DNA from: an uncultured Bacteroidales bacterium | Lineage (GTDB): Bacteria; Bacteroidota; Bacteroidia; Bacteroidales; VadinHA17 | NCBI GenBank assembly: GCA_963736675.1 | Contig: CAVTPT010000002.1 | Coordinates: 160,358 to 224,357 of the forward strand | DNA: 64,000 bases | Direction of reading: 5' to 3' | Shown here: positions 1 through 64,000 of the stretch, one piece after another | Layout: every line of letters starts with the position of its first letter | Numbering within the stretch: the stretch's first letter is position 1 | Notes under the pieces: model-generated | Told to the model about the DNA's origin: nothing | Databases searched by the model: none | Seen by the model: the letters and a program-made list of their open reading frames with translations, nothing else | Translations under genes and position numbers: made by a program

Positions 1-126
1 GAGGTAAAGCAATGTCCTCTCTGTAAAAGTAATGAGATTACCGGCTGCATTGAAATGACGAATGAGGAGGATCAGGGGGATCAGTATATAAAACAATTTA
101 AACTTATAAATCAATCAGCGTGCTAA
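1..126 (+). CDS. partial CDS: C-terminal 41 codons of a gene starting upstream of the window (Cys-rich tail)
   Basis: Frame 1 is open from the window edge to TAA at 124-126. The CPLC...C...C tail resembles the Cys-rich C-terminus of the DUF134 protein at 17270-17674. Identity cannot be proven from 41 aa. Confidence 0.25.
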   Translation, partial: EVKQCPLCKSNEITGCIEMTNEEDQGDQYIKQFKLINQSAC

Positions 127-127
127 T

Positions 128-445
128 ATGAGAACAGCAATAACCAGTACGGGAAATTCTATCGGGAGCAAACTTGACCAGCGCTTCGGACGTTGTCTTT
201 ACTTTGTGATTTTTGATGATGAGACAGGCAGCACGGAATTTATTCCCAATCCGAACAAGGAAGCACTTGAAGGAGCGGGCCCGGCATCAGTACAGCTTGT
301 TGCTTCGCGCAATGTGAATAAAATCATCTCAGGAGAATTCGGGATCAAGATCAAGTCATTGCTCGAAAGTCTGAATATTCAGATGATTGTTTTAAAAGAA
401 CCTGAAAAGAGCATCGGAGAGATTATTCTAATGTTGAAAAATTAA
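128..445 (+). CDS. NifX/NifB-type (dinitrogenase Fe-Mo cofactor family, COG1433-like) small protein, Orp-like
   Basis: 105-aa ORF. N-terminal pattern (FGRCLYFVIFD) and size are typical of the NifX_NifB family. It lies next to MinD/ferredoxin ATPases, as in Orp clusters. Confidence 0.75.
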   Translation: MRTAITSTGNSIGSKLDQRFGRCLYFVIFDDETGSTEFIPNPNKEALEGAGPASVQLVASRNVNKIISGEFGIKIKSLLESLNIQMIVLKEPEKSIGEIILMLKN

Positions 446-457
446 ATAACGATCATT

Positions 458-640
458 ATGCCAAAAATGAATGGGACAGGGCCTGATGGGAAAGGACCGA
501 AAACAGGAAGAGCACTGGGAAAGTGCATAAAAAATACACCCGAAGAACTGGAAACCAAACTTGGAAAAGGACTTGGTAAGCGCTGGAATGCAGGAGGTGG
601 TACCGGTGAAGGTAAGAGAAACAGAAGTGGTTCAAAATAA
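458..640 (+). CDS. DUF5320 family small Gly/Lys-rich protein
   Basis: 60-aa ORF starting MPKMNGTGPDGKGPKTGRALGKC, matching the characteristic DUF5320 N-terminus (MPxxDGTGPxGxGPxTGRGxGxC). Typical genomic partner of NifX-like genes. Confidence 0.6.
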   Translation: MPKMNGTGPDGKGPKTGRALGKCIKNTPEELETKLGKGLGKRWNAGGGTGEGKRNRSGSK

Positions 641-660
641 TATTTAAACAGAATTTTTTA

Positions 661-720
661 TGAAACGAGCATGTTCGTTACAAACAAAAACACGGGTGAA
701 TATTCACATGCGAGTTACAT
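661..720. repeat. conserved hairpin element, copy A (TGAAAC-stem-CA[AG]ACA[AC]AAACACG loop-stem-GTTACAT)
   Basis: Stem 664-674 (aacgagcatgt) pairs with 706-716 (acatgcgagtt), with 2 internal mismatches. The loop carries acaaacaaaaacacg. Related to copies B, C and D. Confidence 0.5.
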
Positions 721-749
721 CCGGCCTTAAAAATTAAATAATATTCGGA

Positions 750-813
750 TGAAACCCACATGTATTGCAGACACAAACACGTATGTATATAATCTTCAGA
801 CATGTGGGTTACA
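750..813. repeat. conserved hairpin element, copy B
   Basis: 750-763 (tgaaacccacatgt) pairs with 800-813 (acatgtgggttaca) at 13 of 14 positions. The loop contains cagacacaaacacg. Confidence 0.6.
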
Positions 814-843
814 TCAGACCATTAAAATAAAAATTATATACTG

Positions 844-1182
844 ATGAAAAAACGTATCGCAATCCCGTTGGAAAACGGGATATTATGTTCTCATTTTGGT
901 CATTGTCAGCAATTTGCAATCCTTGATGCCGATAATAAAACAATTACAAATGAAATCCTGATCACCCCTCCTCCGCACGAGCCGGGTCTTTTGCCCGCAT
1001 GGCTGGCTGAAAAAGGAGTGACAGATGTAATAGCAGGCGGTATGGGACAAAGAGCTATTAACCTGTTCAACGGCCAGAAGATAAATGTATTTGTCGGGGC
1101 ACAACCTAAAGCTCCCAGGGAACTAGCAAATGAATTATTAAACGATTCACTGGCAGCAGGAGCAAATTGTTGTGATCATTAG
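844..1182 (+). CDS. NifX/NifB-type (COG1433-like) protein, Orp-like
   Basis: 112-aa ORF. HFGHCQQFAI and VIAGGMGQRA motifs are typical of the dinitrogenase FeMo-cofactor-binding family. Confidence 0.8.
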   Translation: MKKRIAIPLENGILCSHFGHCQQFAILDADNKTITNEILITPPPHEPGLLPAWLAEKGVTDVIAGGMGQRAINLFNGQKINVFVGAQPKAPRELANELLNDSLAAGANCCDH

Positions 1183-1193
1183 ATTTAACCGGG

Positions 1194-2069
1194 ATGATTT
1201 CAGATTACCGCTGTTTTTTTTGTTTTACCAGAGCATTTGAGAAACTACTTGTAAAAGAGGATGTCCCACTCCAAGCCAAAAACAGCTTTACCAATGAAAT
1301 GATAAGTCTGTATCATAATAACCGTGAAAGACTTACCGCCCCTGAATTTGCAAGGGCATTACATAATATTCTGAAAGTCTATACGCGGAATCACGACCCC
1401 TACAGGAATGAAAAAAAAGAGAGCAATGATGAAGCGCTCGGTATGATCCCACAGTTAAAAAAAATAATTGAAAGTTCTGCTGATCCATTCAACTGTGCTC
1501 TCAGGCTGGCAATAGCCGGGAATATTATCGACTTTGCAGCGAATGATGATTTTAACCTTAAGGCCACTATTGACAGGGCGCTTAAGGATGAATTTGCAAT
1601 CGATCATTCCGCGCAACTAAAGGAGGCCCTCAGCAAAGCTGAAAATATTTTATACCTGGGAGACAATGCCGGCGAGATCGTGTTTGACAAGTTGTTTATT
1701 GATACTCTCGGCCACCCGGGGATCACTTATGCTGTAAGAGGGGCTCCGGTTATTAATGATGCCACAATGGAAGATGCACTGTATACAGGAATGCAAAGCT
1801 CGGCAAGGGTAATTTCCAACGGTTATGATGCCCCGTCAACCATAGTTGGAAAATCTGCAGCTGAGTTCCGTGAATATTTTGACAGTGCTGATCTTATAAT
1901 CTCAAAAGGACAGGGTAATCTTGAAGGACTGATTGACGGGAATGACAGCCGTATCTTTTATCTGCTCATGGTAAAATGCGATGTTATTGCAGAATTACTG
2001 AATGTAAGGAAAGAGAGCCTTGTTGTGTTTAATACGGCTGAAGAACAGATGCGGCACGACAGGGATTAA
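1194..2069 (+). CDS. DUF89 (ARMT1-like damage-control phosphatase) family protein
   Basis: 291-aa ORF with GDNAGEIVFD and ISKGQGN motifs characteristic of DUF89. Confidence 0.7.
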   Translation: MISDYRCFFCFTRAFEKLLVKEDVPLQAKNSFTNEMISLYHNNRERLTAPEFARALHNILKVYTRNHDPYRNEKKESNDEALGMIPQLKKIIESSADPFNCALRLAIAGNIIDFAANDDFNLKATIDRALKDEFAIDHSAQLKEALSKAENILYLGDNAGEIVFDKLFIDTLGHPGITYAVRGAPVINDATMEDALYTGMQSSARVISNGYDAPSTIVGKSAAEFREYFDSADLIISKGQGNLEGLIDGNDSRIFYLLMVKCDVIAELLNVRKESLVVFNTAEEQMRHDRD

Positions 2070-2081
2070 AAGAGATGCAAA

Positions 2082-3008
2082 ATGAGGAACAGGAAAAGTA
2101 CTTTTAATTATCTGATTTACAATAATATGTTCAGGATTGCAATAGCCAGCGGAAAAGGCGGGACAGGTAAAACTTTTGTTGCTACAAATATTTTTTCAAC
2201 ACTGATAAAACAGAATATCAGCAGCTTATTAATTGACTGTGACGCCGAGGCTCCGAATTCGGTCGCATTTTTTGATGCGGTACAGGTCAGTAAATCAGAT
2301 GTTGCTCACCTGGTACCGGTTATAGACACCAATGTATGCACTTTTTGCGGGAGATGCCATGAATATTGCAGTTACAACGCAATTTTTATCCTGCCACATG
2401 TCAGGATAATCAGCGTTATTGAGGACCTCTGTCATGGTTGCGGAGCCTGCTCCGTTGCCTGTGAGGAGGGAGCCATTTCTGAAAAATCCAATTCTCTCGG
2501 ACAGGTTATATCCTACTCAATCAATGGTAGTGAACCTGTAATTTTTGAGGCAAGGATGAATATTGGTGTCATGTCGCCGGTAAACATTATCAAGGCGGCA
2601 ATAAGACAGGCCGGTACAGAAAAGGATATCGCAATTCTTGATTCACCTCCGGGTACATCGTGTCCTTTTATCCAGACGGTGGCAACAGCCGATTATACAA
2701 TACTGGTAACAGAACCGACTCCGTTCGGACTAAGTGATCTAAGGCAAAGTGTTGAAACACTACGCGAAATGAATAAATTGTTCGGCGTTATTATAAACCG
2801 GGCCGGATCAGGCAATGAAGATGTTAATGAGTATCTCGGGAAAGAAAATATCCCGCTGCTTCTTGAGATCCCTTTTAAAAAAGAGATCGCTTCAATTTAC
2901 TCGACAGGCAACCTGGTCTGTGATACCGATCCATTGTTATCAAAACAACTAACCGAAGTAATAAGTAACATTATATTACTACATGGAAATAGCAATAATC
3001 AGCGGTAA
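2082..3008 (+). CDS. MinD/ParA-superfamily P-loop ATPase with inserted 4Fe-4S ferredoxin domain (COG1149-like, Orp DVU2103/2104-like)
   Basis: Walker A SGKGGTGKT plus two CxxCxxCxxxC clusters (CTFCGRCHEYC, CHGCGACSVAC). The likely true start is the ATG at 2127 (MFRIAIASGKGG). Confidence 0.8.
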   Translation: MRNRKSTFNYLIYNNMFRIAIASGKGGTGKTFVATNIFSTLIKQNISSLLIDCDAEAPNSVAFFDAVQVSKSDVAHLVPVIDTNVCTFCGRCHEYCSYNAIFILPHVRIISVIEDLCHGCGACSVACEEGAISEKSNSLGQVISYSINGSEPVIFEARMNIGVMSPVNIIKAAIRQAGTEKDIAILDSPPGTSCPFIQTVATADYTILVTEPTPFGLSDLRQSVETLREMNKLFGVIINRAGSGNEDVNEYLGKENIPLLLEIPFKKEIASIYSTGNLVCDTDPLLSKQLTEVISNIILLHGNSNNQR

Positions 3009-3849
3009 GGGAGGAACCGGTAAATCAAGCCTCTGCGCAGTATTTGCAACTCTTGACGGAAATGTTGTACTTGCTGATTGTGACGTGGATGCAGCTAACC
3101 TGTTTCTGATCTTTGAACCTACTCATGAGGAAGAAAAGGCATATGTCGCAGGCCATAAGGCTGTTATCGATTACACTCTCTGTACAAATTGTACAAGATG
3201 TATTGATTATTGCCGCTTTGATGCAATTTCACTTTTTGAAGGATCGGTTACAATATCTGAAATTTCGTGCGACGGATGCTTCCTTTGTTCCCGCATATGC
3301 CCTGAGAAAGCTATTGCGATGAAACCAAACAACAGGAGCAGAATGTATTCAGGGAACTTCAGAAATGGCAAAATAGTTTATGGACGCCTTGCTCCCGGTG
3401 AAGAAAACAGCGGGAAACTTGTCAGTATGGTCCGGGAAAAATCGAGGGAAGTGGCCGAAAAAAATGGGCTGGACACAATAATTATTGATGGTCCTCCCGG
3501 GATAGGATGCCCTGTAATATCGACTATTACAGGAGTTGATAAGGTTGTGATTGTTACTGAACCAACTATCTCGGGCCTGCACGACCTCCGGAGAAGCCTT
3601 GAAGTTGTTGGTAAATTTGACCTGACATCCACGGTAATAATAAACAAAACGGATATTAACGTACCTGTCAGTAAGGCTATTGAAGAGTATTGTGAATCTA
3701 TCGGGATTAAGGTTGCTGGTAAACTACCTTTCGAACCCCTTATTACAAAGGCCATGATTTCAAAAATGAGCATAAACGAGTTAGATAACACATTGATTAT
3801 AAGTAGAGAAATCCAAAAAATATGGAGTATAATTTTAACAGATAAATGA
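2983..3849 (+). CDS. second MinD/ParA-superfamily ATPase with 4Fe-4S ferredoxin domain
   Basis: Walker A SGKGGTGKS plus CTNCTRCIDYC and CDGCFLCSRIC. Overlaps the previous gene by 26 nt. Confidence 0.8.
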   Translation: MEIAIISGKGGTGKSSLCAVFATLDGNVVLADCDVDAANLFLIFEPTHEEEKAYVAGHKAVIDYTLCTNCTRCIDYCRFDAISLFEGSVTISEISCDGCFLCSRICPEKAIAMKPNNRSRMYSGNFRNGKIVYGRLAPGEENSGKLVSMVREKSREVAEKNGLDTIIIDGPPGIGCPVISTITGVDKVVIVTEPTISGLHDLRRSLEVVGKFDLTSTVIINKTDINVPVSKAIEEYCESIGIKVAGKLPFEPLITKAMISKMSINELDNTLIISREIQKIWSIILTDK

Positions 3850-4652
3850 TTATGGAAAATGTATTTGAAAAGATCCCCATGGAAGGGGTAAAGAATATTA
3901 TTGTTGTTGCATCAGGCAAAGGCGGAGTCGGGAAATCGACAGTTGCGGCTAACCTGGCAATAGCAATGGCACGAAACGGCTATCGCACCGCACTCGTAGA
4001 TGCTGATATCTTTGGTCCTTCAATACCTAAGATGTTCGGTATTGAAGATGCCCGACCCGATGTCTCAGCTATCGGCGATAAAGAGATGATATTTCCGATC
4101 ATAAAATACGGGGTAAAAATAATCTCTATTGGATTCTTCATCGACCAGAGCCAGAGTCTTATATGGCGGGGTCCTATGGCAGCTAAAGCCCTGACCCAGC
4201 TTTTTGAGAACACTCAGTGGGGCGATATAGATTATATGATAATCGATTTCCCTCCCGGAACAAGCGATATCCAGCTCACTTCTGTCCAGAAACTGAATAT
4301 CACCGGAGCTATCATTGTGACCACTCCCCAGGAGATTGCAATCAATGATGCACGAAAAGCAGCATCCATGTTCATGAATCCTGACCTGAAAGTCCCTATT
4401 TTAGGAATAATTGAGAATATGTCGTGGTTCACTCCCGATAATCATCCCGACGAGGCTTACTATGTTTTCGGTAAGGGAGGCGGACTCAAACTGGCAAAAG
4501 AATTTGATACAAAGCTCCTTGGCCAGATCCCCCTCGTGCTTGAAGTCGGAGAGGCTGCTGAACATGGACTCAGTATTTTCAGCCAGAAAAATAAACTTGT
4601 GGTAACTGCCTTTGAAAAAATTTCAGAACAAATTATTTCAAAACAGGAATAA
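3846..4652 (+). CDS. Mrp/NBP35 (ApbC-type) iron-sulfur cluster carrier ATPase
   Basis: VASGKGGVGKST Walker A, DxPPGT motif (IIDFPPGTSD) and ENMS motif (GIIENMSWF). 4-nt overlap with the upstream gene. Confidence 0.85.
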   Translation: MIMENVFEKIPMEGVKNIIVVASGKGGVGKSTVAANLAIAMARNGYRTALVDADIFGPSIPKMFGIEDARPDVSAIGDKEMIFPIIKYGVKIISIGFFIDQSQSLIWRGPMAAKALTQLFENTQWGDIDYMIIDFPPGTSDIQLTSVQKLNITGAIIVTTPQEIAINDARKAASMFMNPDLKVPILGIIENMSWFTPDNHPDEAYYVFGKGGGLKLAKEFDTKLLGQIPLVLEVGEAAEHGLSIFSQKNKLVVTAFEKISEQIISKQE

Positions 4653-4682
4653 AATATTACTTTTACACTAAATCGTGTTACG

Positions 4683-5084
4683 ATGAGTGTCGTCCGTTTC
4701 AGTGTAAGTCTTGAAGAGGAATTATTAAACGAGCTTGATCTGTTTGCTAATGATAACAGTTTTGCAAACAGATCGCAGGCTTTAAGAAACCTTATAGAGA
4801 AGAATATAGTTGAGAAAAAATGGCACTGCAACAACCTTGTTGCCGGTGCCATTATTATGATATTTGACCATCATAAGAAAGATATAATATCCCGGTCAAA
4901 TGATATCCAGCACGATTATTACGATGTCATCCTCTCCTCACAGCATTTTCACCTGAGTCATAACATATGCCTCGAGATTATTGCCGTTAAGGGATTGGCC
5001 AAACGGCTGACCGAATTATCTGAAAAGCTGATAAGCATTAAAGGGATCAGGCATGGGAAACTTGCTATGAGCAAAACCGACTAA
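4683..5084 (+). CDS. nikR: nickel-responsive regulator NikR (ribbon-helix-helix + ACT-like metal-binding domain)
   Basis: N-terminal RHH (VRFSVSLEEELLNELD...NRSQALRNLI). C-terminal HFHLSHNIC reproduces the HxH-x5-C high-affinity Ni site spacing of E. coli NikR. Confidence 0.75.
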   Translation: MSVVRFSVSLEEELLNELDLFANDNSFANRSQALRNLIEKNIVEKKWHCNNLVAGAIIMIFDHHKKDIISRSNDIQHDYYDVILSSQHFHLSHNICLEIIAVKGLAKRLTELSEKLISIKGIRHGKLAMSKTD

Positions 5085-5138
5085 AAAAAATTTAAAATAT
5101 AAGTAACACTATTTTTATTATTCGTAATACTTTCAACA

Positions 5139-6971
5139 ATGATTAAACATTTTACCTTACTTGCCTGCTTAGCCACCCTGACCATAAATGGAATTTCTCA
5201 GGAAGATATCAGGAGCATTTTACAGGATACCGTTAATCTCGATGAAGTTGTAGTAACAGGAACCACAGTAAGAGTGAACAGGAGTAATATACCTATGGCA
5301 GTCACGGTGGTTAACACAAGACAGATAAATGAGAGTATTGAAACTGCTTTGCTTCCGGTACTGAACGGAAGGGTACCCGGATTATTTGTGACAGAGCGAG
5401 GGATTATGGGTTTCGGCGTTTCGGCAGGTGCCGCGGGCCAGATTTCGATAAGGGGCATAGGTGGCAGCCCTACAACGGGCGTTCTGATGCTGATCGATGG
5501 GCATCCTCAGTTCATGGGCATATTCGGGCATCCTCTGCCCGATTCTTATGTAGCGTCCGATGTGGAAAAAGTAGAAGTCATCCGTGGTCCGGCATCAATC
5601 CTTTACGGATCGAATGCGATGGGGGGAGTTATTAATATTATCACCAAAAAGCAGAAAGAGGAGGGTTTACATGGGAACACTCATATTTTGTATGGTTCGT
5701 ATAACACACAGAAATACATGGCATCGGCAGGATATAAGAAGAATAACTTCAGCGCATTTGCTTCGGTCAATCATGATCAGACAGACGGACATCGGAGTAA
5801 TTCCGATTTTAAAATAACAAACGGTTATGTCAAGATTGGATATGCGATAAGCAATAATCTGGATGTCAGCGCCGATTTCAGCCTTGCACATTTCAATGCA
5901 CAGGATCCGGGACCCGATACAGTCAATGCCAATCCCGGATACAATCTGGATGTTACGAGAGGATACTGGTCGCTTACTATGAATAATAATTACGCAAAAT
6001 ATTCAGGAACCGTAAAACTTTTCTACAATTTCGGCGAGCACAAAATATCTGACGGATTTCATTCAAATGATAATAATTATGGTGTAAATATTTTTGAAAC
6101 TGTCCGTCTTTTCAAAGGAAATACAGTGACCCTCGGCGCCGATTATCTTTTATACGGGGGGAAAGCTGACAATGAGCTCTACGGAACATTTATTACCGAT
6201 ACATCAATCTATGATGCAGGAGTATACGGATTTATGCAACAGACTCTTTTTAAAAAGCTGACACTAAATGCCGGTCTCCGCATGCAAAATCATCAGACTT
6301 ATGGAACAGAATGGATACCTGCCGGTGGATTTGCCTGGAAAATAGCCGGGAACACTACCTGGAAAACATCTGTTGCCAAAGGATTCCGTTCACCTACAAT
6401 AAGGGAACTCTTTATCTGGAACCACAACGTAAATCTTAAACCTGAAAGGATTCTAAACTACGAAACAGGAATAATGCAATCGTTTGTGCAGAATAAAATC
6501 AGACTTGAACTGACCGGGTTCATCGTTTCCGGAGAAGATATGATAATTACTGTTCCGATGCAGGGACTGCAGAATGCCGGTGAGATCCATAATAAAGGGA
6601 TAGAATTCTCGGCCAATACAAATGTTACGGAAAACCTTTCATTTAACCTTACTTATTCATATACTCATATGAAAAACACGGTTTATGCCACACCAAGGCA
6701 TAATATCTTTGCAAGCTGCGATTACACCTGGAAAAAGCTTCAGACCATGATAAGCATCCAGCATATTGATCGTCTCGATACTGATCCCCTGGCAGGTAAT
6801 GAAAAATTTGAAACATATACACTGCTAAACTCAAAAATATCGTACAAACTTATGAAATGGGGCGAGTTGTTTATCAGTGCTGAGAACATCCTGAACCAGC
6901 AATACGAAAATAACGTCTATTACCCGATGCCCGGGATCACCCTGTTTGGCGGAATAAAAATGAGATTCTGA
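5139..6971 (+). CDS. TonB-dependent outer-membrane receptor (small, 610 aa; candidate metal/Ni-Co transporter)
   Basis: Signal peptide, plug motifs (VVVTGT..., IEVIRGPASILYGSNAMGGVINIITK) and a terminal aromatic (MRF). Lies directly downstream of nikR. Confidence 0.85.
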   Translation: MIKHFTLLACLATLTINGISQEDIRSILQDTVNLDEVVVTGTTVRVNRSNIPMAVTVVNTRQINESIETALLPVLNGRVPGLFVTERGIMGFGVSAGAAGQISIRGIGGSPTTGVLMLIDGHPQFMGIFGHPLPDSYVASDVEKVEVIRGPASILYGSNAMGGVINIITKKQKEEGLHGNTHILYGSYNTQKYMASAGYKKNNFSAFASVNHDQTDGHRSNSDFKITNGYVKIGYAISNNLDVSADFSLAHFNAQDPGPDTVNANPGYNLDVTRGYWSLTMNNNYAKYSGTVKLFYNFGEHKISDGFHSNDNNYGVNIFETVRLFKGNTVTLGADYLLYGGKADNELYGTFITDTSIYDAGVYGFMQQTLFKKLTLNAGLRMQNHQTYGTEWIPAGGFAWKIAGNTTWKTSVAKGFRSPTIRELFIWNHNVNLKPERILNYETGIMQSFVQNKIRLELTGFIVSGEDMIITVPMQGLQNAGEIHNKGIEFSANTNVTENLSFNLTYSYTHMKNTVYATPRHNIFASCDYTWKKLQTMISIQHIDRLDTDPLAGNEKFETYTLLNSKISYKLMKWGELFISAENILNQQYENNVYYPMPGITLFGGIKMRF

Positions 6972-7018
6972 TCAACTGTAACCATTAACTTTCAGGCTTT
7001 ACGCGAAAATAAACAAGT

Positions 7019-8386
7019 ATGAAGAAATATTCAACACTGCTGTTCTTATCACTCCTGTCATATAATATCCTGGCAAGTCCTATGCACTTTAAGCTGAAGC
7101 ATTCTGTAATAATCGATACGGATGCTGATGACAGCGATCTCAGGAGTATCAGCCTGCTCTTACACCTTTCGCAGATAAATATTAAAGCCATCGTGATATC
7201 AGGTAACATCCCCGGCCAGTCCGGGAGACTCGAAAGAATAAGAGAACTGCTGCGTAAAACAGGTGCAGATACCATTCCGGTAAGCCTGATAGCGGATAAT
7301 TCCATCGAAAAACATAATAGTAAAGGCAAAAAACAAAATAATTTATCAGAGAGCGTTAAAATGAGCATTGATATTCTCAGGACGGATAATGACACAGTTA
7401 TTTTTGTCTGCCTTGGCTCACTCACTAATTTGGCTCAGCTGTTTCAGCACGATCTCTCACTGGCCGGTAAGATTGAAGAAATAATATGGTATAATAATTC
7501 AGTCATCCCTCCTGTTGCCGACAACTTCACCGACTATGGTGAAGAAGCGGATTTCGTATTAAGATCCGGAGTAGCAATTGATATAATCTCAAACCTTGAT
7601 TATATTAATGCCGGATTCCCGGGGATAAAATATTCACCCGCTTCTTTCGAAGATAATAGCTTTGAAAGATCTTTTGGTCTTACTGAAGAGCTTGTAGCAA
7701 TAGCACTGGCAAATCATGAGCTTTTTGAGATGAGACCTCTTTCAACCGGATCGCCTGTCCGCTATAATGTAAAATACAACACGAGGGCTGTAAATGAAGT
7801 AATCTCCGATATAGTAAAAGGTAACTACAAGCCAGGTCATTTTGTTGCCTTTAACGGGTTTCCGCTTAATCCGGAGATCTACACATATGATGTCAGGCTT
7901 ATTATGGATGAAGCCATGGCAAAACATGGAGTTGAAGAGTGGAAAGCATGTGTTATGACGGATGAATTTCATGGACACCTTGGGGTATACTCCATTATCG
8001 GGGCAAAAATGGGGATACTGGCGAGAGAGTACTTCGGAGTCTCAACCGATCTTCTGAAGATAGGATCCTATGCAGGCTCCATAACACCATTCAGTTGCAT
8101 GAACGATGGCCTACAGGTAAGTACAGGGGCAACCCTCGGACAGGGAACGATCCATCTCATAGATGATCCTGTTACAAAGCCTCATGCCATTTTCACTTAT
8201 AATGGCAAATCCATACTTATTAAGCTGAAGTCCGGATACCAGGAAAAACTTAAAGAGTTAATAAAAGAGGGTGCAGCGAATTTCGGTCTGGAGGATGAAG
8301 ATTACTGGTTCATGGTCCGCCAGAGTGCAATAAGATTCTGGCTTGAGTGGGACCGCAATGAAATTTTTGAGATATCAACAATCTGA
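7019..8386 (+). CDS. secreted fusion protein: inosine-uridine nucleoside-hydrolase-like N-domain + FmdE-like C-domain
   Basis: Signal peptide. IIDTDADDSD resembles the IUNH DTDxxxDD motif. The C-terminus (FHGHLGVYSIIGAKMG ... SCMNDGLQVSTGATLGQG) resembles FmdE family motifs. Confidence 0.55.
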   Translation: MKKYSTLLFLSLLSYNILASPMHFKLKHSVIIDTDADDSDLRSISLLLHLSQINIKAIVISGNIPGQSGRLERIRELLRKTGADTIPVSLIADNSIEKHNSKGKKQNNLSESVKMSIDILRTDNDTVIFVCLGSLTNLAQLFQHDLSLAGKIEEIIWYNNSVIPPVADNFTDYGEEADFVLRSGVAIDIISNLDYINAGFPGIKYSPASFEDNSFERSFGLTEELVAIALANHELFEMRPLSTGSPVRYNVKYNTRAVNEVISDIVKGNYKPGHFVAFNGFPLNPEIYTYDVRLIMDEAMAKHGVEEWKACVMTDEFHGHLGVYSIIGAKMGILAREYFGVSTDLLKIGSYAGSITPFSCMNDGLQVSTGATLGQGTIHLIDDPVTKPHAIFTYNGKSILIKLKSGYQEKLKELIKEGAANFGLEDEDYWFMVRQSAIRFWLEWDRNEIFEISTI

Positions 8387-8556
8387 ATATCAGCTATTTT
8401 ACATTTATTATAAACATGTCACTCAGTCGGGTTTCAGAAAGTATCTATTTTTTTAATATCCGATCAGATACGATAATCTGTGTCATATTATTTTAAAAGA
8501 GCCGGCTTGGTAATCTGGAAGGATAGGTATTTTCATTGATATTTAGCAGAAAGATC

Positions 8557-8976
8557 CTATTCTATGATCCTTATTTCGGAAGTCATTTCAATAACTTTCT
8601 TATAGACAGCGCTCACTCCGCAATATTTATCTTCTGAAAGTTCTATTGCTTTCTGAAGTTTTTCGATGGGCAGATCCTTCCCTTTAAACTCATAAATTAC
8701 GTGCATTTTCACAAACCGTTTTGGATAATCATCTGTGAGATAGCCTTCAACATTTACATTGAATTTCTCAATATCTACCTTCATTTTTTTCAGTATTGAT
8801 ACGACATCCATTCCGGTACAACCGGCCAGTGCAAGCAGCATTAAGGGTTTAGGTCTGGCTCCGCGATTTTCGCCTCCGAAATCGCTGCTTGCATCAATAA
8901 CTATTTTATGGCCGCTTACTTCTCCTTCAAAAGCCATATTACCCAGCCAGCTTGTTGTTACAATTTCCTTATTCAT
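8557..8976 (-). CDS. OsmC/Ohr family peroxiredoxin-like protein
   Basis: 139-aa ORF. PKPLMLLALAGCTGMDV and KYCGVS motifs give the two conserved Cys of the OsmC family. Confidence 0.8.
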   Translation of the reverse strand: MNKEIVTTSWLGNMAFEGEVSGHKIVIDASSDFGGENRGARPKPLMLLALAGCTGMDVVSILKKMKVDIEKFNVNVEGYLTDDYPKRFVKMHVIYEFKGKDLPIEKLQKAIELSEDKYCGVSAVYKKVIEMTSEIRIIE

Positions 8977-9223
8977 GACAGTAACATATTTAATGGTTTA
9001 ACAGTGAAAGAATATCGTTGCTTAAAGTTAAACTATGTTTTCAAATTCGTCAGCGTGACAGATACAATCTCTTGCATAAGTACTCCAGAAGGTTTAAAAT
9101 TCTCTTTCCGTGGGGGCATTCCGATTCGCAATGATCTAAATATTGGGCATCAGAAAAATTCTTAAAATTGAATTTAATAGAGTAAAAGTAATCTTTAAGT
9201 GTCCAAAAGTTCAATTATTAAGG

Positions 9224-9231
9224 TATTTTTG
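9224..9231 (+). promoter_or_regulatory. candidate Bacteroidota -7 promoter box (TATTTTTG) for tRNA-Lys
   Basis: Exact match to TAnnTTTG, 18 nt upstream of the tRNA 5' end. Confidence 0.35.
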
Positions 9232-9248
9232 TACTTCCAAAATTATTT

Positions 9249-9321
9249 CGGCCCGTAGCTCAGCTGGCAGAGCACGTGACTCTTAATCATGGGGTCGAGG
9301 GTTCGATTCCCTCCGGGCCGA
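9249..9321 (+). tRNA. tRNA-Lys (anticodon CTT)
   Basis: Hand-folded cloverleaf. Acceptor cggcccg/cgggccg, D-arm gctc/gagc, anticodon stem cgtga/tcatg with loop ctCTTaa, T-arm gaggg-ttcgatt-ccctc, discriminator A. Confidence 0.9.
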
Positions 9322-9324
9322 CAA

Positions 9325-9349
9325 AACCTGAGATTTTTCAGGTTTTTTT
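9325..9349 (+). terminator. rho-independent terminator after tRNA-Lys
   Basis: aacctga-gatttt-tcaggtt hairpin followed by a T-run. Confidence 0.75.
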
Positions 9350-9758
9350 ATTGCTTATAATCACGCTAATTATCACAGTGTGGTTCGACTCTTTTCCGGG
9401 GTTACCACGCGCAATGGAAAATGAGTTAGTTAACATCAATAAATTAAGAGAATTAGTGAAATGTGACTTTAGTAAGTTTCTGGAAGTATAGGTTAGATGT
9501 TCTTAATTTATCTTATTTTTCTTTACTTTCTTTTGCTTCTCCAAAAGAAAGTAACAAAGTAAAGGAGCCCGGAAAAACCAACCCCACCCTTTTTTACGCC
9601 CGCTACACGTGGCTTCCCGCTACAAAAAAGGGTGTGGTTCGCACCTTTTCCGGTTTTACCCCCCGCATTACAAAATGATTTAGTTTACATCAACAAATGT
9701 GGTATCTATGAAATTCTTAAAGCCCTGGATATCTAACTTTTGTCTTTTGTCTTTCTTC

Positions 9759-9848
9759 GCCTCACCCCTTCCCGCGTTCGCGGGATTGAGTCGCTTCGCT
9801 CCTCAACACGCCTCAAGCCTCACGCCTTTTTCAGCCTCACGGCTTCTT
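9759..9848. repeat. REP-like element copy (core CCTTCCCGCGTTCGCGGGATTGAGTCGCTTCGCTCCTCAAC + CCTCACGCC-rich tail)
   Basis: Shares its core and tail with the copies at 11434, 11827, 13592 and 46050-46171 (the last in reverse orientation). Abuts the stop of the 9848-11149 gene. Confidence 0.7.
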
Positions 9849-11149
9849 CATTTAAATGTCACAAACATCAATACAGTATTATCAAAGTCATTTAGTTTAT
9901 CAGCCAGTTCTTCCAATTGTTTCTTTTTTTCAGGGAATTTTGGAGTATTGTTCTTAAAATCATCACTTGCAACATGTGCCTTAAGTTCATTTGCCGGCAC
10001 CCACATAACCATTGTTGAATCGTTGACCATTTTATCTGGCCTGAACCTTGGCCCGGCATCAATATCATTATAAAGACCGGTTGTAAACATAAAATTATCT
10101 GTGCTGGTTGGTTTACTGAATACAAAATCACCGGTTTTTTTATTATACACACCCAATACATTTGTTGTACTATACCAGATTTTATATCCTCCGGGCAGAG
10201 GGGCAAATGGCGTAAGCCTTTTTGCGGGAAAACGACTCCCAAAAGAACAATCAACAAAAAGATAATCATCAGTTTGATTAACTGCTTTAACAAAAAAATA
10301 ATCCATCCGGTAATTTTCCATTTTTTTTGACCTTTCAGAATCAGGCAATTTAAATTTACCAAGATTCAGGACATACTTTGGAATTAATTCATACTTATGA
10401 TTTAAAATGAATAAAGTGTCATTAAAGATTTCTTTGAAATAAAACTCGTTATTATATGTGTGAAAACACGCATCAAAAGTTGTAACCTTTACACTTCCGG
10501 TATTTGTAACGAATTTAATATAATTTACATATTTATGTTTTATTTCGCCCGATCGATTAATAATAAGGGCATTGTAATCGACTTGCCCATTAGCATTCGG
10601 AACATACCCTAAAAACAATGAATCATCCACAAGAAAAACCTGATCCATATAATATTGATTATCAACATTAAAAAACCCATTGTTTTTATCTATAAATGTT
10701 CCATCAATAGAATACTCATAAAGATCACCAAGCTGTTTTAAAAAGATTTTTCTATCTTTTGTTATCCCAATAATATAAGCTAATTGATACTCACCAGGAC
10801 CTCTGCCAATACTGCCTATATTTCTTATATATTTTCCGGAAGTATCATATAAAGTCAATATCAGATTTCCATGAATAAGCATATAATTGTCTAAAAAATC
10901 AGCATTATAAATAAATGTAAAAGGCTCACTGCCTTCAGATTGTAACGGCACATAATGTATATTATCTGTAAACTGACTTAAATTAACCACCTCCATTTTA
11001 TCTGCATTTGCTTCAAGATCAATGGAAATAATCTGGTTTCCAGTTTTTATCCCGTTTTTACAACCCAACGTTAAAAGCAAAATAATAAAACTAATATTTA
11101 ATATCCTCATATTAAGTGTGTTAGCTATATTAAAATAATAATTTGGCAT
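9848..11149 (-). CDS. 6-bladed beta-propeller lipoprotein (DUF5128/BF3164-like), paralog 1
   Basis: The lipobox LLLTLGCKN follows the internal Met, so the likely start is 11110. Length, composition and C-terminal motif (...DNTVLMFVTFK) parallel the paralog at 11914-13218. Confidence 0.65.
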   Translation of the reverse strand: MPNYYFNIANTLNMRILNISFIILLLTLGCKNGIKTGNQIISIDLEANADKMEVVNLSQFTDNIHYVPLQSEGSEPFTFIYNADFLDNYMLIHGNLILTLYDTSGKYIRNIGSIGRGPGEYQLAYIIGITKDRKIFLKQLGDLYEYSIDGTFIDKNNGFFNVDNQYYMDQVFLVDDSLFLGYVPNANGQVDYNALIINRSGEIKHKYVNYIKFVTNTGSVKVTTFDACFHTYNNEFYFKEIFNDTLFILNHKYELIPKYVLNLGKFKLPDSERSKKMENYRMDYFFVKAVNQTDDYLFVDCSFGSRFPAKRLTPFAPLPGGYKIWYSTTNVLGVYNKKTGDFVFSKPTSTDNFMFTTGLYNDIDAGPRFRPDKMVNDSTMVMWVPANELKAHVASDDFKNNTPKFPEKKKQLEELADKLNDFDNTVLMFVTFK

Positions 11150-11433
11150 AATAAGCAGAACTTAAATAAGATCGGTCACCCTTATTGATTTATCTTTCGC
11201 ATGTTACTGATTAGTCTCTCTTTTGCCGCAGTAGCAGAAAACGATTAGAAATAAGATCAATATTCCTGTTCTCATTATTAGAAGATTGATTTTTACTCAA
11301 TAACTCGCAGAACTGATCCGTAATTTACGAAGCTTTTTAATAATACGCTTAGGTATTTAGTTGTTTTATTAATTTCTCATGATAAATTATCCGGACATTC
11401 AGGTCCTGGTCTATGAGTTTCTTTACCCTCATA

Positions 11434-11474
11434 CCTTCCCGCATTCGCGGGATTGAGTCACTTCGTTCCTCAAC
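11434..11474. repeat. REP-like element core copy
   Basis: ccttcccgcattcgcgggattgagtcacttcgttcctcaac; hairpin cccgc-attc-gcggg. Confidence 0.7.
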
Positions 11475-11519
11475 TGCCAACTGCTAACTAAATGTACCCT
11501 CATGCCTCACGCCTCCTTT

Positions 11520-11735
11520 CCAAGGTTCCAAGGTTCCGGGGTTCCAATGTTCCAAGGTTCCAAGGTTCCAGGGTTTCAAGGTTCCAGGGTTCCAAGGTTC
11601 CAGGGTTCCAGGGTTCCAAGGTTCCAGGGTTCCAAGGTTCCAGGGTTCCAGGGTTCCAAGGTTCCAGGGTTCCAAGGTTCCAGGGTTCCAGGGTTCCAAG
11701 GTTCCAGGGTTCCAAGGTTCCAGGGTTCCAAGGTT
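11520..11735. repeat. tandem 8-bp repeat array (CCARGGTT) x27, with a 40-bp higher-order pattern
   Basis: Direct reading gives 27 contiguous 8-mers. The A/G position follows a repeating g-a-g-g-a pattern. The ORFs translated from it (GTLEPWN..., FQGSKVP...) are artefacts. Confidence 0.95.
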
Positions 11736-11751
11736 ATTCATATACAAGTAG

Positions 11752-11785
11752 TTCTTCAACTCTGGAACTCTGGAACTCTGGAACT
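11752..11785. repeat. inverted partner array (CTGGAACT) x3 of the 8-bp repeat, after the 16-nt spacer attcatatacaagtag
   Basis: The reverse complement AGTTCCAG matches the GGTTCCAG register of the left array at 7 of 8 positions. The same architecture occurs at 13405-13550. Confidence 0.85.
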
Positions 11786-11810
11786 TTACTGTCAACTACC
11801 AACTATATGT

Positions 11811-11909
11811 ACACTCACTCCTCACGCCTTCCCGAGTTCTCGGGATTAAGTCGCTTCACTCCTCAACACGCCTCATGCCTCACGCCTTTTTCAGCCTCAC
11901 TCCTTCTTG
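11811..11909. repeat. REP-like element copy (CCTTCCCGAGTTCTCGGGATTAAGTCGCTTCACTCCTCAAC + tail)
   Basis: Near-identical to the 13581-13680 copy. Its hairpin is cccga-gttc-tcggg. Abuts the stop of the 11914-13218 gene. Confidence 0.75.
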
Positions 11910-11913
11910 AAAG

Positions 11914-13218
11914 TTATTCTTTGGGGGTTACCATTACGAGAACCGGATTATCAGTCTCTTTAAGGGACCCGGCAAGTTTTTTGAGCTCGTCTTTCTTTTT
12001 TGGATCCTTCACCCTGGCTTTCTTAAAATCTTCGCTGGAAACATATTTTTTTAGTGTGTTAACATCACTAAATGAAAAGAATTTGCCATCACTACAATAT
12101 AAATTCCAAAAATCTATTCTCATACTGAAATCAGGGCCACCACTCAAATCATCTTTTAGTATATTCTTTGGTATTTTAACAGGAATACCGGCTATAGTCT
12201 CAGAGATCATTTCAACATCCAGTTTATATTTCCTATTTGTCCTTTTGTCGAAGAACATGTTTTTTATTGGAATACTACTATTTCGTGTTTTTTTTGTACC
12301 ATATGAATAGAAAACATACCGTGTTGTCTCAAATATGTCAACAATAAAGCTTGTATGATCGTATGGTATATCCGGGTTGCCTCTCATTTCGGGTGTGAAT
12401 AGAGTCCCATGTGTATTAAAAATCATTCGTGGTTTAAAAAAATTGTCTTTTGTCCCGACACAGAAAACAGTATCACTGAATTTTTCCATAAAGCAAACCA
12501 TATTACTAACGGAATAAACAAGCATATCATTTAATGCCTGGGAATTTCTTCCGCTAACCTTCTTGTACTTATAACAATTTGGTTTAAAATGAATTGTATC
12601 ACCTACGACATTTATCAATAAACTTAAAGTCGGCTCGGTCCCTCTCCATGGTGGTATTGCTAAAAATGCATTGTCTGTGGCAGGAACCATACTTACTCTC
12701 CATGGAGCTGGGTCTTTTAATGCTATTGATCTCTGGAAAGTAAACCCCGTATCAGAAATCTCATATACCAATAATTTGCGATTTAAGCTTGAAAGGATTG
12801 TCAGAATTTTATTATCAGAACTGACAGCAAAATCAGTAATGAACGAGTATTCTTCCGGACCTCTTCCTCTATTCTGAAGCTTAAATAGAAATTTGCCATC
12901 AATATCGAAGCACATTATCACACTCCCAAGCCCCCCACTGGTTTCAATATAAAATCTTTTACCTATGCTAATAAATTTCTGTATATTACTGCCTATCAAT
13001 GCGTTCTGCGATGTCTGTAATGGTATATACTCAACATTTGTAGCAATCTCAGATAAATTTTTAATTATGGTCTCCGTTTCTGAAAGTAGGTCGATTCCAA
13101 GAACCTGATCGATATTAGTTTGTTCATTAGTATTTGTCCTTCCACAGGAGCAAAGGAAGATTAGAAGAATGGGTAATATTGTTATTTTCATGATTACAAA
13201 ATTGATCTTCAACATCAT
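11914..13218 (-). CDS. 6-bladed beta-propeller lipoprotein (DUF5128/BF3164-like), paralog 2
   Basis: Lipobox LIFLCSCGR; the likely start is the internal MKITIL near 13191. Colinear similarity to paralog 1 (e.g. GRGPEEY vs GRGPGEY; the C-terminal ...DNPVLVMVTPKE). Confidence 0.65.
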   Translation of the reverse strand: MMLKINFVIMKITILPILLIFLCSCGRTNTNEQTNIDQVLGIDLLSETETIIKNLSEIATNVEYIPLQTSQNALIGSNIQKFISIGKRFYIETSGGLGSVIMCFDIDGKFLFKLQNRGRGPEEYSFITDFAVSSDNKILTILSSLNRKLLVYEISDTGFTFQRSIALKDPAPWRVSMVPATDNAFLAIPPWRGTEPTLSLLINVVGDTIHFKPNCYKYKKVSGRNSQALNDMLVYSVSNMVCFMEKFSDTVFCVGTKDNFFKPRMIFNTHGTLFTPEMRGNPDIPYDHTSFIVDIFETTRYVFYSYGTKKTRNSSIPIKNMFFDKRTNRKYKLDVEMISETIAGIPVKIPKNILKDDLSGGPDFSMRIDFWNLYCSDGKFFSFSDVNTLKKYVSSEDFKKARVKDPKKKDELKKLAGSLKETDNPVLVMVTPKE

Positions 13219-13404
13219 TTCGCAGAAATGATCTGTAATTTACGAAGTTTTTTAATAATATGCTTAATTATTTAGTTGTTTCTATTACCAAAAGCAGTAC
13301 CTCATTTTACCTTTCGCAGAATTGAGTCACTTCGTAGCTAAAACTACCTACTTTCCAACTGCCTCCTGCCTACTATATGTACCCTCACTCCTAACGCCTC
13401 CTTT

Positions 13405-13550
13405 TAAAGGTTCCAAGGTTCCAAGGTTCCAGGGTTCCAAGGTTATTCATATACAAGTAGGTTTTCAACTTTGGAACTCTGAAACTCTGGAACTCTGGAA
13501 CTCTGAAACTCTGGAACTCTGGAACTCTGGAACCCTGGAACTCTGGAACT
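13405..13550. repeat. second copy of the inverted 8-bp repeat structure: (CCARGGTT) x5, 16-nt spacer, (CTGRAACT) x10
   Basis: The spacer attcatatacaagtag (13445-13460) is identical to 11736-11751. Arm copy numbers differ from locus 1 (27 and 3 there, 5 and 10 here). Confidence 0.9.
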
Positions 13551-13591
13551 TTACTGCCAACTACCAACTATATGTACACTCACTCCTCACG

Positions 13592-13700
13592 CCTTCCCGA
13601 GTTCTCGGGATTAAGTCGCTTCGCTCCTCAACACGCCTCATGCCTCACGCCTTTTTCAGCCTCACGCCTTCTTCCGCCGAAGCTTCGGCGAAGGTGGGAT
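13592..13700. repeat. REP-like element copy followed by a 14-bp perfect palindrome GCCGAAGCTTCGGC
   Basis: Core ccttcccgagttctcgggattaagtcgcttcgctcctcaac, then the CCTCACGCC tail, then an extended hairpin around gccgaagcttcggc. Confidence 0.75.
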
Positions 13701-13769
13701 GCCTTTTATTACTTTTTAAAAAAAGTTTTGATTTCTGGGAATTATTTCGTAATTTTATTTTTTATTAAA

Positions 13770-14158
13770 TGAGAATCATTATTACTTAATAATGATTATT
13801 ACCTGATTTTGATTCTCAGATAATAATAGTTCTTAAATAATAACGATTATCAAACAGTAATGATCCCTGGCAGGGACCTATTATCAAATAGTAATGATTC
13901 TCAAATAACAATAGTTCTTATATAGTAAGATTTATCAAACAGTAAAGATCCCTGGAAAGGACCGATTATCAAATAGTAATGATTCTCAAATAACAATAGT
14001 TCTTATATAGTAAGATTTATCAGACAGAAATGACCACAGGGAGGGACCGATTATCAAATAGTAATGATTCTCAGATAACAATAGTTCTTATATAGTAATA
14101 TTTATCAGATAGTAACGATTATCAAATAACAACAATTCCTAAATAGTAATGATTATTA
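13770..14158. promoter_or_regulatory. array of Fur-family 7-1-7-type boxes upstream of the Fur/PerR-family gene
   Basis: TGAGAATCATTATTA at 13770-13784. TAGTAATGATTCTCA at 13889-13903, 13974-13988 and 14059-14073, and TAGTAATGATTATTA at 14144-14158 (reverse complements TGAGAATCATTACTA and TAATAATCATTACTA). Each matches TGATAATnATTATCA with 2-4 mismatches. At least 11 ATTATCA[AG]A / ATTTATCA[AG]A motifs occur through 14280. Confidence 0.55.
13796..14135. repeat. 85-bp tandem repeat, about 4 copies (AT-rich, each copy with a GC-containing mini-palindrome tccctg-g-caggga or a degenerate form)
   Basis: The anchor ttatcaaatagtaatgattctca recurs at 13881, 13966 and 14051, an exact 85-bp period. 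The flanking copies are diverged. Confidence 0.85.
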
Positions 14159-14308
14159 AATAATAACTATTCTTAAATAATAACGATTATCAAATAGTAA
14201 CTATTTACCCTTAATTTCAATTAGCTAACATTAACAATTATCAAACATTACCGATTTTCAAACAAATTCCATTATCAAATATTTTCCCTACCCCGACAAC
14301 AAGTACCC

Positions 14309-14737
14309 ATGGCAAACAAAACAGTGATCCGGATCCTGACAGAAAATAAACTCAAAGTAACTCCCCAGAGAGCGGCTATCCTCGAAGTATTACTCAGCCT
14401 GAAAAACCACCCCACAGCAGAAGATATTATTAACTACCTGCGAATTAGTTACCCCGCTATATCCCTAGCTACCGTCTACAAAAGCCTCGACCTGTTCGTC
14501 TCAAAAAGAATTATTGAAAAAATAAATACCTCCGGCGATATCATGAGATACGATACCTTCAAGGATCCACACCACCATCTTTATTGCTCCGACTCCGACC
14601 AGATAAGCGATTTCTACGATGAGAAAATCAATGAGATCCTAGAAAACCATTTCAGTAAAAACCCAATACCCGGTTTCAACATTGAAGATATTAAACTTCA
14701 GATCATCGGCAGATTTAAGGATAAACAAACCAAATAA
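14309..14737 (+). CDS. Fur family transcriptional regulator (PerR-like by context)
   Basis: LKVTPQRAAILEVL winged-helix start and HHHLYC metal-site motif. Followed by ferritin-like and peroxiredoxin genes. Confidence 0.85.
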   Translation: MANKTVIRILTENKLKVTPQRAAILEVLLSLKNHPTAEDIINYLRISYPAISLATVYKSLDLFVSKRIIEKINTSGDIMRYDTFKDPHHHLYCSDSDQISDFYDEKINEILENHFSKNPIPGFNIEDIKLQIIGRFKDKQTK

Positions 14738-14743
14738 TTGTCT

Positions 14744-14790
14744 TGAACCCACATGTTTTATTAAATATAAACAAGAATGAAATCAGTTAC
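14744..14790. repeat. degenerate copy (D) of the TGAAAC...GTTAC hairpin element
   Basis: tgaacccacatgt ... cagttac retains the 5' arm and the terminal GTTAC but lacks the 3' acatgtggg arm. Confidence 0.3.
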
Positions 14791-14937
14791 CCCCAAAAGG
14801 TGGCCCACCCCCCACCTTCAGGATATTCAGTGCACCCATTGAAAAAAACCCATTTTTAAACACTTAACCAGAATGATATTAATCCTGACATAACAACCTG
14901 AATTCAAATTTTATGTTTAACAATAAAAAAATCTATT

Positions 14938-15438
14938 ATGGCTGAAATTGGAAGATCAATCGTTAAAATGGATGTTGATGAATTACTCAACTTATTAAAC
15001 AAAGCTCTGGCCGACGAATGGCTGGCTTATTATCAATACTGGATCGGGGCTAAAGTTGTCAAGGGACCTATGAAAGATGCTGTCATCAGCGAACTTGTAC
15101 TCCATGCTACCGAAGAACTGACCCATGCCGAATTACTGGCAGGCCGTATTGTCCAACTCGGAGGTACCCCGGTAATCTCCCCCGATGAATGGTCGAAAAT
15201 TACTAACTGCGGCTATGATGCACCCTCCGATCCATACGTGGAAGTGGTTCTCGATCAGAATATTAAAGGAGAACAGTGCGCTATCAGGACATACAGCAAA
15301 CTACTTGATGTTACACGTGAAGCCGACCCGGTGACTTATAATATTATCCTCCGGATTATAACCGACGAAGTTGAACATGAGGAGGACCTTGCAGCACTTA
15401 AGGAGGATCTTGAACTGATGCTTGCCAGAAGAAGATAA
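14938..15438 (+). CDS. ferritin-like, Dps-like (DPSL/bacterioferritin-related) protein
   Basis: Four-helix ferritin di-iron ligand pattern (E...ELTHAE ... EVEHEED). Two Cys are spaced 23 residues apart (TNCGY...EQCAI), as in DPSL-type proteins. Confidence 0.65.
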   Translation: MAEIGRSIVKMDVDELLNLLNKALADEWLAYYQYWIGAKVVKGPMKDAVISELVLHATEELTHAELLAGRIVQLGGTPVISPDEWSKITNCGYDAPSDPYVEVVLDQNIKGEQCAIRTYSKLLDVTREADPVTYNIILRIITDEVEHEEDLAALKEDLELMLARRR

Positions 15439-15508
15439 ACTTTCACATAGTTTATTCCAATCAAACCATTAATTATGAATCAATAATTATTAACTAATAT
15501 TTAAAATA

Positions 15509-16213
15509 ATGGAAGAAAAAACTTATTCAATGCCACGTATCGGCGAAAAAGCACCTGAATTTAAAGCAGTTACCACACAGGGCAATATAAATTTCCCATC
15601 CGATTACCAAGGAAACTGGGTAATCTTGTTTAGCCATCCTGCCGATTTTACTCCGGTATGCACCTCAGAATTCATGACTTTTGCCAGCATGGAAAAAAAA
15701 TTCAATGATGCAAACTGCAAGCTTGTCGGACTCTCTGTCGACGGACTCTATAGCCATATCGCCTGGCTGAGGACCATTAAAGAAAAAATTGAGTACAAAG
15801 GGATGAAGAATGTTGAAGTTAATTTCCCCCTTATCGAAGATATTACAATGGAGGTGGCTAAAACCTACGGTATGCTTCAACCCGGTGAAAGTTCAACAAA
15901 AGCCGTCAGAGCAGTATTCTTCATTGACCCCAAAGGGATTATCCGTGCAATCATTTATTATCCCCTCAGCCTCGGCCGAAACTTTGATGAGCTCTACCGC
16001 GTGATCATAGGATTACAGACCGCCGATGCATTTTCAGTTGCTCTGCCTGCCGACTGGCAGCCCGGAGACGATGTAATTGTACCTACGGCAGGCTCATGCG
16101 GAACTGCAAAGGAAAGAATGGAAAGTAAGGGCGAAATGACATGCTACGACTGGTTCTTCTGCACAAAGAAACTCGATAAAGAGCTGGTGCTGAAAACTGT
16201 TCTGAAAAAATAA
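15509..16213 (+). CDS. peroxiredoxin (Prx6/1-Cys-type, PVCTSE motif)
   Basis: FSHPADFTPVCTSEF active-site motif. The 234-aa length is typical of Prx6-like enzymes. Confidence 0.9.
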   Translation: MEEKTYSMPRIGEKAPEFKAVTTQGNINFPSDYQGNWVILFSHPADFTPVCTSEFMTFASMEKKFNDANCKLVGLSVDGLYSHIAWLRTIKEKIEYKGMKNVEVNFPLIEDITMEVAKTYGMLQPGESSTKAVRAVFFIDPKGIIRAIIYYPLSLGRNFDELYRVIIGLQTADAFSVALPADWQPGDDVIVPTAGSCGTAKERMESKGEMTCYDWFFCTKKLDKELVLKTVLKK

Positions 16214-16354
16214 TACACTTTGCTTTATTTACTGACTCTGTGTTCCTCTGCGTTAATTACCGCTACTCTTCGTTAATAACTGCTAATTATAATTTTACAC
16301 TGAGAAATTCCACGGATAAAGCCAGAGAGACACAGAGTTTATACACTATAAAAA

Positions 16355-16972
16355 ATGAATGAGTTCGATATTAAGGCATCAGGCTGGGACCTGAATCCAA
16401 TGCATCTCGAACGGTCACGTGCCGTTGTATCGGCATTACTGAAACAGATCCCGCTTAATAAAGAGATGTCAGTTATGGAATACGGTGCAGGAACCGCAAT
16501 CACCAGCTTCCTGCTTAAGGAACATGTCAGCAACATAACCATGATGGACAGCTCGCAGGAAATGGTTAAAATCATGCAGGAAAAGATCAGCGATGCAAAT
16601 GCAGATAAGATGAAAGCCATCCGGTTTGATCTTGAGTCAGAGGAGTGGAAAGAAAACAGGTTCGATCTTATTATAACCCAGATGGTGCTCCATCATGTAT
16701 CTGATACGGAGAATATAATAAGAAAATTCCATTCTCTTCTTAATCAGGCTGGCTACCTGGCCATAGCCGATCTTTATCCCGAAGATGGTTCATTTCACGG
16801 CGAAGGATTCTCAGGCCATAAAGGTTTTGATCCGGAATCTTTGTCGCTTCTGATCAGGAGAACAGGATTCGCTGATATCAAAACAGATAAATGTTTTGTA
16901 ATCAGTAAGAAAATAAACGAAACCACCGTTAAGGAGTTTGATGTTTTTCTAATCACTGCCGCCAGAACCTGA
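16355..16972 (+). CDS. class I SAM-dependent methyltransferase
   Basis: VMEYGAGTA (motif I) and a downstream LIITQMVLHH pattern. Confidence 0.8.
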   Translation: MNEFDIKASGWDLNPMHLERSRAVVSALLKQIPLNKEMSVMEYGAGTAITSFLLKEHVSNITMMDSSQEMVKIMQEKISDANADKMKAIRFDLESEEWKENRFDLIITQMVLHHVSDTENIIRKFHSLLNQAGYLAIADLYPEDGSFHGEGFSGHKGFDPESLSLLIRRTGFADIKTDKCFVISKKINETTVKEFDVFLITAART

Positions 16973-17001
16973 TATACAAAAGTTGATATTTTATTTGGAT
17001 T

Positions 17002-17286
17002 ATGAACGCAGGTTCACTATCTTTATTCAAAATATCAGCCATGAAAGCTCCATTCTTTATTAAACTGTTCCTGGTATTACCCTTACTGCTTTTTGCTGAC
17101 TATTTCATAATGGCCCTTTTAGGTTGTTCAACATGCCTTTTTGGCCCTGGAAATGATTTTTATTGCGGTCCGTTTTGTCTTGCCGGTAAAATTATCTTAG
17201 CTTTATCGGCAATATTTTTCATTTACCTGATATCCCCTGACCTGAGGGCTCTTTTCAGATCAAAAAAGAATGGCGCGTCCGCCTAA
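17002..17286 (+). CDS. small Cys-rich membrane protein (hypothetical)
   Basis: Two predicted TM helices and CSTC / CGPFC motifs. Likely start at MKAPFF (17041). Its 3' end overlaps the DUF134 gene by 17 nt. Confidence 0.35.
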   Translation: MNAGSLSLFKISAMKAPFFIKLFLVLPLLLFADYFIMALLGCSTCLFGPGNDFYCGPFCLAGKIILALSAIFFIYLISPDLRALFRSKKNGASA

Positions 17287-17674
17287 AAACAGAAAGATCA
17301 GCAACCCTCCGAAAATGAAGGGGTTTAAGCCTTATGGATTACCTTCCTGTAAAGTAGAATCAATAAAACTCAAATTTGAAGAATACGAAAGTATGAGGCT
17401 TGTTAATTATGAGTCTCTTGATCAGGAACAGGCAGCCCTGCAGATGAATGTTTCAAGACCGACTTTTACCAGGATTTATAACAAAGCCCTGAAACAAATT
17501 GCCAGATCTTTTGTCGAAGGAAAAGCAATAGAGATCGAAGGAGGAAATTACGAACTGGAGAAAGACTGGTACCGCTGCAAAAAATGCTATAAGCACATAG
17601 AGGGAATTGAGAATCACAGCAAATGTAAGGATTGTACTTCCTTTGGGAGTAACGAGCTGGTGAGATTAAACTGA
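17270..17674 (+). CDS. DUF134 (UPF0251) putative DNA-binding protein with Cys-rich C-terminal extension
   Basis: MARPPKNRKI..FKP and a sigma-70 region-4-like HTH (QEQAALQMNVSRPTFTRIYNKALKQIA). C-terminal CKKC...CKDC. Confidence 0.75.
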   Translation: MARPPKNRKISNPPKMKGFKPYGLPSCKVESIKLKFEEYESMRLVNYESLDQEQAALQMNVSRPTFTRIYNKALKQIARSFVEGKAIEIEGGNYELEKDWYRCKKCYKHIEGIENHSKCKDCTSFGSNELVRLN

Positions 17675-17690
17675 ATCAATACATATAAAG

Positions 17691-18083
17691 ATGGAAATTA
17701 CCTTTGACGGCGGTAAAATCATTACTGCCCACTTAAATGATCATATTATAACTACCGACCAGCCTGTGGAAGGCGGAGGCTCCAATTCAGCACCGGCTCC
17801 TTTCGATCTGTACCTGGCATCAATTGGAACATGTGCCGGAATATATGTCAAATCATTCTGTGACAACCGGAAAATTTCTGCTGATAATATTAAAATAATT
17901 CAGACTACTTCATTCAGTAAGGAGACAGGCCTTCCGGTTAATATTAAGCTGGACATAAAATTGCCATCCGATTTCCCGGAGAAGTACAGAGCACCTGTAA
18001 TAAATGTGGCTGAACTATGTAAAGTTAAAAAATCGATCCATAATCCGCCCCGGTTTGAAATTATCACCTCACAAGCTGAATAA
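17691..18083 (+). CDS. OsmC family protein
   Basis: APAPFDLYLASIGTCAGIYV motif. Size is typical of the family. Confidence 0.7.
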   Translation: MEITFDGGKIITAHLNDHIITTDQPVEGGGSNSAPAPFDLYLASIGTCAGIYVKSFCDNRKISADNIKIIQTTSFSKETGLPVNIKLDIKLPSDFPEKYRAPVINVAELCKVKKSIHNPPRFEIITSQAE

Positions 18084-18216
18084 AACCGGCAGATTTAAGT
18101 TCTGGTAATGTAAAATTATAAATATTCTATTCCGAACATTGGTCTTATTAAAATGCTCCGGTACTCCTTTCAGTACATGGTGCCATTTTCAATGTGACCC
18201 CGTAACTAAAAAAAAC

Positions 18217-18246
18217 AGAGGGCTTTATGAATGCCCTCTATTTTTA
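18217..18246. terminator. bidirectional rho-independent terminator between the OsmC gene and xylA
   Basis: agagggc-tttatgaat-gccctct hairpin, flanked by an A-run upstream and a T-run downstream. Confidence 0.7.
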
Positions 18247-18343
18247 TTATGAAGCTGAAGTCCTGTTCACTGTCAGTCTATACAAGAGCCTCGAAAAAGT
18301 AACTCTCTTTCTGACGGCCAGGATCTCTGACTTAAATTCAATC

Positions 18344-19669
18344 TCAGATAAGGTATGTGTTGATCAGCTGCTCAAGCAGTTCCTGCTTTCCGCTAACTAC
18401 CTTCGGTTCACCTGCTTTTGAGGCTATTGTTCTGAGGTCGGTAAGAGTAAGCTTTCCTTTCTCAAAATCTTTTCCGGTACCCTTATCGTACGATTCGTAT
18501 CTCTTCTGTTTCATCTTGAGGTAATCGCTCTCTTTGAGTATCTTGTCAGCAATCAGGAGAGCACGTGCAAAAGTATCCATACCGCTTACATGAGCAATGA
18601 ACAGATCTTCCATGTCGGTTGAGTTTCTCCTGATGTGAGCATCAAAATTGATACCACCAGTCCTGAATCCTCCGGCCTGCTGGATAACCATCATCGCTTC
18701 GGTAATCTCGTACACATTTGTAGGGAATTCGTCTGTATCCCAGCCATTCTGGTAATCTCCCTTATTGGCATCAATACTTCCGAGCATACCTGCATCGGCA
18801 GCTACCTGAAGGTCGTGCTGGAATGTATGTCCGGCAAGCGTTGCATGGTTAACCTCAATGTTCAGTTTGAAATCCTTTTCCAGTCCGTACTGACGGAGGA
18901 ATCCGATCACTGTAGCTGAATCATAATCATACTGATGCTTTGTAGGCTCCATCGGCTTGGGTTCGATCAGGAAAGTGCCGTTAAAGCCATTTTTTCTTCC
19001 GTAGTCGCGGGCAAGAGTCAGCATCATTCCCATATGCTCAAGTTCTCTCTTCATATCGGTATTGTGAAGGCTCATATAACCTTCACGGCCACCCCAGAAG
19101 ACATAATTCTCACCGCCAAGAGCGATTGTTGCATCAATGGCATTTTTCAGCTGAACGGCAGCATTTGCTGAAGCAATGAAATCAGGATTTGTTGCTGCAC
19201 CGTTCATATAACGTGGATGTGAGAACAGGTTCGCAGTTCCCCAGAGCAATTTCACACCGGTCTGTTGCTGAAGAGTCTTCATCACAGGCACAAATTTCTC
19301 AAGGCGCTTTTCAATATCAAATACAGATCCCTCTCCTCCGACAACATCTACATCGTGGAAGCAATAATAAGGTGCTCCTATTTTAGTGATAAATTCAAAT
19401 GCTGCATCAAGCCTTGATTTGACTTTATCATCTGAAGGAAGATCTTTCCATGGATAAGCGTGGGTTGCATTACCAAACTGGTCAGTACCATCACCACAGA
19501 AAGAGTGCCAGTAAGCTACTGCAAAGCGAAGATGATCTTTCATCTTTTTACCTGACACAACCTGGTCAGGATTATACCATTTGAATGCAAGAGGATTTTT
19601 TGACTTTTTCCCCTCATACTCTATCTTCCCGATCCCGGGATAAACTTCTTTTTTGCTTTTGGAAACCAT
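18344..19669 (-). CDS. xylA: xylose isomerase
   Basis: 441 aa. N-terminal [19 protein letters not shown], plus FHD, WGGREG and the [12 protein letters not shown] signature. Confidence 0.95.
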
Positions 19670-19760
19670 AATAATTGATTTTAGTTATGTTTTGAATTGA
19701 TAAATCCATTTTACATGATAAATAAGACTTCTGAAACTGATTTTACAGTCAATCAATATT

Positions 19761-21239
19761 TTACATAGCCTCAAGATGACCTTTCCATTTTGAATATGCT
19801 TTCTCGTACTCCGGTGTCAGTTTATTATCAGGTTTGGTAACACCAACTGCTTTCAGACCCTTGAAGGCGTCTTTTTCTGTTTTGTAGAATCCGCATCCTA
19901 TCCCTGCACCTCTGGCAGCTCCTATCGAACCATCGGTATTGTAAAGATGAATCTCCGTTCCGGTTATACACGATAAAACTTCTCTGAAAACCTTGCTGAG
20001 GAACATGTTTGCCTCTCCAGCACGTATCAGTTGCGGATTGATGCCGGTCTCTTTCATGATATCGAGTCCGTACTTGAATGAGAAAGCAATTCCTTCCTGA
20101 GCTGCCCTGAACATATGTGAATTTGAGTGCCTGTTAAAGTCTAAACCTATAACGCGACATCCGGCATCTTTGTTCAGCAACATTCTCTCGGACCCATTGC
20201 CAAAGGGAAGAATCGATAATCCTGCTGATCCGGGAGCTACCTGAGCCGCAAGCTCGTTCATTTCATTATACGACAAATTATTGCCTGAATTGCGTTTCAG
20301 CCAGGAATTAAGAATGCCTGTCCCATTGATACAGAGCAGTACTCCCAGCCTCTGCTTTTCTGCACTGTGATTGACATGAAGAAATGTATTCACCCTCGAC
20401 TGCGGATCATATTTTTTCTGGTCAGTCACACCATAAATTACACCCGAAGTACCAGCAGTGGCAGCAACTTCGCCAGGGTTCAGCACGTTGAGCGATAGTG
20501 CATTATTCGGTTGATCGCCAGCCCGGTACGAAACCGGAATGCCGGCAGGTAATCCGAATTCCTCAGCTACCTGTTTCAGGAGAGTTCCCTGAACTGAGAA
20601 CGATGAAGCAGCCTGAGGCAGAATGTCTGATTTAAAACCAAAGGAATCCATTAGCTCGCCTGAAACGCTATTATTTTTAAAATCCCAGAAAATACCTTCC
20701 GACAGGCCGGTAAATGAAGTGGATATCCCGCCGGTAAACCTCATCGCCACATAATCGCCCGGAAGCATTATCTTGAAAATCTTTTTGAACAGATCGGGCT
20801 CATTCTCTTTCACCCAGGCAAGTTTTGCAGCCGTAAAATTTCCGGGAGAATTAAGGAGATGTGAAAGGGCAAATTCTTTCCCCAGCCTGTCAAATGATTT
20901 CTGTCCGTACTCCACCGCCCTGCTGTCGCACCATATTATTGAAGGACGAAGTACCTTTTTATCCTTGTCCACTGCTACAAGACCATGCATCTGGTACGAA
21001 ATACCGATGGCACCTATATCATTTTTCTTTGCACCCAGCTGATTGCCGCAATCTTTAATAGAAGCTTTTAGATTATCCCACCATGCGTCCGGTTCCTGTT
21101 CTGCCCAACCCGGTTTGCTGGCTATTATCTTCATCTCAACTTTTGGATAGAATGCTGTGGCAAGGCAATTGCCCGACTCGCCCTCGATCACTGAAGCCTT
21201 TACTGATGAGCTTCCCAAATCAATTCCAAGTAATAACAT
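19761..21239 (-). CDS. xylB: xylulokinase (FGGY carbohydrate kinase)
   Basis: LGIDLGSSSVK start and GISYQMHG FGGY motifs. Adjacent to xylA. Confidence 0.85.
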   Translation of the reverse strand: MLLLGIDLGSSSVKASVIEGESGNCLATAFYPKVEMKIIASKPGWAEQEPDAWWDNLKASIKDCGNQLGAKKNDIGAIGISYQMHGLVAVDKDKKVLRPSIIWCDSRAVEYGQKSFDRLGKEFALSHLLNSPGNFTAAKLAWVKENEPDLFKKIFKIMLPGDYVAMRFTGGISTSFTGLSEGIFWDFKNNSVSGELMDSFGFKSDILPQAASSFSVQGTLLKQVAEEFGLPAGIPVSYRAGDQPNNALSLNVLNPGEVAATAGTSGVIYGVTDQKKYDPQSRVNTFLHVNHSAEKQRLGVLLCINGTGILNSWLKRNSGNNLSYNEMNELAAQVAPGSAGLSILPFGNGSERMLLNKDAGCRVIGLDFNRHSNSHMFRAAQEGIAFSFKYGLDIMKETGINPQLIRAGEANMFLSKVFREVLSCITGTEIHLYNTDGSIGAARGAGIGCGFYKTEKDAFKGLKAVGVTKPDNKLTPEYEKAYSKWKGHLEAM

Positions 21240-21374
21240 AATTTAAAATTTTATAATTTATATTAATCTGTCGTAAGGTGTTTTTTCGAAAGCCTAAAGT
21301 ACTCAAAGTTATTAAATCCTTATCACAAGCAGGATTAACTTTAATCATTTTTTATAATTTTAACTCTTGCTGCT

Positions 21375-22583
21375 TTACCAGTAATACATTGTTCCGTCCG
21401 ATTTCCGGTTTACCGGAAGTGTAGCCATCCCATAGGGATATCCCGAAGCTTTTTCCTCATCAATATCGACACCAATACCAGGAGTATCATCAATATAAAG
21501 AGAGCCATTCTTAAATGCGTAATTAATACTGAATACCTCATTTACAATTTCCTGATGTGGCATATATTCCTGGATACCAAAATTATTTATTGCCAGATTA
21601 AAGTGAATTGCCGCAGCAAGATTTACAGGCGACAGATCAGTGGCTCCGTGAAATCCTGTCTGAATATGGTACACCGATGCAAATGCCGCTACCTTCATTA
21701 AATGAGTAATTCCTCCTCCGTGAACCAGTGGCATCCGTATATAGTCGATAAGCTGCCCGGTTATCAGGGTGGTGTAATCATATATAGTGTTGAATACCTC
21801 CCCTATTGCCACAGGGGTTGTTGAATGTTGCCTCAATAGCCTGAGCCCCTCCTGTAGCTCTCCTGACACCGGATCCTCAAGCCAGAAAAGATGATAGGGC
21901 TCTAGTTCCTTTGCGAGCCTGGCTGCCTCAATGGGTGTACACCGGTGATGTGCATCATGTAACAGGTGGACATCTTCACCATACACTTCCCTTACTTTAC
22001 TGAACAGCGAAGGGACGAAATTCAGATATCTGGCTGTATCCCACGACTCTTCATGAGGCAATCCCCTGTTGGCAGGTTCATAAGGCTTGCCGTCAGGAGG
22101 CACTCCATAGGTATGAGGTATTCCCGGTATACCCGATTGTACCCTTACGGCAGTAAAACCCTCTTCTATCTTCTCCCCTACCTTGTCGATGGTTTCATTC
22201 AGATCCCTACCGTTGGCATGACAGTAGACCTGTACTTTCTCCCTGCTCTTACCTCCCAGAAGGTTATAGAGAGGTGTATTAAGCGCCTTCCCCTTAATAT
22301 CCCAGAGGGCCATATCGATTGCTGAAACGGCTGTCATGCTTACTGAACCCCTCTTCCAGTATACACCTTTATAGAAATAGTGCCATATATCTTCGGTATT
22401 GCGCGGATCCCTTCCTGTAAGCATCGGGATGCAGTAATCCTCAAGATATGCGACAACAGCCTTTTCCATCCCGTTAAGAGTTGCATCTCCCAGTCCGTAA
22501 ATACCTTCGTCAGTAAATACTTTCAGGGTGGTAAAATTCCTCCCCGGAGAACATAATATTACTTTAGCTCCTGTTATTCTCAC
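21375..22583 (-). CDS. manD: D-mannonate dehydratase, enolase-superfamily ManD type
   Basis: MRITGAKVILCSPGRNFTTLKVFTDEGIYGLGDATLNG is the characteristic ManD N-terminus. 402 aa. Confidence 0.8.
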   Translation of the reverse strand: MRITGAKVILCSPGRNFTTLKVFTDEGIYGLGDATLNGMEKAVVAYLEDYCIPMLTGRDPRNTEDIWHYFYKGVYWKRGSVSMTAVSAIDMALWDIKGKALNTPLYNLLGGKSREKVQVYCHANGRDLNETIDKVGEKIEEGFTAVRVQSGIPGIPHTYGVPPDGKPYEPANRGLPHEESWDTARYLNFVPSLFSKVREVYGEDVHLLHDAHHRCTPIEAARLAKELEPYHLFWLEDPVSGELQEGLRLLRQHSTTPVAIGEVFNTIYDYTTLITGQLIDYIRMPLVHGGGITHLMKVAAFASVYHIQTGFHGATDLSPVNLAAAIHFNLAINNFGIQEYMPHQEIVNEVFSINYAFKNGSLYIDDTPGIGVDIDEEKASGYPYGMATLPVNRKSDGTMYYW

Positions 22584-22728
22584 GATAAATCATTTTTTAA
22601 TTATTACATCTTTAAGCTCAGAATCACTATTATATTAAGCATGTTTTTCCACATATACCTTTTCGTATTCGCGCAATTAAGTACCTTCGTTCACGCCTCA
22701 CGCCTCACGCCTCTATCTTAGTCAATGC

Positions 22729-23625
22729 CTAAATAACGTTGACCTTTTTAATACTTATTTTATCTCTTTTATAATGATGATGATTTACTGTTGATAACAG
22801 GAGATAACTTGAAGAGTTATCCTTGTTATCAATAGTATCTTTAAATGCTTTTGGCGTTAATTTCCCCAACGCTTTGTGTGGTTTTTCATTATTGTACATG
22901 TGTACTGCTTTGTTTAACAGCTTCCTGAGCGTTTTCATGTTTGTCGGGCCATATGGATAAAGATAGTTGTTTTTGATTATCCCGTTTAGCCTCTCAGCAT
23001 GTGAGTTCTCGTACACCTTTTCCTCTGTCATAGAGTTAATCATTTTAAGGCTCTTTGTGAGTGCTTTAAATTCATTGCAATAATACTGACCGCCACCATC
23101 AGAATGTATTATAGATCCTTTTAAATTCACCGTGCCACGCAGTGCAATCAACATTCTCAGGGCAGGTAACGTTGTAGTCTCAGTTCGCAGATTATCACTG
23201 GCAGACCAACCGACTATCTCGCGATTATAAAGATCCATTATAAAAGTCAAATAATATACATCTGAGCCTATATCGAAGTAGGTAATGTCACTCACAAAAA
23301 CCTGGTTCACACGTGTAACCCTGATATCCTTTATCATGTTTGGAAAACGAGTCACTCCAAGGCTGTTGGTTGTAACCCTGTAGTTCTTTAATCTCTTGAT
23401 CCTGTAACCATAGTCCATGCAAAAACGTTCGAACTGATCTCTGCCCATGCAATGTGGCTTAAGCTTAAGATAGATGTCTCTGGCTGACATACGTGGATGA
23501 TCTCTACGTATCTCATTTATCAAAGGTATCAACTGCTCAAGCTCTTCGTACTTGTATTTCCTTCGTTTAAGCATTTGATGGAAAGACTGCTTGCTTATAT
23601 TCAAAACATTAAAAAGATCGTTCAT
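22729..23625 (-). CDS. IS3 transposase OrfB (DDE / rve integrase core)
   Basis: SDITYF ... HSDGGGQY ... NSHAERLNG pattern (DDE triad context). The frame is continuous with the -1 frame of orfA after the A-run. Confidence 0.85.
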   Translation of the reverse strand: MNDLFNVLNISKQSFHQMLKRRKYKYEELEQLIPLINEIRRDHPRMSARDIYLKLKPHCMGRDQFERFCMDYGYRIKRLKNYRVTTNSLGVTRFPNMIKDIRVTRVNQVFVSDITYFDIGSDVYYLTFIMDLYNREIVGWSASDNLRTETTTLPALRMLIALRGTVNLKGSIIHSDGGGQYYCNEFKALTKSLKMINSMTEEKVYENSHAERLNGIIKNNYLYPYGPTNMKTLRKLLNKAVHMYNNEKPHKALGKLTPKAFKDTIDNKDNSSSYLLLSTVNHHHYKRDKISIKKVNVI

Positions 23626-24071
23626 TTTTTTCCTGTGGACTTCTCTGTTAAAGTAGTACCAGGTAAGAGCCTGGAACCTGCTTTTTTTTTAATGTCAACA
23701 TTATAAGTAGATTCTGCTATCTCTATCATTTTATCCTTGAACTCAATCAATAATTGTTTCTGTCCAACTATTCTCTCAAGTTCCTTAATCCGTTCTTCAA
23801 GAGCTTTAATTTTCAGAGTATCACTCTTTGCTTCAACTACTTGTTTTACTTGCTTTTTTGCCATTGCCGAATATTTGTAAATCCAATCATAAACTGTTCT
23901 TCTGCTTACTGAATAAGTTTTACTAATATCGGTAACTGATGTCAGATTACGTTCCAGTTCCCTGATTTTCTTTTTCTTAAAATCCTCACTGAAATACCTG
24001 TGATACTGAGGTTTGTTCTCATGATCAAAATAATTCACTTTTGCCATACTGTTAACCTTTTTTTTGGTCAA
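23622..24071 (-). CDS. IS3 transposase OrfA (HTH + leucine-zipper-like)
   Basis: HTH (ISKTYSVSRRTVYDWIYKY) and a coiled-coil segment. Ends just after the AAAAAAAAA slippery site. Confidence 0.8.
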   Translation of the reverse strand: MTKKKVNSMAKVNYFDHENKPQYHRYFSEDFKKKKIRELERNLTSVTDISKTYSVSRRTVYDWIYKYSAMAKKQVKQVVEAKSDTLKIKALEERIKELERIVGQKQLLIEFKDKMIEIAESTYNVDIKKKAGSRLLPGTTLTEKSTGKK

Positions 24072-24092
24072 CGTATTTCAGGCATCGACACT

Positions 24093-24830
24093 TCAAAACC
24101 CTATTGAATTTCCTCCGTCTACCGGTAATACGACACCCGTTATATAGGAGGCAGAATCTGAAATCAGAAAATAAGCTGCTTCAGCAACCTCCTCAGGTTT
24201 TCCCAGTCTTCCGAGTGGAGTTCGTGAATAGACTCTTTTTTTTCTTTCAGGGTCCCGGTCGAGGGCTGACGACGACATACTGGTAGTGATAAAACCGGGA
24301 GCGATGCAGTTAACCCTTATACCATATGGGGAGAGTTCCACCGCCAGAGCCCTGGTCATCCCTTCAATAGCCGATTTTGAAGCAGTATAGGCGATAACAA
24401 GGGGCAGTCCATAGATAGAGGCCATTGAACTAATATTCAGGACCACACCATCTTCCTGCTCCTGCATGAAACCTGCCACTGCCCTGGTAAGGCTGAAAAC
24501 AGAGGTCTGATTTGTCAGGATAACCTTCTGATACTCTTCGTCCGTTACTTCGTTAAAAGCCTTTTTCAGGTGTATCCCTGCATTGTTTACCAGAATGTCA
24601 ATCCTCCCGAACCGGTCAATCAGCTGCTGGACAACTCCCGGTATATCCCCGAGCCGGTTTAGGTCACAGACAATCCAGTCGGTCATATTACCAAGCACTT
24701 CACCGGCCTTTTGCAGCTTTATCCTGTCCCGCCCCAGCAAAACAGTCTTTATGCCGTTCCTCACAAATTTTTCAGCAATGGCAAATCCTATACCGGAAGC
24801 TCCGCCTGTTATGATTGCTACTTTTCCCAT
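24093..24830 (-). CDS. SDR family oxidoreductase (UxuB-like fructuronate/mannonate reductase by context)
   Basis: TGGASGIG cofactor motif, NNAG and YxxxK (YTASK). Located between GH67 and ManD. Confidence 0.8.
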   Translation of the reverse strand: MGKVAIITGGASGIGFAIAEKFVRNGIKTVLLGRDRIKLQKAGEVLGNMTDWIVCDLNRLGDIPGVVQQLIDRFGRIDILVNNAGIHLKKAFNEVTDEEYQKVILTNQTSVFSLTRAVAGFMQEQEDGVVLNISSMASIYGLPLVIAYTASKSAIEGMTRALAVELSPYGIRVNCIAPGFITTSMSSSALDRDPERKKRVYSRTPLGRLGKPEEVAEAAYFLISDSASYITGVVLPVDGGNSIGF

Positions 24831-24892
24831 ATCACCTTAATTAGCTGAAACTTATACCACAAATTCATACACCTTGTTACTTCAACCCGACA

Positions 24893-27052
24893 CTAATAAA
24901 TACCCGGTATATCGGTGTATTTGTGCGACCTGTAAAAATCCAGACTCTTCTCCGGTTTTTCAACCAACGGGGGTATTGTCCTTTTGGAAAAAGTCTGAAA
25001 ATAAAGTAAGCATCCGTCTTTCCAGATTTTTGCATCTCTTTCCTGCATCTCCAGAAATTTCAGTACCTGCGCATACCTGTCGCTGTCGATGGAATCCTTC
25101 AGTTGTATCCAGCCGGTTTTCATCTGTCTTACTGCCTTCACTCCCTCGTCGTACCTTAAACACATCTCATCCCAGAGTGTGTTCCCCGACTTCATCCTGT
25201 AATCCCATGGTACATGATGGAACCATAACAGGAGATTTTCAGGACATGTCTCAATATTTTCGTACAGGTCTCTGACAGGTGCGAAATATTGTCCTGCAGC
25301 ATTGCTCCCGCCTGAGGTCCTGTTAAAGCCAATCCCGGCACTATCGGCACGGTGATAGTAGACTGATGTCCAGTCCTGCCGCCCCCTGTCAACCCATGGC
25401 CCCGGGCCGTAATGATGACCTGAGTACATTATATGGTGCAGCCCAAGCGGTGTCATATAGTTTACAGCTGTTTCGCGTGAGTCAAGCATCATCTTGCTAA
25501 TCTTCCCGGCAACTGTATTGTCATTTGTAAAGGTCATTCTTATCCATTCATCAGCTATCACCGAAGATAAGAGGTAAGGATCCCAGGCCAGCCTTCCGAA
25601 GGCGTACCAGTTGGATTGTGCAAAGGGGTGTCCGGTCCAGTTTGTCACACTGCCAATGTTTGAAACACCTGCCATAGCCGTCAGTGAATGTTTTTCGACC
25701 GAACCGTCGATGATACCGGCAACAGGTGTCCCTTTACCCCTGGCATACGTATCTGATTTAAGACACTCTTCATAAAGGGGAGCAAGGTAAACGAGGTGGA
25801 CCGACGATCCAAAGTACTCCTGGGTTATCTGCAATTCAGGCATGAGAGGTGTTTTGGGCATTGCACCGAAAAGAGGGTGAAACGGTTCCCTTGGCTGAAA
25901 ATCAACGGGTCCGTTTTTTACCTGTATTATGACATTATCCCTGAACTTACCGTCGAGGTTGACGAATTCGTTATAAGCCTGTTTTGCCCTGTCGTCGGGC
26001 ACATTACTATCGTAAACAAATGCCCTCCACATCACAACTCCTCCATGAGGAGCAACTGCATCAGCAAGCATGTTTGCTCCGTCGGCGTGATCCCTGCCGT
26101 AATTCTGCGGACCCGGCTGTCCCTCTGAATTGGCTTTGACAAGGAAACCTCCGAAATCAGGAATAAAGGAATAAATTTCATCTGCTTTATCTTTCCACCA
26201 TTTTGCCACTTCAGCATCAAGAGGGTCGGCTGTCTTCAAATTCCCTATCTCAACAGGGGCGCTGAAACGAGCGGTGAGATAGACCTTCAGTCCATAAGGC
26301 CGGAAGGCATCAGCCAGTGCGGCTACTTTAACCAGATAATCTTTTGTCAGGATCAGGGCATTGGCATTGACATTTGTCAGGGCTGTGGCATTTATTCCTA
26401 TTGATGCATTAGCCCTGGCATAATCAATATAACGCTGCGAAATAGTGCCAGGGAGAGAATCCCAGTTCCAGAGAGAAAGTCCGGAATAACCCCTCTCCAC
26501 ACTTCTGTCCAGATTATCCCAGTGGTTCAGTATCCTGATCCTGGTTTTGGGCGAACTTACAACTGCCAGACCTGAAACAGACTGGTGCATCTGCATAAGC
26601 CTCAGGAAATGGAAGACACCATAAAGAACTCCTTTATCACTATTCCCGGTTATTACAGTAATTCGTTTATTTTTATAAACAGTGCTCAAAATAATATACC
26701 CCTCCTCATTTACACCTGCGAGCCTGTCTTTCAGTTTAAGCGAAGCTATTACCTTCGATGTTACCTGTGTGCCTGCAACTATGGTCCCATGCTTTTTTAC
26801 CGAACGCACTTCATTCACCGTTTTGCCCAGCAATCCGTTGAGGCCAAGCTGAAGCTCCTTCCCTGCAACAGCAAGTGTTGGTGAATCACCCCCGATCATC
26901 CAGCCGGTGATCTCTTTTTTGTATTGTTCAAGCAATTCAGCATTTGTTATCTGGTCATACCTTAACCAGAGCCTCGAGCCGTCTTCTGCTTTAAGAAATG
27001 CAGGCGAGATCAGAATAACCGCAATTAAAAGTGTTTTTAACAGGCTTTTCAT
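24893..27052 (-). CDS. alpha-glucuronidase, GH67
   Basis: Signal peptide followed by EDGSRLWLRY, the classic GH67 N-terminus. 719 aa. Confidence 0.85.
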   Translation of the reverse strand: MKSLLKTLLIAVILISPAFLKAEDGSRLWLRYDQITNAELLEQYKKEITGWMIGGDSPTLAVAGKELQLGLNGLLGKTVNEVRSVKKHGTIVAGTQVTSKVIASLKLKDRLAGVNEEGYIILSTVYKNKRITVITGNSDKGVLYGVFHFLRLMQMHQSVSGLAVVSSPKTRIRILNHWDNLDRSVERGYSGLSLWNWDSLPGTISQRYIDYARANASIGINATALTNVNANALILTKDYLVKVAALADAFRPYGLKVYLTARFSAPVEIGNLKTADPLDAEVAKWWKDKADEIYSFIPDFGGFLVKANSEGQPGPQNYGRDHADGANMLADAVAPHGGVVMWRAFVYDSNVPDDRAKQAYNEFVNLDGKFRDNVIIQVKNGPVDFQPREPFHPLFGAMPKTPLMPELQITQEYFGSSVHLVYLAPLYEECLKSDTYARGKGTPVAGIIDGSVEKHSLTAMAGVSNIGSVTNWTGHPFAQSNWYAFGRLAWDPYLLSSVIADEWIRMTFTNDNTVAGKISKMMLDSRETAVNYMTPLGLHHIMYSGHHYGPGPWVDRGRQDWTSVYYHRADSAGIGFNRTSGGSNAAGQYFAPVRDLYENIETCPENLLLWFHHVPWDYRMKSGNTLWDEMCLRYDEGVKAVRQMKTGWIQLKDSIDSDRYAQVLKFLEMQERDAKIWKDGCLLYFQTFSKRTIPPLVEKPEKSLDFYRSHKYTDIPGIY

Positions 27053-27080
27053 AATTTATTGATTTTTTAAAATTTAATTC

Positions 27081-28106
27081 TCACAGTTTTTGTGATGATC
27101 TGCGCACTATCAGGCTATGCTTTAATATGATAGTGCTAAGGTTGCCAGTTCCGGTATTATTCAGCTTGTTTATCAGCGAAGTGGCTGCAATCTCTCCGAT
27201 TTCCCTGGCGGGATAATCGACGGTTGTAAGGGTTGGCTGAACAACGTAACTGATGGGCTCGTTATTAAATCCTACCACGGCTATCTCTTCGGGTATCTTA
27301 ATGCCCGCCTTTTCAAGTTCAACAATTATAGCTACTGCCGAGGTGTCGTTAGACGAAAAAATTGCATCCGGACGCGGGTTCATCTTCATAATTTTTTCGG
27401 CGGTTTCAACACCCGCCTGTTCACTCATATCACAGGAAAATACCAGCGACGGATCAAATGTAATGCCATTATCAGCAAGGGCCTGCCTGTATCCTGCAAA
27501 TCGTCCGGAATATACATTTCGCATGAAATTACCCCCAACATGAACGATTCTTCTGCACCCCTGTGTTATCAGGTGCGACGTAGCCTCATAACCTGCTTTT
27601 ATGTTATCAATTACAACACTCATACAATCGTGGCAGTCGGCAACCCTGTCAAAAAAGATTACAGGAATGTTCTTATTAAAAAGAATATTAAAATGGTCCA
27701 GGTTCCGGGTATCGGATGCAAGAGAAACAAGCAATCCATCGACCCTGCTGTTAAAAAGTGTTGAGATACACGAAATCTCTTTCTTTTCGGATTCCTGCGA
27801 CTGGCTGATAATAAGGCCGTAACCATTCTGGGTGGTGATCTTCTCTATCCCGGCTATGGCCGCTGCCATGAAATAACTATTCAGCCTTGGTACCACAACT
27901 CCGATCGTATAGGTTCGTTCCAGCCGGAGATTGCTGGCAAATTTATTGTGCCGGTAGCCCATTTCGCTGGCAGCACTTCTTATTCTTTTTTTCGTCTCCT
28001 GGCTTATGTGAGGATGGTCCTTTAACGCACGGCTAACTGTTGAAGGTGACAGGTTGAGAGCCTTTGCAACATCGTATATCGTTACTTCCCTTTTTACTCC
28101 GGACAT
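27081..28106 (-). CDS. LacI family transcriptional regulator
   Basis: HTH VTIYDVAKALNLSPSTVSRAL plus a periplasmic-binding-fold body. I prefer ATG 28104-28106 over the TTG-extended track ORF (to 28172), which would run through the operator. Confidence 0.85.
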   Translation of the reverse strand: MSGVKREVTIYDVAKALNLSPSTVSRALKDHPHISQETKKRIRSAASEMGYRHNKFASNLRLERTYTIGVVVPRLNSYFMAAAIAGIEKITTQNGYGLIISQSQESEKKEISCISTLFNSRVDGLLVSLASDTRNLDHFNILFNKNIPVIFFDRVADCHDCMSVVIDNIKAGYEATSHLITQGCRRIVHVGGNFMRNVYSGRFAGYRQALADNGITFDPSLVFSCDMSEQAGVETAEKIMKMNPRPDAIFSSNDTSAVAIIVELEKAGIKIPEEIAVVGFNNEPISYVVQPTLTTVDYPAREIGEIAATSLINKLNNTGTGNLSTIILKHSLIVRRSSQKL

Positions 28107-28167
28107 CCCTCTTTTTTTACCAAAAGTAGTAAATAATGACAGAATATTAAAGGAGAAATGAAATTTC

Positions 28168-28181
28168 TGCAACCGATTGCA
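28168..28181. promoter_or_regulatory. LacI-type operator TGCAACCGATTGCA (copy 1)
   Basis: 14-bp near-palindrome with a central CG, matching the generic LacI/GalR pattern TGnAAnCGnTTnCA. Lies in the divergent lacI-GH67 / GH115 intergenic region. The 15 nt CTGCAACCGATTGCA are identical to those at 41918-41932. Confidence 0.6.
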
Positions 28182-28362
28182 TTATTTTACCTCTTTGGTT
28201 GGATATATAAAATTTAACTCCTATTTTTAACTGATAAATCAGGTTCTTATACTTTGTAATCCTCCTGCGGTCATTTATGACGCCTTGCCACTACATAAAA
28301 AGTTGCTGTATGCGACCGGATCTCATAAATAGAGTAAAGTTAAAAACGTAATAACAATTAAA

Positions 28363-31326
28363 ATGCGTAAGATCTTATTAATTATAGCGTTAGCGGTATA
28401 TTGCTTACAAATACCTGTTAATGGCCAGCCAACTTTCGGCACTCAACAGTTTATTTCCGGGAAGAAAGTAAAGGGAGGTTTGTCTCTTTCAGTATCAGGT
28501 ATTTCAGCCCCGCTTGTTGTAAGTTCAAAAGAGTGGCCCGGGGTGACAAGAGCTTTTCAGGATCTCAGGAGCGACATCGGAAAGGTTACATCATACCAGC
28601 CGGAAATATTTACTGATAACATTCCGCGATCGAAGGAGATTGTTGTTGCAGGTACTATAGGGAAAAGCGCCCTTATCGATGAGCTTATCAGGGAAAAAAA
28701 GATTGATGCAGAGGGGGTAACCGGTAAATGGGAGTCCTTCCTTATCCAGGTAGTTAAAAATCCTTACAAGGGTGTTAAAAGGGCTCTTGTTATTGCAGGG
28801 AGTGACAAGCGCGGAACCATTTACGGGATATATGAGGTATCGAGGCAGATCGGTGTTTCACCCTGGTACTGGTGGGCCGACGTTCCGGTAAATCATAAAA
28901 AGGAGCTTTATGTAAGTCCTGGCCGTAATGTTTACGGATCTCCGTCAGTCACATACCGCGGTATCTTTCTGAACGATGAGGCACCTGATCTGACTAACTG
29001 GATAAGAGCTAAGTTCGGAAATGTACCTGTCGCCGATGATCCTCCCATGCCGGAGGGGATAGCAAACTATGGCAGAGAATTTTATACAAGGCTTTTTGAG
29101 CTTATGTTACGTCTTAAGGCTAATTATCTCTGGCCAGCCATGTGGAATAATGCTTTCAATGAAGATGATCCTGAGAATCCGAAACTGGCCGATGAGTACG
29201 GCATAGTGATGGGAAATTCGCATCAGGAACCTATGCTGCGTGCTCAGAAAGAGTGGGACCGGAGGTATCAGAAAAAGATAGGAAGCTGGAATTATGCAAA
29301 GTATCCCGATATCGTAGAGGAATTTTGGAGAGAAGGAATAAAGAGAAACAGGAACTATGAAAGTATTGTTACAATTGGCCTGCGTGGGGCAAATGATACT
29401 CCAATGGCACCGGGCGGACCGGAAGCCAATATTGCCCTGCTCGAAAAGATTGTTGGTGTACAGCGAAAAATTCTGGCCGACGAGATAAATCCCGATGTAA
29501 CCAAAGTACCTCAGCTATGGTGCCTTTACAAGGAAGTGCAGGATTACTATAATGCCGGGATGAGGGTCCCGGATGATGTTACCCTGTTATGGGCCGAAGA
29601 TAACTGGGGCAATGTACGAAGGCTCCCCACTGCCGAAGAGAGAAAACGTTCCGGCGGTGCAGGAATCTACTACCATTTTGACTATCACGGCGGGCCAAGA
29701 AGCTACCAGTGGATCAACACAAACCCCATAGCAAAAATATGGGACCAGATGTCGCTGGCAAAACAGTATGGTGCCGACAGGATATGGATAGTGAATGTCG
29801 GGCATTTCAAGGGTTATGAATTCCCGATTGAGTATTTCCTCGACCTTGCATGGAACACCGAAGAACTTACCAGCGACAATATCAATGAATATACAAGGCA
29901 ATGGGCCGAAAGAGAATTCGGGGACCAATATGCAGGAGAAATCGCCGGGATAATGTCTCTTTATACAAAATATAACGGGCGGCGGAAACCGGAACTTCTT
30001 TCCCCGTCAACTTACAGTCTCGTAAACTATAACGAAGCTGAAAAGGTTGTTGCCGACTACAAAAAAATTGCCTCACAGGCTGAAGATATTCTCAGCAGTC
30101 TGCCTGAAGAGAGAAGAGATGCATTTTACCAGCTTGTATTGTTCCCTGCAAAAGCAAGCTCAGTAGTAAATGAGCTATACCTTGCTGCAGGAAAAAACGA
30201 TCTCTACTCGCGACAGGGAAGGGCCAGCACAAACGACATGGCCGACCAGGTCCATTCACTCTTCAGTACCGATACGGCCATGATGGGATACTTTAACCGC
30301 TCTTTTGCAAATGGTAAATGGAACCATTTTATGGATCAGTCGCATCTGGGATATACAAACTGGGCCGATCCTCCGGTAAACAGCCTCAAGGCGATAAAGC
30401 TGAAGCAGATTGAACCTTTATCCGGATCGGTTATGGGTGTGACAATTGAGGGATCAGAGGCAGTCTGGCCGGGGGAAGCCGGTGATGCATCATTACCTCA
30501 GTTTGATGTATTTAACCATCAGACAAGGTATATCGATGTCTTTAACAGGGGCACAATACCATTTGAATTCACGGCATCTGCAGATAAGGATTGGGTAATC
30601 ATCAGGAAGGAAGAAGGACCCTTCGGCAAAGATGAAAGGCTTCTGATATCAGTCGACTGGGAAAGGGTACAATCCGGTAGAAGCCAGAGCAAAATCAGGA
30701 TTTCAGGAACAGGTGTCGATGTGTTTGTCAATGCATATGCATTCAGGCCTCAGGAAATCACACCCGAAACTCTTGATGGCTTTGTTGAAGGTGAAGGTTT
30801 TGTATCTGTCGAAGCTGCGCATTATAGTGCCAATATACCGGCAGGTGTCAGCCGGTGGATTAATATTGAGGATTACGGACATACATTATCCGGAATGAGG
30901 GCATCTGCTCCTGCCGACAATCCTGCTGCTGTAGCGGGGAAAGATGCCCCGTGCCTTGAGTATAACATGTATCTGTTCAGCCAGGGCTCTTTTGAAGTCA
31001 CTTCAGTTTTCTCGCCGGCACTTAATTTTATGCCCGGGAGAGGACTTCAGTACGCAATCTCATTTGACGATCAGGCTCCACAGGTGATAACTCTTGTTCC
31101 GGCAGACTACAACGCGCAGAACGGGAACAGGGACTGGGAAAAATCGGTAAGCGACAATGCCAGGTTCAGCAAAACCATTCATAAAATAGAATCCCCGGGA
31201 TATCATAAAATGAAAATATGGATGATAGATCCCGGGATTGTCATTCAGAAGATAATGGTCAATACCGGAGGATTGAAAGAGAGCTATCTTGGTCCTCCGG
31301 AGAGCTACTTTAACATCCGGAAATGA
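28363..31326 (+). CDS. GH115 xylan alpha-(1,2)-glucuronidase
   Basis: 987 aa. The RGTIYGIYEVSRQIGVSPWYWWADVP motif is typical of GH115. Confidence 0.8.
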   Translation: MRKILLIIALAVYCLQIPVNGQPTFGTQQFISGKKVKGGLSLSVSGISAPLVVSSKEWPGVTRAFQDLRSDIGKVTSYQPEIFTDNIPRSKEIVVAGTIGKSALIDELIREKKIDAEGVTGKWESFLIQVVKNPYKGVKRALVIAGSDKRGTIYGIYEVSRQIGVSPWYWWADVPVNHKKELYVSPGRNVYGSPSVTYRGIFLNDEAPDLTNWIRAKFGNVPVADDPPMPEGIANYGREFYTRLFELMLRLKANYLWPAMWNNAFNEDDPENPKLADEYGIVMGNSHQEPMLRAQKEWDRRYQKKIGSWNYAKYPDIVEEFWREGIKRNRNYESIVTIGLRGANDTPMAPGGPEANIALLEKIVGVQRKILADEINPDVTKVPQLWCLYKEVQDYYNAGMRVPDDVTLLWAEDNWGNVRRLPTAEERKRSGGAGIYYHFDYHGGPRSYQWINTNPIAKIWDQMSLAKQYGADRIWIVNVGHFKGYEFPIEYFLDLAWNTEELTSDNINEYTRQWAEREFGDQYAGEIAGIMSLYTKYNGRRKPELLSPSTYSLVNYNEAEKVVADYKKIASQAEDILSSLPEERRDAFYQLVLFPAKASSVVNELYLAAGKNDLYSRQGRASTNDMADQVHSLFSTDTAMMGYFNRSFANGKWNHFMDQSHLGYTNWADPPVNSLKAIKLKQIEPLSGSVMGVTIEGSEAVWPGEAGDASLPQFDVFNHQTRYIDVFNRGTIPFEFTASADKDWVIIRKEEGPFGKDERLLISVDWERVQSGRSQSKIRISGTGVDVFVNAYAFRPQEITPETLDGFVEGEGFVSVEAAHYSANIPAGVSRWINIEDYGHTLSGMRASAPADNPAAVAGKDAPCLEYNMYLFSQGSFEVTSVFSPALNFMPGRGLQYAISFDDQAPQVITLVPADYNAQNGNRDWEKSVSDNARFSKTIHKIESPGYHKMKIWMIDPGIVIQKIMVNTGGLKESYLGPPESYFNIRK

Positions 31327-31404
31327 CAAATACCTTATAACCGGGTTCTCAAAGGGCAGAGATCAACAAATAAAAAGTGCGAAATAACAAAAACCCGTCA
31401 TATC

Positions 31405-32670
31405 ATGAAAAGAGACTCTTCAAATCTGATCAGGTTAGCTGCAGCATCTGTTTTCAGCTTTTTAAGCCTGGCAGGCTTCCCCCAGAAGATTGCCACCCTG
31501 GAGGTTGATCTTCCTGAACCTGCTTTCGGACTCGAAATTCCCGTGAGCATTAATCTTGATGAGGTGACGTATGTGACTGACTCCCTTTTAGCATTATTTG
31601 AAGTTAAAGGCAGTACCCGTACGCCTGTATCGTTTCAGATAGAACAGGGTGATCAGAGAAGGTTGCACTGGCTGGTGGAAACGGGAAGCGTAGCCGGTGA
31701 AAAACATACTTTTGAACTTGTTCAGGGAAAAGTAAAACAGGCTGAAGTAATAAAAGCAACTGTAAACGATGGAACTCTGACAATCCATAATGGAGATCAG
31801 AATCTTCTCAGGTATTATTTTAAGACACTTTATCCTCCGGAAGGTGTTGATACTGCCTACCGCCGGAGCGGTTTTATTCATCCTTTATGGGCACCGAAAG
31901 GCCAGGAGCTGACAAGAATACAGCCACCCGATCATTATCATCATTATGACATCTGGAATCCCTGGACACATGTTGCCTACGAAGGAGATACTATTGATTT
32001 CTGGAATATAAATTCAAGGCAGGGCACTGTGCGCTTTGCCAACTTCGCCTCCGTTGAGAACGGATCTGTCTTTTCTGAATTCGGAGCTATGCATGAACAC
32101 GTTGTATTCAGAAAGAATGCTCCCGAAAAAGTTGCCATGAACGAACTTCATTCTGTAAGGGTATATCGTCCGCAGAAAAGCCAGGATTACTATATAGTCG
32201 ATTTTAATTTCAGTATGAACTGCGCTGATGAGAGTCCTGTAAAACTTCTGGAATACCGTTACGCCGGATTGGGCTGGAGGACGACAGAAAAATGGGACAA
32301 TAAGAACAGTATGGTACTTACCTCAGAAGGGAAGACAAGGAAAGATGCAGATGGCAGTACAGCACGCTGGTGCATTGTCCAGGGAGAGATTGACGATGAC
32401 TATGCCGGTGTTGTCATGATGTCGTTCCCGACTAATTACAATTTCCCGGAACCTTTGCGTATATGGCCGGAGAATCAGTATAACAGGGGTGATATGTTCG
32501 CAAACTTCTGCCCGACGAAGGATAAAGACTGGCTGTTACAGCCCCGTCGCAACTACACTTTAAAATACAGGTTCCTGGTATATAATGGCCGTATGGATAA
32601 AGATAAGGCTGAAAGTGCCTGGCAATATTTCGCTTATCCTCCTGAAATAACCATAAAAAAAACAAAATAA
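31405..32670 (+). CDS. PmoA-like / DUF6807 family protein (secreted)
   Basis: The HPLWAP...PPDHYHHYDIWNPW motif is typical of the 'methane oxygenase PmoA' (DUF6807) Pfam family. Function unknown. Confidence 0.55.
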   Translation: MKRDSSNLIRLAAASVFSFLSLAGFPQKIATLEVDLPEPAFGLEIPVSINLDEVTYVTDSLLALFEVKGSTRTPVSFQIEQGDQRRLHWLVETGSVAGEKHTFELVQGKVKQAEVIKATVNDGTLTIHNGDQNLLRYYFKTLYPPEGVDTAYRRSGFIHPLWAPKGQELTRIQPPDHYHHYDIWNPWTHVAYEGDTIDFWNINSRQGTVRFANFASVENGSVFSEFGAMHEHVVFRKNAPEKVAMNELHSVRVYRPQKSQDYYIVDFNFSMNCADESPVKLLEYRYAGLGWRTTEKWDNKNSMVLTSEGKTRKDADGSTARWCIVQGEIDDDYAGVVMMSFPTNYNFPEPLRIWPENQYNRGDMFANFCPTKDKDWLLQPRRNYTLKYRFLVYNGRMDKDKAESAWQYFAYPPEITIKKTK

Positions 32671-32907
32671 CCAGTTAAAGAAATAATGAATAAGAACAAT
32701 CCGGTACACCTGAAGCACTTTCTGCGTTACATCGGTAATGGAAATAAGGTTACCCCCCGAAAACGGGTTAACGGCGACGGAGAAGGTTCCATTGCAGAAC
32801 AACATTATCAGATTTTTTGATTAACTTGGATCTCTGCCTTAAAAACCGGAAGGTTTGCTTTTCAAAATCTAAACGATCCAATATATTGTAATTTAATAAC
32901 TTACACT

Positions 32908-34284
32908 ATGAAAAGAAGAAAATTTATTACTAATTCCATTACCGCCGCAGCGGGGACTATAATTATTCCCACAATAATTCCTTCATCAGTTATGGGCAGG
33001 AATCCGCCCAGCGACAGGATCAACATAGGATGGATCGGTTGTGGCAGGCAGGGGACAGGTGATATTTCAGGTACGATGAGGTTTGATTCTGCTATTGTTG
33101 TCGCTGCCTCCGATGTCGATTCAAACAGAATGGCAATTGGGAAACAATTTGTTGAAAGGTACTATGCCAGGCAGACCGGAAAAAGTGACTATGTAAATGT
33201 GAAAACTTTTGGTGACTACAAGGAGATGCTCCTTGATAAGTCAATAGATGCTGTTATGATAACAACTCCCGATCACTGGCATTCACAGCCGGCCATTGAA
33301 GCTGCCCTTGCAGGTAAAGATATCTACCTTGAGAAGCCGACATCACTTACCATCACAGAGGGAAGATTATTAAGCGACGTCATAAAACGTACGAAGGTTA
33401 TACTCCAGGTTGGCACCCAGCAGCGTTCTAGTCCCCAGTGGAGAATAGCCGCCGAGCTTGTAAGAAACGGCAGGATCGGGAAGCTTCACACGGTTAAAAT
33501 AGGACTCCCGGGAGATCCTTCCGGACCAGAAGCACCGGAGATGCCGGTACCCGGGAACCTGAACTATGATATGTGGCTGGGATCGACCCCTGAGGTTTAC
33601 TATACCGAAACACGTGTGCATCCGCAGAATAGTATCAACGATCGCCCGGGATGGCTGAGGTGCGAACAGTTCGGAGCTGGTATGATAACCGGATGGGGAC
33701 AACACCATTTCGATTCAGCGGCATGGGGCATGGATACTGAACTTACCGGCCCTATATCGGTTGAAGCTGTTGCACAGTTCCCCAAATCAGGTTTGTGGGA
33801 TGTTCATGGGGACTTTATGTCAAAAGCCGAGTATAAGAATGGCATTACACTGCTGACAAGTGGTGGCTATCCTAATGGCGTAAGATATGAGGGTACCGAA
33901 GGCTGGATTTTTGTTACCCGTGGGGCATATACTGCTACTGCCAGCGATCCCGTAGTTGTTGACAGCAATGCCAAAGCGCTTGATGCAAGTGATCCGAAGA
34001 TCCTTCAGTCAGTTATCAGTGAAAATGAAACCCATCTGTATGTGAGTGAAAATCAACAGGGCAACTGGCTCGACTGCATCAAGTCGCGTAAAGAACCTGT
34101 TTCTCCGGTCGAAATTGGTCACCGCGCATGTACCGTCTGTCTCGTAACACACATTGCCATGAAGCTTGGCAGAAAGCTGAACTGGGATCCCGATAAGGAA
34201 AGATTCACTGACGACGACGAAGCAAACTCAATGCTTTCACGTCCACAGAGAGCTCCCTACGGGACCAATTATATAAAGATGTAA
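32908..34284 (+). CDS. Gfo/Idh/MocA family oxidoreductase with twin-arginine-type signal
   Basis: MKRRKFITNSITAAAG leader, GWIGCGRQG Rossmann motif and an EKP motif. Confidence 0.85.
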   Translation: MKRRKFITNSITAAAGTIIIPTIIPSSVMGRNPPSDRINIGWIGCGRQGTGDISGTMRFDSAIVVAASDVDSNRMAIGKQFVERYYARQTGKSDYVNVKTFGDYKEMLLDKSIDAVMITTPDHWHSQPAIEAALAGKDIYLEKPTSLTITEGRLLSDVIKRTKVILQVGTQQRSSPQWRIAAELVRNGRIGKLHTVKIGLPGDPSGPEAPEMPVPGNLNYDMWLGSTPEVYYTETRVHPQNSINDRPGWLRCEQFGAGMITGWGQHHFDSAAWGMDTELTGPISVEAVAQFPKSGLWDVHGDFMSKAEYKNGITLLTSGGYPNGVRYEGTEGWIFVTRGAYTATASDPVVVDSNAKALDASDPKILQSVISENETHLYVSENQQGNWLDCIKSRKEPVSPVEIGHRACTVCLVTHIAMKLGRKLNWDPDKERFTDDDEANSMLSRPQRAPYGTNYIKM

Positions 34285-34293
34285 TTTCTCTTT

Positions 34294-35196
34294 ATGAAGA
34301 CAATACTTATAAAATGCCTCCTGATTGCTGGAGGCATTATTATTGCTTTACCAGTAAAAGGGGTAAAGATAAATGCCGAAAAAGTCGGATCGAAGATAAA
34401 TATCACAATAGATGGTAAGTATTTTACCAGCTATATCTTCTCAACTGATGAAAAATATCCCTTTTTCTATCCGGTAAACGGACCCCTTTCAGGCGGCTCT
34501 GTCACTTCAATGCGTAATGCTGTCTACCCTCATCATACATCACTATTTTTTGGTTGCGATATGGTTAACGGAGGTAATTACTGGCAGGAGGGGCTTGAAC
34601 GCGGAAGGATAATTTCTGTAAATGCCCGTGTGGAGAAAGAGGGGGGCGATACTGTAATCATAACAGATGAATGCATCTGGAGCCGACCGGGAGCACTCTC
34701 TCCCATTAAGGATACGAGAAGAATTATTATTACTGCGCCATCTTCAAGTTTAACCCGGATAGATTTCGATATAACCATGGAGATGCTGATGGATGTCCAA
34801 ATCTCAAAAACCAATCATTCTCTTTTCAGTGCCAGGATGGCAGCAGACCTTGCTGTCACAAACGGAGGGACAATGATCAATGCGGAAGGGGCAAAAAGTG
34901 AAAAGGAGACTTTCGGCAAGAACTCGGCCTGGATTGATTTCTATGGCAAAAGGGGTGCAATTACTGAGGGACTGGCAATTTTACAGCATCCGTCCAACCC
35001 CTGGTTCCCCTCACCCTGGTTTACCAGGGACTACGGGTTTATGTCACCTACCCCTATGTACTGGCCTGAAAACGGGGAAGTGACTTTTCTGAAGAAAGGA
35101 AGCAGTCTTAATCTCCGGTACAGGGTACTTGTACATGCCGGAAATAGTGATGAAGCCCGGATAAGTGAGGCATTTGACAAATATTCGAAAGAATAG
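34294..35196 (+). CDS. PmoA-like / DUF6807 family protein (second, shorter)
   Basis: Signal peptide. FFYPVNGP ... HHTSLFFG ... NYWQE pattern of DUF6807. Confidence 0.55.
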   Translation: MKTILIKCLLIAGGIIIALPVKGVKINAEKVGSKINITIDGKYFTSYIFSTDEKYPFFYPVNGPLSGGSVTSMRNAVYPHHTSLFFGCDMVNGGNYWQEGLERGRIISVNARVEKEGGDTVIITDECIWSRPGALSPIKDTRRIIITAPSSSLTRIDFDITMEMLMDVQISKTNHSLFSARMAADLAVTNGGTMINAEGAKSEKETFGKNSAWIDFYGKRGAITEGLAILQHPSNPWFPSPWFTRDYGFMSPTPMYWPENGEVTFLKKGSSLNLRYRVLVHAGNSDEARISEAFDKYSKE

Positions 35197-35320
35197 GGAA
35201 AGTCTATCCGTAACCTTTCAAAAGCCACTGCGGGCGGAGGTGTATGAAAAGTCAATTCTTCCCCTTGAGAATTGAAATATCTGTAAGTACTCCCCGCTGG
35301 AAATACAACTAAAATCAAAA

Positions 35321-35360
35321 AAGAGGCTGTTCTCACCTCTTGAGAAAGCCTCTTTAAATT
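35321..35360. terminator. bidirectional terminator between convergent genes
   Basis: aagaggct ... agcctctt 8-bp stem, flanked by A-rich and T-rich runs. Confidence 0.55.
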
Positions 35361-35378
35361 TTTAATAAACCCTGAGAA

Positions 35379-38063
35379 TTACTGAACCGTAACGAGCGCT
35401 TTAGTAACCGAAGCCTCTTTTGCAGTTCCGTCAAGCTGAGGTTGATGACCACCAACAGCGACAGTAAACTGCCCCGGCAGAATTACTCTTTCATTTTTGT
35501 CGTCAATAACAGAAAAAGCATCTGAAGCAACACGGAAGGAAAGGGTTCTGGTTTCTCCCGGTAACAGATTAACCCTGTCAAAAGCTTTAAGTGTACGTAA
35601 AGCAACCGGGTACTTTGAACCAAGATTTGATACATAGAGCTGAACCACTTCATCGCCGGCCATTTTCCCTGTATTCTTTACATTTACTTTTACAGTTACC
35701 TCATCACCGGCCTTTATTTTCTTACTTACTTTCATCTTGCTGTATTCGAAAGTTGTATAGCTTAATCCGTATCCGAATGGGAATAAAGGATCTCCGGTAA
35801 AATATCTGTATGTACGGTTTTTCATGTTATAGTCCTCGAAATCCGGGAGATCGTCAACCGACTTGTAAAATGTTACAGGCAGACGGCCGGCAGGATTATA
35901 ATCACCGAACAGGATATCAGCTATAGCGGCTCCGCCTTCCTGACCCGGATACCATGCCTCCAGGATAGCAGGAATGTTCTCCTTTTCCCAGTTTATTGCA
36001 ATGGCACTTCCATTAAGCAGTACCAGTACTACCGGCTTGCCGGTGGCATGAATAGCCTTGATAAGGTCCTGCTGTACCGGGGGCAGGTCGATTTTGGTTC
36101 TGTCACCGCCCTTGAACCCTTCTACTGCAACGTTCATCTCCTCCCCTTCCAGTCGAGGGGTTATACCCATGCACATAATTACAACATCAGCCTGTCTGGC
36201 AGCATTTAATGCCTCGTTTTTCATGTTTTCGAAGTATTGTTTCTCAGGTAATGCCCAGAGTAGTTGAACCTGGGCTTCTCCGGAAGTCTCGGAAGCTTCA
36301 ACCCTGAAGTTGTATTTTTTTCCGGCTTCAAGAACAACCGGTTCTGATCTTCTCATCCTTGGATTTCTGTTCTCATCCATCGAAAACGAAGGAGTACTGA
36401 TCAGAAGTGAGTCGCCCATGAAGATCCTGACTTTGCATGAAGAAACGAACCCGATCTGATATGGGCCCGTGAATTCCGGAACAATCTCTCCTGTCCATCT
36501 GATACCGAAATTGTCAACATCCATATCGTCTGTTGGTGCATTTTCTCCCCACTGCATGTCAATTTTGGTGTCGACCCGTGTGAACATGGCATCACCAGTA
36601 AAATCACGGTTGTTAAAATATTCACCTTTTAATCCTCCCCGGGTGCCTTCATTATAAAGGATATTTGAAGGAATTACCTCAAAAACAGGCATGCCGGCGG
36701 CCCATTCGCTACCCCTGGCATAGATAACTTTTGACTTGCCTTCCAGTTTCTCCCTTATCCCTCTGAGGGGTGTTACAGGGTCTGAAGGTGTCCCGTTATA
36801 ATTACCAAGCAGTACAAAATCCTCATCCGAATTGGGGCCAATAACAGCAACGGTGCCGATATCTTTTTTAAGAGGAAGAATGTTATTTTCATTCTTAAGC
36901 AGTACCATTGATTTCAGGGCTGTCTCTTTTGCAAGCAATTTATTTTCCTTGCTGTCAACAACACTGTAAGGGATACTTGTATATTTTACCATTTCGGGAG
37001 GATCAAACATGCCCAACCTGAACCGGGCAATGAACAGCCTTTTTACGGCGGTATCAATTTCCTCTTCGGTAATTAGTTTTTTGCTGACTGCCTCCTTAAG
37101 GTTCCTGTAAACTGATCCGCATTCAAGGTCAGTCCCTGCCCTGACGCTCAGGGAGGCTGCCTCTGCTGGAGTCTGGACAACCTTATGTCCGGCATATATG
37201 TCATTTATTGCCCCGCAGTCGGAAACAATAAATCCGTCAAATCCCCACTCGGTGCGCAGGATACCATCAAGAAGCGATTCGCCTCCGCAGCATGTTACAC
37301 CATTGTAACGGTTATACGCGCACATCACCGAGTATGCTTTTCCCTCTTTTATTCCCATTTCAAACTGAGGGAGATAGGTCTCCATGAAATCCCGCTGATC
37401 AGTGATTGCATCAAAAGAGTGCCTGCCCTGCTCCGGTCCGCTGTGGACGACAAAATGCTTAATGGTTGCTATTGTTTTAAAATATCGGGGATCGTCACCC
37501 TGAAGGCCTCTGATAAACTGCACCCCCAGGCGGCCCGTAAGGAAGGGATCTTCTCCGTAAGTTTCCTGGCCTCTCCCCCAGCGTGGATCCCTGAAAATAT
37601 TAATATTGGGGGTCCAATAGGTAAGTCCCTGGTATCTGGCCCTGGAATCGTTTCTGACAAATTCATGATGCTTTGCCCTTGCCTCATCGGAAATTGCCGT
37701 TGAGACACGGAGTATAAGATCCTCATCCCAGGTAGCGCCCATACCGACAGCCTGGGGGAAAACTGTGGCCAACCCTGCCCGGCCCACACCATGAAGACAC
37801 TCGTTCCACCAGTTATAAACCGGGACACCAAGCCGGTCGATAGCAGGTGCAACATCCAGCATCTGTCCTATTTTTTCGTCGAGGGTCATTCTCGAAACAA
37901 TGTCATCAGCCCGTTGCCCAACGCTAAGATCCGGATTCAGGAAAGGAAACTGATAGGTTTTCTGAGCCATGGATACGATTCCCGGCGATGTCATTAAAAG
38001 TACTGTAAGAACCGATCTGAGGAGCACATTCAATGACCGGCTCATCATTTTTTTATTTTTCAT
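35379..38063 (-). CDS. GH3 beta-glucosidase/beta-xylosidase with PA14 insertion
   Basis: GFIVSDCGA catalytic nucleophile region, a GH3 C-terminal domain, and a PA14-like segment (GEYFNNRDFTGDAMFTRVDTKIDMQW). Confidence 0.9.
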   Translation of the reverse strand: MKNKKMMSRSLNVLLRSVLTVLLMTSPGIVSMAQKTYQFPFLNPDLSVGQRADDIVSRMTLDEKIGQMLDVAPAIDRLGVPVYNWWNECLHGVGRAGLATVFPQAVGMGATWDEDLILRVSTAISDEARAKHHEFVRNDSRARYQGLTYWTPNINIFRDPRWGRGQETYGEDPFLTGRLGVQFIRGLQGDDPRYFKTIATIKHFVVHSGPEQGRHSFDAITDQRDFMETYLPQFEMGIKEGKAYSVMCAYNRYNGVTCCGGESLLDGILRTEWGFDGFIVSDCGAINDIYAGHKVVQTPAEAASLSVRAGTDLECGSVYRNLKEAVSKKLITEEEIDTAVKRLFIARFRLGMFDPPEMVKYTSIPYSVVDSKENKLLAKETALKSMVLLKNENNILPLKKDIGTVAVIGPNSDEDFVLLGNYNGTPSDPVTPLRGIREKLEGKSKVIYARGSEWAAGMPVFEVIPSNILYNEGTRGGLKGEYFNNRDFTGDAMFTRVDTKIDMQWGENAPTDDMDVDNFGIRWTGEIVPEFTGPYQIGFVSSCKVRIFMGDSLLISTPSFSMDENRNPRMRRSEPVVLEAGKKYNFRVEASETSGEAQVQLLWALPEKQYFENMKNEALNAARQADVVIMCMGITPRLEGEEMNVAVEGFKGGDRTKIDLPPVQQDLIKAIHATGKPVVLVLLNGSAIAINWEKENIPAILEAWYPGQEGGAAIADILFGDYNPAGRLPVTFYKSVDDLPDFEDYNMKNRTYRYFTGDPLFPFGYGLSYTTFEYSKMKVSKKIKAGDEVTVKVNVKNTGKMAGDEVVQLYVSNLGSKYPVALRTLKAFDRVNLLPGETRTLSFRVASDAFSVIDDKNERVILPGQFTVAVGGHQPQLDGTAKEASVTKALVTVQ

Positions 38064-38122
38064 TTGTTTATGGATTATATATTAAAAAGCAGTTTTTTCC
38101 CTTATTGCATTATAAAATTAAA

Positions 38123-38827
38123 CTATTTCCCGGCAACATCCTTGTTCCTTCTGTAAATACAATTGGTGTTATCACATAAATTGCAGGCATAAGGATTCAT
38201 TCTGACATTAGTGCCTATGCCGATTATCCCACTGACCGATTTAACAGGCTGCATAAGTGCGGAATCAGTCAGCCTGATGCCACAATAATTACCGGGGATA
38301 AGACTGAACAATTTATGTTGCTCCGAAACATCCCAGCTGCAATACCCCGGACTGAACCTGTTGGTAATATTAAATCCCTCTTCTTCCATTGACTGTTTCA
38401 GCCGGGCCTGCAATACGTCGGCTGCAGCTTCAACTATTTCACTCCCGACAACATCATATACATATGCTTTCAGGAAGTCCTTCCCCCCGACTGAATTTCC
38501 GGCCCTGAGGCCAATCTCCTCCCCTGCCGTGCAAAGAAATACTGCCAGCGATTCTGATTTTTTTATCTGATTGAATATTATCCTCCCGACCTGAAATACA
38601 ACACTCCCGGTCTGTATAGATTTGCTCTTATTATCAGGATTTATGTCGTCAAATATGTAATACACACCTTTAATGGCACATATTGTTGCAGCTTCCTCAA
38701 GTACTTCCCTTATAAGAGAGCTTACAAGTGCACGGTCCTCTCCCTCCTTGTACCCCATTACACTTTCAATCCGGGGCACATTCAGGTTAAGCTGATCAAA
38801 GCTGAATGAGAAGGTTACTTCGTGCAT
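38123..38827 (-). CDS. stand-alone MetH-type AdoMet-binding reactivation domain protein (Met_synt_B12-like)
   Basis: SPGYCSWDVSEQHKLFSLI...GIRLTDSALMQPVKSVSGIIG aligns with the E. coli MetH activation-domain core (PAPGYPACPEHTEK...L.ES..M.P..SVSG). Confidence 0.65.
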   Translation of the reverse strand: MHEVTFSFSFDQLNLNVPRIESVMGYKEGEDRALVSSLIREVLEEAATICAIKGVYYIFDDINPDNKSKSIQTGSVVFQVGRIIFNQIKKSESLAVFLCTAGEEIGLRAGNSVGGKDFLKAYVYDVVGSEIVEAAADVLQARLKQSMEEEGFNITNRFSPGYCSWDVSEQHKLFSLIPGNYCGIRLTDSALMQPVKSVSGIIGIGTNVRMNPYACNLCDNTNCIYRRNKDVAGK

Positions 38828-40257
38828 AAACCTGATTCTGTTACAATTCTTTCAACGATTGATTCCCATCCCAATGTCATAATATGTATCCCGTTGACGG
38901 CTTTTTTCCGTTTCACCGAATCGATAATTTCGAGAGCAATCTGCACACCTTCTTCCGGTGCCGACTCTCCTGCTTTTTCCATTCTGTGGAGAATATTTTC
39001 AGGAAGACTCACCCCGGGAACGCTGTTATGAAGGTACCGGGCAATTTTCAGGCTTTTCAGAGGTGCAAGGCCCACCAGGATATACACCTTGTCAAGTATA
39101 TTTCTTTTATCGAGTTGCTCAAACCACTGGTCAAGCCGGTCGGGTTCAAATATCAGGTTTGTCTGAAAAAACTGAGCCCCGGCATTTATCTTCTTATGAT
39201 CCTTAATTGCCTGTAATACAGGATCGGACGCAAATGGCGACGTCGCAGCCCCCAGGAAAAAATGCGGGGGATCTTTCATTTTTCTTCCGTCGAGATATGT
39301 GCCTTCATCTCTCATTTTTCTCAGTATCCATAACATCTGAACTGAATCGAGGTCAACTATATTCATCGAGCTTTCCGGGGCAGGACCAACCTTCGGGCTG
39401 TCGCCGGTTATACACAGAATATTTTTTATCCCTATACCGTTGATCCCTGCAACATCGGATTGAAGTCCGCATCTTGAAGTATCGCGGGCGGCAATCTGAA
39501 GGACAGGTTCAGCATTCAGGTCGCAGGCTATTTTTGAACAGGCAACACTTGACATTTTTGGCTTTGCTGAAGATGAATCGGTAAAGTTTATCGCTGTAGA
39601 GAAAGGTTTTACCATCTCAATATCCCTTATCAGCCTGTCTGTGTTTGCTCCCAGGGGAGGTGTTACTTCAGTGGCAACTACGAACGCGCCGCTTTTCAAC
39701 CGCTTTTCGAGGCCCGAAACAGGTTCGGTATAACCGGGAGGATGATAATCAGAATCCCCATTCCACCAGTCAGGCTGCCGTACACTCCTAAAAACAGAAT
39801 CCCATACAATGGTCCTCTTCTCTTTATCTTTTGATACGATCGCTGAAAAAAATCTGCCTGCCCCGGCTTTTCTTACCTCACTCACAACATCTCCCCACGT
39901 CGCAGTGCCTGTTTTGTTCCAGTCGAGCGGAGGCAGAACTTCGAGAAGCTTTTCCTCCGTACCGGTTTTAAGAGCTCTTTTATAAATGCAGTACCAGATA
40001 CATTTCCGGGTTTCATCCACATAGCAGTTTTTGGAAGGAGTAATCCCGCCGCATGGCCCGTTTCTCAATCCTTTCGGGCACTCCATGGGACAAATGAAGG
40101 CTGTCTCCTGAAGAAGGCAGTTCCCGCACATCCGGCATCCGAACAGGGGTCCTTTTATGATAAGCTCTGTTTTTGCAAGAACCCGTCGTCCAAAGGTCTC
40201 CTTTTTAAACGGGTAAAATGCGGGTTGCCATCTGCGGGCAGGTTTTATCCCTGACAT
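38815..40257 (-). CDS. methylenetetrahydrofolate reductase with N-terminal MTHFR_C/MetV-type zinc-ribbon domain (MetV-MetF fusion)
   Basis: The N-terminus CRMCGNCLL..FICPMECPKGLRNGPCGG matches the MetV/MTHFR_C signature. The remainder is a MetF TIM-barrel (ITGDSP, FFQTNLIF). Confidence 0.75.
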   Translation of the reverse strand: MSGIKPARRWQPAFYPFKKETFGRRVLAKTELIIKGPLFGCRMCGNCLLQETAFICPMECPKGLRNGPCGGITPSKNCYVDETRKCIWYCIYKRALKTGTEEKLLEVLPPLDWNKTGTATWGDVVSEVRKAGAGRFFSAIVSKDKEKRTIVWDSVFRSVRQPDWWNGDSDYHPPGYTEPVSGLEKRLKSGAFVVATEVTPPLGANTDRLIRDIEMVKPFSTAINFTDSSSAKPKMSSVACSKIACDLNAEPVLQIAARDTSRCGLQSDVAGINGIGIKNILCITGDSPKVGPAPESSMNIVDLDSVQMLWILRKMRDEGTYLDGRKMKDPPHFFLGAATSPFASDPVLQAIKDHKKINAGAQFFQTNLIFEPDRLDQWFEQLDKRNILDKVYILVGLAPLKSLKIARYLHNSVPGVSLPENILHRMEKAGESAPEEGVQIALEIIDSVKRKKAVNGIHIMTLGWESIVERIVTESGLCTK

Positions 40258-40296
40258 GAATGTATCTCTATTCTGATATTATGTTCTTTTCACTAA

Positions 40297-41136
40297 CTAC
40301 ATACGGCTCTGATAGTACTCAATAAACCTCACGGCAAAATCATCCCTGCCAAGTATCAGATCAGATGCCCTCACAGCAGCCGTTATCTTTTCGGGATTGG
40401 CTATGAGACACGTCAGCCCGTTAAGTATGGAAATTGCCATAAATGAAGAATTCAGAGCCTCCCTGCCGGGTAAGCCGAACGATATATTACTGGCTCCCAG
40501 GGTTATATTATGTCCCAGTTTATCATGTACCAGCTTAATAGTCCGCATAGTCACCAGACAAGCCTGGGGATCAGCACTGACAGCCATTGCCAGGGGATCT
40601 ATAACAACATCTTCAGCTTTGATCCCTGCAGCAATAGCTCTTTCAATTATTTTCTCTGCTATCTTAAGTCTCTTTTCCGGATCATGAGTTATCCCTTCAT
40701 CATCCATGCACAATCCAATAATGGCCGCATTAAATTCCCTGGCTAACGGAAGCAGTACTTTCATGGAGGCTTCTTCCCCGTTTACTGAATTGATAAGGCA
40801 TTTCCCCACGACTACTTTAAGGGCAGCTTCTATTGCCTTCGGATTCGGGGAATCAAGGCAAAGAGGTATGTCGAACCTGTCCTGAATTGCCTTAACCGTT
40901 TCGGGAAGAAGTCTGACATCATCAACCCCGGGATATCCGACATTTACATCAAGTACATCAGCACCTGCTTTTATCTGGCTTTCTGCCAGTTCGAGAACGT
41001 AATCAAATTTTCCTTCCTGAAGAGTGCTTACCAGCTTTTTCCTCCTGGTTGGATTAATTGATTCCCCGATAATGACAACAGGTCCTTCAGTGTCAATAAC
41101 TACTTCGCTCTCTTTTCCCCTCAGAATTGTCCTCAT
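40297..41136 (-). CDS. methyltetrahydrofolate:corrinoid methyltransferase (pterin-binding, AcsE/MtgA/MetH-pterin-domain-like)
   Basis: Pterin_bind motifs IIGESINPT, DVLDVNVG, LINSV and GASNISFGLPGR. Confidence 0.8.
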   Translation of the reverse strand: MRTILRGKESEVVIDTEGPVVIIGESINPTRRKKLVSTLQEGKFDYVLELAESQIKAGADVLDVNVGYPGVDDVRLLPETVKAIQDRFDIPLCLDSPNPKAIEAALKVVVGKCLINSVNGEEASMKVLLPLAREFNAAIIGLCMDDEGITHDPEKRLKIAEKIIERAIAAGIKAEDVVIDPLAMAVSADPQACLVTMRTIKLVHDKLGHNITLGASNISFGLPGREALNSSFMAISILNGLTCLIANPEKITAAVRASDLILGRDDFAVRFIEYYQSRM

Positions 41137-41151
41137 TCCGTAAATTATTAA

Positions 41152-41820
41152 TTATGAAACCATTTGTTTCAGATAATTTACTGCACCCTGCGGGTCGGGT
41201 GAATAAAAATCAGCTCCTATTTTTTTGCAGTATTCCATCGTAACCGGAGCTCCTCCGACAAGGATCGTTGATCCGGGATATTTTGATTTTATTGCAACAA
41301 CGGAATTCTTCATATTTTCCATTGTTGTTGTTAGTAAAGCAGAAAGACCGACAACAGCATCAGGGTTCTCCTCAATGGCTTTAAGGAACCTGTCGGTTCC
41401 CACATCAACGCCAAGATCAATAACCTCCCAGCCGCCGCCTTCAACCATCATCGAGACAAGGTTTTTGCCAATATCATGAAGATCACCGGATACAGTACCA
41501 ATAATGAATTTACCTTTTCGCTTTGTCTCTCCCGACTGGAAAAATGGCTTCAGATGTTTCATCGCGCTATTCATTGCTTTTGCTGCCATCAGCATCTGGG
41601 GCACATATATTATCTTTCTGCTGAACTTGTCGCCAACGACTGCCATTGCCGGGATCAGTGCGTTCTCAAGAATATCATCAGGTTTAATCCCTGCCTCAAG
41701 AGCCTGTTTTGTAAACTCATCAGCTCCCTCCTGCCCCTTCATATCAGGCGGATAAGGAGATAACTTATCTGTTTTGCCATACTCAACGCACCTGGCTATC
41801 TTTTCAAGAATGTCACTCAT
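41152..41820 (-). CDS. corrinoid (cobalamin-binding) protein, MtbC/MtaC/MetH-B12-domain-like
   Basis: B12-cap helix bundle plus DxHxxG (GDLHDIGKN), SxL (SALLTTT) and GG (VGGAPV) base-off/His-on signature. Confidence 0.85.
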   Translation of the reverse strand: MSDILEKIARCVEYGKTDKLSPYPPDMKGQEGADEFTKQALEAGIKPDDILENALIPAMAVVGDKFSRKIIYVPQMLMAAKAMNSAMKHLKPFFQSGETKRKGKFIIGTVSGDLHDIGKNLVSMMVEGGGWEVIDLGVDVGTDRFLKAIEENPDAVVGLSALLTTTMENMKNSVVAIKSKYPGSTILVGGAPVTMEYCKKIGADFYSPDPQGAVNYLKQMVS

Positions 41821-41893
41821 TGATCAATAAAATTTGAAAGGTTCATATTAATAATCAGGCTTTAAAATTAGAAATATCGGCATGAATCACTGT

Positions 41894-41901
41894 CAAAATT
41901 A
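41894..41901 (-). promoter_or_regulatory. candidate -7 promoter box (TAATTTTG on the minus strand) for the corrinoid operon
   Basis: Exact TAnnTTTG match 74 nt upstream of the start codon. The LacI-type operator lies 18-31 nt further upstream, at the expected -33 position. Confidence 0.4.
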
Positions 41902-41918
41902 TAAATTATATTTATTCC

Positions 41919-41932
41919 TGCAACCGATTGCA
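41919..41932. promoter_or_regulatory. LacI-type operator TGCAACCGATTGCA (copy 2)
   Basis: Identical to 28168-28181, with 15 nt identical when the preceding C is included. About 100 nt from both divergent start codons (41820 and 42033). Confidence 0.6.
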
Positions 41933-42032
41933 CAAGTGTTTTTCATCTTTTACTTTGGCGAAGTGAGCCGGAATGGTTAACTTTAAATGATCTGGCTCTG
42001 AAGAATCTTATTATTAATAAACCTGGTCACCT

Positions 42033-43559
42033 ATGAAATCAATCTCTGTTATCTTTTTTTTACTGATTTTTAATGCAGGACTGGCACAGAATATTCCTGC
42101 CGGTATCTTCGAATCCTCAGCCGATATTGGTAACCCCCGGATTAAAGGATCTTCCCTGTACGACGCTACTGACCAGAGTTATACTCTTAAGGGAGGCGGT
42201 TACAATATCTGGTTCGAAAGAGATGAATTCCATTATCTGTACAAAAAGATAAAAGGGGACTTTATCATAACGGCAAATTTCGAATTGACCGGGAAGGGGA
42301 CTGAACCTCACAGGAAAACCGGATGGATGTTAAGAGCCTCGACAGAGGAGAACTCAGCGCACATGTCAGCAGTTCTCCATGGCGATGGACTAACTGTAAT
42401 GCAATGGCGTAATTTTAATGGAGCACCGATGAGAGATCCTCAGGATGAATTATTTGCACCGGGATCAGATTATAATGTCATCCAGCTTGAAAGGGCCGGA
42501 AAAATAATAGTGATGAGGGCAGCCCGGGAAGCCGGCCCCCTTGAGACTATAGGATCTTATGAAATGATGACAATGCCGGATGAGATCCTTGCAGGGCTTT
42601 TTATCTGCTCGCATAACCCTGATGTCTCCGAAGAGGTGAGGATCTGGAATGTAAGGATTGACAATCCGGTCAGCAACAGTTATAATCCTTCTGTTGAGGG
42701 CTACCTGGGCTGCAGGCTTGAAACAATGAATGTTTTTGACGGTAAGAGGAGAGTGATCTTTGAAAAAAACAGCAGGTTTGAAGCTCCAAACTGGATGCCC
42801 GACGGCAAAAAACTGCTGTTCAACATGGACGGGCTATTATGGAAAATACCAATCGAAGGAGGTATCCCCGAACAACTTAATACAGGATTTGCAAACAGGA
42901 ATAATAACGATCATGGCATATCATGGAACGGGAAGCTTCTTGCCATAAGTCATCAGCGCGAAGGGATGCCCGGAGGAGGCTCAACTGTATATTACCTGCC
43001 TCTGAAAGGTGGAAAGCCAAAACTCATTTCTGAAGAGACTCCTTCCTACTGGCATGGATGGGCTCCGAACAATAAAGAAGTAATATATATCGGGAACCGG
43101 CAGGGAGATGAAGGATACAATATATTCAGAAATACCCTTAAGGGCAACAAAGAGGTCCGTCTCACCAATGTTAAAGCAAACGAACGTGCAGATGGCTGCG
43201 AGTATTCTCCTGATGGAAAATATATTTACTATAATGGCAGTCATACCGGTCACATGCAGATATGGAGGATGAAGCCTGACGGCACAGAACGCGAACAGGT
43301 AACCTTCGACGGGAATAATAACTGGTTCCCTCATATTTCTCCGGATGGGAAATGGTTAGTATTCATTGCATTTCCTCCGGATATAGAATTGAATTCCCAT
43401 CCTTCATACAAGAGGGTGACTCTGAATATGATGCCTGCTTCAGGAGGAGCCTCAAAGGTTATTGCATACCTCTATGGCGGGCAGGGCACAATTAATGTAC
43501 CTTCATGGTCTCCCGACAGCCAGCAGATTGCTTTTGTTAGCAATTCAGGAAAATATTAA
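42033..43559 (+). CDS. secreted protein: ConA/LamG-like (DUF1349-like) N-domain + TolB-type PD40 beta-propeller
   Basis: Signal peptide. Repeated SPDGK / WSPD PD40 motifs. Paralog of 50645-52162. Confidence 0.55.
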   Translation: MKSISVIFFLLIFNAGLAQNIPAGIFESSADIGNPRIKGSSLYDATDQSYTLKGGGYNIWFERDEFHYLYKKIKGDFIITANFELTGKGTEPHRKTGWMLRASTEENSAHMSAVLHGDGLTVMQWRNFNGAPMRDPQDELFAPGSDYNVIQLERAGKIIVMRAAREAGPLETIGSYEMMTMPDEILAGLFICSHNPDVSEEVRIWNVRIDNPVSNSYNPSVEGYLGCRLETMNVFDGKRRVIFEKNSRFEAPNWMPDGKKLLFNMDGLLWKIPIEGGIPEQLNTGFANRNNNDHGISWNGKLLAISHQREGMPGGGSTVYYLPLKGGKPKLISEETPSYWHGWAPNNKEVIYIGNRQGDEGYNIFRNTLKGNKEVRLTNVKANERADGCEYSPDGKYIYYNGSHTGHMQIWRMKPDGTEREQVTFDGNNNWFPHISPDGKWLVFIAFPPDIELNSHPSYKRVTLNMMPASGGASKVIAYLYGGQGTINVPSWSPDSQQIAFVSNSGKY

Positions 43560-43610
43560 TTTTCTTTGAGCTTATAAAGTACATTTATCTTTGCACCCGG
43601 TATTAAGTTA

Positions 43611-44378
43611 ATGCAATTATATACGACCCGTTTGACCAGTTCAGCCTTATATAGTATATTATCAGTTCCTGTATTCGCGATATTATATATTTATACTGCG
43701 ATAGGAGTCTTTCTTGTCATGTTCCTTACATATATGAGGGCAAAAAGACCTGCCAGGTTTCTTTCGAGGATCTGGGCCCGGTCGGTTTTTTTTATTATGG
43801 CAACCCGGCTTCATATCTATGGTAAAGAAAATCTTGACAGAAGCAGGAGATATATTGTTGTTGCCAATCATGCAAGTCTTTTTGATATTGTCGCTATAAC
43901 GTCCTTCTTCCCTGAGGTATCATGGTTCGGTCATGAGCGCTTGCTGAAGGTCCCGGTATTCGGACGTTTTCTCCGGCTTACAGACTATGTTCCTTTTAAA
44001 GAGCCTACAGTCACCAATACGAGGCATATGCTTGAACAGCTTATTGAAAAATCGAAAAATCAATCAGTTGCATTGTTCCCTGAAGGAACGCGCACCCTCG
44101 ATGGCAAAATCAATCCCTTTTACAGGGGTTTCATCTTCCTGCTGAGAACAAGAGAAATTGATATTTTACCTGTCACATTAAACGGATTTTATAATCTTAA
44201 GCCAAAAAACCGGTTCTATATCAACTTCGGATCAAAACTTAATGTTGTGATACATAAGCCAATACCCAGGGAAGATCTTATCAGCAGGAAAGATAATGAG
44301 ATAATCGGATCGGTCAGAAGCGTGATCGAATCAGCATATAATAACAAACCCGGTAAAAAGGCCATAATCCACGATTAA
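43611..44378 (+). CDS. 1-acyl-sn-glycerol-3-phosphate acyltransferase family
   Basis: NHASLFD (HxxxxD) and FPEGTRT motifs. Confidence 0.8.
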   Translation: MQLYTTRLTSSALYSILSVPVFAILYIYTAIGVFLVMFLTYMRAKRPARFLSRIWARSVFFIMATRLHIYGKENLDRSRRYIVVANHASLFDIVAITSFFPEVSWFGHERLLKVPVFGRFLRLTDYVPFKEPTVTNTRHMLEQLIEKSKNQSVALFPEGTRTLDGKINPFYRGFIFLLRTREIDILPVTLNGFYNLKPKNRFYINFGSKLNVVIHKPIPREDLISRKDNEIIGSVRSVIESAYNNKPGKKAIIHD

Positions 44379-44442
44379 CCTTTGCAGTAAGTAAATTTTT
44401 TCTGACCGGCAATTCCTACAATAATCAAACTAAAGATACCAG

Positions 44443-45372
44443 ATGACAGAACCAGAAGGGGAAAAATGGATTTTCATTGTCAATCCGACAGCAGGCAACG
44501 GTTTTGCAGGAGAACTTGTTCCTGAAATCACCGCAATGATAAAAAAACACAATGTGAACGGAGAAATAGTACTCACTGAAAGGCCCGGCCACGCAACTGA
44601 ACTTGCAGAACGCTATTTAAACCAGCGATACAGCCATATCATCGGAGTGGGTGGTGACGGTACATTCAATGAGGTAGCCAGACGCCTCATAAACAGGACG
44701 GATGTTGTTACCGGTATAATCCCTGCAGGCACAGGGAACGATTTTATACAGATACTGGGATTTCCCGGCCGTTTCGGGGAAAGGGAGTGGGATATCTTTT
44801 TTTCCGGGAATATTATACCCATGGATGCAGGTACGGTCAACGGGATGATCTTTACCAACGGCATGGGCCTCGGTTTCGATGCAGAAGTCGCGGCACAGAA
44901 TTATATAGAACCGGGGAAGGTAAAGAAAGGCGGAAAACATAAATACATATGGCATATAGTCAGGACACTCCTTTTTTTCAGTGAGAAGAATATGACTGTA
45001 AAAAGTGATCATAACATCTCCGAAACCGAATGCTTCATCAATACAGTATCAATAGGAAGAAGATTTGCGGGAGGTTTCTTTCTGACTCCTGAAGCAATTG
45101 CCAATGACGGTCTTCTCGACATTTGCATGATTAAAAAGCTGAATCTTCTGCAGAGATTCCGGTTACTTCTTAAAGTTCCTGAAGGTAAACATATTACAAA
45201 CAACAAGGTCAATTATTATCACTCAACAGGACTTGAGATTGAGTTTACCGAAAAGGTACCCTTCCATGTCGATGGAGAACTGTTCTTTGCAAAAAGCTTT
45301 GATATCGGAATAATGCCCGGAGCCCTGAATATTATCTATAACCCCGATGGAAACCATTTCTTCAGAAAGTAA
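44443..45372 (+). CDS. diacylglycerol kinase-family lipid kinase (YegS-like)
   Basis: GGDGTFNEV motif and DAGK catalytic-domain layout. Confidence 0.8.
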   Translation: MTEPEGEKWIFIVNPTAGNGFAGELVPEITAMIKKHNVNGEIVLTERPGHATELAERYLNQRYSHIIGVGGDGTFNEVARRLINRTDVVTGIIPAGTGNDFIQILGFPGRFGEREWDIFFSGNIIPMDAGTVNGMIFTNGMGLGFDAEVAAQNYIEPGKVKKGGKHKYIWHIVRTLLFFSEKNMTVKSDHNISETECFINTVSIGRRFAGGFFLTPEAIANDGLLDICMIKKLNLLQRFRLLLKVPEGKHITNNKVNYYHSTGLEIEFTEKVPFHVDGELFFAKSFDIGIMPGALNIIYNPDGNHFFRK

Positions 45373-46027
45373 GAAATCATATATTGCCTTTTTTGACCTC
45401 GACAGGACGCTTATTGCTGCCAACAGCGGCAGAGCACTTGTTAACCTGGCACGTAAAAAAGGTATGATGCCGTGCACGGGTCTCATCAGGGCAATTTATC
45501 TTTCGCTCCTGTATAAGCTTGACTTAAAAGACACTGTAAAAATCCTTGGCGATATGGCAGCCTGGGTTAAAGGTCTGCCTGAAAAATCTATAATTGACCT
45601 CTCCTGCGAAGTTTCCGCTTCAGTCCTTATACCATCAATCTACAGGGAAGCATTGGCAGAGATAAATAATCACAGAGGCGAGAATGCAGCCCTGGTAATG
45701 CTCTCCTCAGCGATCCGGCCGGTTTGCAGGGAGGTTGCCGGATACCTTTATATGGACGATGTCCTCTGTTCCGACCTTGAAGTGAATGATGGATATTGCA
45801 CCGGTGGAATAGCAGGTAATTTCTGCTTCGGGGAAGAAAAAGCAATCAGACTTATAAAATATTGTGAATCAAACAACATCTCCCCTGATAAAACATGGTA
45901 TTACGGAGACTCAATATCTGATCTTCCCGCATTAAGCATAGCAGGATTCCCGGTGTGTGTGAATCCTGATAAAAAACTCCTGAAAATTGCCAGGGCAAAA
46001 GGCTGGAGGATTTTCAGGTGGGAATAG
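45347..46027 (+). CDS. HAD-IB family hydrolase
   Basis: FFDLDRTLI motif I and GDSISD motif IV. Overlaps the upstream gene by 26 nt. Confidence 0.75.
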   Translation: METISSESKKSYIAFFDLDRTLIAANSGRALVNLARKKGMMPCTGLIRAIYLSLLYKLDLKDTVKILGDMAAWVKGLPEKSIIDLSCEVSASVLIPSIYREALAEINNHRGENAALVMLSSAIRPVCREVAGYLYMDDVLCSDLEVNDGYCTGGIAGNFCFGEEKAIRLIKYCESNNISPDKTWYYGDSISDLPALSIAGFPVCVNPDKKLLKIARAKGWRIFRWE

Positions 46028-46049
46028 ATGGGGAGCACTTGAGTTTGAG

Positions 46050-46184
46050 GTAGAGCTTGAGATAGAAAGTGTTGAGGAACGAAGTGACGAAATCCCGCGA
46101 ATGCGGGAAGGTAGAGCTTGAGATAGAAAGTGTTGAGGAACGAAGTGACGAAATCCCGCGAATGCGGGAAGGTTAAGGTTGAGA
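46050..46184. repeat. 61-bp tandem repeat x2 (+ partial third), each unit containing a reverse-oriented REP-like core
   Basis: gtagagcttgagatagaaagtgttgaggaacgaagtgacgaaatcccgcgaatgcgggaag occurs at 46050-46110 and again, identical, at 46111-46171. Confidence 0.9.
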
Positions 46185-46236
46185 ATAATAAACTGTAATT
46201 TTACATTAACAGGTACTTACTTTTCAGAAAAGAAAT

Positions 46237-47424
46237 ATGGAAAGGCCACATTTAAGGACGGGCATAATAGGTTCGGGGTATGCTGCCGGTTTTCATTATA
46301 CAGCGCTCCGGCGGATTTTTTCGGTCGATATTGAAATTACCGGAGTCTTTTCCATTACTCCGGAAAGGCTCAGTCATTTCACCACACCACGTAACCTGAA
46401 ATCATATCAAACAGTAGAGGCCCTTATATCCGACAGTGATGTTATTCATGTTTGCACACCTCCCTCAAGCCATGAGGAGCTGGTGATTAAATCCCTTAAA
46501 AAAGACAAACATGTTATTGTGGAAAAACCCTTTACAGGGTATTTTGGAGATGGAAGTGATAATTTTAACGGGGATACATTCCCGCGTGAAACAGGGCTGA
46601 AACAGGCTCTTGAAAGTGTCAGCAGAATGCTTGAAGCCGAAAAGAAGAGCCGTGGAAAAATTATGTATGCCGAAAACTGGATCTATGCCCCTTCAGTCGT
46701 CAAGGAAAGGGATATCATTGAAAAGACCGGATGTCAGATTCTGTGGATGCATGGAGAAGAATCCCACTCGGGATCGCATTCTGCTGCATATGGCCATTGG
46801 AAATATTCCGGGGGAGGATCCATGATAGGAAAAGGCTGCCATCCTCTGTCTGCAGCTCTTTACTTCAAGCAGGTTGAAGGCACTAAACGGTACGGGAAAC
46901 CTGTAAGGCCGGCCACAGTCACAGCACGTACCCATGCCATGACCCGTATGAAAAACTTTGCTGACGACGGACATCTGAGGACAACATACACCGATATTGA
47001 GGATTTTGCCCTGCTTCATATAGTATTTGATGACGGGACCTTTGCAGACATCTTTGCCAGCGAGCTGGTAATGGGAGGAGTCCATAACTGGATAGAGGTG
47101 AATACCAGCAATCACAGGACTATCTGCAATATCAGTCCGAATAACTCAATGCAGGCATACACACCCGACGGCAGACATTTTAATGATGTGTATCTGGTAG
47201 AAAAGACGGAGACTAAAGAGGGATGGTCATCTGTTTCACCCGATGAAAGTTGGTTTACCGGATACCAGCACGAAATGGAAGCATTCTACCGGGCAGCTGC
47301 CTTTGACGAACCGGTTGAAAGCGGAAGCATTCTTGCAGCAGATGTAATTGCTACAATATATGCAGGTTATCTTTCGGCTGAAAAGAGAGGTACTGAGGTT
47401 CCGGTCACCCTGTTTCCAGGTTGA
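46237..47424 (+). CDS. Gfo/Idh/MocA family oxidoreductase (cytoplasmic)
   Basis: GIIGSGYAA Rossmann start and an EKP motif. Confidence 0.8.
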   Translation: MERPHLRTGIIGSGYAAGFHYTALRRIFSVDIEITGVFSITPERLSHFTTPRNLKSYQTVEALISDSDVIHVCTPPSSHEELVIKSLKKDKHVIVEKPFTGYFGDGSDNFNGDTFPRETGLKQALESVSRMLEAEKKSRGKIMYAENWIYAPSVVKERDIIEKTGCQILWMHGEESHSGSHSAAYGHWKYSGGGSMIGKGCHPLSAALYFKQVEGTKRYGKPVRPATVTARTHAMTRMKNFADDGHLRTTYTDIEDFALLHIVFDDGTFADIFASELVMGGVHNWIEVNTSNHRTICNISPNNSMQAYTPDGRHFNDVYLVEKTETKEGWSSVSPDESWFTGYQHEMEAFYRAAAFDEPVESGSILAADVIATIYAGYLSAEKRGTEVPVTLFPG

Positions 47425-47456
47425 CCAGAGGAACCTTCATCAGGGCAGGAAAATTT

Positions 47457-47927
47457 TCAGAAAATATATCTTATAGAAAATGCACCTCCGTCACCCCAGA
47501 ATCCTGAGTATCCAACAATGTTAAAAGCCGGTTTCCAGTCAAGGCTCAGGTTTATAGGTAATTCTTTAAAATTGTACTCAATACCAAGAATACCATCTAC
47601 TCCTATAACAGTGTAATTTGATCCTTCATCTCCCCATCCGGCATAGTCTCCGTTCCAGAATCCCAAATGCCCACCGACACCGTAATACCAGTTTAGCCTG
47701 TCAACATCAAAAGCCGTGTTATGTATTTCATACAAGCCGGTAATCTCAAGACCTCTCCACCGGGAAGCAATAATACCTTCAAATGCCGATCTCTCATTCA
47801 GGAAATGTTTAACGGTTATACCATTTGCGAAGCCACCTCTGAATCCGATGCCGGTGTTGTAATCCTGTGCATTTACAAATACAAAAACACAAATTGAAAG
47901 TACTAATGTTAAGACGATTTTTTTCAT
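47457..47927 (-). CDS. small outer-membrane beta-barrel protein
   Basis: Signal peptide, alternating aromatic/Gly beta-strand pattern, terminal F. Confidence 0.6.
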   Translation of the reverse strand: MKKIVLTLVLSICVFVFVNAQDYNTGIGFRGGFANGITVKHFLNERSAFEGIIASRWRGLEITGLYEIHNTAFDVDRLNWYYGVGGHLGFWNGDYAGWGDEGSNYTVIGVDGILGIEYNFKELPINLSLDWKPAFNIVGYSGFWGDGGAFSIRYIF

Positions 47928-48199
47928 TACAGATAATTTATGGATTATTTACAAATCTACCTATTTAACAGTTCAAAAGAAACAAATGTTCATAATTACC
48001 ATCTCACTTTATTGCTTTGTCTGAAAATGCAGAAATGAACCACAGTTCGTTCTTTGCGTCACAGTCAGTTCAATAAATGATGCCATGATTTTATAAAACG
48101 GGAGGCCGGAATTTTTATTTTGTGTATCTTTAAGAATTGAACCTGACGGATATCTTAACAGAATTATCCCAGCGCTTAACCAGGAATTTTTTATGTTAC

Positions 48200-48291
48200 G
48201 GAATCCACATGTTATTTCAGACACAAACACGAATAAGTATTATTTACAGCCGGGCCCTGGCGAGCCCGCCGGGGTCACACATGTGTAATCC
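48200..48291. repeat. conserved hairpin element, copy C (with a GC-rich insertion in the loop)
   Basis: 48200-48212 (ggaatccacatgt) pairs with 48279-48291 (acatgtgtaatcc). The loop begins with the conserved cagacacaaacacg and contains an extra cgggc...gcccg mini-hairpin. Confidence 0.5.
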
Positions 48292-48340
48292 CTATGCTTA
48301 TGCGGGACAGCTGTGATACCTTTAATATCAAAACTATATT

Positions 48341-49810
48341 ATGATGAAAAAACTTAAAATTCTGTCGAAAGTTGCATTTCTGCTTTCACTGATGCTGTTT
48401 TTTTCAGATTGTGCAATAAATCCGGTAACAGGGAAAAAGCAGTTAATGCTTATGTCGGAAGAACAGGAAGTTGCCATGGGGCTTCAGTACGATCCTCAGG
48501 TCATTGCTACCTTCGGGGAGTATAAAAAGGATGACCTTCAACGTTTTCTTCAGCAGAAAGGTAATGAGATGGGGTTGATCTCTCATCGGTCAAAGCTTCA
48601 ATACCATGTAAAAATCCTTGACTCCCCTGTTGTCAACGCTTTTGCTGTTCCCGGAGGTTATATTTACCTTACCCGGGGAATTCTGGCTCAGCTCAATAAT
48701 GAAGCTGAGATGCTGGGTGTCCTGGGGCATGAGATGGGTCATATTACTGCCCGCCATTCGGTAAGCCAGCAAAGCAAGCAGCAGCTGGGAACCCTGATAC
48801 TGATAGGAGGGCTTATTGTCTCAAAAGATTTACAGCAGTATGCCGATTATGCAATGCAGGGAATGCAGCTGCTGTTTCTTAAATTCAGCCGCGACGATGA
48901 GGTTCAGGCCGACCGGCTTGGTGTTGAATACTCTTCAAAAGTAGGTTATGATGCACATAAGATGGCTGACTTCTTCCAGGTCCTGAATAAAATGAATATG
49001 GCCAGCGAACAGGCTGGCGTCCCTACTTTCCTTTCAACCCATCCCGATCCGGGCGATCGTTACAATACAGTAAACCAGAGAGCAACAGAATGGCAACAAA
49101 AACTACAGCTGCCCGAATACAAAGTTAATGCTGACAGCTATCTTCAGATGATTGACGGCATTGTGTACGGAGAGGATCCCAGGCAGGGTTTTATAGAGAA
49201 CAATGTATTTTATCACCCTGACCTTCAGTTCAGATTCTCATATCCGGGCGGATGGCAGCTCGAAAACCAGCCTGCCCAGGTAAGAATGGCTCCTACCGAC
49301 GGAAAGGCTCTTATGATATTCACCCTTGCTTCAGGCAATTCACTTGAGGAAGCAGCCCAAAGTACAATTGATCAGCTTGGGATCACTGTTCAGGAAAGCA
49401 AAAAAACGACTGTTAACGGGATGCCGGCAATAGCAGCTATTTCGACACAGGTCTCACAGGATCAGTCAACAGGTGCCCAGCAGACAATACGTGTCCTCTC
49501 CTACTTCATAAGCTATAATAAAAACTATTTTGTTTTCCACGGGCTCTCTTCCGATGCTGACTTTAACAGCTATTCCCGGCTCTTTGAATCATCAATGACA
49601 ACTTTCTCAAAGCTGACCGACCCTTCAAAACTGAATGTAAAACAGAAGAGGATAATTGTAAGAAAAGTTCAGAAAACTGGAACACTGGCAAATGCTTTCA
49701 CCTATTACAGGGTACCCCAGGGTATAATGGCTGAAATGGCCCTTCTCAACAATCTGGAACTTACCGATCAGGTACCGGCAGGTAAACTGATAAAAGTTGT
49801 CGGGGAATAA
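48341..49810 (+). CDS. M48 family zinc metalloprotease (lipoprotein)
   Basis: HEMGH zinc motif (GVLGHEMGHITARH). Lipobox FFSDC. Confidence 0.85.
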   Translation: MMKKLKILSKVAFLLSLMLFFSDCAINPVTGKKQLMLMSEEQEVAMGLQYDPQVIATFGEYKKDDLQRFLQQKGNEMGLISHRSKLQYHVKILDSPVVNAFAVPGGYIYLTRGILAQLNNEAEMLGVLGHEMGHITARHSVSQQSKQQLGTLILIGGLIVSKDLQQYADYAMQGMQLLFLKFSRDDEVQADRLGVEYSSKVGYDAHKMADFFQVLNKMNMASEQAGVPTFLSTHPDPGDRYNTVNQRATEWQQKLQLPEYKVNADSYLQMIDGIVYGEDPRQGFIENNVFYHPDLQFRFSYPGGWQLENQPAQVRMAPTDGKALMIFTLASGNSLEEAAQSTIDQLGITVQESKKTTVNGMPAIAAISTQVSQDQSTGAQQTIRVLSYFISYNKNYFVFHGLSSDADFNSYSRLFESSMTTFSKLTDPSKLNVKQKRIIVRKVQKTGTLANAFTYYRVPQGIMAEMALLNNLELTDQVPAGKLIKVVGE

Positions 49811-49998
49811 AGAGTACTGCCGGCTGATTGTATCTGTTGGCCCTCACTATTTAGAGGTGGGTTCTCACATTGCGCCGTGAAATCTATGTGACCGTCAGAA
49901 ACGAAATTATTTACACAGGAAACAAAATTTCATCATATGTTCATCTTTACATATGTACTTTTGAATTGTAAATAATTAATAATTCAAATAGTAGTAAT

Positions 49999-50406
49999 AT
50001 GAAAAGGACAATTTTTTTATCTGCCATCGCACTTCTGATAAGTGCAGGCATCTCGGCACAGACCGTCAGTCAGACGCAGGATCAGACTCAGAATCAGGTT
50101 CAGACACAGGCTCAGACAGGTGATCAGTTACGGTCACAGGTTCAGGCCGGGGATATGATTCAGAAACGTACAAGAGCCCATGTGAATCTTCAGGATCAGA
50201 CCGGAACTCAGGACCAGCTGCAAAAAAGGGACCGGATACGTTTACACGATCCCTCACAGGCAATGTCACAATCAGGGAACCAACAGGCCAGGACACGTTT
50301 AAAAGATGCATCATGCGTAAACAGGGCGACAGCAAATGCCGGAATGCGAAACAGCGCAATGCAACGCAGCATGAGAAGCTCTTCAATGTCAGGAGGAAGA
50401 AGGTAG
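49999..50406 (+). CDS. secreted low-complexity Gln/Thr/Arg-rich protein (hypothetical)
   Basis: Signal peptide then QTQDQTQNQVQTQAQTGDQ repeats. Followed by a strong terminator. Confidence 0.4.
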   Translation: MKRTIFLSAIALLISAGISAQTVSQTQDQTQNQVQTQAQTGDQLRSQVQAGDMIQKRTRAHVNLQDQTGTQDQLQKRDRIRLHDPSQAMSQSGNQQARTRLKDASCVNRATANAGMRNSAMQRSMRSSSMSGGRR

Positions 50407-50430
50407 AAGAATAACATAATTCAAAAAATT

Positions 50431-50476
50431 CAGGGGGGCTGTCTTAAATTTAAAAAGAGACAGCCCCCTGTTTTTT
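50431..50476 (+). terminator. rho-independent terminator
   Basis: caggggggctgtct ... agacagccccctg stem (one bulge) followed by TTTTTT. Confidence 0.8.
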
Positions 50477-50644
50477 ATAACATTAATAACACCGGAAATC
50501 ATTTTACTACAGCGAAGCTCATGAAACCTGTAATATGATATATTCGCATATAGATATTATTGTATATCGGGAAAATATAATTAAAATTACCTTCCATTAA
50601 AATTACTGATCGCCTTTGTTTACAAATTCAAATAAAAAGAAATC

Positions 50645-52162
50645 ATGAACATTAAAAATCTGTTATTAATAGTCCTGCTGATCTCCCTTTTTTATGAGCC
50701 TTCAGCCGGTCAGAGAATTGGATTATTTACCGGAACTTCGGGAATAGGTGATGTAAAGATAGCCGGCGCTGCTGCCTTTGATGACGACAAACAGGTTTTT
50801 ACCATTTCGGGGGCAGGTTCAGGTACCGGTGGCCAGAAAGATGAATTACAGTATGTCTATCGTAAGCTTACAGGTAATTTTATTCTCAGGGCAAATATGA
50901 AGTTTCAGGGAGTTGAAGGGGCTCCTGAAAAAAAGATAGGATGGATGATAAGACATAGTCTTGAGGCAAATTCGCCGGCTGCTCTGGCGACCGTTCAGGG
51001 CGATGGGAAGGCATTTTTACAATTCAGGGAACTTCCTTCGCTTGACATGGAGTCAAAACTTCTGCCGGTAACAGGTGCTGATGTTATACAACTTGAAAGA
51101 AGGGGGAACTCGATCATTATGTCGGCAGCCATAATGGGAGAAAGATTTTTTGAGGAGCAGGTAACCGGAATTGATCTGGGAGATGAAGTTTATATTGGAT
51201 TATTTGTTTGTTCTGCCAGTAATGAAGCTTCTGAAAAAGCCACTTTCAAAAATGTCAGGGTGATTATTCCTCCCAAAGAAGGATATCAGCCTTACCGCGA
51301 CTATATCGGAAGCCATATAGAAGTTATGGATATCGGAACAGGAGACCGCAGAATAGTATACACTGCCCCCAACTCACTTCAGGCTCCAAACTGGATGATA
51401 GATCCGAACATTTTCACCATAAACAGCGATGGTGTTTTGTATGATTTTGACCTTCGTACAGGGAAACCGTCAAGGATAGAGACAGGAGCAGCAATAAACA
51501 ACAATAACGATCATGTAATTTCCTTCGACGGGAAAAAGATGGGAATCAGCAGTTCGACAAAAGAGGAAAGGCAGTCGGTCATTTTCACAATACCACGACA
51601 GGGAGGAGAAGCTAAGAGGGTCACTGCACTGAGTCCCTCCTATCTTCACGGGTGGTCGCCCGATGGGAAATACCTTGTGTACACAGCCGTAAGAAATGAT
51701 AACTGGGGTATATACAGGATCTCCGAAAAAGGCGGACAGGAAACTGTTCTTACAGACGTTAAAGGACTGAATGACGGACCTGAATATTCCCGCGACGGAA
51801 AATATATCTACTTCAACTCCGACCGGACCGGGACAAGCCAGATATGGCGGATGACACCCGACGGTAAAAATCCCGTACAACTGACATTTGACGAACTTAA
51901 TAACTGGTTTCCGCATATCTCACCCGACGGAAAGTGGATAGTGTTCATTTCGTTTCCCCGGTCTGTACCATCAGGAGACCATCCTTTCTACAAACACGTA
52001 TATATCAGGCTTGTTCCTGTTACAGGCGGTGAAGCCAGGATAGTTGCATATGTTTACGGCGGACAGGGGACAATGAATGTTCCAAACTGGTCGCCCGATA
52101 GTAAAAGTATAGCCTTTGTCAGCAACAGCGATTTCCTCGACTATCAGGCTCCCCGGGAATAA
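50645..52162 (+). CDS. secreted ConA/LamG-like + TolB-type PD40 beta-propeller protein (paralog of 42033-43559)
   Basis: Colinear shared motifs: NNNDH, NNWFPHISPDGKW, YGGQGT.NVP.WSPDS..IAFVSNS. Confidence 0.55.
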   Translation: MNIKNLLLIVLLISLFYEPSAGQRIGLFTGTSGIGDVKIAGAAAFDDDKQVFTISGAGSGTGGQKDELQYVYRKLTGNFILRANMKFQGVEGAPEKKIGWMIRHSLEANSPAALATVQGDGKAFLQFRELPSLDMESKLLPVTGADVIQLERRGNSIIMSAAIMGERFFEEQVTGIDLGDEVYIGLFVCSASNEASEKATFKNVRVIIPPKEGYQPYRDYIGSHIEVMDIGTGDRRIVYTAPNSLQAPNWMIDPNIFTINSDGVLYDFDLRTGKPSRIETGAAINNNNDHVISFDGKKMGISSSTKEERQSVIFTIPRQGGEAKRVTALSPSYLHGWSPDGKYLVYTAVRNDNWGIYRISEKGGQETVLTDVKGLNDGPEYSRDGKYIYFNSDRTGTSQIWRMTPDGKNPVQLTFDELNNWFPHISPDGKWIVFISFPRSVPSGDHPFYKHVYIRLVPVTGGEARIVAYVYGGQGTMNVPNWSPDSKSIAFVSNSDFLDYQAPRE

Positions 52163-52191
52163 AGCAAAAAGCCTGTTCCCGGGCGTTTCAG

Positions 52192-53187
52192 TTATTCTGC
52201 AAGCCTGAATGCCAGTTTGACAGCATTTATCATGCTGTGTTCATCTGCTTTTCCCTGCCATGCAATTTCAAAGGCAGTACCATGATCAACAGAGGTCCTG
52301 ATAACAGGCAGCCCTACCGTAATATTCACACCACTTCTGAATCCCAGAATTTTAAGTGGTATATGACCCTGATCGTGATACATTGCCACGACTACATCAT
52401 ATTTGCCCTGGACTGCCTGAAGGAATACCGTATCAGGCGGTAAAGGCCCGGAAACATCGATTCCTTTCAGTTTCATGTTGCTGACGGCCGGAGCTATCTG
52501 AAGAAGCTCTTCGTTGCCAAACAGTCCGTTCTCACCGGCATGCGGATTAATGCCCGCAACAGCAATCCTGGGCTTTGCGCCCTTTATTCTTGTCATTGCA
52601 TCGTTAGCCAGGGAGATCACCTTTTCGATCCGTTCTCTTTTCAAGCCTGTCACTGCTTCGAAAAGTGAACAATGTGTCGATACATGGATGACACTAAGTT
52701 TTTTGTCGTATAACAGCATGGCATAATCCTTCGTTCCTGTCAGCGAAGCCAGTATCTCGGTATGACCCGGATAATTTTTCCCGGCCAGGTGCAGGGCTTC
52801 CTTGTTAAGAGGCGCTGTAACAATAGCATCAATAAGCTTTTTCTGGGTGAGTTCAACCGCCTTTTTAACTGATTCAAATGCAGCAGCTCCGGAAGAGGCC
52901 ATCACAACTCCTGAGCGGAATAATTTTACATCAACCAGCTGAAGATCCAGTACATTCAAAATGGCTGGTTTAAATTCACACTCCCCGGGATCACTAACTC
53001 TCCTGAGGGTAAATGTTTCTGTCTTCAACAGACCGGCAGCTTTCTGCATAATGCCAAAATCGCCAATCACCAATAGCTGCATGTTCCGGATCTCTTTTCT
53101 TTCAAAGCTTTTTAAAATTATTTCCGGTCCTATCCCTGAAGGATCGCCCATTGTTACTCCTATGATCTTTTTTCTCCTTCCTTTCAT
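52192..53187 (-). CDS. PdxA-family dehydrogenase (PdxA2-like 4-phospho-tetronate dehydrogenase by context)
   Basis: [10 protein letters not shown] motif and the HAGENG / DHGTAF pattern of the PdxA family. 4-nt overlap with the upstream kinase fusion. Confidence 0.8.
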
Positions 53188-55415
53188 TTTTTGCCTTTTT
53201 TAAGAAACAGTAAAACTTTATGGAGTGCCTCTTCATTTCCGAACCCTCCTGCTTTTGTTACAACTATCAAATCTCTGTAACGGTCATCGGCATACCTGCC
53301 GGATGGTATCCCGGGGAGGATTTCATTCTCAATAATGGTCCCGGTAATATTAAGCGATCGTGCCGTTTTAATGGCAGTGTCTCCGCCGGTAAGCAACACA
53401 CTGTTGATCTGAAGATCTCTGATGGAAGATGCTGCAATTTCTCCTATGAAAATGGCTATCGCTTCGCTTACATGGTACCTGTCAAGTCCCAGCCGGAGGC
53501 CCTTCTCAAAACAGGCTGTCACCTCAGCCGGGTCAGACGCACTTCTGATAATGATATCCTCACCCCTGGAACATAAGTCCCTGGTTATTCTGAGGATCCT
53601 CTCCCGCTCCTCCTTTTTGCTCTTCTCACCTGAAAACAGTTTGAGGGTATCGATGTCGATCAGATTTATTTCCGAATTGTTCTTTACGTATTCTATTTGT
53701 TGCCTGGTAATTTCGCTCACGCTACCCGCGATTATAAGATTGCTTTTTTTACTCTTTTCAAGGTTAAGATGATCCGGAAGATAATCTGCCAGACCTGAGG
53801 AACCGGCATAAAGGAACCTCTCATCAAGAGAGGTAACTGCAGAAGCGATAATATCAAGATCTTCCGTCTCCTGAACATCTGCTACAAAAATATGAACTCC
53901 ATTTTTGATATGCTGCCTGATCACTTTTTGAAGATTTTCTTTACCTGCGCGCACTTCGCTGTAACTGACAACCGCCGTCTTCCTGTTCGTCTGAGCTGAA
54001 ATTACTGCAGGAATATATGATTCTTTAACGGGTGTTTTTGGATCCCTCCCTGTCTCTGTCTCTTCAAGCAGGACTCCTTTTACATAAAGTGAACCATCAA
54101 GTATCGTACGTCCATATTCAGGCAGGGCCGGAACAACAACAGCATAACTTATGTCCATGGAGTCCATCAGTCCTGATATTTCAGCGCCAATATTACCACG
54201 AAGGGTTGAATCAATTTTTTTATAAATACATTTTAATTTCTTATCCTTTAAAGCTCTCCCGGTTTCATACACTTTGCGGTATGCAGTGTCGCGGTCGTCT
54301 GACCTGCTCTCTGTGTCAACCACCAGCACGTCATAACCGGCAAGCGATCTCTCTATATTCTTAATGTCGGTGATCACGATACTGCTCAGGTCCCTTTTGC
54401 TGAACTGAACAGCTGTGTCGCCTGCTCCTGTCAGATCGTCAGCAACGATAACGATCTTGTTACCGGTTTCAAATTCAGGTTGTTCCTGAACAGTTTTGCT
54501 GGTCCTTTTCCTTCTTCCTGCAATAAATGTTGTGAGCAACGGGGTAAGGATAGCTGTTGTTATAGTTGAGGCAGCTATCTGTGGGGCAGCTATTTGGGCC
54601 AAAGCTGCGAAGGAAGGATCGGTCATGGCGACAGCCGAAGGTGTGGCAACCGCATTCCCGGCAGTACTTGATGCCGCAGCTCCTGCTACTCCACTTCCAC
54701 CTGTCGAGATATCTGCCAAAATGTTAAAGATACCGCCGATGAAAGTTGTCATTACGCCAAGAACGATTCCCGCCAATCCGGCTACCAATAGCATTTTGAG
54801 ATCAATGCCTGTCCCCAGTGCAAATGCAAAGAAGGGGATCAGAACAGGTCCTCCCGACATAAGGAATTTCTTCATCTCACCGTCAAGGTTCCCAAGGATC
54901 ATTCCTATGACAATAGGTATGAGTACTCCGATAAGACTGTTCAGGGGAATGGTTGCAATTCCTGCTGCTCCCAGAGCGATCATGGTAAGAAAAGGACCAT
55001 CATTCAAAGACAGGATGGCAATTGCTCCAACATCTGTCTCATCGCCCATTTCACCGACAAGTGCAGCATATAGGCCTCCGTTGCTGTTTGTCATTGCAGC
55101 AATTACCGCCAGCGATGAGAGTCCCAACCAGCCTGCCCTGGATATAACAAGACCTAGGGCTACTCCTACTATAAACTTTGTAAAGGTAATCACAGCTCCC
55201 TTCTTCAGTGCCCTGGGCGCTGCCCTTAAGCTTATACCAGCCCCCATACAAACCAGAAAAACTCCTATCAGTGCTGACGATCCTGTTGCAATGGCAGTTG
55301 TAAATCCACCTATCTTCAGTGCCTGCGGAGAAACTGTGTTTATCAGAGCGCCAACTATCAGGGGAAGTATCATCATCCCTCCCGGAATCCTTTCAATACT
55401 CTTTTTCAGGTTCAT
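53184..55415 (-). CDS. fusion protein: KdgT-type 2-keto-3-deoxygluconate permease (N, about 320 aa) + DUF1537 four-carbon acid-sugar kinase (C, about 420 aa)
   Basis: The N-terminus [23 protein letters not shown] matches the KdgT family start and multiple TM segments follow. After a basic linker (GRRKRTSK), [17 protein letters not shown] is the DUF1537 N-terminal signature. Confidence 0.75.
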
Positions 55416-55432
55416 CAGTTAAGAAATTTTTG

Positions 55433-57586
55433 TCAGGGAGTATAAGTTGCTTTAATGGCTATCTCAATATCGTTTGCCACCTCTGGTCTGATCAAAGCCC
55501 AGTGGAAAAGATTGTCATCGTTCCTGTCGTAGCTGCTTCCGTTGTAATGTGTTAAAGGCATATCCCTGTAAATCGGTCTTGTTATTTTAATAACCTCATC
55601 CCAGAAATCAAGAGCTTTCTGAAGATGACCGATTGCCTCCTGCCTGTTATCCTCTCCTCCCTCAAGACGAAATTTCTGCAATGCGACAGCGCCCCTCAGC
55701 TTTTCAGCAAGATGAAGCCCCAGGTTGGCCCATGTCCTGACGTCAGCCACCTCATACATAAGAGAGGCATTATTTCCGGTATATATATTCCGTACCAGTC
55801 TGAGAGCTTGCCGGCACTCCCTCTCAAGCAATATTGAAAGCTCCGGAGGGGTCATCTTATGGTCTTCAAAACTGCCTCCCGAACCAGTTATTTCGACATA
55901 ATTCCTTACAGAGATATAATCAGGATCGAGAGGAGGCTGGGAGATCAGCCTGTCAACCGGAATATATCTTGTTTTATCGCCTATAAGAGCCATGAACCCT
56001 TCACCATAGAGGGTAAAATCCCATCCCGAATCGTATAATGAAGCCAGGCGCAACTGTGTCGACGAAGCAAGCGAGTATGCCTTCAGAAGGTTCCCTGCAG
56101 CATTGCCATAACGTCGTATAAATTCAGCTTTAAATACTTCATCGGGAGTGCCAGGATCATATAACAATCTTCCCCAGAGCTTATAAAAGAGCCATTGCCT
56201 TTCAAATGCAAATTTCCAGTCAACGGGTTCCGTGACCGCGGTAAAATAATCCAGGGCTGGAATATAGGTTTCGGAGCCGATAAAATAACCGCCTACATAA
56301 CTCCTGCTGTTTTCTGCGATATGTGCACGGACGAAAGAAGGCACTCCCCACCGAAGAGCAAAAAAATCCTCATTACGGGCAGTATAGGTAATCTTATAAC
56401 CTTGCGGTTCAGGATTATAAAAGGTATCGAACATCTTTCCGCCATGTACCTTTACAAGTTTGGGAGTGGAGTGTGCATGCGACCAGTTATATTTCAGATC
56501 AGCCCAGACAGGACCCTTTATAAAGTCAAGGCCGGCTTCTCTTTCAATTGCGTTCCTCGTAAGTCTTTCGAGGTCAACACTTGTTGCCCCAAGCGATTCG
56601 GTGGTGCTCGAAAAAGGTATCCGGTGCACCAGCTTGGTCTGACGGCCGGCAAGTCTCATCCCTTCAATATACGTATCGAACATCCAGTCTTCCCTTTCCT
56701 GTGGTGACATCCCTGCCATACCCTCGCCGAGAGTAAGTCCGAACCCTGTCAGCCCGGGGTACTCTTTTAATACCTGTGTAACACTCTCGCGCATATATCT
56801 CTTTACTATTTCAGATGTATCTCCCTGGCAGTAATAGTGCGGGTAAAAATTTGTAAGGGCTACATTATATGCTTCTGAAAACTCCGGACTTACGAATATG
56901 TTAAAAGGTATAATATAAGTATCAATAGCCCTTTCTGACGCCATCCTGAAAATTTCACGATGGAAACTCTTCCACTCCTCCATTTCCTTACTGTCAAAAG
57001 GACTTGCTTCAGGGAAATTCTCCGGTGTTATCATGTAAACAAATGGATGAAGATTAAACAGAGAGAGGGAATTAAAACGATTCCCGGCCATCATGTCCAG
57101 AAATGCTTCCCAGTAATTCAGATCCTTCACAGTTTCGAAATGCTGGTCAATTGCCGAGCTGGGCCGGTACGAATACCAGGGGGTGTTATGCTTGATCGCC
57201 CTCAGTGCAAAATGTGGTTTCCCGCTGCTTTGTTCAGCATTTTCCAGCTTTATTCCATTCCCCAGATCTTCACATAATGAAAGTGCGCCATATATCATGC
57301 CGCGCCGGTCGCCTCCTGTGATCGTTATATTTTTCGCATTGACCGTGATCGAATAGGCCTCTTCCCCCAGATTAACCGTATCTGTTGTAATACTTATCCT
57401 GAATGCACAATCCTGTTCTCCCGCTGCAACAGAATAGGAATTTTCAATCAGTGCGTCTTTCAGCCTGCCTGCAGCATATTGAGCCTGAGGCATTAATTTA
57501 TCAAATAACAAACAGACATCCTGTGAAAAACACAGACTACAGGCTCCTGTTGCACTTATCAGAAGAGTAAATAGAAGCTTTTTCAT
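55433..57586 (-). CDS. secreted putative glycoside hydrolase of unassigned family (zincin-like N-domain + TIM-barrel-like body)
   Basis: Signal peptide. The segment GGDRRGMIYGALSL resembles the N-domains of GH20/GH67/GH115-type enzymes. The remainder has no family motif I can name. Confidence 0.35.
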   Translation of the reverse strand: MKKLLFTLLISATGACSLCFSQDVCLLFDKLMPQAQYAAGRLKDALIENSYSVAAGEQDCAFRISITTDTVNLGEEAYSITVNAKNITITGGDRRGMIYGALSLCEDLGNGIKLENAEQSSGKPHFALRAIKHNTPWYSYRPSSAIDQHFETVKDLNYWEAFLDMMAGNRFNSLSLFNLHPFVYMITPENFPEASPFDSKEMEEWKSFHREIFRMASERAIDTYIIPFNIFVSPEFSEAYNVALTNFYPHYYCQGDTSEIVKRYMRESVTQVLKEYPGLTGFGLTLGEGMAGMSPQEREDWMFDTYIEGMRLAGRQTKLVHRIPFSSTTESLGATSVDLERLTRNAIEREAGLDFIKGPVWADLKYNWSHAHSTPKLVKVHGGKMFDTFYNPEPQGYKITYTARNEDFFALRWGVPSFVRAHIAENSRSYVGGYFIGSETYIPALDYFTAVTEPVDWKFAFERQWLFYKLWGRLLYDPGTPDEVFKAEFIRRYGNAAGNLLKAYSLASSTQLRLASLYDSGWDFTLYGEGFMALIGDKTRYIPVDRLISQPPLDPDYISVRNYVEITGSGGSFEDHKMTPPELSILLERECRQALRLVRNIYTGNNASLMYEVADVRTWANLGLHLAEKLRGAVALQKFRLEGGEDNRQEAIGHLQKALDFWDEVIKITRPIYRDMPLTHYNGSSYDRNDDNLFHWALIRPEVANDIEIAIKATYTP

Positions 57587-57861
57587 AATATCCGGAGTTA
57601 GTTTTTTATGAAATTACCAGGTAAAATTTTCCTCAAATAGTAGTAGTAAAAATCTGAATTCAATTTAGTGATATTTTAATTATGAAGTGATAAAAATATG
57701 TTCAGGACTGGAGCCTGCTGATAAAGTCGAAGCTGATGAAAAGGCCAGGGGAAAAATCGGGAAGCTATCTGTTTTATTCAACTCATCTGACTCTACTTAA
57801 GACAATTTTTTTATCTTTATTCACTCTTAATGCAGAACAAATTTAAAATACGGAGGACAGG

Positions 57862-58266
57862 ATGAGCGAAATTTTATGCCCGGAATGCGACGGCAGGCTT
57901 AGGATAGGTAACCATCTGATTTTAAAAGTAAAAAACGTAAAGAAGCAGGTATCCCTTCTATTGCTGAGCCCTCAGATAGGCAACTACAGGAGCATTAAAC
58001 ATCCCTCATTTGAAACAAGGCATGGTGAATATATTGGTTTCTACTGCCCGTTATGCGGTAAATCCCTGAATTCCCATATACATAAGAACCTGGCTCATCT
58101 GATTATGATCGATGAGAATAATAAAAGGTCGGAAGTTTATTTCTCTCAGATAGCCGGCGAACACAGTACATTTAATACCAACGGGGAATCGGTCCGCGCC
58201 GAGGGTGAAGATGCCGGCCGTTATACTTTTTTCACCATAGGCGATAAGTTCAGGAGATTTATCTGA
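57862..58266 (+). CDS. hypothetical zinc-ribbon protein
   Basis: CPECDG ... CPLCGK pair. No other recognisable motif. Confidence 0.4.
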   Translation: MSEILCPECDGRLRIGNHLILKVKNVKKQVSLLLLSPQIGNYRSIKHPSFETRHGEYIGFYCPLCGKSLNSHIHKNLAHLIMIDENNKRSEVYFSQIAGEHSTFNTNGESVRAEGEDAGRYTFFTIGDKFRRFI

Positions 58267-58287
58267 AGAATTTAATACACCGGAGTC

Positions 58288-58695
58288 TTATTTATTGTGT
58301 TTCTTCCGGACACGATCGTTTACGTTAATTGCTATTGATAAAGTCAGTGCAACGAGGAATGAATAAAGAGTGAAATTGTCGACAAGCGATGAGTTTATAT
58401 CAAGTCCTGTCAGCCTGTCGGCCAGATATTTGACATAAGAAGACGGGAGTCCGGTCTTCCCAAGTTTCTCAAGGACAATAAAATGCCAGTCAGTAAGAGG
58501 ACAATAGCCTAAGGTGCCTGTAATAAGGCCTAGCAATAACCAGGAGGCACCGGTAAGCCCGAGAGTAATAAGATTTAAAATCCTTGTCCTCCTCCATACC
58601 CAACCGAAAAGATTAAAAATGATCAGAGCCGTATGGAAAATCATAAAGAAAATATCCAGGAACCTGTATATCATCCCCTTTAACCTTTGATGCAA
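58288..58695 (-). CDS. DUF2784 family membrane protein
   Basis: The GYCPLTDWH motif and 4-TM layout are typical of DUF2784. Confidence 0.55.
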   Translation of the reverse strand: MHQRLKGMIYRFLDIFFMIFHTALIIFNLFGWVWRRTRILNLITLGLTGASWLLLGLITGTLGYCPLTDWHFIVLEKLGKTGLPSSYVKYLADRLTGLDINSSLVDNFTLYSFLVALTLSIAINVNDRVRKKHNK

Positions 58696-58941
58696 AGGTA
58701 CATAACTTTCAGATCACACTCCTCCGTCAGGATTAAAGACCTTCCTCATCCAATTTCAGTAAATATCAATAGATGACTTATCGTAAAAATCCCGCAGATA
58801 TTCTTTTTATATTATTGCGGACTCCCTATATTTAGTGCCACGCCATATAAGATGGCAGGGATCGGAAATTTTATTGATAGTCAACAACTAGCTAACATTA
58901 CGGAAACCGTTTAATTGATAAAAACCCATATAACTTAACAG

Positions 58942-59201
58942 ATGTTGTACATATTACTGTTATTAACAGGGTTTCTACCCCTGATATATGGTGCCGATCT
59001 ACTGGTTGACAGGCAGCAGGTCTCCATGGTAAACAAGACCAAAGTCCTTTGTCCAACCTGGATCTTATATTAAATGTTGCTGCCAGCCTGATGCTCTTTG
59101 TTTTTGTTTTTCTTGGAAAAGAGAGGAAGATACATCGCCCCGAAGGGATCATATTCCTTCTGATCTATGTTATATATGTCACTTTTCTTATTATAAGATA
59201 A
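58942..59201 (+). pseudogene. remnant of a CaCA (YrbG-like Na+/Ca2+ antiporter) gene: N-terminal about 25 aa and C-terminal about 42 aa only
   Basis: MLYILLLLTGFLPLIYGADLLVD is a typical family N-terminus. A different frame (59073-59201) gives ...RKIHRPEGIIFLLIYVIYVTFLIIR*, a typical C-terminus. About 700 bp of core is missing. Confidence 0.5.
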
Positions 59202-59333
59202 CCGGTAATTGTTTTAATCAGGTCCACATAGTGTATCACTATAAAAGGAATTGAACAGAGACCAGCGATAATCTGGCAGGTCAGAAATTTTTTTAACTTT
59301 AAAAAATGATCATTTAACTTAAACATTCTGAAA

Positions 59334-61316
59334 ATGAAGTCCTTTAAAAAGTTCCAGGCGTTACGGTTTACAGTATGCGCTTTTATGTTTTCACTTATTA
59401 GTGTCAACACAATACCCCAGACAACGGGAGACCAGACCGATGGCCAGGGTGTGGCTGTGATGCTGATCGACACCGACAGACCCGCCGGGAAAATTCCTGA
59501 AGCGGTTTACGGCCAGTTCCTTGAGCACATCAACCATTCTGTTGTTGATGGTCTGTATGCAGAACAGGTGCAGGGATCAGGTTTTGAAGGGAATGATTTT
59601 AAGACATACTGGGAGCCGTATGGAGAGAACGGATCTGCATCGGTGGTAAATGCCTCTTTTAAGAATGGTGAAAAAAGTCTGCAGCTGAAAGCAGAAAAAG
59701 GGAAAGCCGGAATACGTCAGGGGCGCTTTTTTTTCGAATCAGGCAGCGAATACAGCGGATCCCTTTTCATAAGCAATATTGAAGGCACCCTGAAGCTAAC
59801 CCTCAGAGTAAAGGATTCAGCCGGTAAAACATTGAAGGAGATCCCGCTAAAAGCAACCGGCAGGGTCTGGAGTGAGACTCATTTCTCTTTCTCGCTGGCA
59901 ATAACTGATAACCAGGCGCTTATTGAGATTGAGGCCAGAGGCACCGGGACTCTCCTTGTAGACTTTATATCCATTATGCGTTCCGACCTCCGCAGCAACG
60001 GTATGATACGCCCCGATCTTTTCAATGCCCTCGACGGCCTTAAAGCTCCATTTATCAGATGGCCCGGGGGATCATTTGCAACCATTTACAAATGGAAAGA
60101 CGGGATAGGTCCGGTAGAATCGCGAAAGTACAACCCAAATACAATATGGGGAGGTTATTCCGATTACTATGGTTTCGGGACAGAAGAGTTTATGGAACTA
60201 TGCAGACGGCTGGGGTCAGAACCGCTGATTGTCCTTCCTGCGACAGGTACCGGACCTGAAGAGTTAAAATATGCAATGGACTGGGTCCACTATCTGAATG
60301 ATCCGGCCACAACCGAATCCGGAAAAGCCAGGGCTGCAAACGGGCATCCTGAACCATACAACGTCAGGTACTTCCAGATCGACAACGAACCGATGAATAA
60401 TGGATTTACGCCTGAGCGATACGCCGAGATTGTTAATATTTACGGAGCTGAAATAAGGAAGATAGCCCCTGGGGCAAAGATTATTGCCTGCGGTCAGAAA
60501 AGATCCAATGACCTTAACTGGAGTCAGAAATTAATTGATATTGCAGGTAAAAACTTTGATATTCTCGGATGTCATAACTACGAATATGAGAATGAGAATT
60601 ATCAGACCGGACTTATCAGGATAGAAGATTATCTTATCAGGCTTGCTGACTATGTCAGAAAATCCGGGCACCCCGATATCAGGCTGGCAGTACTCGAATG
60701 GGGGCTTTGCCGTTCTTACGACTGGAAGGCAGGGCTTCATGCAGCAGGAAGCCTGATAATATATGAGCGGCTTGGAAATGAAATTGAGATGACCTGCCCG
60801 GCCCTGCTTATGCGAAACACAACTGATGATCCCACCTGGACAGCTTTTATTTACCATGATCACGTCTCCTGGTTTCCAGGGGCCGGATATATCGTCGAAA
60901 AGCTTTTCCGGGAACACTATGCCGAAAACTACCTGGCCACAACATCCGGGACCTTCAGCGATATACAAAACCGGCACGTTTTCTTTGATGATATCTCACA
61001 GATGAAACCTGAGGACTGGAAACCCGGCACACTGGATGCAATAGCTACACGAACCGGCGACGGGAAAAAGATAGTGATCAAGGCCGTAAACTATGAGGGT
61101 AAAAGTAATACCCTTCTTACCCGGTTGCAGGGGAGTAACCTGACTGACATTGCCGGAGCAAAACTCTATACAATAAGTGCTGGGATTTCAGAAAAAGCAT
61201 CTCTCGAAAATCCGGAAGCAATTAAAGTATCGGAGAAAAATATTACATGGTCAGGTGATATGGCATTTATTCTCGACCCATACAGCGTGGCAGTAATCGA
61301 AATAACCATGAAATAA
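59334..61316 (+). CDS. GH51-like alpha-L-arabinofuranosidase with N-terminal CBM-like domain
   Basis: IRWPGGSF, GIGP, the EF.ELCRRLG segment and the FQIDNEP (acid/base Glu) motif are typical of GH51. Confidence 0.7.
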   Translation: MKSFKKFQALRFTVCAFMFSLISVNTIPQTTGDQTDGQGVAVMLIDTDRPAGKIPEAVYGQFLEHINHSVVDGLYAEQVQGSGFEGNDFKTYWEPYGENGSASVVNASFKNGEKSLQLKAEKGKAGIRQGRFFFESGSEYSGSLFISNIEGTLKLTLRVKDSAGKTLKEIPLKATGRVWSETHFSFSLAITDNQALIEIEARGTGTLLVDFISIMRSDLRSNGMIRPDLFNALDGLKAPFIRWPGGSFATIYKWKDGIGPVESRKYNPNTIWGGYSDYYGFGTEEFMELCRRLGSEPLIVLPATGTGPEELKYAMDWVHYLNDPATTESGKARAANGHPEPYNVRYFQIDNEPMNNGFTPERYAEIVNIYGAEIRKIAPGAKIIACGQKRSNDLNWSQKLIDIAGKNFDILGCHNYEYENENYQTGLIRIEDYLIRLADYVRKSGHPDIRLAVLEWGLCRSYDWKAGLHAAGSLIIYERLGNEIEMTCPALLMRNTTDDPTWTAFIYHDHVSWFPGAGYIVEKLFREHYAENYLATTSGTFSDIQNRHVFFDDISQMKPEDWKPGTLDAIATRTGDGKKIVIKAVNYEGKSNTLLTRLQGSNLTDIAGAKLYTISAGISEKASLENPEAIKVSEKNITWSGDMAFILDPYSVAVIEITMK

Positions 61317-61423
61317 TTATTATGCCGGATTATCAGATAGATATATAAATCAGTAAATAGCTGCCGGAAGGTCAGGCCGGGTTTATCCGGCAGGCCATAA
61401 TCTGAAATTTTAACCCGGATCCG

Positions 61424-62083
61424 ATGGACAGATACCTGAAGAAACTGATATCAGAAGGTGAGAATCAACTACTTGACTTCAAATACTGTGTTTCTGACAG
61501 CAGAAAGATAGCACGGACACTGGCCGCATTTGCCAACAGCCAGGGAGGAAGGATACTTATCGGGGTAAGGGATAATGGAAGCATTGCTGGAATAAGAACC
61601 GATGAAGAGATATATATGGTTTATACTGCTGCCCATCTGTTCTGCAGGCCTGAGATCTCTTTTACTGTCAGACAACACATCACAGAAGGAAAGACAGTGC
61701 TTGAAGTGGTGGTGCTGAAAGGCAACGAAAGACCATACCAGGTAAAGGATGAAGATGGCCGTTGGTTGCCATATTTCAGACATGGCGATCAGAATCTTGT
61801 TGCCAATAAAGTGCTGTTGCAGGTCTGGAGAAAGGAGAACAAAGAGAGGGGTGTAATGGTAAAGTTCAGCAAGGCAGAAAATTTTCTGTTGGATTACCTG
61901 CAAAAGAATGATTCCATTACTATTTCAGCATTCAGGAAAATAGCCGGGATATCCTCATACCGGGCTGAGTCGATACTTGCAAATCTTATATTATTCAAAG
62001 TTCTTATCCTGAAGGCTTCTGAAAAAGGATTCAGTTATAAACTTAATCCGGATGAGCCGGTGGATCTGGAACTGTTTAAATAA
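61424..62083 (+). CDS. AlbA_2 (Schlafen-like divergent AAA) domain protein with C-terminal wHTH-like region
   Basis: The LDFKY...IARTLAAFANSQGGRILIGVRDNGSIAGI pattern is typical of AlbA_2. Confidence 0.55.
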   Translation: MDRYLKKLISEGENQLLDFKYCVSDSRKIARTLAAFANSQGGRILIGVRDNGSIAGIRTDEEIYMVYTAAHLFCRPEISFTVRQHITEGKTVLEVVVLKGNERPYQVKDEDGRWLPYFRHGDQNLVANKVLLQVWRKENKERGVMVKFSKAENFLLDYLQKNDSITISAFRKIAGISSYRAESILANLILFKVLILKASEKGFSYKLNPDEPVDLELFK

Positions 62084-62135
62084 CTGAAAAATTTCCTAAT
62101 ATTGAAGTCCTGATTAAAATTCTGTATTTAGCATT

Positions 62136-63659
62136 ATGGTAGCGAATAATTGTATTGGATTTGATAACGATAAATATCTCCGGGAGCAGACTTTATCAAT
62201 TCTTGAGAGAGTAAGCCGTTTTAACCACAAACTTTATCTTGAGTTCGGAGGCAAGATATTATACGATTATCATGCAGCAAGAGTATTGCCCGGGTTTGAC
62301 CCGAACGTAAAGATGAGGCTTCTGCAAAAGCTGAAAGATAAGATCGATGTTATACTTTGCATTCATGCCGGGGCGATCGAAAGAAAAAAGATAAGAGCCG
62401 ACTTCGGGATCACATATGATGTTGACGCCCTTAAGACTATTGATGATTTCCGCGAATGGGGAATTGAAATAAAAGCTGTGGTGATCACGCGCTACGAGAA
62501 TCAGTCGCCGGCAAAAGCCTTCAGGAACAAGCTCGAGATGAGAGGCGTAAAGGTTTATCTGCACTATCCCACCGAGGGATATCCTATGGATGTTGATCAG
62601 ATAGTGAGCGACAAAGGATATGGTCAGAACGAATATATAGAGACAACAAAACCTATTGTGATCGTAACAGGTCCCGGTCCAGGCAGCGGGAAACTTGCCA
62701 CATGTCTCTGCAATCTATATCACGAATATAAACAGGGAATTAAAGCCGGGTATGCAAAGTTTGAGACCTTCCCTATATGGGATCTCCCACTCGACCATAT
62801 GGTAAATTTCGCCTACGAAGCCGCCACCGTCGATCTTGAGGACAGGGTACTGATAGACGAACATCATCTGAAAGCCTATAATATAGAGACAGTAAATTAT
62901 AACCGCGACATTGAAGCGTTTAACCTTCTTAAAAGGATAATCGAAAAGATTACAGGCGGCGAGTCGATGTATCAGTCACCAACCGATATGGGAGTAAACC
63001 GTGCCAGCGCCGGAATTGTTGATGATAACATTATAAAGGAAGCATCATTTCAGGAGATCATCAGAAGATATTTCAGGTGCTCCGTTGAGTATGCTATGGG
63101 GCTGGTTGAAAAGGACACCCTTGAACGGATTGACTCAATAATGAAAAATGTAGGAGCTAGAGCCGAGGACCGTAAGGTAGTATTGCCGGCCCGAAAGGCG
63201 GCCAGTGAGGCTGAAAAATGCGGAAAGGGAAACGCCGGGATCTTTTGCGGAGCTGCCATTGAACTGCTCGACGGGACAATTATTGCCGGCAAAAACTCTC
63301 CTCTTATGCATGCATCCTCAAGTCTGATACTGAATGCAGCAAAACATCTGGCCGGACTGCCTGATAAAATGTACCTTTTACCTGAAAACATTATAGATTC
63401 GGTTACTCACCTGAAAAAAGATATCCTCGAAGGTAAAATGGTAAGCCTCGATGTGGATGAGACCTTAATAGTTCTTGGGATAAGTGCTCTGTCAAACCCG
63501 GCTGCTAAAATGGCTCTGGAGAATCTTAAATTGCTGCGCGATTGCGAAGTACACCTGACTCACATACCTACTCCCGGCGATGAAGCAGGCTGGCGAAAAC
63601 TTAAAGTCAATCTTACATGCGATCCGGAATATTCAAGCAAAAGCCTCTTTATCAGCTAA
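62136..63659 (+). CDS. DUF1846 (UPF0371) family protein
   Basis: GFDNDKYLREQ...LYLEFGGKILYDYHAARVLPGFDPN is the hallmark N-terminus of the family. About 500 aa. Confidence 0.8.
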   Translation: MVANNCIGFDNDKYLREQTLSILERVSRFNHKLYLEFGGKILYDYHAARVLPGFDPNVKMRLLQKLKDKIDVILCIHAGAIERKKIRADFGITYDVDALKTIDDFREWGIEIKAVVITRYENQSPAKAFRNKLEMRGVKVYLHYPTEGYPMDVDQIVSDKGYGQNEYIETTKPIVIVTGPGPGSGKLATCLCNLYHEYKQGIKAGYAKFETFPIWDLPLDHMVNFAYEAATVDLEDRVLIDEHHLKAYNIETVNYNRDIEAFNLLKRIIEKITGGESMYQSPTDMGVNRASAGIVDDNIIKEASFQEIIRRYFRCSVEYAMGLVEKDTLERIDSIMKNVGARAEDRKVVLPARKAASEAEKCGKGNAGIFCGAAIELLDGTIIAGKNSPLMHASSSLILNAAKHLAGLPDKMYLLPENIIDSVTHLKKDILEGKMVSLDVDETLIVLGISALSNPAAKMALENLKLLRDCEVHLTHIPTPGDEAGWRKLKVNLTCDPEYSSKSLFIS

Positions 63660-63843
63660 TTAATATATTTTTAATTGGAAATTAAACCGGATTTTAATAC
63701 ACTCTGGTACCTTTTTCAGATCCCTGAAAACTTATTTATCATAAAGATGATATTTATCTTTATTCAGATAAATTAAATAAAATTTTTATATTTATGCGTT
63801 TTAAAAGAAATTCGTTAATACAAACCTGATAATTTATACCAAA

Positions 63844-64000
63844 ATGGACATTAAATTAATGAAAAAGTTTGCAGGGATTATGATCATCTCCGGTATTATA
63901 GTTTCAAACCTTAGTGCACAGGAAAGGAACGATGTTATTAAGTATTACAACGAAGGTGCAAAAACGATGCAGACCGATCTTAAAGCAGCAATTGAAGCAT
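63844..64000 (+). CDS. partial CDS (5' end) of a secreted protein, runs off the window
   Basis: ATG at 63844 (or MKKF at 63859), a signal-peptide-like AGIMIISGIIVSNLSAQ, and an open frame to the window edge. Confidence 0.3.
   Translation, partial: MDIKLMKKFAGIMIISGIIVSNLSAQERNDVIKYYNEGAKTMQTDLKAAIEA

Follow-up and report, generated by a model that had tools for sequence, protein, structure and literature searches.

A 64,000-nt stretch of DNA, hereafter the window, contains two adjacent hairpins between a DUF5320 gene and a NifX-like gene (PF02579; 844..1182, + strand), and a third about 50 nt before an M48 peptidase gene (48344..49810, + strand). The three hairpins of the original prediction are real, and their stems lie at 660-674/706-720 (A), 749-763/800-814 (B) and 48198-48212/48279-48291 (C). 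The loop motif that they were said to share, CARACAMAAACACG, occurs exactly three times in the window, always on the + strand (681, 768 and 48218), and copy C does carry a GC-rich mini-hairpin in its loop (48249-48274). The differences between the stems of A and B preserve pairing, as was claimed: at position 10, B has A-T where A has G-C, and two C-G pairs of B correspond to tandem G.A/A.G in A. CACATGT-N-ACATGTG is found once in the window and in none of 100 shuffles. The B hairpin folds at -25.5 kcal/mol (z = -4.3 against shuffled sequence), and the folds of A and C alone are less distinct from shuffles than that of B.

The extents first assigned to the hairpins are too short: they leave out the initial A of ATGAAAC and some 30 nt of conserved tail. 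B and C remain similar as far as the ATG of the downstream genes (repeat finding, families D16 and D17). The repeating unit was recognised from a related locus, L009, whose NifX protein is 98% identical and which has both hairpins in reversed order. Each unit consists of an ATGAAAC-stem, a CA-rich loop, a stem-GTTNCAT, an AT-rich tail of about 30 nt and then the next ATGAAA. Typical units are about 89–100 nt long, and the complete units in the window span 89–146 nt. A junction ...ATATACTG|ATGAAACCC..., which an excised circle would form, is also given by tandem arrays.

Unit A is an A-type unit of 89 nt (660..748, + strand; seen in the sequence and by nhmmer at 61.7 bits). Its left ATGAAA (660-665) opens the 5´ arm of helix P1 (660-674), which pairs with the 3´ arm at 706-720. 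The loop motif occupies 681-694, the strands of helix P2 lie at 698-704 and, in the tail, at 740-746, and helix P3 is formed by CATCCG (718-723) and CGGATG (746-751), the latter extending into unit B. Unit B, a B-type unit of 95 nt (749..843, + strand; sequence, nhmmer 95.1 bits), has its ATGAAA at 749-754, the P1 arms at 749-763 and 800-814, the loop motif at 768-781 and the P2 strands at 785-793 and, in the tail, 833-841. Its P3 pairs CATCAG (812-817) with CTGATG (841-846) and thereby takes in the ATG of the NifX-like gene; the ATGAAA with which this gene opens (844-849, two codons) serves as the right-hand repeat of the unit. Unit C is a degenerate B-type unit of 146 nt (48198..48343, + strand; nhmmer 32.0 bits), in which the 5´ repeat has decayed to ACGGAA. 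Its P1 arms lie at 48198-48212 and 48279-48291 and its loop motif at 48218-48231; the GC-rich hairpin at 48249-48274 is an insert, a second insertion occupies 48292-48314, and the tail (48315-48343) runs up to the ATGAAA start of the M48 gene (48344-48349), which is the right-hand repeat.

A fourth hairpin, proposed at 14744-14790, did not hold up. This region has in common with the 5´ arm only the 14 bases AACCCACATGTTTT (14746..14759, + strand), which are identical to the 5´ arm of one subfamily, and it contains no 3´ arm. It is neither a hairpin nor a scored copy: its fold has a z-score of +0.66 against shuffles, the profile search misses it, and its local alignment score falls inside the shuffle range. 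The fragment may be a remnant.

Related genomes were searched with models, as had been proposed, to obtain copy number and gene context. The scan covered one genome per species, all sequences being metagenome-assembled genomes (MAGs), and used a pattern that fixed only the inner stem and the loop motif and left the flanks free. It returned 64 stretches, all but three of which come from Bacteroidales-type MAGs (including uncultured Rikenellaceae) or Prolixibacteraceae MAGs; the remaining three, L041 (Lachnospiraceae) and L046 and L080 (Chthonomonadia), were set aside as chance matches of the genome scan. The unit is present in 24 Bacteroidales or Prolixibacteraceae assemblies, and a profile of full units finds 101 non-overlapping copies in the scan stretches. 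Carriers among the complete or nearly complete genomes include OY781961.1 (5.6 Mb), JAXGLU010000001.1 (3.36 Mb) and the CAVOWZ01 contigs. Four assemblies hold at least 44, 16, 9 and 4 copies, counts that are lower bounds because they derive from 8-kb stretches around exact pattern matches. The consensus differs from one of these assemblies to the next, which is what amplification from a genome-specific master copy should produce. The copies are arranged as 52 single units, 17 doublets and 5 triplets, often with mixed subfamilies. The consensus has no match in plasmid and phage collections. Nine matches to the 5´ half of the motif on viral contigs all lack the 3´ arm and are regarded as chance.

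The placement of the units with respect to genes is not random. Apart from rare decayed left flanks, each unit begins with (A/G/T)TGAAAC and is followed by ATGAAA. It is always co-oriented with the downstream gene, and in about nine of ten arrays the right-hand ATGAAA is the Met-Lys start of that gene. Sixty of 66 distinct arrays that have a terminal ATG end exactly on the ATG of an open reading frame that is at least 70 aa long and closed (51 arrays) or runs off the locus (9 arrays). Of the six that do neither, four lie at an intergenic ATGAAA (three at most 124–172 nt before a gene, one beside a convergent gene), one is cut by the locus end (L019), and the last belongs to a locus that ends 24 nt after its ATGAAA (L065). 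The A-type copies in Prolixibacteraceae assemblies are found at the start of open reading frames in 12 of 12 cases. As a background, gene starts make up 9% of the remaining ATGAAA sites in this DNA and 28% of the non-genic ones, which lie outside crude gene calls (binomial p about 1e-26). The bias towards start codons exceeds what targeting of ATGAAA and purging of intragenic insertions would give on these crude gene calls, which suggests some further preference or benefit. The downstream genes themselves are diverse: their 49 proteins hit 69 Pfam families with no common theme, including pyrH-like/amino-acid kinases, histidinol dehydrogenase, class II aldolase, sulfatases, SusD, KdpC and peptidases.

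Relatives reveal the sites without the element. At loci L004 to L008 (87% identity), the stop codon of the DUF5320 gene lies 3–17 nt from the ATG of the NifX-like gene, which leaves no room for a hairpin, and loci L001 to L003 have a second DUF5320 gene or a different long palindrome at this site. The empty site reads ...AAAT-ATGAAA-AAACGT, compared with ATGAAA-(unit A)-ATGAAA-(unit B)-ATGAAA-AAACGT in the window. At the M48 site, none of the 21 orthologous loci that include the gene start (57–86% identity) carries a copy, and a profile search of all 28 M48 loci from the scan finds none. Because the elements are missing from relatives at both window sites, they represent lineage-specific insertions at the ATGAAA of the gene. 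The empty sites contain a single ATGAAA, the gene's own start, which places the entry at, or next to, the start codon. The flanking ATGAAA is either a target-site duplication or the result of insertion beside a pre-existing ATGAAA. The hexamer never varies, and for this reason it may serve for recognition or as a core site rather than having been duplicated by staggered cuts.

Three helices were defined in an alignment of 60 distinct units without large insertions. P1 pairs nt 1–15, ATGAAACCCACATGT, with ACATGTGGGTTNCAT; it encloses the left, orphaned ATG and has a conserved mismatch at position 4. Its cells are paired in 93–94% of cases; at position 10, 43 units have A-U and 14 have G-C. In P2, the AT-rich tail pairs with the 3´ part of the P1 loop, up to 2 nt short of the gene's ATG; this helix is composed entirely of A-T pairs, its cells are paired in 83%, and at one pair 27 units have U-A and 15 have A-U. 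The P2 strands vary by subfamily (GTATATAATTTT/AAAATTATATAC, GAATAT/ATATTC, TATAATAAT/ATTATTATA and GAATAATTTT/AAAATTATTC). P3 pairs CATCAG with CTGATG and takes in the gene's ATG, with 97% of cells paired; one pair is A-U in 45 units, C-G in 12 and U-A in one, and another is G-C in 41 and U-A in 14. In about 55 of 69 units, the trinucleotide 3´ of CAT has its match in the three bases that precede the unit's terminal ATG, giving the pairs CAG/CTG, CCG/CGG, CAT/ATG and CCT/AGG. The CAT of the 3´ arm is predicted to be able to pair with either the left or the right ATG.

The covariation that the original prediction asked to be checked is borne out in all three helices, whose pairing is preserved by compensatory changes: they score 0.128 for covariation, compared with 0.065 in shuffles (none of 500 attains 0.128), with the reservation that P2 has A-T pairs alone and that the compensatory changes follow a handful of subfamilies and represent few independent events. 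When the partner strands are slid by 1–3 columns, pairing is only 27–49%. As modelled, the overall fold is pseudoknot-like, with P2 joining the loop of P1 to that of P3.

The hairpins thus belong to a family of short, non-coding, multi-copy DNA that enters at ATGAAA, nearly always the start of a gene, multiplies within genomes and keeps a three-helix fold. We consider it probable, at roughly three in four, that they are a non-autonomous mobile element with ATGAAA as its target and no terminal inverted repeats. Of the three identities first offered (a cis-regulatory RNA, a palindromic protein-binding site or a MITE, which stands for miniature inverted-repeat transposable element), the last comes closest. 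Like a MITE, the unit is small, non-coding, present in many copies and present or absent between relatives, and related genomes supply both dozens of copies and the flanking ATGAAA. The terminal inverted repeats of a classical MITE are missing: the inverted repeat of the unit is formed by a 5´-terminal and an internal arm, and nothing at the 5´ end is an inverted match to roughly the last 30 nt (ACCATTAAAATAAAAATTATATACTG). Dozens of randomly placed copies with target-site duplications had been named as the sign of a plain MITE; the numbers are reached in related genomes, but the placement is not random, with 91% of arrays abutting a start codon. As a selfish repeat the element is ordinary; its target, the missing terminal repeats, the supply of leader and start codon and the covarying fold are unusual.

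Other classes of element fit less well. An invertible promoter (inverton) was rejected since about 100 copies all have the same loop-to-tail orientation and no more than some 35 nt separate the arms. With an integron attC site the unit shares only AAC...GTT; its copies precede unrelated core genes at dispersed loci, and no integrase lies nearby. A REP or REPIN was rejected on account of the length of about 95 nt, the long asymmetric tail and the lack of a RAYT-like multi-copy neighbour. No transposase or recombinase was found among 381 clustered open reading frames within about 8 kb of copies, where the only multi-copy cluster, of three members, consists of GFO/IDH/MocA oxidoreductases, and no longer autonomous relative of the unit was seen. 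A search of the literature, which covered it incompletely, found no report on this sequence or on MITEs or other repeats bound to start codons in Bacteroidetes.

A cis-regulatory RNA or riboswitch, the first of the identities offered, is not upheld as the primary identity. In the Rfam check, the motif matches no family, and the whole window yields just a tRNA at gathering thresholds; a permissive search of 400-1100 gives microRNA and Leptospira sRNA models as the best matches, with E >= 1.1. A match to the RAGATH-1 hammerhead (E = 8.7) was probably triggered by CTGATGAAA; none of these matches is credible. Reading CUGAUGA as part of a hammerhead or a C/D box was also rejected, as a stem II with GAAA after it is missing and no model matches. 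The sequence is missing from orthologous loci (57–87% identity), and the lack of a theme among the downstream proteins excludes a ligand-specific regulon. A broader form of this idea is that selection acts on a structured mRNA leader, such as a translational switch, a thermometer or a protein-binding site, and that the unit spreads only secondarily; the start codon and the preceding 14 nt would then be covered by P3 and P2 until these are opened. The constant mRNA orientation directly before the start codon, the three covarying helices, the prediction of a mostly paired AUG for the gene and the CA-rich loop motif, which is the best conserved unpaired stretch across subfamilies, all agree with such a leader. 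It accounts poorly for the orthologous sites of near relatives that lack the element, for downstream genes that are unrelated in function and often housekeeping, for within-genome copies that are nearly identical with genome-specific variants, and for tandem arrays of two or three units; together with the Rfam result, this makes a leader function as the primary identity unlikely. Alternatively, an outward-facing Bacteroidetes-type promoter in the loop, with transcription starting right behind its TAATTTTC, could drive the next gene and explain the persistence of the unit. The promoter consensus of Bacteroides and Flavobacterium is a TTG at -33 followed, after about 20 nt, by TAnnTTTG at -7, and the B-type loop reads aTTG-N20-TAATTTTc, with TTTG-N22-TAATTTTG in one subfamily. 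However, A-type units have no comparable -7 box, a sigma-70 scan of 600-900 found nothing above chance in the + strand loop, and units A and B of the window lie inside an operon that already has upstream promoters. We therefore regard a mobile promoter as distinctly improbable, even though repeated upstream regions before unrelated genes have been described (PMC3575422).

The remaining two explanations concern a product or a binding protein of the unit. The frame from the left ATG to a TGA overlapping the right ATG is open in 51 of 74 distinct units, which would fit a small gene of 30–31 codons, e.g. MKPTCIADTNTYVYNFQTCGFHQTIKIKIIY, translationally coupled to the next one, its stop overlapping the following ATG. 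An open frame of 30 codons arises by chance in AT-rich DNA about one time in ten by a rough estimate, and the sequence does not evolve like a coding one. Variation at the three codon positions is 0.073/0.056/0.075, with no excess at the third; early stops occur in 23 of 74 units, with every member of one subfamily ending after 6 codons. Modulo 3, unit periods are 2, 1 or 0, the internal insertions (17, 20, 21 or 24 nt long) ignore the frame, and A-type and B-type units share nucleotides but no amino acids. A small protein gene is accordingly very improbable. An operator for a dimeric DNA-binding protein, with two ACATGT-containing half-sites, revives the palindromic protein-binding site of the original prediction. 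The arms do contain the palindromic ACATGT, and NikR and Fur-family regulators are encoded nearby. However, the arms change in a compensatory manner rather than staying conserved, the half-sites are 35–70 bp apart with variable insertions between them, the unit is asymmetric and always oriented with the gene, and dozens of copies stand before unrelated genes, so that an operator is hardly credible. A mobile element that enters at ATGAAA is the reading that we follow below.

Small bacterial repeats are usually found after genes. REP/REPIN sequences, with their RAYT enzymes, resemble the unit as short, non-coding palindromic repeats that reach tens of copies per genome, form genome-specific populations, show compensatory changes in their stems and are presumed to be moved by an enzyme acting in trans. 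In contrast, REPs are 20–40 nt long, have a conserved 5´ GTAG-type tetranucleotide and lie mostly after genes or between convergent genes, whereas the unit is about 95 nt long, has a non-palindromic tail, sits on start codons and has no RAYT-like neighbour. The Correia elements of Neisseria and the ERIC, BOX and RUP repeats are closer in size (about 100–150 nt); they are co-transcribed with their neighbours, form hairpins and can alter expression. To our knowledge, none of them has been reported to supply the start codon and leader of the next gene, and Correia elements differ further in having terminal inverted repeats and a TA duplication and in not being tied to start codons. Some repeats of this type carry promoters (PMC3575422). 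Rickettsia palindromic elements are likewise small palindromic repeats, tolerated at gene boundaries or inside genes with the frame kept; they lie inside coding sequences and are translated with the protein, whereas the unit is not part of the protein and does not conserve its internal frame. The putative mobile promoters surveyed by Matus-Garcia, Nijveen and van Passel (2012) are highly similar sequences that stand directly upstream of unrelated genes, both in one genome and across genera or families, and whose means of movement are not known (PMC3575422). That survey covered -150 to -50 and left the ends, targets and structures of the elements undefined (PMC3575422); the ends, the ATGAAA repeat and the three-helix fold of the unit are defined here.

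A near parallel in mechanism is offered by the miniature elements derived from IS200/IS605 (PATEs) and by the single-strand "peel and paste" movement of IS200/IS605. These miniature elements also have no terminal inverted repeats and form a hairpin on one strand, and, like the unit, they insert beside a fixed short target in a single orientation. The internal stretch beside the foot of P1 covaries with the element end or the target (the base of P1, and P3), which resembles the pairing of a guide with a cleavage site. The differences are several: the target of the unit would be 6 nt (ATGAAA) compared with the usual 4–5 nt; the same hexamer is found at its left flank and its right end; one large hairpin contains the target, whereas IS200/IS605 elements have two separate subterminal hairpins; and no Y1 transposase is linked to the unit in the 8-kb neighbourhoods of its copies. 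With P1 at the left end, and P3 pairing the right end with the CATCAG beside the P1 foot, the geometry is unlike that of IS608-type ends.

If the element is mobile, it may be moved by an enzyme that reads the folded single strand; such an enzyme would act in trans, as the neighbourhoods of the copies contain no transposase. It would be in keeping with the conserved fold, the constant orientation and the unchanging hexamer on the flanks. GTTNCAT(CAG) can pair with each copy of ATGAAA, perhaps in the manner of IS200/IS605 guide sequences; an equivalent possibility is that it lengthens P1 to 18 bp where the ends of an excised circle meet. Either pairing would explain the invariant target. We advance this route of movement tentatively, as one that is possible but on balance not the expected one.

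Translation in Bacteroidota is initiated without Shine-Dalgarno pairing, to which an AT-rich leader is suited. After insertion, the gene would be translated from the element's own AT-rich leader, with the old start locked in P1. P3 and P2 might partly mask the new start, so that expression could be damped or become conditional. Folding predictions are consistent with such masking: behind the element, the gene's AUG is unpaired with a probability of 0.17, compared with 0.43 at other ATGAAA starts (p = 3.6e-6), and P3 is present in the minimum-free-energy fold. Damping or conditional control of translation is thus possible on the predicted structures. A more far-reaching proposal, which we think doubtful, is that the element encodes its own target through GTTNCAT(CAG), that a single-strand DNA enzyme pastes the unit onto Met-Lys start codons, and that the element survives by replacing the leader and start of the gene that it enters and by shutting the old start away. 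If it were true, the unit would be a start-codon-homing, leader-swapping element and a new class of target choice in bacterial mobile DNA, as well as a natural source of portable translation-initiation cassettes for Bacteroidota. Should the guide pairing hold, the choice of target could be read, and perhaps changed, from the element sequence.

A family that sits on start codons and replaces the leaders of dozens of unrelated genes, housekeeping genes included, raises the question of how expression is maintained without Shine-Dalgarno pairing, and also of which enzyme selects ATGAAA at gene starts. For annotation, the units should be masked as repeats and not be taken for leader peptides, riboswitch candidates or extended N-termini. 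The units also break MAG assemblies, with several short contigs starting or stopping inside a copy, and they mark points of rearrangement: in L009, both the order of the units and the upstream gene differ from those in the window.

The NifX-like gene that follows units A and B of the ~95-nt element belongs to a conserved gene cluster (128-6971) common to the related loci L001-L008. The cluster contains a NifX-like gene, DUF5320, a second NifX-like gene, ARMT1/DUF89, two MinD/CooC-like ATPases with 4Fe-4S domains, Mrp/NUBPL, NikR and a TonB-dependent receptor, and probably forms an operon related to nickel or a metal cofactor. In the relatives, the cluster is preceded by DUF134, which the window begins too late to show, and some of them additionally carry genes for a radical SAM and a CGGC-domain protein.

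In the closest relative (L009, 1-575), whose NifX is 98% identical, the units are ordered B then A, the A hairpin is joined to a B-type tail, and the gene upstream of the units is other than DUF5320. Taken together, these sequence differences point to recombination between the units and a rearrangement of the NifX site. At another relative's NifX locus, L002, an unrelated palindromic element of ~165 nt (~9803-9970; GTTAAGAGGGTGTTTCAAAAGTCA ... TGACTTTTGAGACACCCTCTTAAC) lies exactly at the position that units A and B occupy in the window, and this intergenic site seems prone to acquiring hairpin repeats.

Many copies of the element contain a GC-rich mini-hairpin of 17-24 nt as an insert, and the insertion point is constant, between GGGTT and CATCAG of the element. 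The identical insert sequence is found repeatedly, across separate element copies and genomes. Among the stretches recovered by the genome scan, CTCCCGCTTAGGCGGGACAGGCT is carried by L019, L027, L049, L050 and L056, CTGCCGACAGGCAG by L053, L057 and L079, and GCCTTCGGC...CCCTTCGGGG by L039. Unit C of the window has inserts at 48292-48314 and, within the loop, at 48249-48274. The inserts look as if they formed a second, even smaller insertion family. The scan also caught a series of differing palindromes of the form GGGACAnnACATGTnnTGTCCC in a Bacteroidia MAG (L046, ~2250-2390), which were set aside as a separate repeat family with an ACATGT core that matches the search pattern by chance.

In the relative CAZXSW01 (L004), a decayed copy of the element without the terminal ATGAAA (17954-18049) lies ~125 nt upstream of a Fur-family gene, and the sole arm fragment in the window (14746-14759), a possible remnant, lies just downstream of its Fur-family gene (14309-14737). 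Immediately upstream of the latter gene is a tandem array (13810-14287) with periods of 17, 51, 85 and 170 nt and the consensus ~ATTATCAAATAGTAATGATTCTCAAATAAC; the unit, present in ~20 repeats, resembles iron-box-type operator sequence.

The region 9693-13680, which is preceded by a tRNA gene (9249-9321), contains two paralogous minus-strand genes (9848-11149 and 11914-13218) whose products are lipoprotein-like and 433-434 aa long. Upstream of each gene are octamer tandem repeats, (AAGGTTCC)n and (AACTCTGG)n (11478-11795 and 13399-13554), together with 150-nt modules common to the two. The region may be phase-variable. The GC hairpin TCCCGCGAATGCGGGA lies within a perfect 61-nt tandem duplication at 46048-46169, which is reverse-complementary to a repeat family also found at 9760, 11427, 11820 and 13585 (families D6 and D9 from repeat finding in the window).

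Follow-up and report, generated by a model that had tools for sequence, protein, structure and literature searches.

Inverted octamer arrays beside two Bacteroidales lipoprotein genes as members of a class of intergenic repeat hairpins

Results

The paired octamer arrays upstream of two neighboring lipoprotein genes in an uncultured Bacteroidales bacterium belong to a class of intergenic repeat hairpins that is widespread and poorly understood. We favor, at a probability of roughly 0.55, reading them as slippage-prone simple-sequence hairpins within a REP-like 3′-flank mosaic, with a role no more specific than that of a generic barrier or a terminator-like element. Within the window (the whole 64,000-nt stretch of DNA analyzed), each lipoprotein gene lies downstream of one copy, A or B, of a 450–600-bp mosaic combining REP-like hairpin modules with an inverted pair of RGTTCCAR octamer arrays. 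The features are, with strand where assigned:

9757–9850, minus: REP-like core and GGCGTGAGG-rich tail, abutting or overlapping the gene 1 TGA stop; no arrays attached
9848–11110, minus: gene 1, DUF5128 six-bladed beta-propeller lipoprotein, likely 420 aa; longest ORF to 11149
11207–11275, minus: gX relic, 23-codon lipoprotein signal peptide ORF, MRTGILILFLIVFCYCGKRETNQ*
11305–11366, minus: 62-nt block, copy A; 90% identical to copy B
11427–11474, minus: REP-like core, copy A left; intact hairpin TCCCGCATTCGCGGGA
11475–11517: flank X-left, copy A; 84% identity with copy B, and in direct repeat with flank X-right
11518–11735: array A-left, (GGTTCCAR) x27; left end degenerate, right part a homogeneous 40-nt higher-order repeat
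11736–11757: loop/spacer, copy A, containing the 16-nt core ATTCATATACAAGTAG; 90% identical to copy B
11758–11785: array A-right, (AACTCTGG) x3.5, the GGAAC-type arm
11786–11908, minus: flank X-right, REP-like core and tail, copy A; 120/123 identical to copy B
11914–13191, minus: gene 2, DUF5128 lipoprotein, likely 425 aa; longest ORF to 13218
13220–13281, minus: 62-nt block, copy B; the gene 2 ATG follows 29 nt downstream
13296–13343, minus: degenerate REP-like core, copy B left; 60% match, hairpin lost
13407–13444: array B-left, (GGTTCCAR) x4.8
13445–13466: loop/spacer, copy B; 16-nt core identical to copy A
13467–13550: array B-right, (AACTCTGR) x10.5
13551–13673, minus: flank X-right, REP-like core and tail, copy B; located between divergent genes rather than after a stop codon

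The paralogous ORFs of 433 and 434 aa described in an earlier sequence-only reading are present at 9848–11149 (gene 1) and 11914–13218 (gene 2), and both match Pfam DUF5128 (6-bladed beta-propeller; E = 4.9e-14 and 1.6e-24, respectively), with 25% protein identity between them. They are indeed neighbors, but both had to be reassigned to the minus strand, which puts copy A on the 3′ side of gene 2 and, at the same time, on the 5′ side of gene 1. The true starts are likely the ATG codons at 11110 and 13191, each of which opens a lipoprotein signal peptide (MRILNISFIILLLTLGC in gene 1, MKITILPILLIFLCSC in gene 2). The short ORF behind copy A is a remnant of the signal peptide of a third paralog, gX: it is 65% identical in nucleotides to the 5′ end of gene 2 and starts 30 nt downstream of copy A of the 62-nt block. 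In the collection searched, this organism's proteins had no relatives at 90% identity or above, and no second strain is present in the databases.

Tandem Repeats Finder (TRF) confirmed the inverted array pairs, with 27 and 3.5 units in copy A and 4.8 and 10.5 in copy B, arranged around the identical 16-nt core, which occurs exactly twice in the window (at 11736 and 13445). The pattern GGTTCCARGGTTCCAR has 36 matches in the window against 0.12 expected, all confined to the four arrays. Since the copies are otherwise 90–98% identical, the proposal that the arrays expanded and contracted independently stands. In array A-left the best fit is a recent higher-order period of 40 nt, or 5 units (94% matches); this repeat and the degenerate, older units at one end of the array point to slippage as the probable cause of the length changes.

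Folding placed array–array stems on both strands; the arms can thus pair, in line with the earlier suggestion of hairpins. Arm imbalance is unusually large in the window's two pairs (8-fold and 2.2-fold; elsewhere, 5 of 52 pairs differ by at least 2-fold), and therefore only 3–5 units are able to pair. The window contains no T-run 3′ of the hairpins, and Rfam returned only sub-threshold matches, all to generic long-hairpin miRNA precursor models. The lopsided arms and the lack of a T-run count against our preferred reading.

The REP-like core TCCCGCGTTCGCGGGATTGAGTC occurs six times in the window against 0 expected. The module at 9757–9850, the third to combine REP and tail, is 89–91% identical to the other two, and five of seven REP modules sit directly behind a stop codon in sense orientation; copy A begins 5 nt past the gene 2 TAA stop. 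REP-like elements had been placed on both sides of each array pair, which fits copy A; in copy B the left core is degenerate. Identity between the mosaic copies, far above that of the genes, rises from the genic side (5′ coding sequence 65%, 5′ UTR 73%, 62-nt block 90%) through the spacer (90%) to the flank, REP and tail (98%), and homology stops abruptly at 13673. Copy B lies in a region of divergent promoters, where no gene ends upstream of it, so a 3′-end role cannot apply there.

The block shared upstream of both genes is real, although it spans 62 nt rather than about 70 bp, and it is close to the start codon of gene 2 only: copy A lies 195 nt from the gene 1 ATG. Copy A could have served the lost gX as promoter or leader, or it could be a long leader of gene 1; no copy of the block was found in any related locus. 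Its 90% conservation between diverged paralogs is a further counterpoint to our reading, as it suggests a real regulatory region beside the arrays.

The main rival explanation, which we regard as unlikely, is a contingency switch like that of hmw1A, in which the arrays would be transcribed within an extended 5′ UTR of gene 2 (and, in the past, of gX, now of gene 1) and fold into a long RNA hairpin, with changes in unit number by slippage setting the expression of each putatively surface-exposed lipoprotein independently. In Haemophilus influenzae hmw1/hmw2, the 5′ UTR contains both a heptamer array and the arm with which it pairs; repeat numbers range from 11 to 63 and are uncorrelated between paralogs (PMC12721329). 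Unit numbers here likewise differ between otherwise near-identical upstream regions, the array–array stems and the retained 62-nt block would suit such a device, and conserved regions of ~400 bp also precede the DUF5128 paralogs of a related organism. However, ~215–360 nt, including the conserved block, separate the arrays from the gene 2 ATG; promoter motifs in the window are at background level, leaving no identifiable promoter upstream of the arrays; the tail-REP part also occurs in the 3′ flank of both genes; and orthologs of gene 2 in relatives (60–73% identity) lack GTTCC arrays.

The distribution of the class elsewhere bears on the same question. Our scan covered species-representative genomes, and the source contig was not among the loci listed. 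The 118 loci listed and the window hold 173 GTTCC-type arrays, and 34 of their pairs have the polarity (GTTCC-type)n-loop-(GGAAC-type)m against 1 with the opposite polarity. At least nine genomes, from the phyla Acidobacteriota and Bacteroidota, carry the octamer hairpin. By crude gene calls, 11 classifiable pairs among the loci listed lie between tandem genes, 6 between convergent and 2 between divergent genes, and pairs usually begin 0–10 nt past the upstream stop codon (median ~5 nt). Their neighbors are functionally mixed: some encode secreted proteins, others are housekeeping genes such as ftsY-like, MiaB-like, SpoU and DAG kinase genes. The order stop, REP-like hairpin, GGAAC arm, GTTCC arm and next ATG was seen twice in one Bacteroidales locus (L072). 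Since the class usually lies just after the stops of unrelated genes, and also between convergent genes and beside housekeeping genes, the dedicated on/off switch for surface lipoproteins that had been suggested is not supported.

Multiplication within genomes (a Saprospiraceae metagenome-assembled genome [MAG] has at least 17 loci, an Acidobacteriota MAG at least 12), the uniform polarity and the REP-like hairpins that accompany arrays in two Bacteroidales genomes and in locus L046 could alternatively reflect a non-autonomous mobile element. Such a MITE- or REPIN-like element would use the octamer arrays as terminal inverted repeats and a transposase or RAYT encoded elsewhere, which would explain spread within genomes and across phyla. 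We consider this improbable: loop sequences are not conserved across pairs in other genomes and internal sequences are unrelated between copies, target-site duplications are not visible, and no transposase is linked to the elements. Moreover, JGI metagenomes held no genuine copy of the window's spacer junction, and viral contigs carried single arrays only, never pairs.

The GTTCC/GGAAC core recurs at periods of 7, 8 and 9 nt, which would also be compatible with binding-site arrays for a nucleoid-associated, IHF/HU-like or other global regulator, or with an ECF-sigma −35-like GGAAC motif, the paired arrays organizing local DNA structure or regulating neighboring genes. Aklujkar et al. proposed the same for paired octamer and heptamer sites in Geobacter metallireducens (PMC2700814), and fixed polarity with balanced arms would suit a symmetric protein complex. 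This reading also has a low probability, as no candidate protein is known and copy numbers are highly variable. Furthermore, 26 inverted pairs in the loci listed are built from other 7–10-nt units, and such a variety of unrelated units with one architecture in the same genomes points to a structural or mutational origin rather than to one specific binder.

Discussion

Under the favored reading of slippage-prone hairpins, both structures are copies of a single two-layer intergenic mosaic. The first layer is the REP-like module, in which a tail rich in GGCGTGAGG is joined to a short hairpin core, and which in this genome trails stop codons in sense orientation; the second is a tandem-repeat hairpin of two inverted RGTTCCAR arrays around a ~31-nt loop. 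Long simple-sequence arrays may lengthen or shorten through replication slippage or unequal exchange, and arm lengths would therefore differ. Duplication of units comprising a gene and its upstream region would have built the cluster and so account for the mosaic in front of each paralog; the third-paralog relic remains from that history, and the REP and array part would later have been homogenized or re-copied. The most likely role is generic: either a long stem-loop barrier between neighboring genes, which could be terminator-, insulator- or 3′-end-stabilizer-like as for REP/BIME elements, or neutral or selfish DNA. We infer the barrier function solely from the position of the class in other genomes.

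One of the closest known systems, hmw1A/hmw2A, also has a repeat array (of 7-nt units) upstream of paralogous, there surface-protein, genes, with the array as one arm of a long hairpin and repeat numbers uncorrelated between paralogs (PMC12721329, PMC8262952). It demonstrates that a 5′-UTR hairpin repeat array can be a true phase-variation device (PMC12721329), a point against our generic interpretation. However, location of the array in the 5′ UTR has been demonstrated for hmw, and its pairing partner is a G-rich arm without repeats that RNase III cuts, whereas here arrays form both arms, 5′-UTR placement is putative and the class as a whole shows no tie to surface genes. The hmw paralogs also resemble each other, unlike the window's two genes.

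Intrinsic (Rho-independent) terminators, often bidirectional, similarly place a stem-loop a few nucleotides past stops and between convergent genes, and T-runs follow some Saprospiraceae copies. In contrast, the window hairpins have no such run, copy B is not behind a gene, and the stems are very long, repeat-built and only 50% G+C.

To our knowledge, REP/BIME mosaics are normally without long octamer arrays. The modules otherwise resemble REP/REPIN sequences in being short imperfect intergenic palindromes, mostly 3′ of genes (Bertels and Rainey 2011, PMC3116915), and REP/BIME elements in combining with other short motifs into mosaics and in occurring as near-identical copies in one genome. 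Unlike REP/BIME/REPIN, the cores flanking each array pair are direct rather than inverted, and no RAYT was identified.

Cyanobacterial STRR heptamers are comparable to these arrays. So are long simple sequence repeats with 5–11-nt units, as PMC4679880 presents them from Mrazek et al. 2007, and the intergenic TAACTGA heptamers of Beggiatoaceae, Cyanobacteria and Bacteroidetes (MacGregor 2015, PMC4679880), which share tandem 7–8-nt units, a sporadic phylogeny with the same unit in distant phyla, and variable copy number. No mechanism is known for transfer of such repeats across phyla (PMC4679880). TAACTGA arrays are mostly forward direct repeats just upstream of start codons (PMC4679880), whereas here inverted pairs form hairpins and the class abuts stop codons.

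A further close match is in G. metallireducens, where paired inverted tandem octamers had already been described (PMC2700814), so the architecture, which the sequence-only reading did not recognize, is not unique. Those sites share tandem 7–9-nt units (3–5 copies there), opposite-strand pairing at variable distance, and an intergenic, multi-copy distribution with several unit classes per genome (PMC2700814). Their units (GTTGCTYN, TCTCCGTS[Y] and MTYCTGA) are unrelated to RGTTCCAR, and their copy numbers are fixed and low, against lopsided arrays of up to 27 units here; they were interpreted as putative sites for IHF/HU-type regulators (Aklujkar et al. 2009, PMC2700814).

Paired octamer arrays in the window

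Two minus-strand lipoprotein paralogs, genes 1 and 2, are accompanied by two mosaics of REP-like cores and inverted octamer arrays: copy A, between gene 2 and gene 1, and copy B, upstream of gene 2. Each copy carries a GTTCC-type arm of RGTTCCAR octamers (unit also written GGTTCCAA) and a GGAAC-type arm, its reverse complement, on either side of a spacer that forms the loop.

Features of the window around the mosaic copies and the REP-like cores (array units from TRF)
9757-9850, third tail-plus-REP module, without arrays, overlapping the gene 1 stop codon
9848..11149, minus strand, gene 1, Pfam DUF5128, 6-bladed beta-propeller, E 4.9e-14
11518-11735, array A-left, 27 units
11758-11785, array A-right, 3.5 units
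11914..13218, minus strand, gene 2, Pfam DUF5128, 6-bladed beta-propeller, E 1.6e-24
13407-13444, array B-left, 4.8 units
13467-13550, array B-right, 10.5 units
22650-22715, degenerate REP-like core with (TCACGCC)x3.3, directly 3' of gene 22729..23625(-), in sense orientation
46048-46169, tandem REP-like pair, two perfect 61-nt copies, directly past the stop codon of gene 45347..46027(+)

TRF recovered the four arrays described in the sequence-only reading, and the 16-nt spacer core that it had called identical is the same in copies A and B and occurs nowhere else in the window. Octamer pattern matches number 36 against 0.12 expected, and with 8-nt units, 3.5 to 27 copies and exclusively intergenic positions the arrays are long simple sequence repeats. 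Paired arrays are separated by ~31 nt, and unit number differs between the paralogous copies. Array A combines degenerate units at its outer end with a perfect 5-unit (40-nt) higher-order repeat, a pattern that points to recent expansion through slippage or unequal exchange.

Measured from the gene 2 ATG, the arrays are ~215-360 nt upstream, further out than a conserved 62-nt block. The main rival to the reading that we prefer below is a contingency switch like that of hmw1/hmw2 in Haemophilus influenzae, which requires a promoter upstream of the arrays. Upstream of both genes, the search for the Bacteroidetes promoter motif gave one-mismatch boxes only, at background frequency, and a sigma-70 scan around the genes was uninformative. 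We consider the switch unlikely; if it were real, Bacteroidota, a phylum in which the phase variation known so far is mainly invertase-based, would have its first contingency locus of the repeat-hairpin kind.

Scanning 9500-14400 for terminators returned none at the arrays or REP cores and no T-run after the hairpins, and fold z-scores for copy B were only about -2 on either strand. Across the whole window, the only gathering-score match in Rfam 15 was one tRNA; the arrays gave just sub-threshold matches to miRNA-precursor hairpin models, and a known RNA family was rejected. Coding repeats were likewise rejected, the 8-nt unit being out of frame and the ORFs 11492..12310+ and 11484..11795- artefacts. 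A G.U wobble asymmetry between the arms, taken as RNA-level selection, was withdrawn, as it is imposed by the R positions of the search pattern.

The REP-like layer of the mosaics

Read in gene direction from 5 nt past the gene 2 stop codon, copy A consists of a tail, REP core, flank, GGAAC arm, loop, GTTCC arm, flank, REP core and the 62-nt block. A REP-like element on both sides of the arrays, as the sequence-only reading had it, is thus present in copy A; in copy B the gene-proximal core has decayed. The core, TCCCGCGTTCGCGGGATTGAGTC, has six copies in the window (<= 3 mismatches; 0 expected) and one degenerate copy, and five of these seven lie directly behind a stop codon in sense orientation. 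Those at 9770, 11437, 11830 and 13595 are on one strand, and the tandem pair at 46086/46147, composed of GTTGAGGAACGAAGTGACGAAATCCCGCGAATGCGGGA with a GGTAGAGCTTGAGATAGAAAGT lead, is also direct.

Identity between copies A and B climbs with distance from the coding sequence.

Identity between copies A and B, by segment
5' coding sequence, 65%
5' UTR, 73%
62-nt block, 90%
decayed REP zone and left flank, 78-84%
spacer, 90%
right flank, REP and tail, 98% (120/123), homology stopping abruptly past the tail

Since the mosaics are this similar while the gene 1 and gene 2 proteins share only 25% identity, the repeat part must be much younger than the gene duplication or have been homogenised. A recent tandem duplication of gene plus spacer was rejected on the same contrast (proteins 25%, mosaics 90-98%).

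The 16-nt spacer was absent from all 126 fetched loci, and the REP core was found in one of them (L046, a Syntrophaceae MAG contig). At L046 5300-5610, the hairpin TCCCGCATTCGCGGGA equals the 16-nt hairpin at window 11437-11452 and lies ~50-150 nt from GGAACTTT arrays, beside (CAGTGCCT)x4, in a MAG of another phylum; we estimate ~0.007 chance matches in the fetched loci. Either the mosaic is shared or the contig was mis-binned.

History of the DUF5128 locus

Internal ATGs at 11110 and 13191 open typical lipoprotein signal peptides as read from the sequence (MRILNISFIILLLTLGC and MKITILPILLIFLCSC, respectively). The 62-nt block ends 29 nt before the ATG of gene 2 and 195 nt before that of gene 1. 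In copy A, a 23-codon ORF, MRTGILILFLIVFCYCGKRETNQ* (11207-11275, minus strand), starts 30 nt past the block; it is a lipoprotein signal peptide whose DNA is 65% identical to the start of gene 2, so copy A once preceded a third paralog, since deleted. The relic is evidence of a DUF5128 gene lost from the stretch that separates genes 2 and 1. Gene 2 is bracketed by direct repeats, namely the arrays and the 123-nt modules (98% identical), through which further paralogs could be lost or gained.

In related organisms the same region holds OsmC, (cupin), a fur-family gene, catalase and ferritin and is free of DUF5128 genes; the DUF5128 pair is therefore a lineage-specific insertion. The nearest gene 2 orthologue in the protein collection is 73% identical, and GTTCC arrays were absent from the orthologue loci (L001-L008, L127-L130). 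No second strain was found for array comparison: the 90%-identity clusters of gene 2, the PerR-like protein and an FmdE-fusion protein have one member each. The exact gene 2 protein is recorded from the source sample only, and its sole other assembly is a 1566-bp short-read (Logan) contig, one end of which falls, by coordinate arithmetic, within array B-left and the other within the REP tail. The short-read run ERR12035931 breaks off within the arrays. P0122, a cluster mate of gene 1, proved to be an unrelated 43-aa protein, and L011 and L014, suggested by spacing, are not orthologous loci.

DUF5128 genes are themselves clustered in relatives (L127/L128 1732-5310; L130 1-10347), with up to nine tandem paralogs adjoining a C39-peptidase ABC exporter and membrane-fusion protein, which suggests a link to a secreted-peptide system. 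The organism with the 73% orthologue (L001) has tandem DUF5128 genes, one apparently a pseudogene, and a ~400-bp intergenic element upstream of each (4100-4580, 5851-6365 and 7059-7476). The three copies of this element show ~75% column identity and contain many TTGTACCnnGACA-like sub-repeats; in sequence the element does not resemble the mosaic of the window.

Two neighbouring features of the window were also recorded. At 13774-14290, the sequence ahead of a PerR-like fur-family gene (14309-14737) is taken up by ~30 tandem 17-bp Fur/PerR-box-like units with an 85-bp higher-order period (x4.6); a ferritin-like gene follows. Relatives with fur-catalase-ferritin synteny have only ~2.5 copies of a 17-bp box, and the units resemble an operator that has been amplified, which may serve as a repressor sponge or in strong autoregulation. 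At 7019-8386 (plus strand), a 455-aa protein joins an inosine-uridine nucleoside hydrolase-like N-terminal part to a C-terminal FmdE domain and has no relatives at >= 90% identity in the protein collection.

The same architecture in other genomes

Scanning one genome per species for RGTTCCARRGTTCCARRGTTCC yielded at least 118 loci, those among the matches listed belonging to Acidobacteriota (including Vicinamibacterales), Saprospiraceae, Bacteroidales and scattered other phyla. These loci and the window hold at least 173 GTTCC-type arrays.

Arrangement of arrays among the matches listed and the window
GTTCC-array then GGAAC-array, within 150 nt, 34
GGAAC-array then GTTCC-array, within 150 nt, 1
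direct pairs, within 150 nt, 8
single arrays, 89

At least nine genomes among the matches listed account for the 34 pairs, and because the search finds both orders equally, the polarity is real. One Saprospiraceae genome (C1_MAG_00026) has at least 17 loci with arrays. Gene calls in the fetched loci are crude, and approximate in high-G+C loci; by these calls, classifiable pairs lie between tandem genes in 11 cases, convergent genes in 6 and divergent genes in 2, typically beginning 0-10 nt past the upstream gene's stop codon and occupying the entire gap. In one Bacteroidales locus (L072) the layout of the window recurs twice, built with another REP-like hairpin, in the order stop codon, hairpin module, GGAAC arm, GTTCC arm (15-19 units) and next ATG, and some copies in other genomes have T-runs after the hairpin.

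Neighbouring genes in the Bacteroidota loci are functionally mixed: an SRP54/FtsY-type GTPase, MiaB-like and YgiQ-like radical-SAM enzymes, SpoU, DAG kinase, DegT, a LytTR response regulator, M28 and M48 peptidases, a serpin and four type IX secretion cargo (Por_Secre_tail) proteins. An association with surface or host-interaction genes was not found in these loci. The architecture that the sequence-only reading did not recognise, and likened to phase-variation switches for surface proteins, recurs in at least nine genomes beside such mixed genes.

Alternatively, the paired arrays may be a mobile element, and they could act as terminal inverted repeats. Against this, loops of the inverted pairs are unrelated from copy to copy, which also sets them apart from MITEs; no target-site duplications were visible at the array-pair copies; and the window's spacer junction, GGTTATTCATATACAAGTAG, had no genuine copy in JGI metagenomes, where two chance matches both lacked arrays. 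We regard a mobile origin as improbable. Phage origin was rejected: viral contigs carry 35 single arrays and 0 inverted pairs.

A wider class of tandem-repeat hairpins

The pairing of arrays extends beyond the octamer. TRF found 464 arrays with 6-11 nt units in the listed loci, which pair inverted 52 times and directly 6 times (e.g., inverted pairs at L012 1753-1852, L023 829-914, L067 4373-4545 and L118 5492-5596). Half of the inverted pairs (26/52) have unrelated units, such as GAGTTTAT/ACTCATAA, GATTGTTC/AACAATTG and TGGTCATC/ATGACCAG. These non-GTTCC pairs follow the same rule as the octamer hairpins, a 5' arm rich in G and a 3' arm rich in C, with G>C in the 5' arm and C>G in the 3' arm in 18 of 26 and the reverse in one. 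Terminator-like selection may lie behind this, or the pairs may originate by template switching. Where two tandem 7-10 nt arrays form an inverted pair, their copy numbers are usually similar; only 5/52 pairs elsewhere differ at least two-fold, and the window's ratios of 27/3.5 and 4.8/10.5 are outliers. Relatives of the source organism have other heptamer arrays between unrelated genes, such as (GGCTGAG)x10.7 between catalase and ferritin, and also REP-like cores adjoining heptamer arrays.

We favor, with a probability of roughly 0.55, a generic repeat hairpin that is prone to slippage and embedded in a REP-like 3'-flank mosaic; it would have come to lie upstream of both paralogs because the cluster was duplicated and its repeat part homogenised. 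Where the class lies in other genomes suggests a barrier role, as terminator, insulator or 3'-end stabiliser; in the window, the hairpins without a T-run and the location of copy B, which is not behind a gene, argue against it.

A broader joint reading, doubtful when taken as a whole, is that (RGTTCCAR)n-loop-(YTGGAACY)m hairpins are a discrete, undescribed intergenic family of fixed polarity and a length-tunable barrier. The family would be common to Acidobacteriota, Saprospiraceae and Bacteroidales, with normally balanced arms, and would itself belong to a more general class of tandem-repeat hairpins whose 5' arm is G-rich and whose 3' arm is C-rich. Some specific process would make and keep that class, with hairpin-templated slippage, template switching or a GGAAC-octamer-recognising protein as candidates. 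Its members would be bidirectional transcription barriers right after stop codons, and in the window one arm, through its run-away expansion, would modulate read-through to the lipoprotein paralog that follows.

For annotators, a seemingly unique promoter switch becomes one instance of a recurrent element class, and such structures should not be called phase-variation loci without read-level evidence. The regularities are now testable: one octamer in fixed-polarity hairpins, in two phyla, usually a few nucleotides past stop codons.

Comparison with known systems

Tandem 7-9 nt intergenic repeats (LSSR, STRR, TAACTGA, Geobacter paired sites) have been known for decades, and to our knowledge no function has been assigned to them. 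Invertible promoters of the Bacteroides fim type have inverted repeats flanking a promoter segment of roughly 150 bp or more and a recombinase close by; this model was rejected, with ~31 nt between the arrays and no recombinase gene adjacent. The window's REP cores share with REP/BIME elements a short imperfect palindrome, near-identical intergenic copies and a preference for positions 3' of genes; unlike BIMEs and REPINs, which alternate in inverted orientation, neighbouring cores here are all direct. Intrinsic terminators combine a G+C-rich stem-loop with a U-tract, whereas the window's hairpins are without a T-run.

In the searched literature, the octamer itself appears only in unrelated synthetic oligonucleotides. 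Long simple sequence repeats as defined by Mrazek are summarised in PMC4679880, and TAACTGA heptamer arrays are common to Beggiatoaceae, Cyanobacteria and Bacteroidetes, with no known transfer mechanism (MacGregor, PMC4679880). The best precedent for the phase-variation idea of the sequence-only reading is H. influenzae hmw1/hmw2, where one arm of a long hairpin is a 5'-UTR heptamer array of 11-63 copies, with no correlation in copy number between the paralogs. This hairpin is cut by RNase III, and both expression and repeat instability depend on it (PMC12721329).

The closest published architecture is that of the Geobacter paired sites. In G. metallireducens, GTTGCTYN octamers were annotated as 24 pairs of four tandem units on opposite strands, TCTCCGTS[Y]x3 as 21 pairs and MTYCTGA heptamers as 8 pairs of five units, for which binding of an IHF/HU-type global regulator was proposed (Aklujkar et al., PMC2700814). 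That the window's arrays likewise serve as protein-binding sites seems to us improbable. With the Geobacter sites they share same-unit tandem arrays on opposite strands, a variable distance apart, and the window holds two copies of this paired-array composite in its 64 kb.

Follow-up and report, generated by a model that had tools for sequence, protein, structure and literature searches.

A tandem lattice of thirty predicted Fur/PerR-type operator boxes upstream of a PerR-like regulator gene in an uncultured Bacteroidales bacterium

The 64-kb stretch of Bacteroidales DNA analysed here (the window) carries, directly upstream of a Fur-family gene, an AT-rich repetitive region that raises the question of how many operators such a regulator may keep at its own promoter and what they could do there. 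The five Fur-type 15-mers named in the original prediction (at 13770, 13889, 13974, 14059 and 14144) are all present with 2-3 mismatches to TGATAATNATTATCA, but they understate the region: when it was sliced at 17 bp, 30 consecutive units fell into a single register over 510 bp with a net indel of zero, each unit consisting of a Fur/PerR-type 7-1-7 inverted repeat followed by a 2-bp spacer (consensus TAGTAAT-g-ATTATCA-AA). Scored with a weight matrix derived from the array's own units, 26 of the 30 exceed 9 bits, one reaches 5.6 bits and three fall below 0, which puts the number of recognisable boxes at about 26. Self-match at lags of 17k (k = 1-26) was 0.49-0.75, compared with 0.24-0.37 at lags of 17k ± 1 and an all-lag background of 0.30. 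The 85-bp repeat described previously was confirmed by TRF, which also reported periods of 17, 51 and 170 within the array; because slicing at 17 bp yields 30 in-register units, 85 bp was rejected as the basic repeat in favour of 17 bp, five units making up each 85-bp block (5 x 17). The array ends ~30 bp upstream of the regulator's start codon. Feature coordinates are collected in Table 1.

Table 1. Features of the array, its promoter and the adjoining genes (window coordinates).
Feature	Position	Strand	Basis or remark
Bacteroidetes-type promoter-like motif	13728..13757	+	-33 TTGATTT 13728-13734; -7 TAATTTTA 13750-13757
Array of 30 17-bp units	13770..14279	+	slicing at 17 bp, self-match, array-derived weight matrix
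First box TGAGAATCATTATTA	13770..13784	+	probable ancestral primary operator
Higher-order 85-bp repeat (5 units), ~4.6 copies, 83% matches	13810..14200	+	TRF, repeat-family search, pairwise identities
GC palindrome GATCCCTGGCAGGGACC	13862..13878	.	takes the place of two facing half-sites
PerR-like Fur-family regulator, 142 aa	14309..14737	+	PF01475, E = 8e-28
DPS-like (DPSL) ferritin-fold protein	14938..15438	+	Pfam Ferritin; NCBIfam archaeal DPS, below cutoff
Weak single box CAATAATTATTAACT	15481..15495	+	9.8 bits (PWM scan); 14 nt upstream of peroxiredoxin start codon
1-Cys-type peroxiredoxin	15509..16213	+	Pfam AhpC-TSA, 1-cysPrx_C; NCBIfam PRK13189, 333 bits, above cutoff

The reference consensus boxes are TGATAATnATTATCA for Fur and TTATAATnATTATAA for PerR. 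The window's consensus unit, TAGTAATGATTATCA, is symmetric at 10 of 14 positions and differs from the Fur box by 2 mismatches and, by hand comparison, from the PerR box by 3. Allowing up to 3 mismatches to the Fur consensus, 25 matches were found in the 64-kb window against 7.7 expected, a number reached by none of 100 shuffles, and 11 of the 25 lie inside the array, every one of them on the plus strand. The half-site ATTATCA[AG]A, for which at least 11 similar copies had been claimed, occurs 13 times in the array region in relaxed form but only 8 times exactly (20 and 13 times, respectively, on the plus strand of the whole window). The array unit was absent from the rest of the 64 kb, as it was from viral contigs and, by exact 25-mer, from metagenome contigs, and a dispersed repeat family was therefore rejected. 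A PWM scan likewise revealed no other box cluster in the 64 kb.

Several other classes of element were rejected. Coding sequence was dismissed because no ORF of at least 40 aa lies inside the array, and a replication origin or iteron array because no rep or par gene was found among the ORFs at 10-19 kb and because in relatives the array travels with the perR gene; cumulative GC skew showed no turning point at the array. A structured RNA or riboswitch leader was rejected on the grounds that Rfam gave no match in the array (E ≤ 1) and that folding was unremarkable relative to shuffles (z = -0.9). Some miRNA-like Rfam hits were obtained nearby and belong to hairpins of the neighbouring microsatellites.

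The first three 85-bp copies share 84-91% mutual identity, which dates their amplification as recent. The small GC palindrome, stated earlier to sit in every repeat copy, is perfect in the first copy only; degenerate versions occur at 13947-13963 (2 mismatches) and 14032-14048, and the later ones lack it. The first two palindrome copies are scored as weak terminator-like hairpins on the minus strand. The palindrome has ruined three of the 30 units, several more being weak, and it is probably a passenger of the 85-bp block. Most of the window's boxes stem from the recent amplification of this block, an amplification that could itself be neutral.

At the 5' edge of the array, a search of both strands of 13200-14400 for TTG-N17-21-TAnnTTT[GA] returned a single match, the predicted promoter of Table 1, which fits the consensus of 77 orthologues (TTGacTT...TAAATTTG). 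In the window as in the family consensus, 12 nt separate the -7 box and the first operator box; measured from the -7 box, the latter lies where orthologues without arrays have their single operator. It agrees with the family operator TGAGAATnATTCTCA at 12 of the 14 positions that are specified, is preceded by an in-phase half-site, TTTATTA-AA (13761-13769), and is orthologous to the first box of two relatives (L001 and L171); boxes 1-4 have orthologues among the boxes of the nearest relatives. From this alignment, 13728-13784 is read as a conserved module of promoter and first operator, the first box being the probable ancestral primary operator. Internal Bacteroidetes promoters were rejected, since neither strand of 13200-14400 contains TAnnTTTG and a sigma-70-type scan gave only 9/12 matches, near the shuffle expectation. 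With transcription starting at the predicted promoter, the array would lie within a transcribed leader of ~540 bp; a start near 13762-13768 is predicted, which would give ~545 nt.

The comparison set consisted of 160 orthologous loci, with ~47 in the array clade and 114 outside it. Among orthologues outside the array clade, 80 of 106 have a strong palindrome, GAGAATnATTCTC (≤2 mismatches), centred 25 bp upstream of the ATG (IQR -26 to -25), compared with 0 of 100 in control DNA. In the 77-orthologue consensus a half-site is followed after 2 bp by the strong box and after another 2 bp by a weak box, a layout that makes the 17-bp phasing ancestral. Arrays of 5-24 units were flagged in 25 relatives, all but one belonging to a single protein clade; outside the clade only 1 of 114 loci was flagged, and that one was borderline. 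Unit sequences vary from species to species (TGAGAAT, TAGGAAT, TAATATT and TAGTAAT types) and the period is always 17. Across ~0.5 Mb of these loci plus the window, period-17 arrays of at least six units occurred only directly upstream of the perR-like gene, and control periods of 13, 15, 16, 18-20, 22 and 23 yielded no arrays except artefacts, namely two loci (L039 and L049) that match at every tested period and a period-16 signal that reflects harmonics of the window's 8-bp microsatellites. The claim that an iterated Fur-type operator array serves the adjacent regulator gene is thus strongly supported by comparison of relatives, given the 7-1-7 units, the single palindrome at a fixed promoter position and the clade-wide phased arrays.

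Of 22 arrays, 10 had the central unspecified column as the least conserved of the 17, against a chance expectation of ~1.3, and 16 had it among the lowest four; such a free central base fits the operator-like constraint that would be expected. Unit symmetry reached 12-14 of 14 positions in five relatives (L001, L010, L013, L005 and L014). In the more complex arrays a single phase accounts for nearly all unit matches, and units that have diverged by 25-35% from the consensus of their own array still show no phase breaks.

The number of boxes differs among species, from 5-24 in the relatives to 30 here, with two closely related species (94% protein identity) having 20 and 17 units. Between samples it was constant in two relatives, for which 9 and 4 contigs encoding the same protein sequence were compared, their upstream DNA being identical to 99% or more. 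These genomes are generally rich in intergenic microsatellites, which also adjoin the window's array, and this abundance implies that repeats expand easily in these genomes. The exact register could stem in part from expansion in multiples of 17 bp rather than from selection for contacts between dimers.

These observations bear on whether the array is a neutral or selfish tandem expansion in which only the one to four promoter-proximal boxes function, a reading that we consider improbable overall and that is a serious rival where the window's extra copies are concerned. The recent amplification of the 85-bp blocks speaks for it, as do the plentiful microsatellites beside the array and in relatives, the amplification of three palindrome-ruined units all the same, and the low box number in the nearest relatives (only 4-5, plus 2). 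Neutrality accounts poorly, however, for the retention of arrays of 7-24 diverged units in ~25 species of a single clade and virtually nowhere else, for a within-array conservation that follows the operator pattern with its central base free, for the lack of accumulated indels and for the stability of short arrays across samples; useless repeats are normally deleted from bacterial genomes.

That the array's length is an assembly artefact, with fewer units in reality, we regard as extremely unlikely. Repeats made of 85-bp blocks are prone to mis-assembly, the sole other record of the protein, a short-read contig of 987 bp, breaks off inside the array, 316 bp before the gene, and the exact 25-mer found no match in metagenome contigs. 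Against this stand the 864-kb length of the source contig, the many positions at which the 85-bp copies differ (hence not collapsed or duplicated reads), a perfect register without indel noise, and the arrays of up to 24 units held by independent assemblies of relatives.

The regulator has B. subtilis PerR (2fe3) as its best solved relative (E = 5.5e-18). Its residues H34, D82, H88, H90 and D101 align to all five ligand positions of the PerR regulatory metal site, which we take to be His37, Asp85, His91, His93 and Asp104 in B. subtilis numbering, and in 24 relatives these five show little or no variation. The structural Cys4 zinc site of PerR (two CxxC pairs) is missing: the protein has a single cysteine, C93, the second position of that CxxC is serine and there is no C-terminal pair. 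Among NCBIfam models PerR (NF052545) fits best, but its 106 bits fall short of the cutoff of 180, and the protein is classed as PerR-like and not as a PerR equivalog; it may sense peroxide, and comparative genomics points to it as the cognate protein that would bind the array boxes. Two further leads within the protein were set aside. A trend linking a recognition-helix residue to the half-site (KV-AGAG, KI-TGAG, KT-TAGG/TAAG) was too noisy, and five clade-specific residues (positions 13, 27, 50, 52 and 59), all in the DNA-binding domain, gave nothing clear on lateral contacts and were dropped as a pointer to contacts between dimers.

A different ligand or level of action, whether a nucleoid-associated protein, the cluster's DUF134 protein or a 540-nt RNA leader, appears very unlikely. 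In the window, transcription is predicted to run through the array, DUF134 is a putative DNA-binding protein conserved in the cluster, and the GC palindrome could be a separate site. The unit is nevertheless of the palindromic operator type used by the Fur family and tracks the regulator gene across the 160 loci, the palindrome decays from copy to copy, and the RNA version is further weakened by the folding and Rfam results above and by relatives whose arrays lie upstream of a promoter-like motif.

We favour, with a probability of roughly 0.55, the reading that the region offers the PerR-like repressor encoded just downstream 30 operator boxes in a tandem lattice, on which a phased multi-dimer repressor complex forms over the perR-dpsl-prx leader. 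It takes as its base the demonstrated lattice and register, box anatomy, clade-wide design, promoter-operator module and PerR-type ligand set. An ancestral single strong 7-1-7 palindrome with weak flanking half-sites in 17-bp phase would have been iterated in the clade, and a further amplification of five-box, 85-bp blocks would have occurred here, so that the array came to fill the interval between the promoter and the start codon. Repressor dimers loaded with metal would bind box after box along the array in steps of 17 bp, each step (at 10.5 bp per turn) adding ~223 degrees of rotation and a rise of 58 A, with the same face recurring every 85 bp. The outcome would be a continuous helical repressor-DNA complex over the transcription start and the ~540-bp leader, in which neighbouring dimers may touch each other and which would shut off perR-dpsl-prx through promoter-proximal occlusion and serial roadblocks; peroxide would oxidise the regulatory metal site, release the protein and open the operon. 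A broader and rather doubtful extension, which we offer tentatively, holds that the repressors of this clade work as a one-dimensional lattice and not as lone dimers, polymerising in strict 17-bp register along a DNA track of up to 0.5 kb that is dedicated to this at their own operon, with cooperative assembly and collapse of the whole filament. If it were true, peroxide oxidation of a few dimers would destabilise the filament and produce an all-or-none, ultrasensitive redox switch, and track length would be an evolvable dial for its threshold and tightness.

The same box evidence would serve a scheme without any contacts between dimers, with the array acting either as a titration sink or as a series of roadblocks that work independently; we judge this unlikely. 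As a sink, the array would hold up to ~30 dimers per chromosome copy and set a threshold for free regulator, and the lack of a second box cluster in the 64 kb means that most visible regulator sites are at the regulator's own gene. As roadblocks, more boxes would multiply the chance of stopping elongation, and the window's array does lie within the predicted transcribed leader. Independent sites, however, have no need of fixed spacing, yet all arrays are spaced at exactly 17 bp without phase breaks. Moreover, the promoter-like motif is at the 5' edge of the array in the window and in L001, L081, L085 and L095, but at the 3' edge in L004, L009, L013/L096, L101 and L102 (and, by one scan, L006); arrays upstream of the motif cannot block elongation, and a roadblock is thus not the common mechanism. 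The roles of cooperative platform, titration sink and nucleoprotein structure that had been proposed for the array are inseparable by sequence alone.

Full-text literature searches returned no description of such arrays. The closest counterparts of the single unit are the 7-1-7 operator boxes of Fur, PerR and Zur, for which a B. subtilis model is reportedly due to Baichoo and Helmann in 2002. The units here resemble them in being heptamer inverted repeats around one free base (TAGTAAT-g-ATTATCA versus Fur TGATAAT-n-ATTATCA), in lying at the promoter of a Fur-family gene beside oxidative-stress genes and in the expectation of one dimer per box. To our knowledge, Fur, PerR and Zur regulons have one box or two overlapping boxes per promoter, whereas 30 non-overlapping boxes are set here at 17 bp centre to centre, and the family consensus half-site, GAGAAT, is none of the Fur, PerR or Zur half-sites. 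Multiple sites at one promoter are also found for H. pylori fur, with three operators at its own gene, and for Streptomyces Zur, which oligomerises at zitB; higher-order occupancy changes output in both cases, but the sites are two to a few and irregular, and are not known as clade-conserved tandem repeats of fixed period as here. Phased direct repeats are likewise the basis of plasmid iterons and parC/parS-type centromere arrays, on which dimers build a helical nucleoprotein filament, and the present array shares them; those belong to plasmids and rep or par genes, however, while this one belongs to a chromosomal stress operon and has units that are palindromic operator boxes. As in promoter VNTRs and contingency repeats, a tandem repeat in a regulatory region varies in unit number by lineage, but the units are predicted 17-bp protein-binding-type boxes, not 1-8-bp tracts.

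In E. coli, clusters of Fur sites bind several dimers on adjacent sites and on different helix faces, giving extended footprints (Chen et al. 2007, PMC2189734), and polymerisation of Fur on DNA was seen by electron microscopy (PMC2189734). These clusters contain 1-14 overlapping sites exactly 3 or 6 bp apart and span 19-142 bp, with a mean of 35 (PMC2189734). The predicted array is like them in having several adjacent boxes, but its boxes are non-overlapping, spaced at 17 bp and spread over 510 bp, and inspection by eye of the repeat unit found no Fur-like box at the 6-bp offset that marks a classical cluster. In engineered lacO/tetO and decoy-site arrays (e.g. PMC11398425), many tandem repressor sites titrate a transcription factor and can block polymerases; those arrays are synthetic, whereas the one described here would be natural, at the gene of its own regulator.

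Although the Fur family ranks with the most closely studied metal and redox sensors of bacteria, what the tendency of its members to oligomerise on DNA means physiologically is still debated, and work on it is not known to have gone beyond short clusters of overlapping sites. This locus and its ~25 relatives provide a natural, regular lattice of 5-30 non-overlapping boxes at fixed spacing, on which stoichiometry, cooperativity, spacing dependence and roadblock strength can be measured directly. If the extra boxes tune the response threshold, the clade would illustrate clearly how regulation in bacteria can evolve as binding-site repeats expand. The comparison also defines, for a large group of anaerobic Bacteroidales that is uncultured and whose ecology is shaped by oxygen tolerance, the operator GAGAATnATTCTC, an ancestral 17-bp design of two to three boxes, and a probable core regulon of DPSL, peroxiredoxin and OsmC.

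The genes downstream of the array are as originally described: a Fur-family gene (PF01475), a ferritin-like/DPSL gene and a 1-Cys peroxiredoxin gene, the last two being probable targets. The regulator-DPSL synteny is kept in the clade, as is the gene order Fur-DPSL-peroxiredoxin-(methyltransferase)-(DUF134)-OsmC, and the association with peroxide-defence genes is that of PerR. No further convincing regulon member was found in the 64-kb window except for the weak box preceding the peroxiredoxin gene, which may be due to chance. The genes neighbouring the array encode lipoproteins and stress proteins.

Reading of the sequence from 13200 to 14900, together with Tandem Repeats Finder (TRF), delimited an AT-rich repetitive tract (~13770-14290, 26% G+C) directly 5' of ORF 14309-14737. 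The original prediction had described Fur-type boxes built partly from an 85-bp tandem repeat, and TRF did call that period, along with periods of 17, 51 and 170 bp for the same tract. Slicing at 17 bp resolved the tract into 30 consecutive units in a single register with no insertions or deletions; five such units make up the 85-bp repeat, which is therefore a higher-order block, with copies 1-3 being 84-91% identical and later copies 59-78%. Self-match within the array was 0.49-0.75 at all lags of 17k (k = 1 to 26), as against 0.24-0.37 at lags of 17k ± 1 and a background of 0.30. Framed from 13770, the unit is a 15-bp inverted repeat (two heptamers around one unspecified base, 7-1-7) plus a 2-bp spacer, with the consensus TAGTAAT-g-ATTATCA-AA; it is one of the 7-1-7 boxes of the Fur family. 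Against a weight matrix derived from the window array itself, 26 of the 30 units scored >9 bits, and three units broken by a GC element scored below 0. A small GC palindrome had been assigned to every 85-bp copy; it is perfect once, decayed in the next two blocks and missing from the remainder.

A search for the Fur consensus TGATAATNATTATCA (≤3 mismatches) returned 25 matches in the window versus 7.7 expected; 11 of these fell inside the array, all on the plus strand, and the five 15-mer positions listed earlier were recovered among them. Unit searches detected no copy of the 17-bp unit in the rest of the 64-kb window. The array contains no ORF of ≥40 aa and no Rfam match, and its 556-nt plus-strand RNA folded no better than shuffled sequence (z = -0.9).

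The adjoining ORF encodes a Fur-family protein (PF01475); among solved structures its best relative is B. subtilis PerR (2fe3, E = 5.5e-18). Residues H34, D82, H88, H90 and D101, invariant or nearly so across 24 relatives, align with the five ligands of the PerR regulatory metal site, whose roles we take to be those of the PerR literature. We refer to the regulator as PerR-like because the structural Cys4 zinc site is absent and because it scored 106 bits against the 180 required by its top NCBIfam model, the PerR equivalog. It is followed by genes for a DPS-like ferritin-fold protein (DPSL), a 1-Cys-type peroxiredoxin, a methyltransferase, a DUF134 protein and an OsmC-family protein, a cluster kept in this order in relatives (e.g., regulator loci L001, L002, L016 and L171). 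Between the window and its nearest relative, DPSL and peroxiredoxin are 90% and 95% identical and the regulator only 65%; the regulator and the methyltransferase (57%) have changed far more rapidly than DUF134 (81%), OsmC (80%), DPSL and peroxiredoxin. The DPSL gene may be transcribed from a promoter of its own, separately from the regulator, because a hairpin and a -7-like motif precede its start.

Relatives' loci were drawn from genomes (80) and metagenomes (80), the closest regulator in the species-representative genome collection being 65% identical. The 80 genome loci and the window were scanned by period, with an array defined as ≥6 units; period-17 arrays turned up in 12 sources, always directly 5' of the regulator gene and nowhere else scanned. 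No arrays with periods of 13, 15, 16, 18-20, 22 or 23 were found in these loci apart from artefacts, namely L039 and L049, where matches at all tested periods probably reflect masked N or homopolymer stretches, and a period-16 signal made up of harmonics of the window's 8-bp microsatellites. Printed in register, the species' arrays vary in unit sequence at a constant period with no indels, and the window array is the longest among all loci compared; more metagenome arrays exist than are tabulated. Distance clustering of 161 regulator sequences placed the arrays in one clade of ~47 loci. The window and 25 relatives were flagged, with weak signals in several others; outside the clade 1 of 114 loci was flagged, a borderline five-unit case. 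The predicted iterated array of Fur-type operators is real and non-random, and its design is kept in a clade.

Features of the window and of orthologous regulator loci (L numbers)
Feature	Coordinates	Details
Tandemly duplicated block	9693-13673	~1.9 kb; includes upstream and downstream flanks of the DUF5128 gene; flanks 90-96% identical (repeat families D5-D7)
DUF5128 six-bladed beta-propeller lipoprotein genes in block	9848-11149; 11914-13218	minus strand
Composite intergenic element	11490-11890; 13320-13700	after each of two paralogous lipoprotein genes
Fragments of composite element	9693-9850; 22691-22713	
Promoter match	13728-13757	
Operator array	13770-14279	30 units
85-bp repeat (TRF)	13810-14200	4.6 copies, 83% matches
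GC palindromes	13862-13878 (perfect copy); 13947-13963	weak intrinsic-terminator-like hairpins on minus strand: 7-bp stem, then ATTACTGTTT or TTTACTGTTT
PerR-like gene	14309-14737	
Conserved gene cluster	14309-18083	regulator to OsmC
Hairpin AAGGTGG...CCACCTT	14795-14818	G+C-rich, no T-run after; in 200-bp regulator-DPSL gap
-7-like motif TATGTTTA	14912-14919	18 nt before DPSL start
61-bp tandem repeat	46048-46184	2.2 copies, 96% identical; contains hairpin CCCGCGAATGCGGGA
CCTCACGCC-like repeat	L171 991-1058	upstream of regulator
Heptamer microsatellite	L012 2745-2885	(CTTCCGT)n just 5' of promoter
Heptamer microsatellite	L002 3420-3490	A-rich 7-bp repeats 3' of stop codon
7-bp-multiple periodicity	L016 3954-4132	3' of regulator gene; from period scan alone
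Array, L010		24 units, TAGGAAT-a-ATTCCTA-TT
Array, L021		23 units
Array, L008		15 units
Array, L018		14 units, nearly identical
Array, L014		13 units, TGATAAT-a-ATTATTA-TT
Array, L013		9 units, TGAGAAT-a-ATTATCA-TT
Metagenome arrays		L082 20 units, L083 17, L085 15, L108 12, L089 11

Orthologues outside the array clade carry a promoter, TTGacTT then TAAATTTG, which we take to be Bacteroidetes-type from the Bacteroides -33/-7 consensus, followed after 12 nt by one strong palindrome. Of 106 such loci, 80 carry this palindrome, GAGAATnATTCTC, with ≤2 mismatches, 30 of these without any; its centre lies 25 bp before the ATG (interquartile range -26 to -25), and control DNA gave 0 of 100. The consensus of 77 non-array loci, ATTATTA-AA-aGAGAAT.ATTCTCa-TT-tgAaAATtATTA, comprises a half box followed by a strong and then a weak one, in uniform 7-1-7-plus-2 phasing; therefore the 17-bp spacing is ancestral to this regulator family's operator, which the arrays iterate. 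Conservation within arrays matches the operator pattern: across 22 arrays the central unspecified column had the lowest mean information (0.65 bit versus 0.86-1.65), ranking as the least conserved of the 17 in 10 arrays and within the bottom four in 16. In the more complex arrays nearly all unit matches kept to one phase, with no sign of a second.

The promoter match in the window is the only one of Bacteroidetes type on either strand of 13200-14400, and its 12-nt gap to the first box equals the family-consensus gap. By reading, this box, TGAGAATCATTATTA, shares 12 of the 14 specified positions with the family operator. Boxes 1-4 have orthologues in the nearest relatives, L001 and L171; there, 4-5 boxes follow the promoter and two more lie near the ATG, in a leader of ~340 nt. 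The window array would accordingly be placed within a transcribed leader of ~545 nt. Other arrays have a promoter-like motif at their 5' edge (L081, L085 and L095; L082 and L083 by eye) or their 3' edge (L004, L006, L009, L013, L101 and L102), where the box junction ATTATC-TT-TG can itself be read as a -7 box; in the remaining arrays the motif could not be placed. In TT-spacer arrays (L004, L006, L009, L013, L018, L030 and L070) the junction ATTATC-TT-TGAGAAT spells TATCTTTG, which fits the Bacteroidetes -7 consensus TAnnTTTG, so the promoter element shares sequence with the operator junctions.

The reading with the most support places dimers of the PerR-like repressor on the boxes in succession; they would yield an extended complex taking in the promoter-proximal operator. 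By geometric calculation, a 17-bp step at 10.5 bp/turn would rotate neighbours by ~223 degrees and five steps (85 bp) would make 8.1 turns; successive dimers would wind round the helix with no shared face. Units are 25-35% diverged from their own array's consensus, and a register kept strictly despite this divergence hints at a constraint on spacing, but is suggestive only because expansion in 17-bp multiples preserves register by itself. Contacts between neighbouring dimers would supply such a constraint, whereas independent decoy sites or roadblocks would impose no fixed spacing. The window array would also form a roadblock chain within the leader, a role ruled out as the function common to all arrays because some lie 5' of the promoter. 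The main rival holds that the extra boxes in the window are neutral amplification, as the young 85-bp blocks, the ruined box in three units, the sufficiency of 4-7 boxes in the nearest relatives and the abundance of microsatellites in the neighbourhood and in related genomes would suggest, and part of the array's length may indeed be neutral; pure neutrality, however, fits poorly with arrays that are limited to a single clade, that persist although diverged and whose conservation profile is operator-like, and with the arrays of two relatives staying unchanged over 9 and 4 independent samples.

We regard the feature as an iterated operator lattice of the Fur-family autoregulatory operator kind, with an inferred function. 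It was rejected as a classical Fur-box cluster, since in E. coli such clusters consist of 1-14 overlapping sites exactly 3 or 6 bp apart over 19-142 bp (PMC2189734) and the array period is 17. Plasmid iteron or centromere arrays and engineered operator arrays resemble it in architecture but differ in context. The full-text literature searched, whose coverage leaves out most subscription journals, described no phased operator arrays, whether at Fur-family genes or in Bacteroidetes. The regularity, size and conservation of the lattice are notable, and repressor oligomerisation on DNA becomes directly testable.

Other repeats occur in the window and its relatives. The composite intergenic element consists of a (AAGGTTCC)n run and then a (GGAACTCT)n run, the second an imperfect inverted repeat of the first, so that together they make a long hairpin; on its flanks are CCTCACGCC-type repeats of 7 and 17 bp, along with a small palindrome, CCCGAGTTCTCGGG. 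The element yields spurious plant-miRNA matches in Rfam. The 61-bp repeat is similar to a motif, CCCGCGTTCGCGGG, in the intergenic element near 9760-9807. Heptamer microsatellites also adjoin the orthologous regulator gene in relatives without a 17-bp array (L012 and L002), and the relatives' genomes seem to have a general tendency towards tandem repeats between genes.

What the first reader, a model, noticed from the sequence alone, without database searches (positions are those of the whole stretch)
28168..28181. Identical LacI-type operator in the GH67/GH115 control region and in front of the corrinoid operon
CTGCAACCGATTGCA occurs at 28167-28181, between the divergent lacI-GH67-SDR-... and GH115-... 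units. It occurs again, identical, at 41918-41932, between the corrinoid operon and the ConA/TolB-like gene.

The 14-bp core TGCAACCGATTGCA is a near-palindrome (12 of 14 positions symmetric) with a central CG, matching the canonical LacI/GalR operator pattern TGnAAnCGnTTnCA.

A given 15-mer recurring by chance in 64 kb (both strands) is expected about 1e-4 times (128000 / 4^15).

At the second site the operator lies where the -33 element would sit, relative to an exact TAnnTTTG -7 box (41894-41901, minus strand). That geometry fits repression of the corrinoid operon.

The only LacI-family gene in the window is 27081-28106. I found no further copies in the other intergenic regions I scanned by eye.
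Basis: seen in the sequence. Interest (0 to 1): 0.75.

Follow-up and report, generated by a model that had tools for sequence, protein, structure and literature searches.

The report
Shared LacI operator links xylan and corrinoid genes
A 14-base DNA switch for a LacI-type repressor sits in front of both the xylan side-chain (glucuronidase) genes and a vitamin-B12-dependent methyl-transfer operon, and it is conserved across many uncultured anaerobic Bacteroidales, which suggests these bacteria handle the methyl group of xylan's methyl-glucuronic acid with a B12 enzyme system.

Summary
CTGCAACCGATTGCA occurs exactly twice in the window (28167-28181 and 41918-41932), and the flanks are unrelated.

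- The 14-bp core TGCAAYCGRTTGCA lies upstream of the lacI gene in all 14 orthologous genomes recovered. It is typically 38-42 nt from a TAnnTTTG -7 box.
- In 33 loci (window included) it lies 16-18 nt upstream of the -7 box of the promoter driving the corrinoid operon. In some relatives that promoter drives a SusC-SusD(-GH10)-corrinoid operon. The site therefore covers the -33 position.
- Where lacI is present in the locus, the corrinoid promoter carries the site in 10 of 11 cases. Where lacI is absent, it does so in 0 of 13, and decayed remnants are visible.

This is an ordinary LacI/GalR repressor-operator pair in mechanism. Its regulon is unusual. It joins GH67/GH115 alpha-glucuronidases, mannonate and xylose catabolism, and a corrinoid protein / methyl-THF methyltransferase / MetVF-type reductase / reactivation-domain operon. 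That operon ends in GH3, or in a CE15 glucuronoyl esterase in some relatives.

A role in removing the 4-O-methyl group of methyl-glucuronic acid is plausible but unproven. No substrate-specific methyltransferase was found.

The parts
28168..28181 (.). Operator 1 (TGCAACCGATTGCA) in the divergent lacI / GH115 intergenic region
   Evidence: It lies 39 nt upstream of the lacI -7 box. The same geometry (38-42 nt) occurs in 21 loci, window included.
41919..41932 (.). Operator 2 (same 14-mer) in the corrinoid-operon / PD40 intergenic region. Read in the operon's direction it is TGCAATCGGTTGCA.
   Evidence: It lies 17 nt upstream of the -7 box. The 16-18 nt geometry is conserved in 33 loci, window included.
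41894..41901 (-). -7 box TAATTTTG (Bacteroidetes-type TAnnTTTG) of the corrinoid operon promoter
   Evidence: The operator's GTTG ends 19 nt upstream of it, which is the position expected for a -33 element (spacing rule from my own knowledge of Bacteroides promoters).
28121..28128 (-). -7 box TACTTTTG of the lacI promoter
   Evidence: An equivalent box is conserved in orthologues.
27081..28106 (-). LacI-family regulator, 341 aa, ATG start at 28106
   Evidence: PF00356 plus Peripla_BP_1/3/4; gapless alignment to the CcpA DNA-binding domain, with hinge Leu60. It is the only LacI gene in the window.
24893..27052 (-). GH67 alpha-glucuronidase, second gene of the lacI operon
   Evidence: Synteny lacI-GH67 holds in 11 of 14 orthologous loci; L007 and L014 lack GH67 at that position and L010 is too short to show it.
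24093..24830 (-). SDR oxidoreductase, a candidate uronate-pathway reductase
22721..24089 (-). IS3-family insertion sequence that interrupts the lacI operon between SDR and ManD
   Evidence: rve, HTH_Tnp_1; 24-nt terminal inverted repeats. Orthologues have SDR and ManD adjacent.
18344..22583 (-). ManD mannonate dehydratase (21375-22583), xylulokinase-like FGGY kinase (19761-21239) and xylose isomerase-like gene (18344-19669), forming the tail of the lacI operon
   Evidence: ManD scores above the NCBIfam cutoff. Synteny.
28363..35196 (+). Divergent unit: GH115 alpha-glucuronidase, DUF6807, TAT-signal GFO/IDH/MocA oxidoreductase, DUF6807. All carry signal peptides.
41152..41820 (-). Corrinoid protein (B12-binding_2 plus B12-binding)
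   Evidence: the best solved relative is 1Y80, a Moorella cobalamin-binding protein.
40297..41136 (-). Pterin-binding methyl-THF:corrinoid methyltransferase
   Evidence: PRK07535 above cutoff; the best solved relative is 4O0Q, then MeTr.
38815..40257 (-). MetV(DUF5981)-MetF fusion, a methylene-THF reductase-like protein
38123..38827 (-). Stand-alone MetH-type activation (reactivation) domain with an RxxxGY motif at residue 157
   Evidence: (1J6R)..
35379..38063 (-). GH3 (Xyl3A-like beta-xylosidase with PA14), last gene of the corrinoid transcription unit. A terminator-like hairpin follows at 35321-35341.

Best explanation
TGCAAYCGRTTGCA is the operator of the LacI-family repressor encoded at 27081-28106. 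A LacI dimer binds each copy.

At the corrinoid operon the operator occupies the -33 position of a Bacteroidetes-type promoter. Its GTTG ends 19 nt from the -7 box TAATTTTG, so bound repressor would block RNA polymerase.

At its own locus the operator lies 39 nt upstream of the lacI -7 box, inside the divergent lacI/GH115 control region. There it probably governs the GH115 unit and autoregulates lacI.

A cytoplasmic product of glucuronoxylan side-chain breakdown would release the repressor. Candidates are methyl-glucuronate, glucuronate, a small aldouronate or a downstream uronate metabolite. Release would switch on three units together:
- alpha-glucuronidases (GH67, GH115);
- mannonate and xylose catabolism;
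- the corrinoid methyl-transfer module with GH3.

Shown here: the sites, their conservation, their fixed promoter geometry, and their co-occurrence with lacI. Inferred: binding, repression, and the effector.
For: - The site is exact at two places in the window and at chance level elsewhere.
- In 1.09 Mb of related loci, one search lists 54 sites with up to 1 mismatch (window included) and add 13 more, against 0.35 expected. All lie in lacI, corrinoid/SusC-operon or xylB control regions.
- The 14-bp core is invariant across 48 distinct sites, while the flanks are unconserved and AT-rich.
- The site is present upstream of lacI in 14 of 14 orthologues at 50-77% identity.
- Two fixed geometries recur: 16-18 nt to the -7 box at the catabolic promoter (33 loci) and 38-42 nt at lacI (21 loci).
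- With lacI in the locus the corrinoid promoter carries the site in 10 of 11 cases. Without lacI it does so in 0 of 13 (Fisher p = 5.6e-6, not corrected for phylogeny).
- The operator has decayed at an otherwise conserved promoter in loci lacking the site, including three lacI-less loci (L041, L057, L073).
- The protein has the LacI HTH, a hinge leucine and a PBP-type effector domain.
Against: - No binding or expression data exist.
- L074 has lacI but no site in front of its corrinoid operon.
- Operator 1 does not overlap a recognisable core promoter for either lacI or GH115, so repression there is not explained by simple occlusion.
- The loci come from related uncultured Bacteroidales, so the co-occurrence counts are not independent events.
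- lacI could exist elsewhere in the genomes I scored as lacI-less.
Confidence: 0.8

Rival explanations
1. The motif is a real regulatory site, but it is bound by a different transcription factor, for example a global cre-like carbon-control regulator, and not by the adjacent LacI.
For: The site resembles the generic LacI-family / cre pattern TGnAAnCGnTTnCA. The closest solved relatives of the protein are CcpA proteins.
Against: - Only two sites occur in 64 kb, and none lies at the other sugar loci in the window such as GH51, KdgT or GH20-like.
- The site is always present upstream of lacI itself.
- It disappears from the corrinoid promoter when lacI is absent.
- Positions 3 and 12 (C and G) do not fit the W of the cre consensus TGWAANCGNTNWCA (consensus from my own knowledge).
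Confidence: 0.07
2. Operator 2 controls the divergently transcribed PD40/TolB-like gene (42033-43559) rather than the corrinoid operon.
For: The site lies in a shared 212-bp intergenic region, 100 nt upstream of the PD40 start. A PD40 gene lies next to and divergent from the corrinoid protein in many loci.
Against: - The 16-18 nt spacing is to a -7 box pointing toward the corrinoid or SusC operon.
- That spacing holds in loci where the divergent neighbour is an acyltransferase and not PD40: L008, L030, L076, L097, L098, L101.
- No exact -7 box lies on the PD40 side in the window.
Confidence: 0.06
3. The two identical 15-mers are a chance recurrence or part of a dispersed repeat element.
For: None beyond the prior that short repeats occur.
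Against: Shuffles give 0.09 expected matches even at up to 2 mismatches. Identity stops exactly at the motif edges. Position and spacing are conserved across dozens of loci.
Confidence: 0.01

Closest known systems
XylR (LacI-type) and the xyl-box of Xanthomonas and Caulobacter
   Same: A LacI-family repressor with a 14-bp palindromic operator that controls xylan-degradation and xylose-utilisation genes and is released by a sugar (PMC10380989).
   Different: The operator sequence differs (TGGTAGCGCTAACA against TGCAAYCGRTTGCA). The hosts are Proteobacteria with sigma-70 promoters. No corrinoid or methyl-transfer genes are reported in that regulon. The effector here is unknown.
CcpA / PurR, the structurally characterised LacI/GalR repressors
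   Same: These are the best solved relatives (E about 1e-54 and 1e-41). They share the HTH and the hinge-helix leucine that inserts at a central CG step (mechanism from my own knowledge of PurR and LacI structures).
   Different: CcpA is a global regulator that needs HPr-Ser-P. This protein is a local regulator encoded next to its targets, with a narrower and nearly invariant operator.
Corrinoid-dependent O-demethylase / methyltransferase systems of anaerobic Firmicutes (Moorella Mtv, Desulfitobacterium and Acetobacterium Odm)
   Same: The corrinoid protein and the methyl-corrinoid:THF methyltransferase have their closest solved relatives in these organisms (1Y80 and 4O0Q). That these structures belong to O-demethylase systems is my own knowledge.
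   Different: No substrate methyltransferase (MT I) was found. The activator is a MetH-type SAM-binding domain rather than a RACE/RamA ATPase. The host is Bacteroidales, and the operon is embedded in xylan PULs under a sugar repressor.
Cytochrome P450 demethylation of 6-O-methyl-galactose in marine Bacteroidetes porphyran PULs (my own knowledge; not retrieved here)
   Same: A dedicated system inside a polysaccharide utilisation locus for a methyl-ether sugar.
   Different: That system is oxygen-dependent P450 chemistry that releases formaldehyde. The system here would be anaerobic, B12-dependent methyl transfer to tetrahydrofolate.

Membership tests
LacI/GalR repressor-operator pair | Regulator with an N-terminal LacI-type HTH and a periplasmic-binding-protein-like effector domain | tested here: met
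   PF00356 at residues 9-54 and Peripla_BP_1/3/4 at 66-338, all above cutoff.
LacI/GalR repressor-operator pair | Hinge helix with a conserved leucine | tested here: met
   gapless alignment to CcpA residues 2-74. NKFASNL aligns with NAVARGL, giving Leu60.
LacI/GalR repressor-operator pair | 14-16 bp inverted-repeat operator with a central CG | tested here: met
   TGCAAYCGRTTGCA, with the core invariant in 48 distinct sites.
LacI/GalR repressor-operator pair | Operator located in the control regions of its own gene and target operons, and conserved with the regulator | tested here: met
LacI/GalR repressor-operator pair | Specific DNA binding that is relieved by a small-molecule effector | not testable with these tools
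   Needs EMSA or footprinting with purified protein and candidate sugars.
XylR / xyl-box regulon (Xanthomonas, Caulobacter) | xyl-box operator TGGTAGCGCTAACA | tested here: not met
   The operator here is TGCAACCGATTGCA. The xyl-box sequence is from PMC10380989.
CcpA / cre global catabolite control | Many cre sites spread over diverse catabolic operons, independent of a local regulator gene | tested here: not met
   Two sites in 64 kb, and the site co-occurs with local lacI.
Corrinoid-dependent O-demethylase-type methyltransferase system | Corrinoid protein plus methyl-corrinoid:THF methyltransferase (MT II) | tested here: met
Corrinoid-dependent O-demethylase-type methyltransferase system | Substrate-specific methyltransferase MT I (URO-D-like, MtvB-, MtaB- or MttB-type) | tested here: not met
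   None among the ORFs over 100 aa in the window that were scanned against Pfam, nor among conserved neighbours in 95 loci. It could be encoded elsewhere in the genome.
Corrinoid-dependent O-demethylase-type methyltransferase system | RACE/RamA-type ATP-dependent reductive activator | tested here: not met
   A MetH-type activation domain with RxxxGY is present instead.
Cobalamin-dependent methionine synthase (split MetH) | Homocysteine-binding S-methyltransferase module | tested here: not met
   No PF02574 hit in the operon or the window. The pterin, B12 and activation modules are present.
Bacteroidetes polysaccharide utilisation locus (PUL) | Adjacent SusC/SusD pair | tested here: inconclusive
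   There is no SusC/D in the window. In relatives, SusC-SusD(-GH10) directly precede the corrinoid protein on the same strand: L031, L051, L076, L084, L097, L098.

The most novel reading that the evidence does not exclude
The LacI regulon exposes an undescribed anaerobic route for the 4-O-methyl group of xylan's methyl-glucuronic acid. After GH67, GH115 or CE15 release the acid, its methyl ether (or that of a catabolic intermediate) would be passed to a corrinoid protein. From there it would go to tetrahydrofolate and be oxidised by a MetVF-type reductase, so the methyl group would enter the folate C1 pool rather than leave as methanol.

The system is built into xylan PULs of widespread wetland, sediment and digester Bacteroidales. 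It would need a substrate methyltransferase of a kind not yet recognised.
Probability: 0.3. Interest if true: 0.85.

Novelty: new member of a known kind. Interest (0 to 1): 0.6.

Why it matters
The switch itself is textbook LacI biology. Its value is as a pointer. It gives conserved regulatory evidence that a B12-dependent methyl-transfer operon belongs to glucuronoxylan utilisation in a large clade of uncultured anaerobic Bacteroidales. At least 2,693 protein clusters are homologous to the reactivation-domain protein, and more than 565 metagenome hits match the corrinoid protein.

To my knowledge, how bacteria dispose of the 4-O-methyl group of methyl-glucuronic acid is poorly understood, and searches of the held literature found nothing linking corrinoid enzymes to xylan loci.

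If the link is functional, methyl groups from hemicellulose would enter the folate pool instead of being released as methanol. That bears on methanol supply to methylotrophic methanogens in peat, sediments and digesters. It would also add vitamin B12 dependence to xylan degradation.

The operator also makes a cheap experiment possible. One purified protein and two oligonucleotides would identify the inducer, and so the pathway's substrate.

Tried and rejected
- Literature searches linking corrinoid or cobalamin systems to methyl-glucuronic acid, xylan PULs, glucuronoyl esterase or Bacteroidota O-demethylases found nothing relevant. The LacI/GH67/GH115 search returned only an annotation-level mention of lacI in flavobacterial xylan PULs.
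- Rfam at gathering thresholds found only a tRNA. There is no cobalamin riboswitch or other leader RNA at the corrinoid operon.
- The search for a substrate methyltransferase was negative. I scanned the ORFs over 100 aa across the window against Pfam and clustered unlabelled ORFs from 95 related loci.
- The homology search with the reactivation-domain protein was saturated by the same clade at 57-62% identity. It gave no characterised or distant member.
- I could not locate a GH115-side -7 box. There is no exact TAnnTTTG between 28182 and 28362, and only near matches in orthologues.
- The sigma-70 promoter scan is uninformative for Bacteroidetes and sits at shuffle level.
- Weaker operator copies in the window (up to 3 mismatches) are at chance level.
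- The longer TTG-start ORF 27081-28172, which would overlap operator 1, is rejected in favour of the ATG at 28106. Orthologue alignments start at residues 1-7.

Full report
**Observation**

The 15-mer CTGCAACCGATTGCA occurs at 28167-28181 and 41918-41932, both on the + strand. Nothing else matches within two mismatches, and dinucleotide shuffles give 0.09 matches on average. The bases on either side of the 15-mer differ at once between the two copies, so this is a discrete short element and not a duplicated segment. The 14-bp core TGCAACCGATTGCA is symmetric at 12 of 14 positions with a central CG. At three mismatches the window holds seven further hits against 8.6 expected. The window therefore has exactly two credible sites.

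**Gene context**

- Site 1 lies between two divergent units.
  - The minus-strand unit is lacI (27081-28106), GH67, SDR, an inserted IS3 element, ManD mannonate dehydratase, an FGGY kinase and a xylose isomerase-like gene.
  - The plus-strand unit is GH115, DUF6807, a TAT-signal GFO/IDH/MocA oxidoreductase and a second DUF6807.
- Site 2 lies between a minus-strand unit and a plus-strand PD40/TolB-like gene.
  - The minus-strand unit runs corrinoid protein, pterin-binding methyltransferase, MetV-MetF-type methylene-THF reductase, stand-alone MetH-type activation domain and GH3 (Xyl3A-like).
  - No terminator-like hairpin separates the activation-domain gene from GH3, and one follows GH3 at 35321-35341.
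- The lacI gene is the only LacI-family gene in the window.

**Comparative test at lacI**

A scan of species-representative genomes with the LacI protein returned 14 orthologous loci at 50-77% identity, plus one distant paralogue. All are uncultured Bacteroidales or Bacteroidia from fens, sediments, biofilms and digesters. In all 14 orthologues the 14-mer lies 73-96 bp upstream of the lacI start. It is exact in 11 and one mismatch off in three. The surrounding intergenic sequence has diverged.

**Comparative test at the corrinoid operon**

- The corrinoid operon lies next to the lacI locus in seven of those genomes. In the three where its upstream region was captured (L008, L009, L012), an exact site sits 69-103 bp upstream of the corrinoid protein start. 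Its orientation relative to the operon matches the window.
- A metagenome scan with the corrinoid protein found more than 565 relatives. The best 80, at 78-85% identity, were retrieved.
- Seven more long-contig loci were fetched through homologues of the activation-domain protein.
- Across the first 95 loci and the window, one search lists 54 sites with at most one mismatch. add 13 more in the later loci. About 0.35 are expected in the 1.09 Mb searched.
- Every site lies in a control region of lacI, of the operon containing the corrinoid genes, or of xylB in one locus (L021).

**Promoter geometry**

Sites fall into two classes.
- *Class A* (33 loci, including the window's site 2). The operator is followed after 16-18 nt by a Bacteroidetes-type -7 box TAnnTTTG that points into the corrinoid operon. 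In some relatives the box points into SusC-SusD(-GH10)-corrinoid operons or a GH2/GH10-corrinoid operon. The operator's GTTG then ends 19 nt from the -7 box. By my knowledge of Bacteroides promoters that is where the -33 TTTG element sits. A bound repressor would therefore occlude the promoter.
- *Class B* (21 loci, including the window's site 1). The operator lies 38-42 nt upstream of the lacI -7 box, which is TACTTTTG at 28121-28128 in the window.

I could not find a consensus -7 box on the GH115 side. Some relatives carry two or three operators at 23-bp spacing in the GH10/GH115-lacI intergenic region (L097, L098, L101). That pattern points to control of the divergent glycosidase unit.

**Is the adjacent LacI the cognate factor?**

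- Where lacI is present in the locus, the promoter of the corrinoid-containing operon carries the site in 10 of 11 cases. These are the window, L008, L009, L012, L023, L030, L071, L097, L098 and L101. The exception is L074, where the SusCD segment and its promoter appear to have been deleted.
- Where the corrinoid operon is followed by xylB-xylA with no lacI in the locus, 0 of 13 carry it. Fisher p is 5.6e-6, without correction for shared ancestry.
- An alignment of homologous promoters shows the -7 box and leader retained while the operator position is degraded to 3-5 mismatches or interrupted in loci lacking the site, three of them lacI-less.
- The protein has the LacI HTH and the effector domain. 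Its closest solved relatives are CcpA and PurR. It aligns without gaps to the CcpA DNA-binding domain, including the hinge leucine.

Binding, the sign of regulation and the effector remain inferences.

**Motif details**

Among 48 distinct sites the 14-bp core is essentially invariant. The flanks show only background AT-richness, with a weak C at -1 and G at +15. The centre is asymmetric (ATCGGT) in 44 sites, symmetric ATCGAT in four and never ACCGGT. The window's site 1 is flipped relative to most lacI orthologues, yet it keeps both the asymmetry and the 39-nt spacing. I have no explanation for the conserved asymmetry.

**What the regulon says about the corrinoid operon**

- The operon sits consistently inside xylan contexts.
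  - Upstream, SusC/SusD and GH10.
  - At its tail, GH3 beta-xylosidase. In four loci (L006, L007, L011, L065) a CE15 glucuronoyl esterase also sits there, co-directional with the operon.
  - Alongside, GH115, GH67 and xylB-xylA.
- The corrinoid protein and the pterin methyltransferase resemble 1Y80 (Moorella) and 4O0Q (Desulfitobacterium) more closely than MetH. To my knowledge both belong to catabolic O-demethylase systems.
- The fourth gene is a MetH-type activation domain with the RxxxGY SAM-binding motif.
- The reading that fits best is that a xylan-borne methyl group is passed to tetrahydrofolate. The obvious candidate is the 4-O-methyl ether of methyl-glucuronic acid released by GH67, GH115 or CE15.
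- The main weakness is that no substrate-specific methyltransferase was found in the operon, the window or the conserved neighbours.
- Some lacI-less relatives carry a three-gene variant without the pterin methyltransferase.
- Alternative methyl sources, such as the methoxy group of ferulate from feruloylated xylan, or methanol, are not excluded.
- A split methionine synthase is unlikely, because no homocysteine-binding module is present.

**Comparison with known systems**

Mechanistically this is a standard LacI/GalR repressor-operator pair. The nearest functional analogue is the LacI-type XylR with its xyl-box in Xanthomonas and Caulobacter, which controls xylan and xylose genes (PMC10380989). 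The operator sequence, the promoter type and the regulon content all differ from that system. lacI genes inside flavobacterial xylan PULs have been noted at annotation level (PMC5306329). I found no report linking corrinoid methyltransferases to xylan loci or to methyl-glucuronic acid.

**Verdict**

The regulatory element is a new member of a known kind. The interest lies in what it connects. It gives conserved evidence that a B12-dependent methyl-transfer module is part of glucuronoxylan utilisation in a widespread group of uncultured anaerobes. It also gives a simple experimental handle on the inducer. I rate the probability that this reflects a new methyl-glucuronate demethylation route at about 0.3.

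Noticed in passing
window 22721-24089: An IS3-family insertion sequence sits between the SDR and ManD genes of the lacI operon. It has two transposase ORFs (22729-23625 and 23622-24071) and 24-nt terminal inverted repeats. Orthologous loci have SDR and ManD adjacent, so ManD, xylB and xylA may be cut off from the LacI-controlled promoter in this genome.
   Followed up: partly
L097 16462/16485/16508; L098 16556/16579/16602; L101 17877/17900: Two or three operator copies lie in tandem at exactly 23-bp spacing in the GH10/GH115-lacI intergenic region of relatives. The window has a single copy.
   Followed up: partly
window 28168-28181 and 41919-41932; 48 distinct sites across the loci: The operator centre is asymmetric (ATCGGT/ACCGAT) in 44 of 48 sites, ATCGAT in 4 and ACCGGT in none. 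Site 1 in the window is flipped relative to most orthologues but keeps the asymmetry. No explanation.
   Followed up: partly
L006 2976-4361, L007 2749-4167, L011 2048-4324, L065 11232-12731: A CE15 glucuronoyl esterase (with BACON domains in L011) lies co-directionally at the tail of the corrinoid operon in four relatives. It sits after GH3 in L006 and L007 and directly after the activation-domain gene in L011 and L065.
   Followed up: yes
L096 7818-10708, L099 6367-9208, L100 7785-10708: lacI-less relatives carry a three-gene variant of the operon (corrinoid protein, MetVF-like reductase, activation domain) with no pterin-binding methyltransferase. It is followed directly by xylB-xylA.
   Followed up: no
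L033, L034, L040, L041, L046, L050, L065, L073 and others, about 60-130 nt upstream of the corrinoid protein start: A conserved leader of the form GCAAACAAAATAAATTGA(T/A)TTA(A/T)TTTG follows the -7 box and contains a second -7-like box. It is present whether or not the operator is intact and is absent from the window. No Rfam search of these loci was made; the window has no match.
   Followed up: no
window 52192-55415: A PdxA-like dehydrogenase is followed by an unusual fusion of a KdgT-type permease with a DUF1537-type (SBD_N/NBD_C) sugar-acid kinase, 743 aa. It lies next to a GH20b-domain protein (55433-57586). This may be an acid-sugar catabolic module and has no LacI site.
   Followed up: no
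window 1194-8386: A cluster of an ARMT1-like protein, three ParA/NUBPL-type P-loop proteins (two with 4Fe-4S domains), NikR, a TonB-dependent receptor and a fusion of nucleoside-hydrolase-like and FmdE domains. It may be a metal (nickel or cobalt) or corrinoid-related uptake and maturation locus. No cobalamin riboswitch was detected.
   Followed up: no
window 42033-43559 and 50645-52162: Two paralogous secreted PD40/Tricorn-like beta-propeller proteins, each with an N-terminal domain of about 200 aa that is unassigned. One lies next to and divergent from the corrinoid operon in a large share of the relatives.
   Followed up: no
L015 11255-11268: In a Ferruginibacter MAG a related palindrome, TGTAATCGATTGCA, lies between xylA and a second LacI-family gene that is 45% identical over a partial match. 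This suggests a wider family of xylose/xylan LacI regulators in Bacteroidota with similar operators.
   Followed up: no
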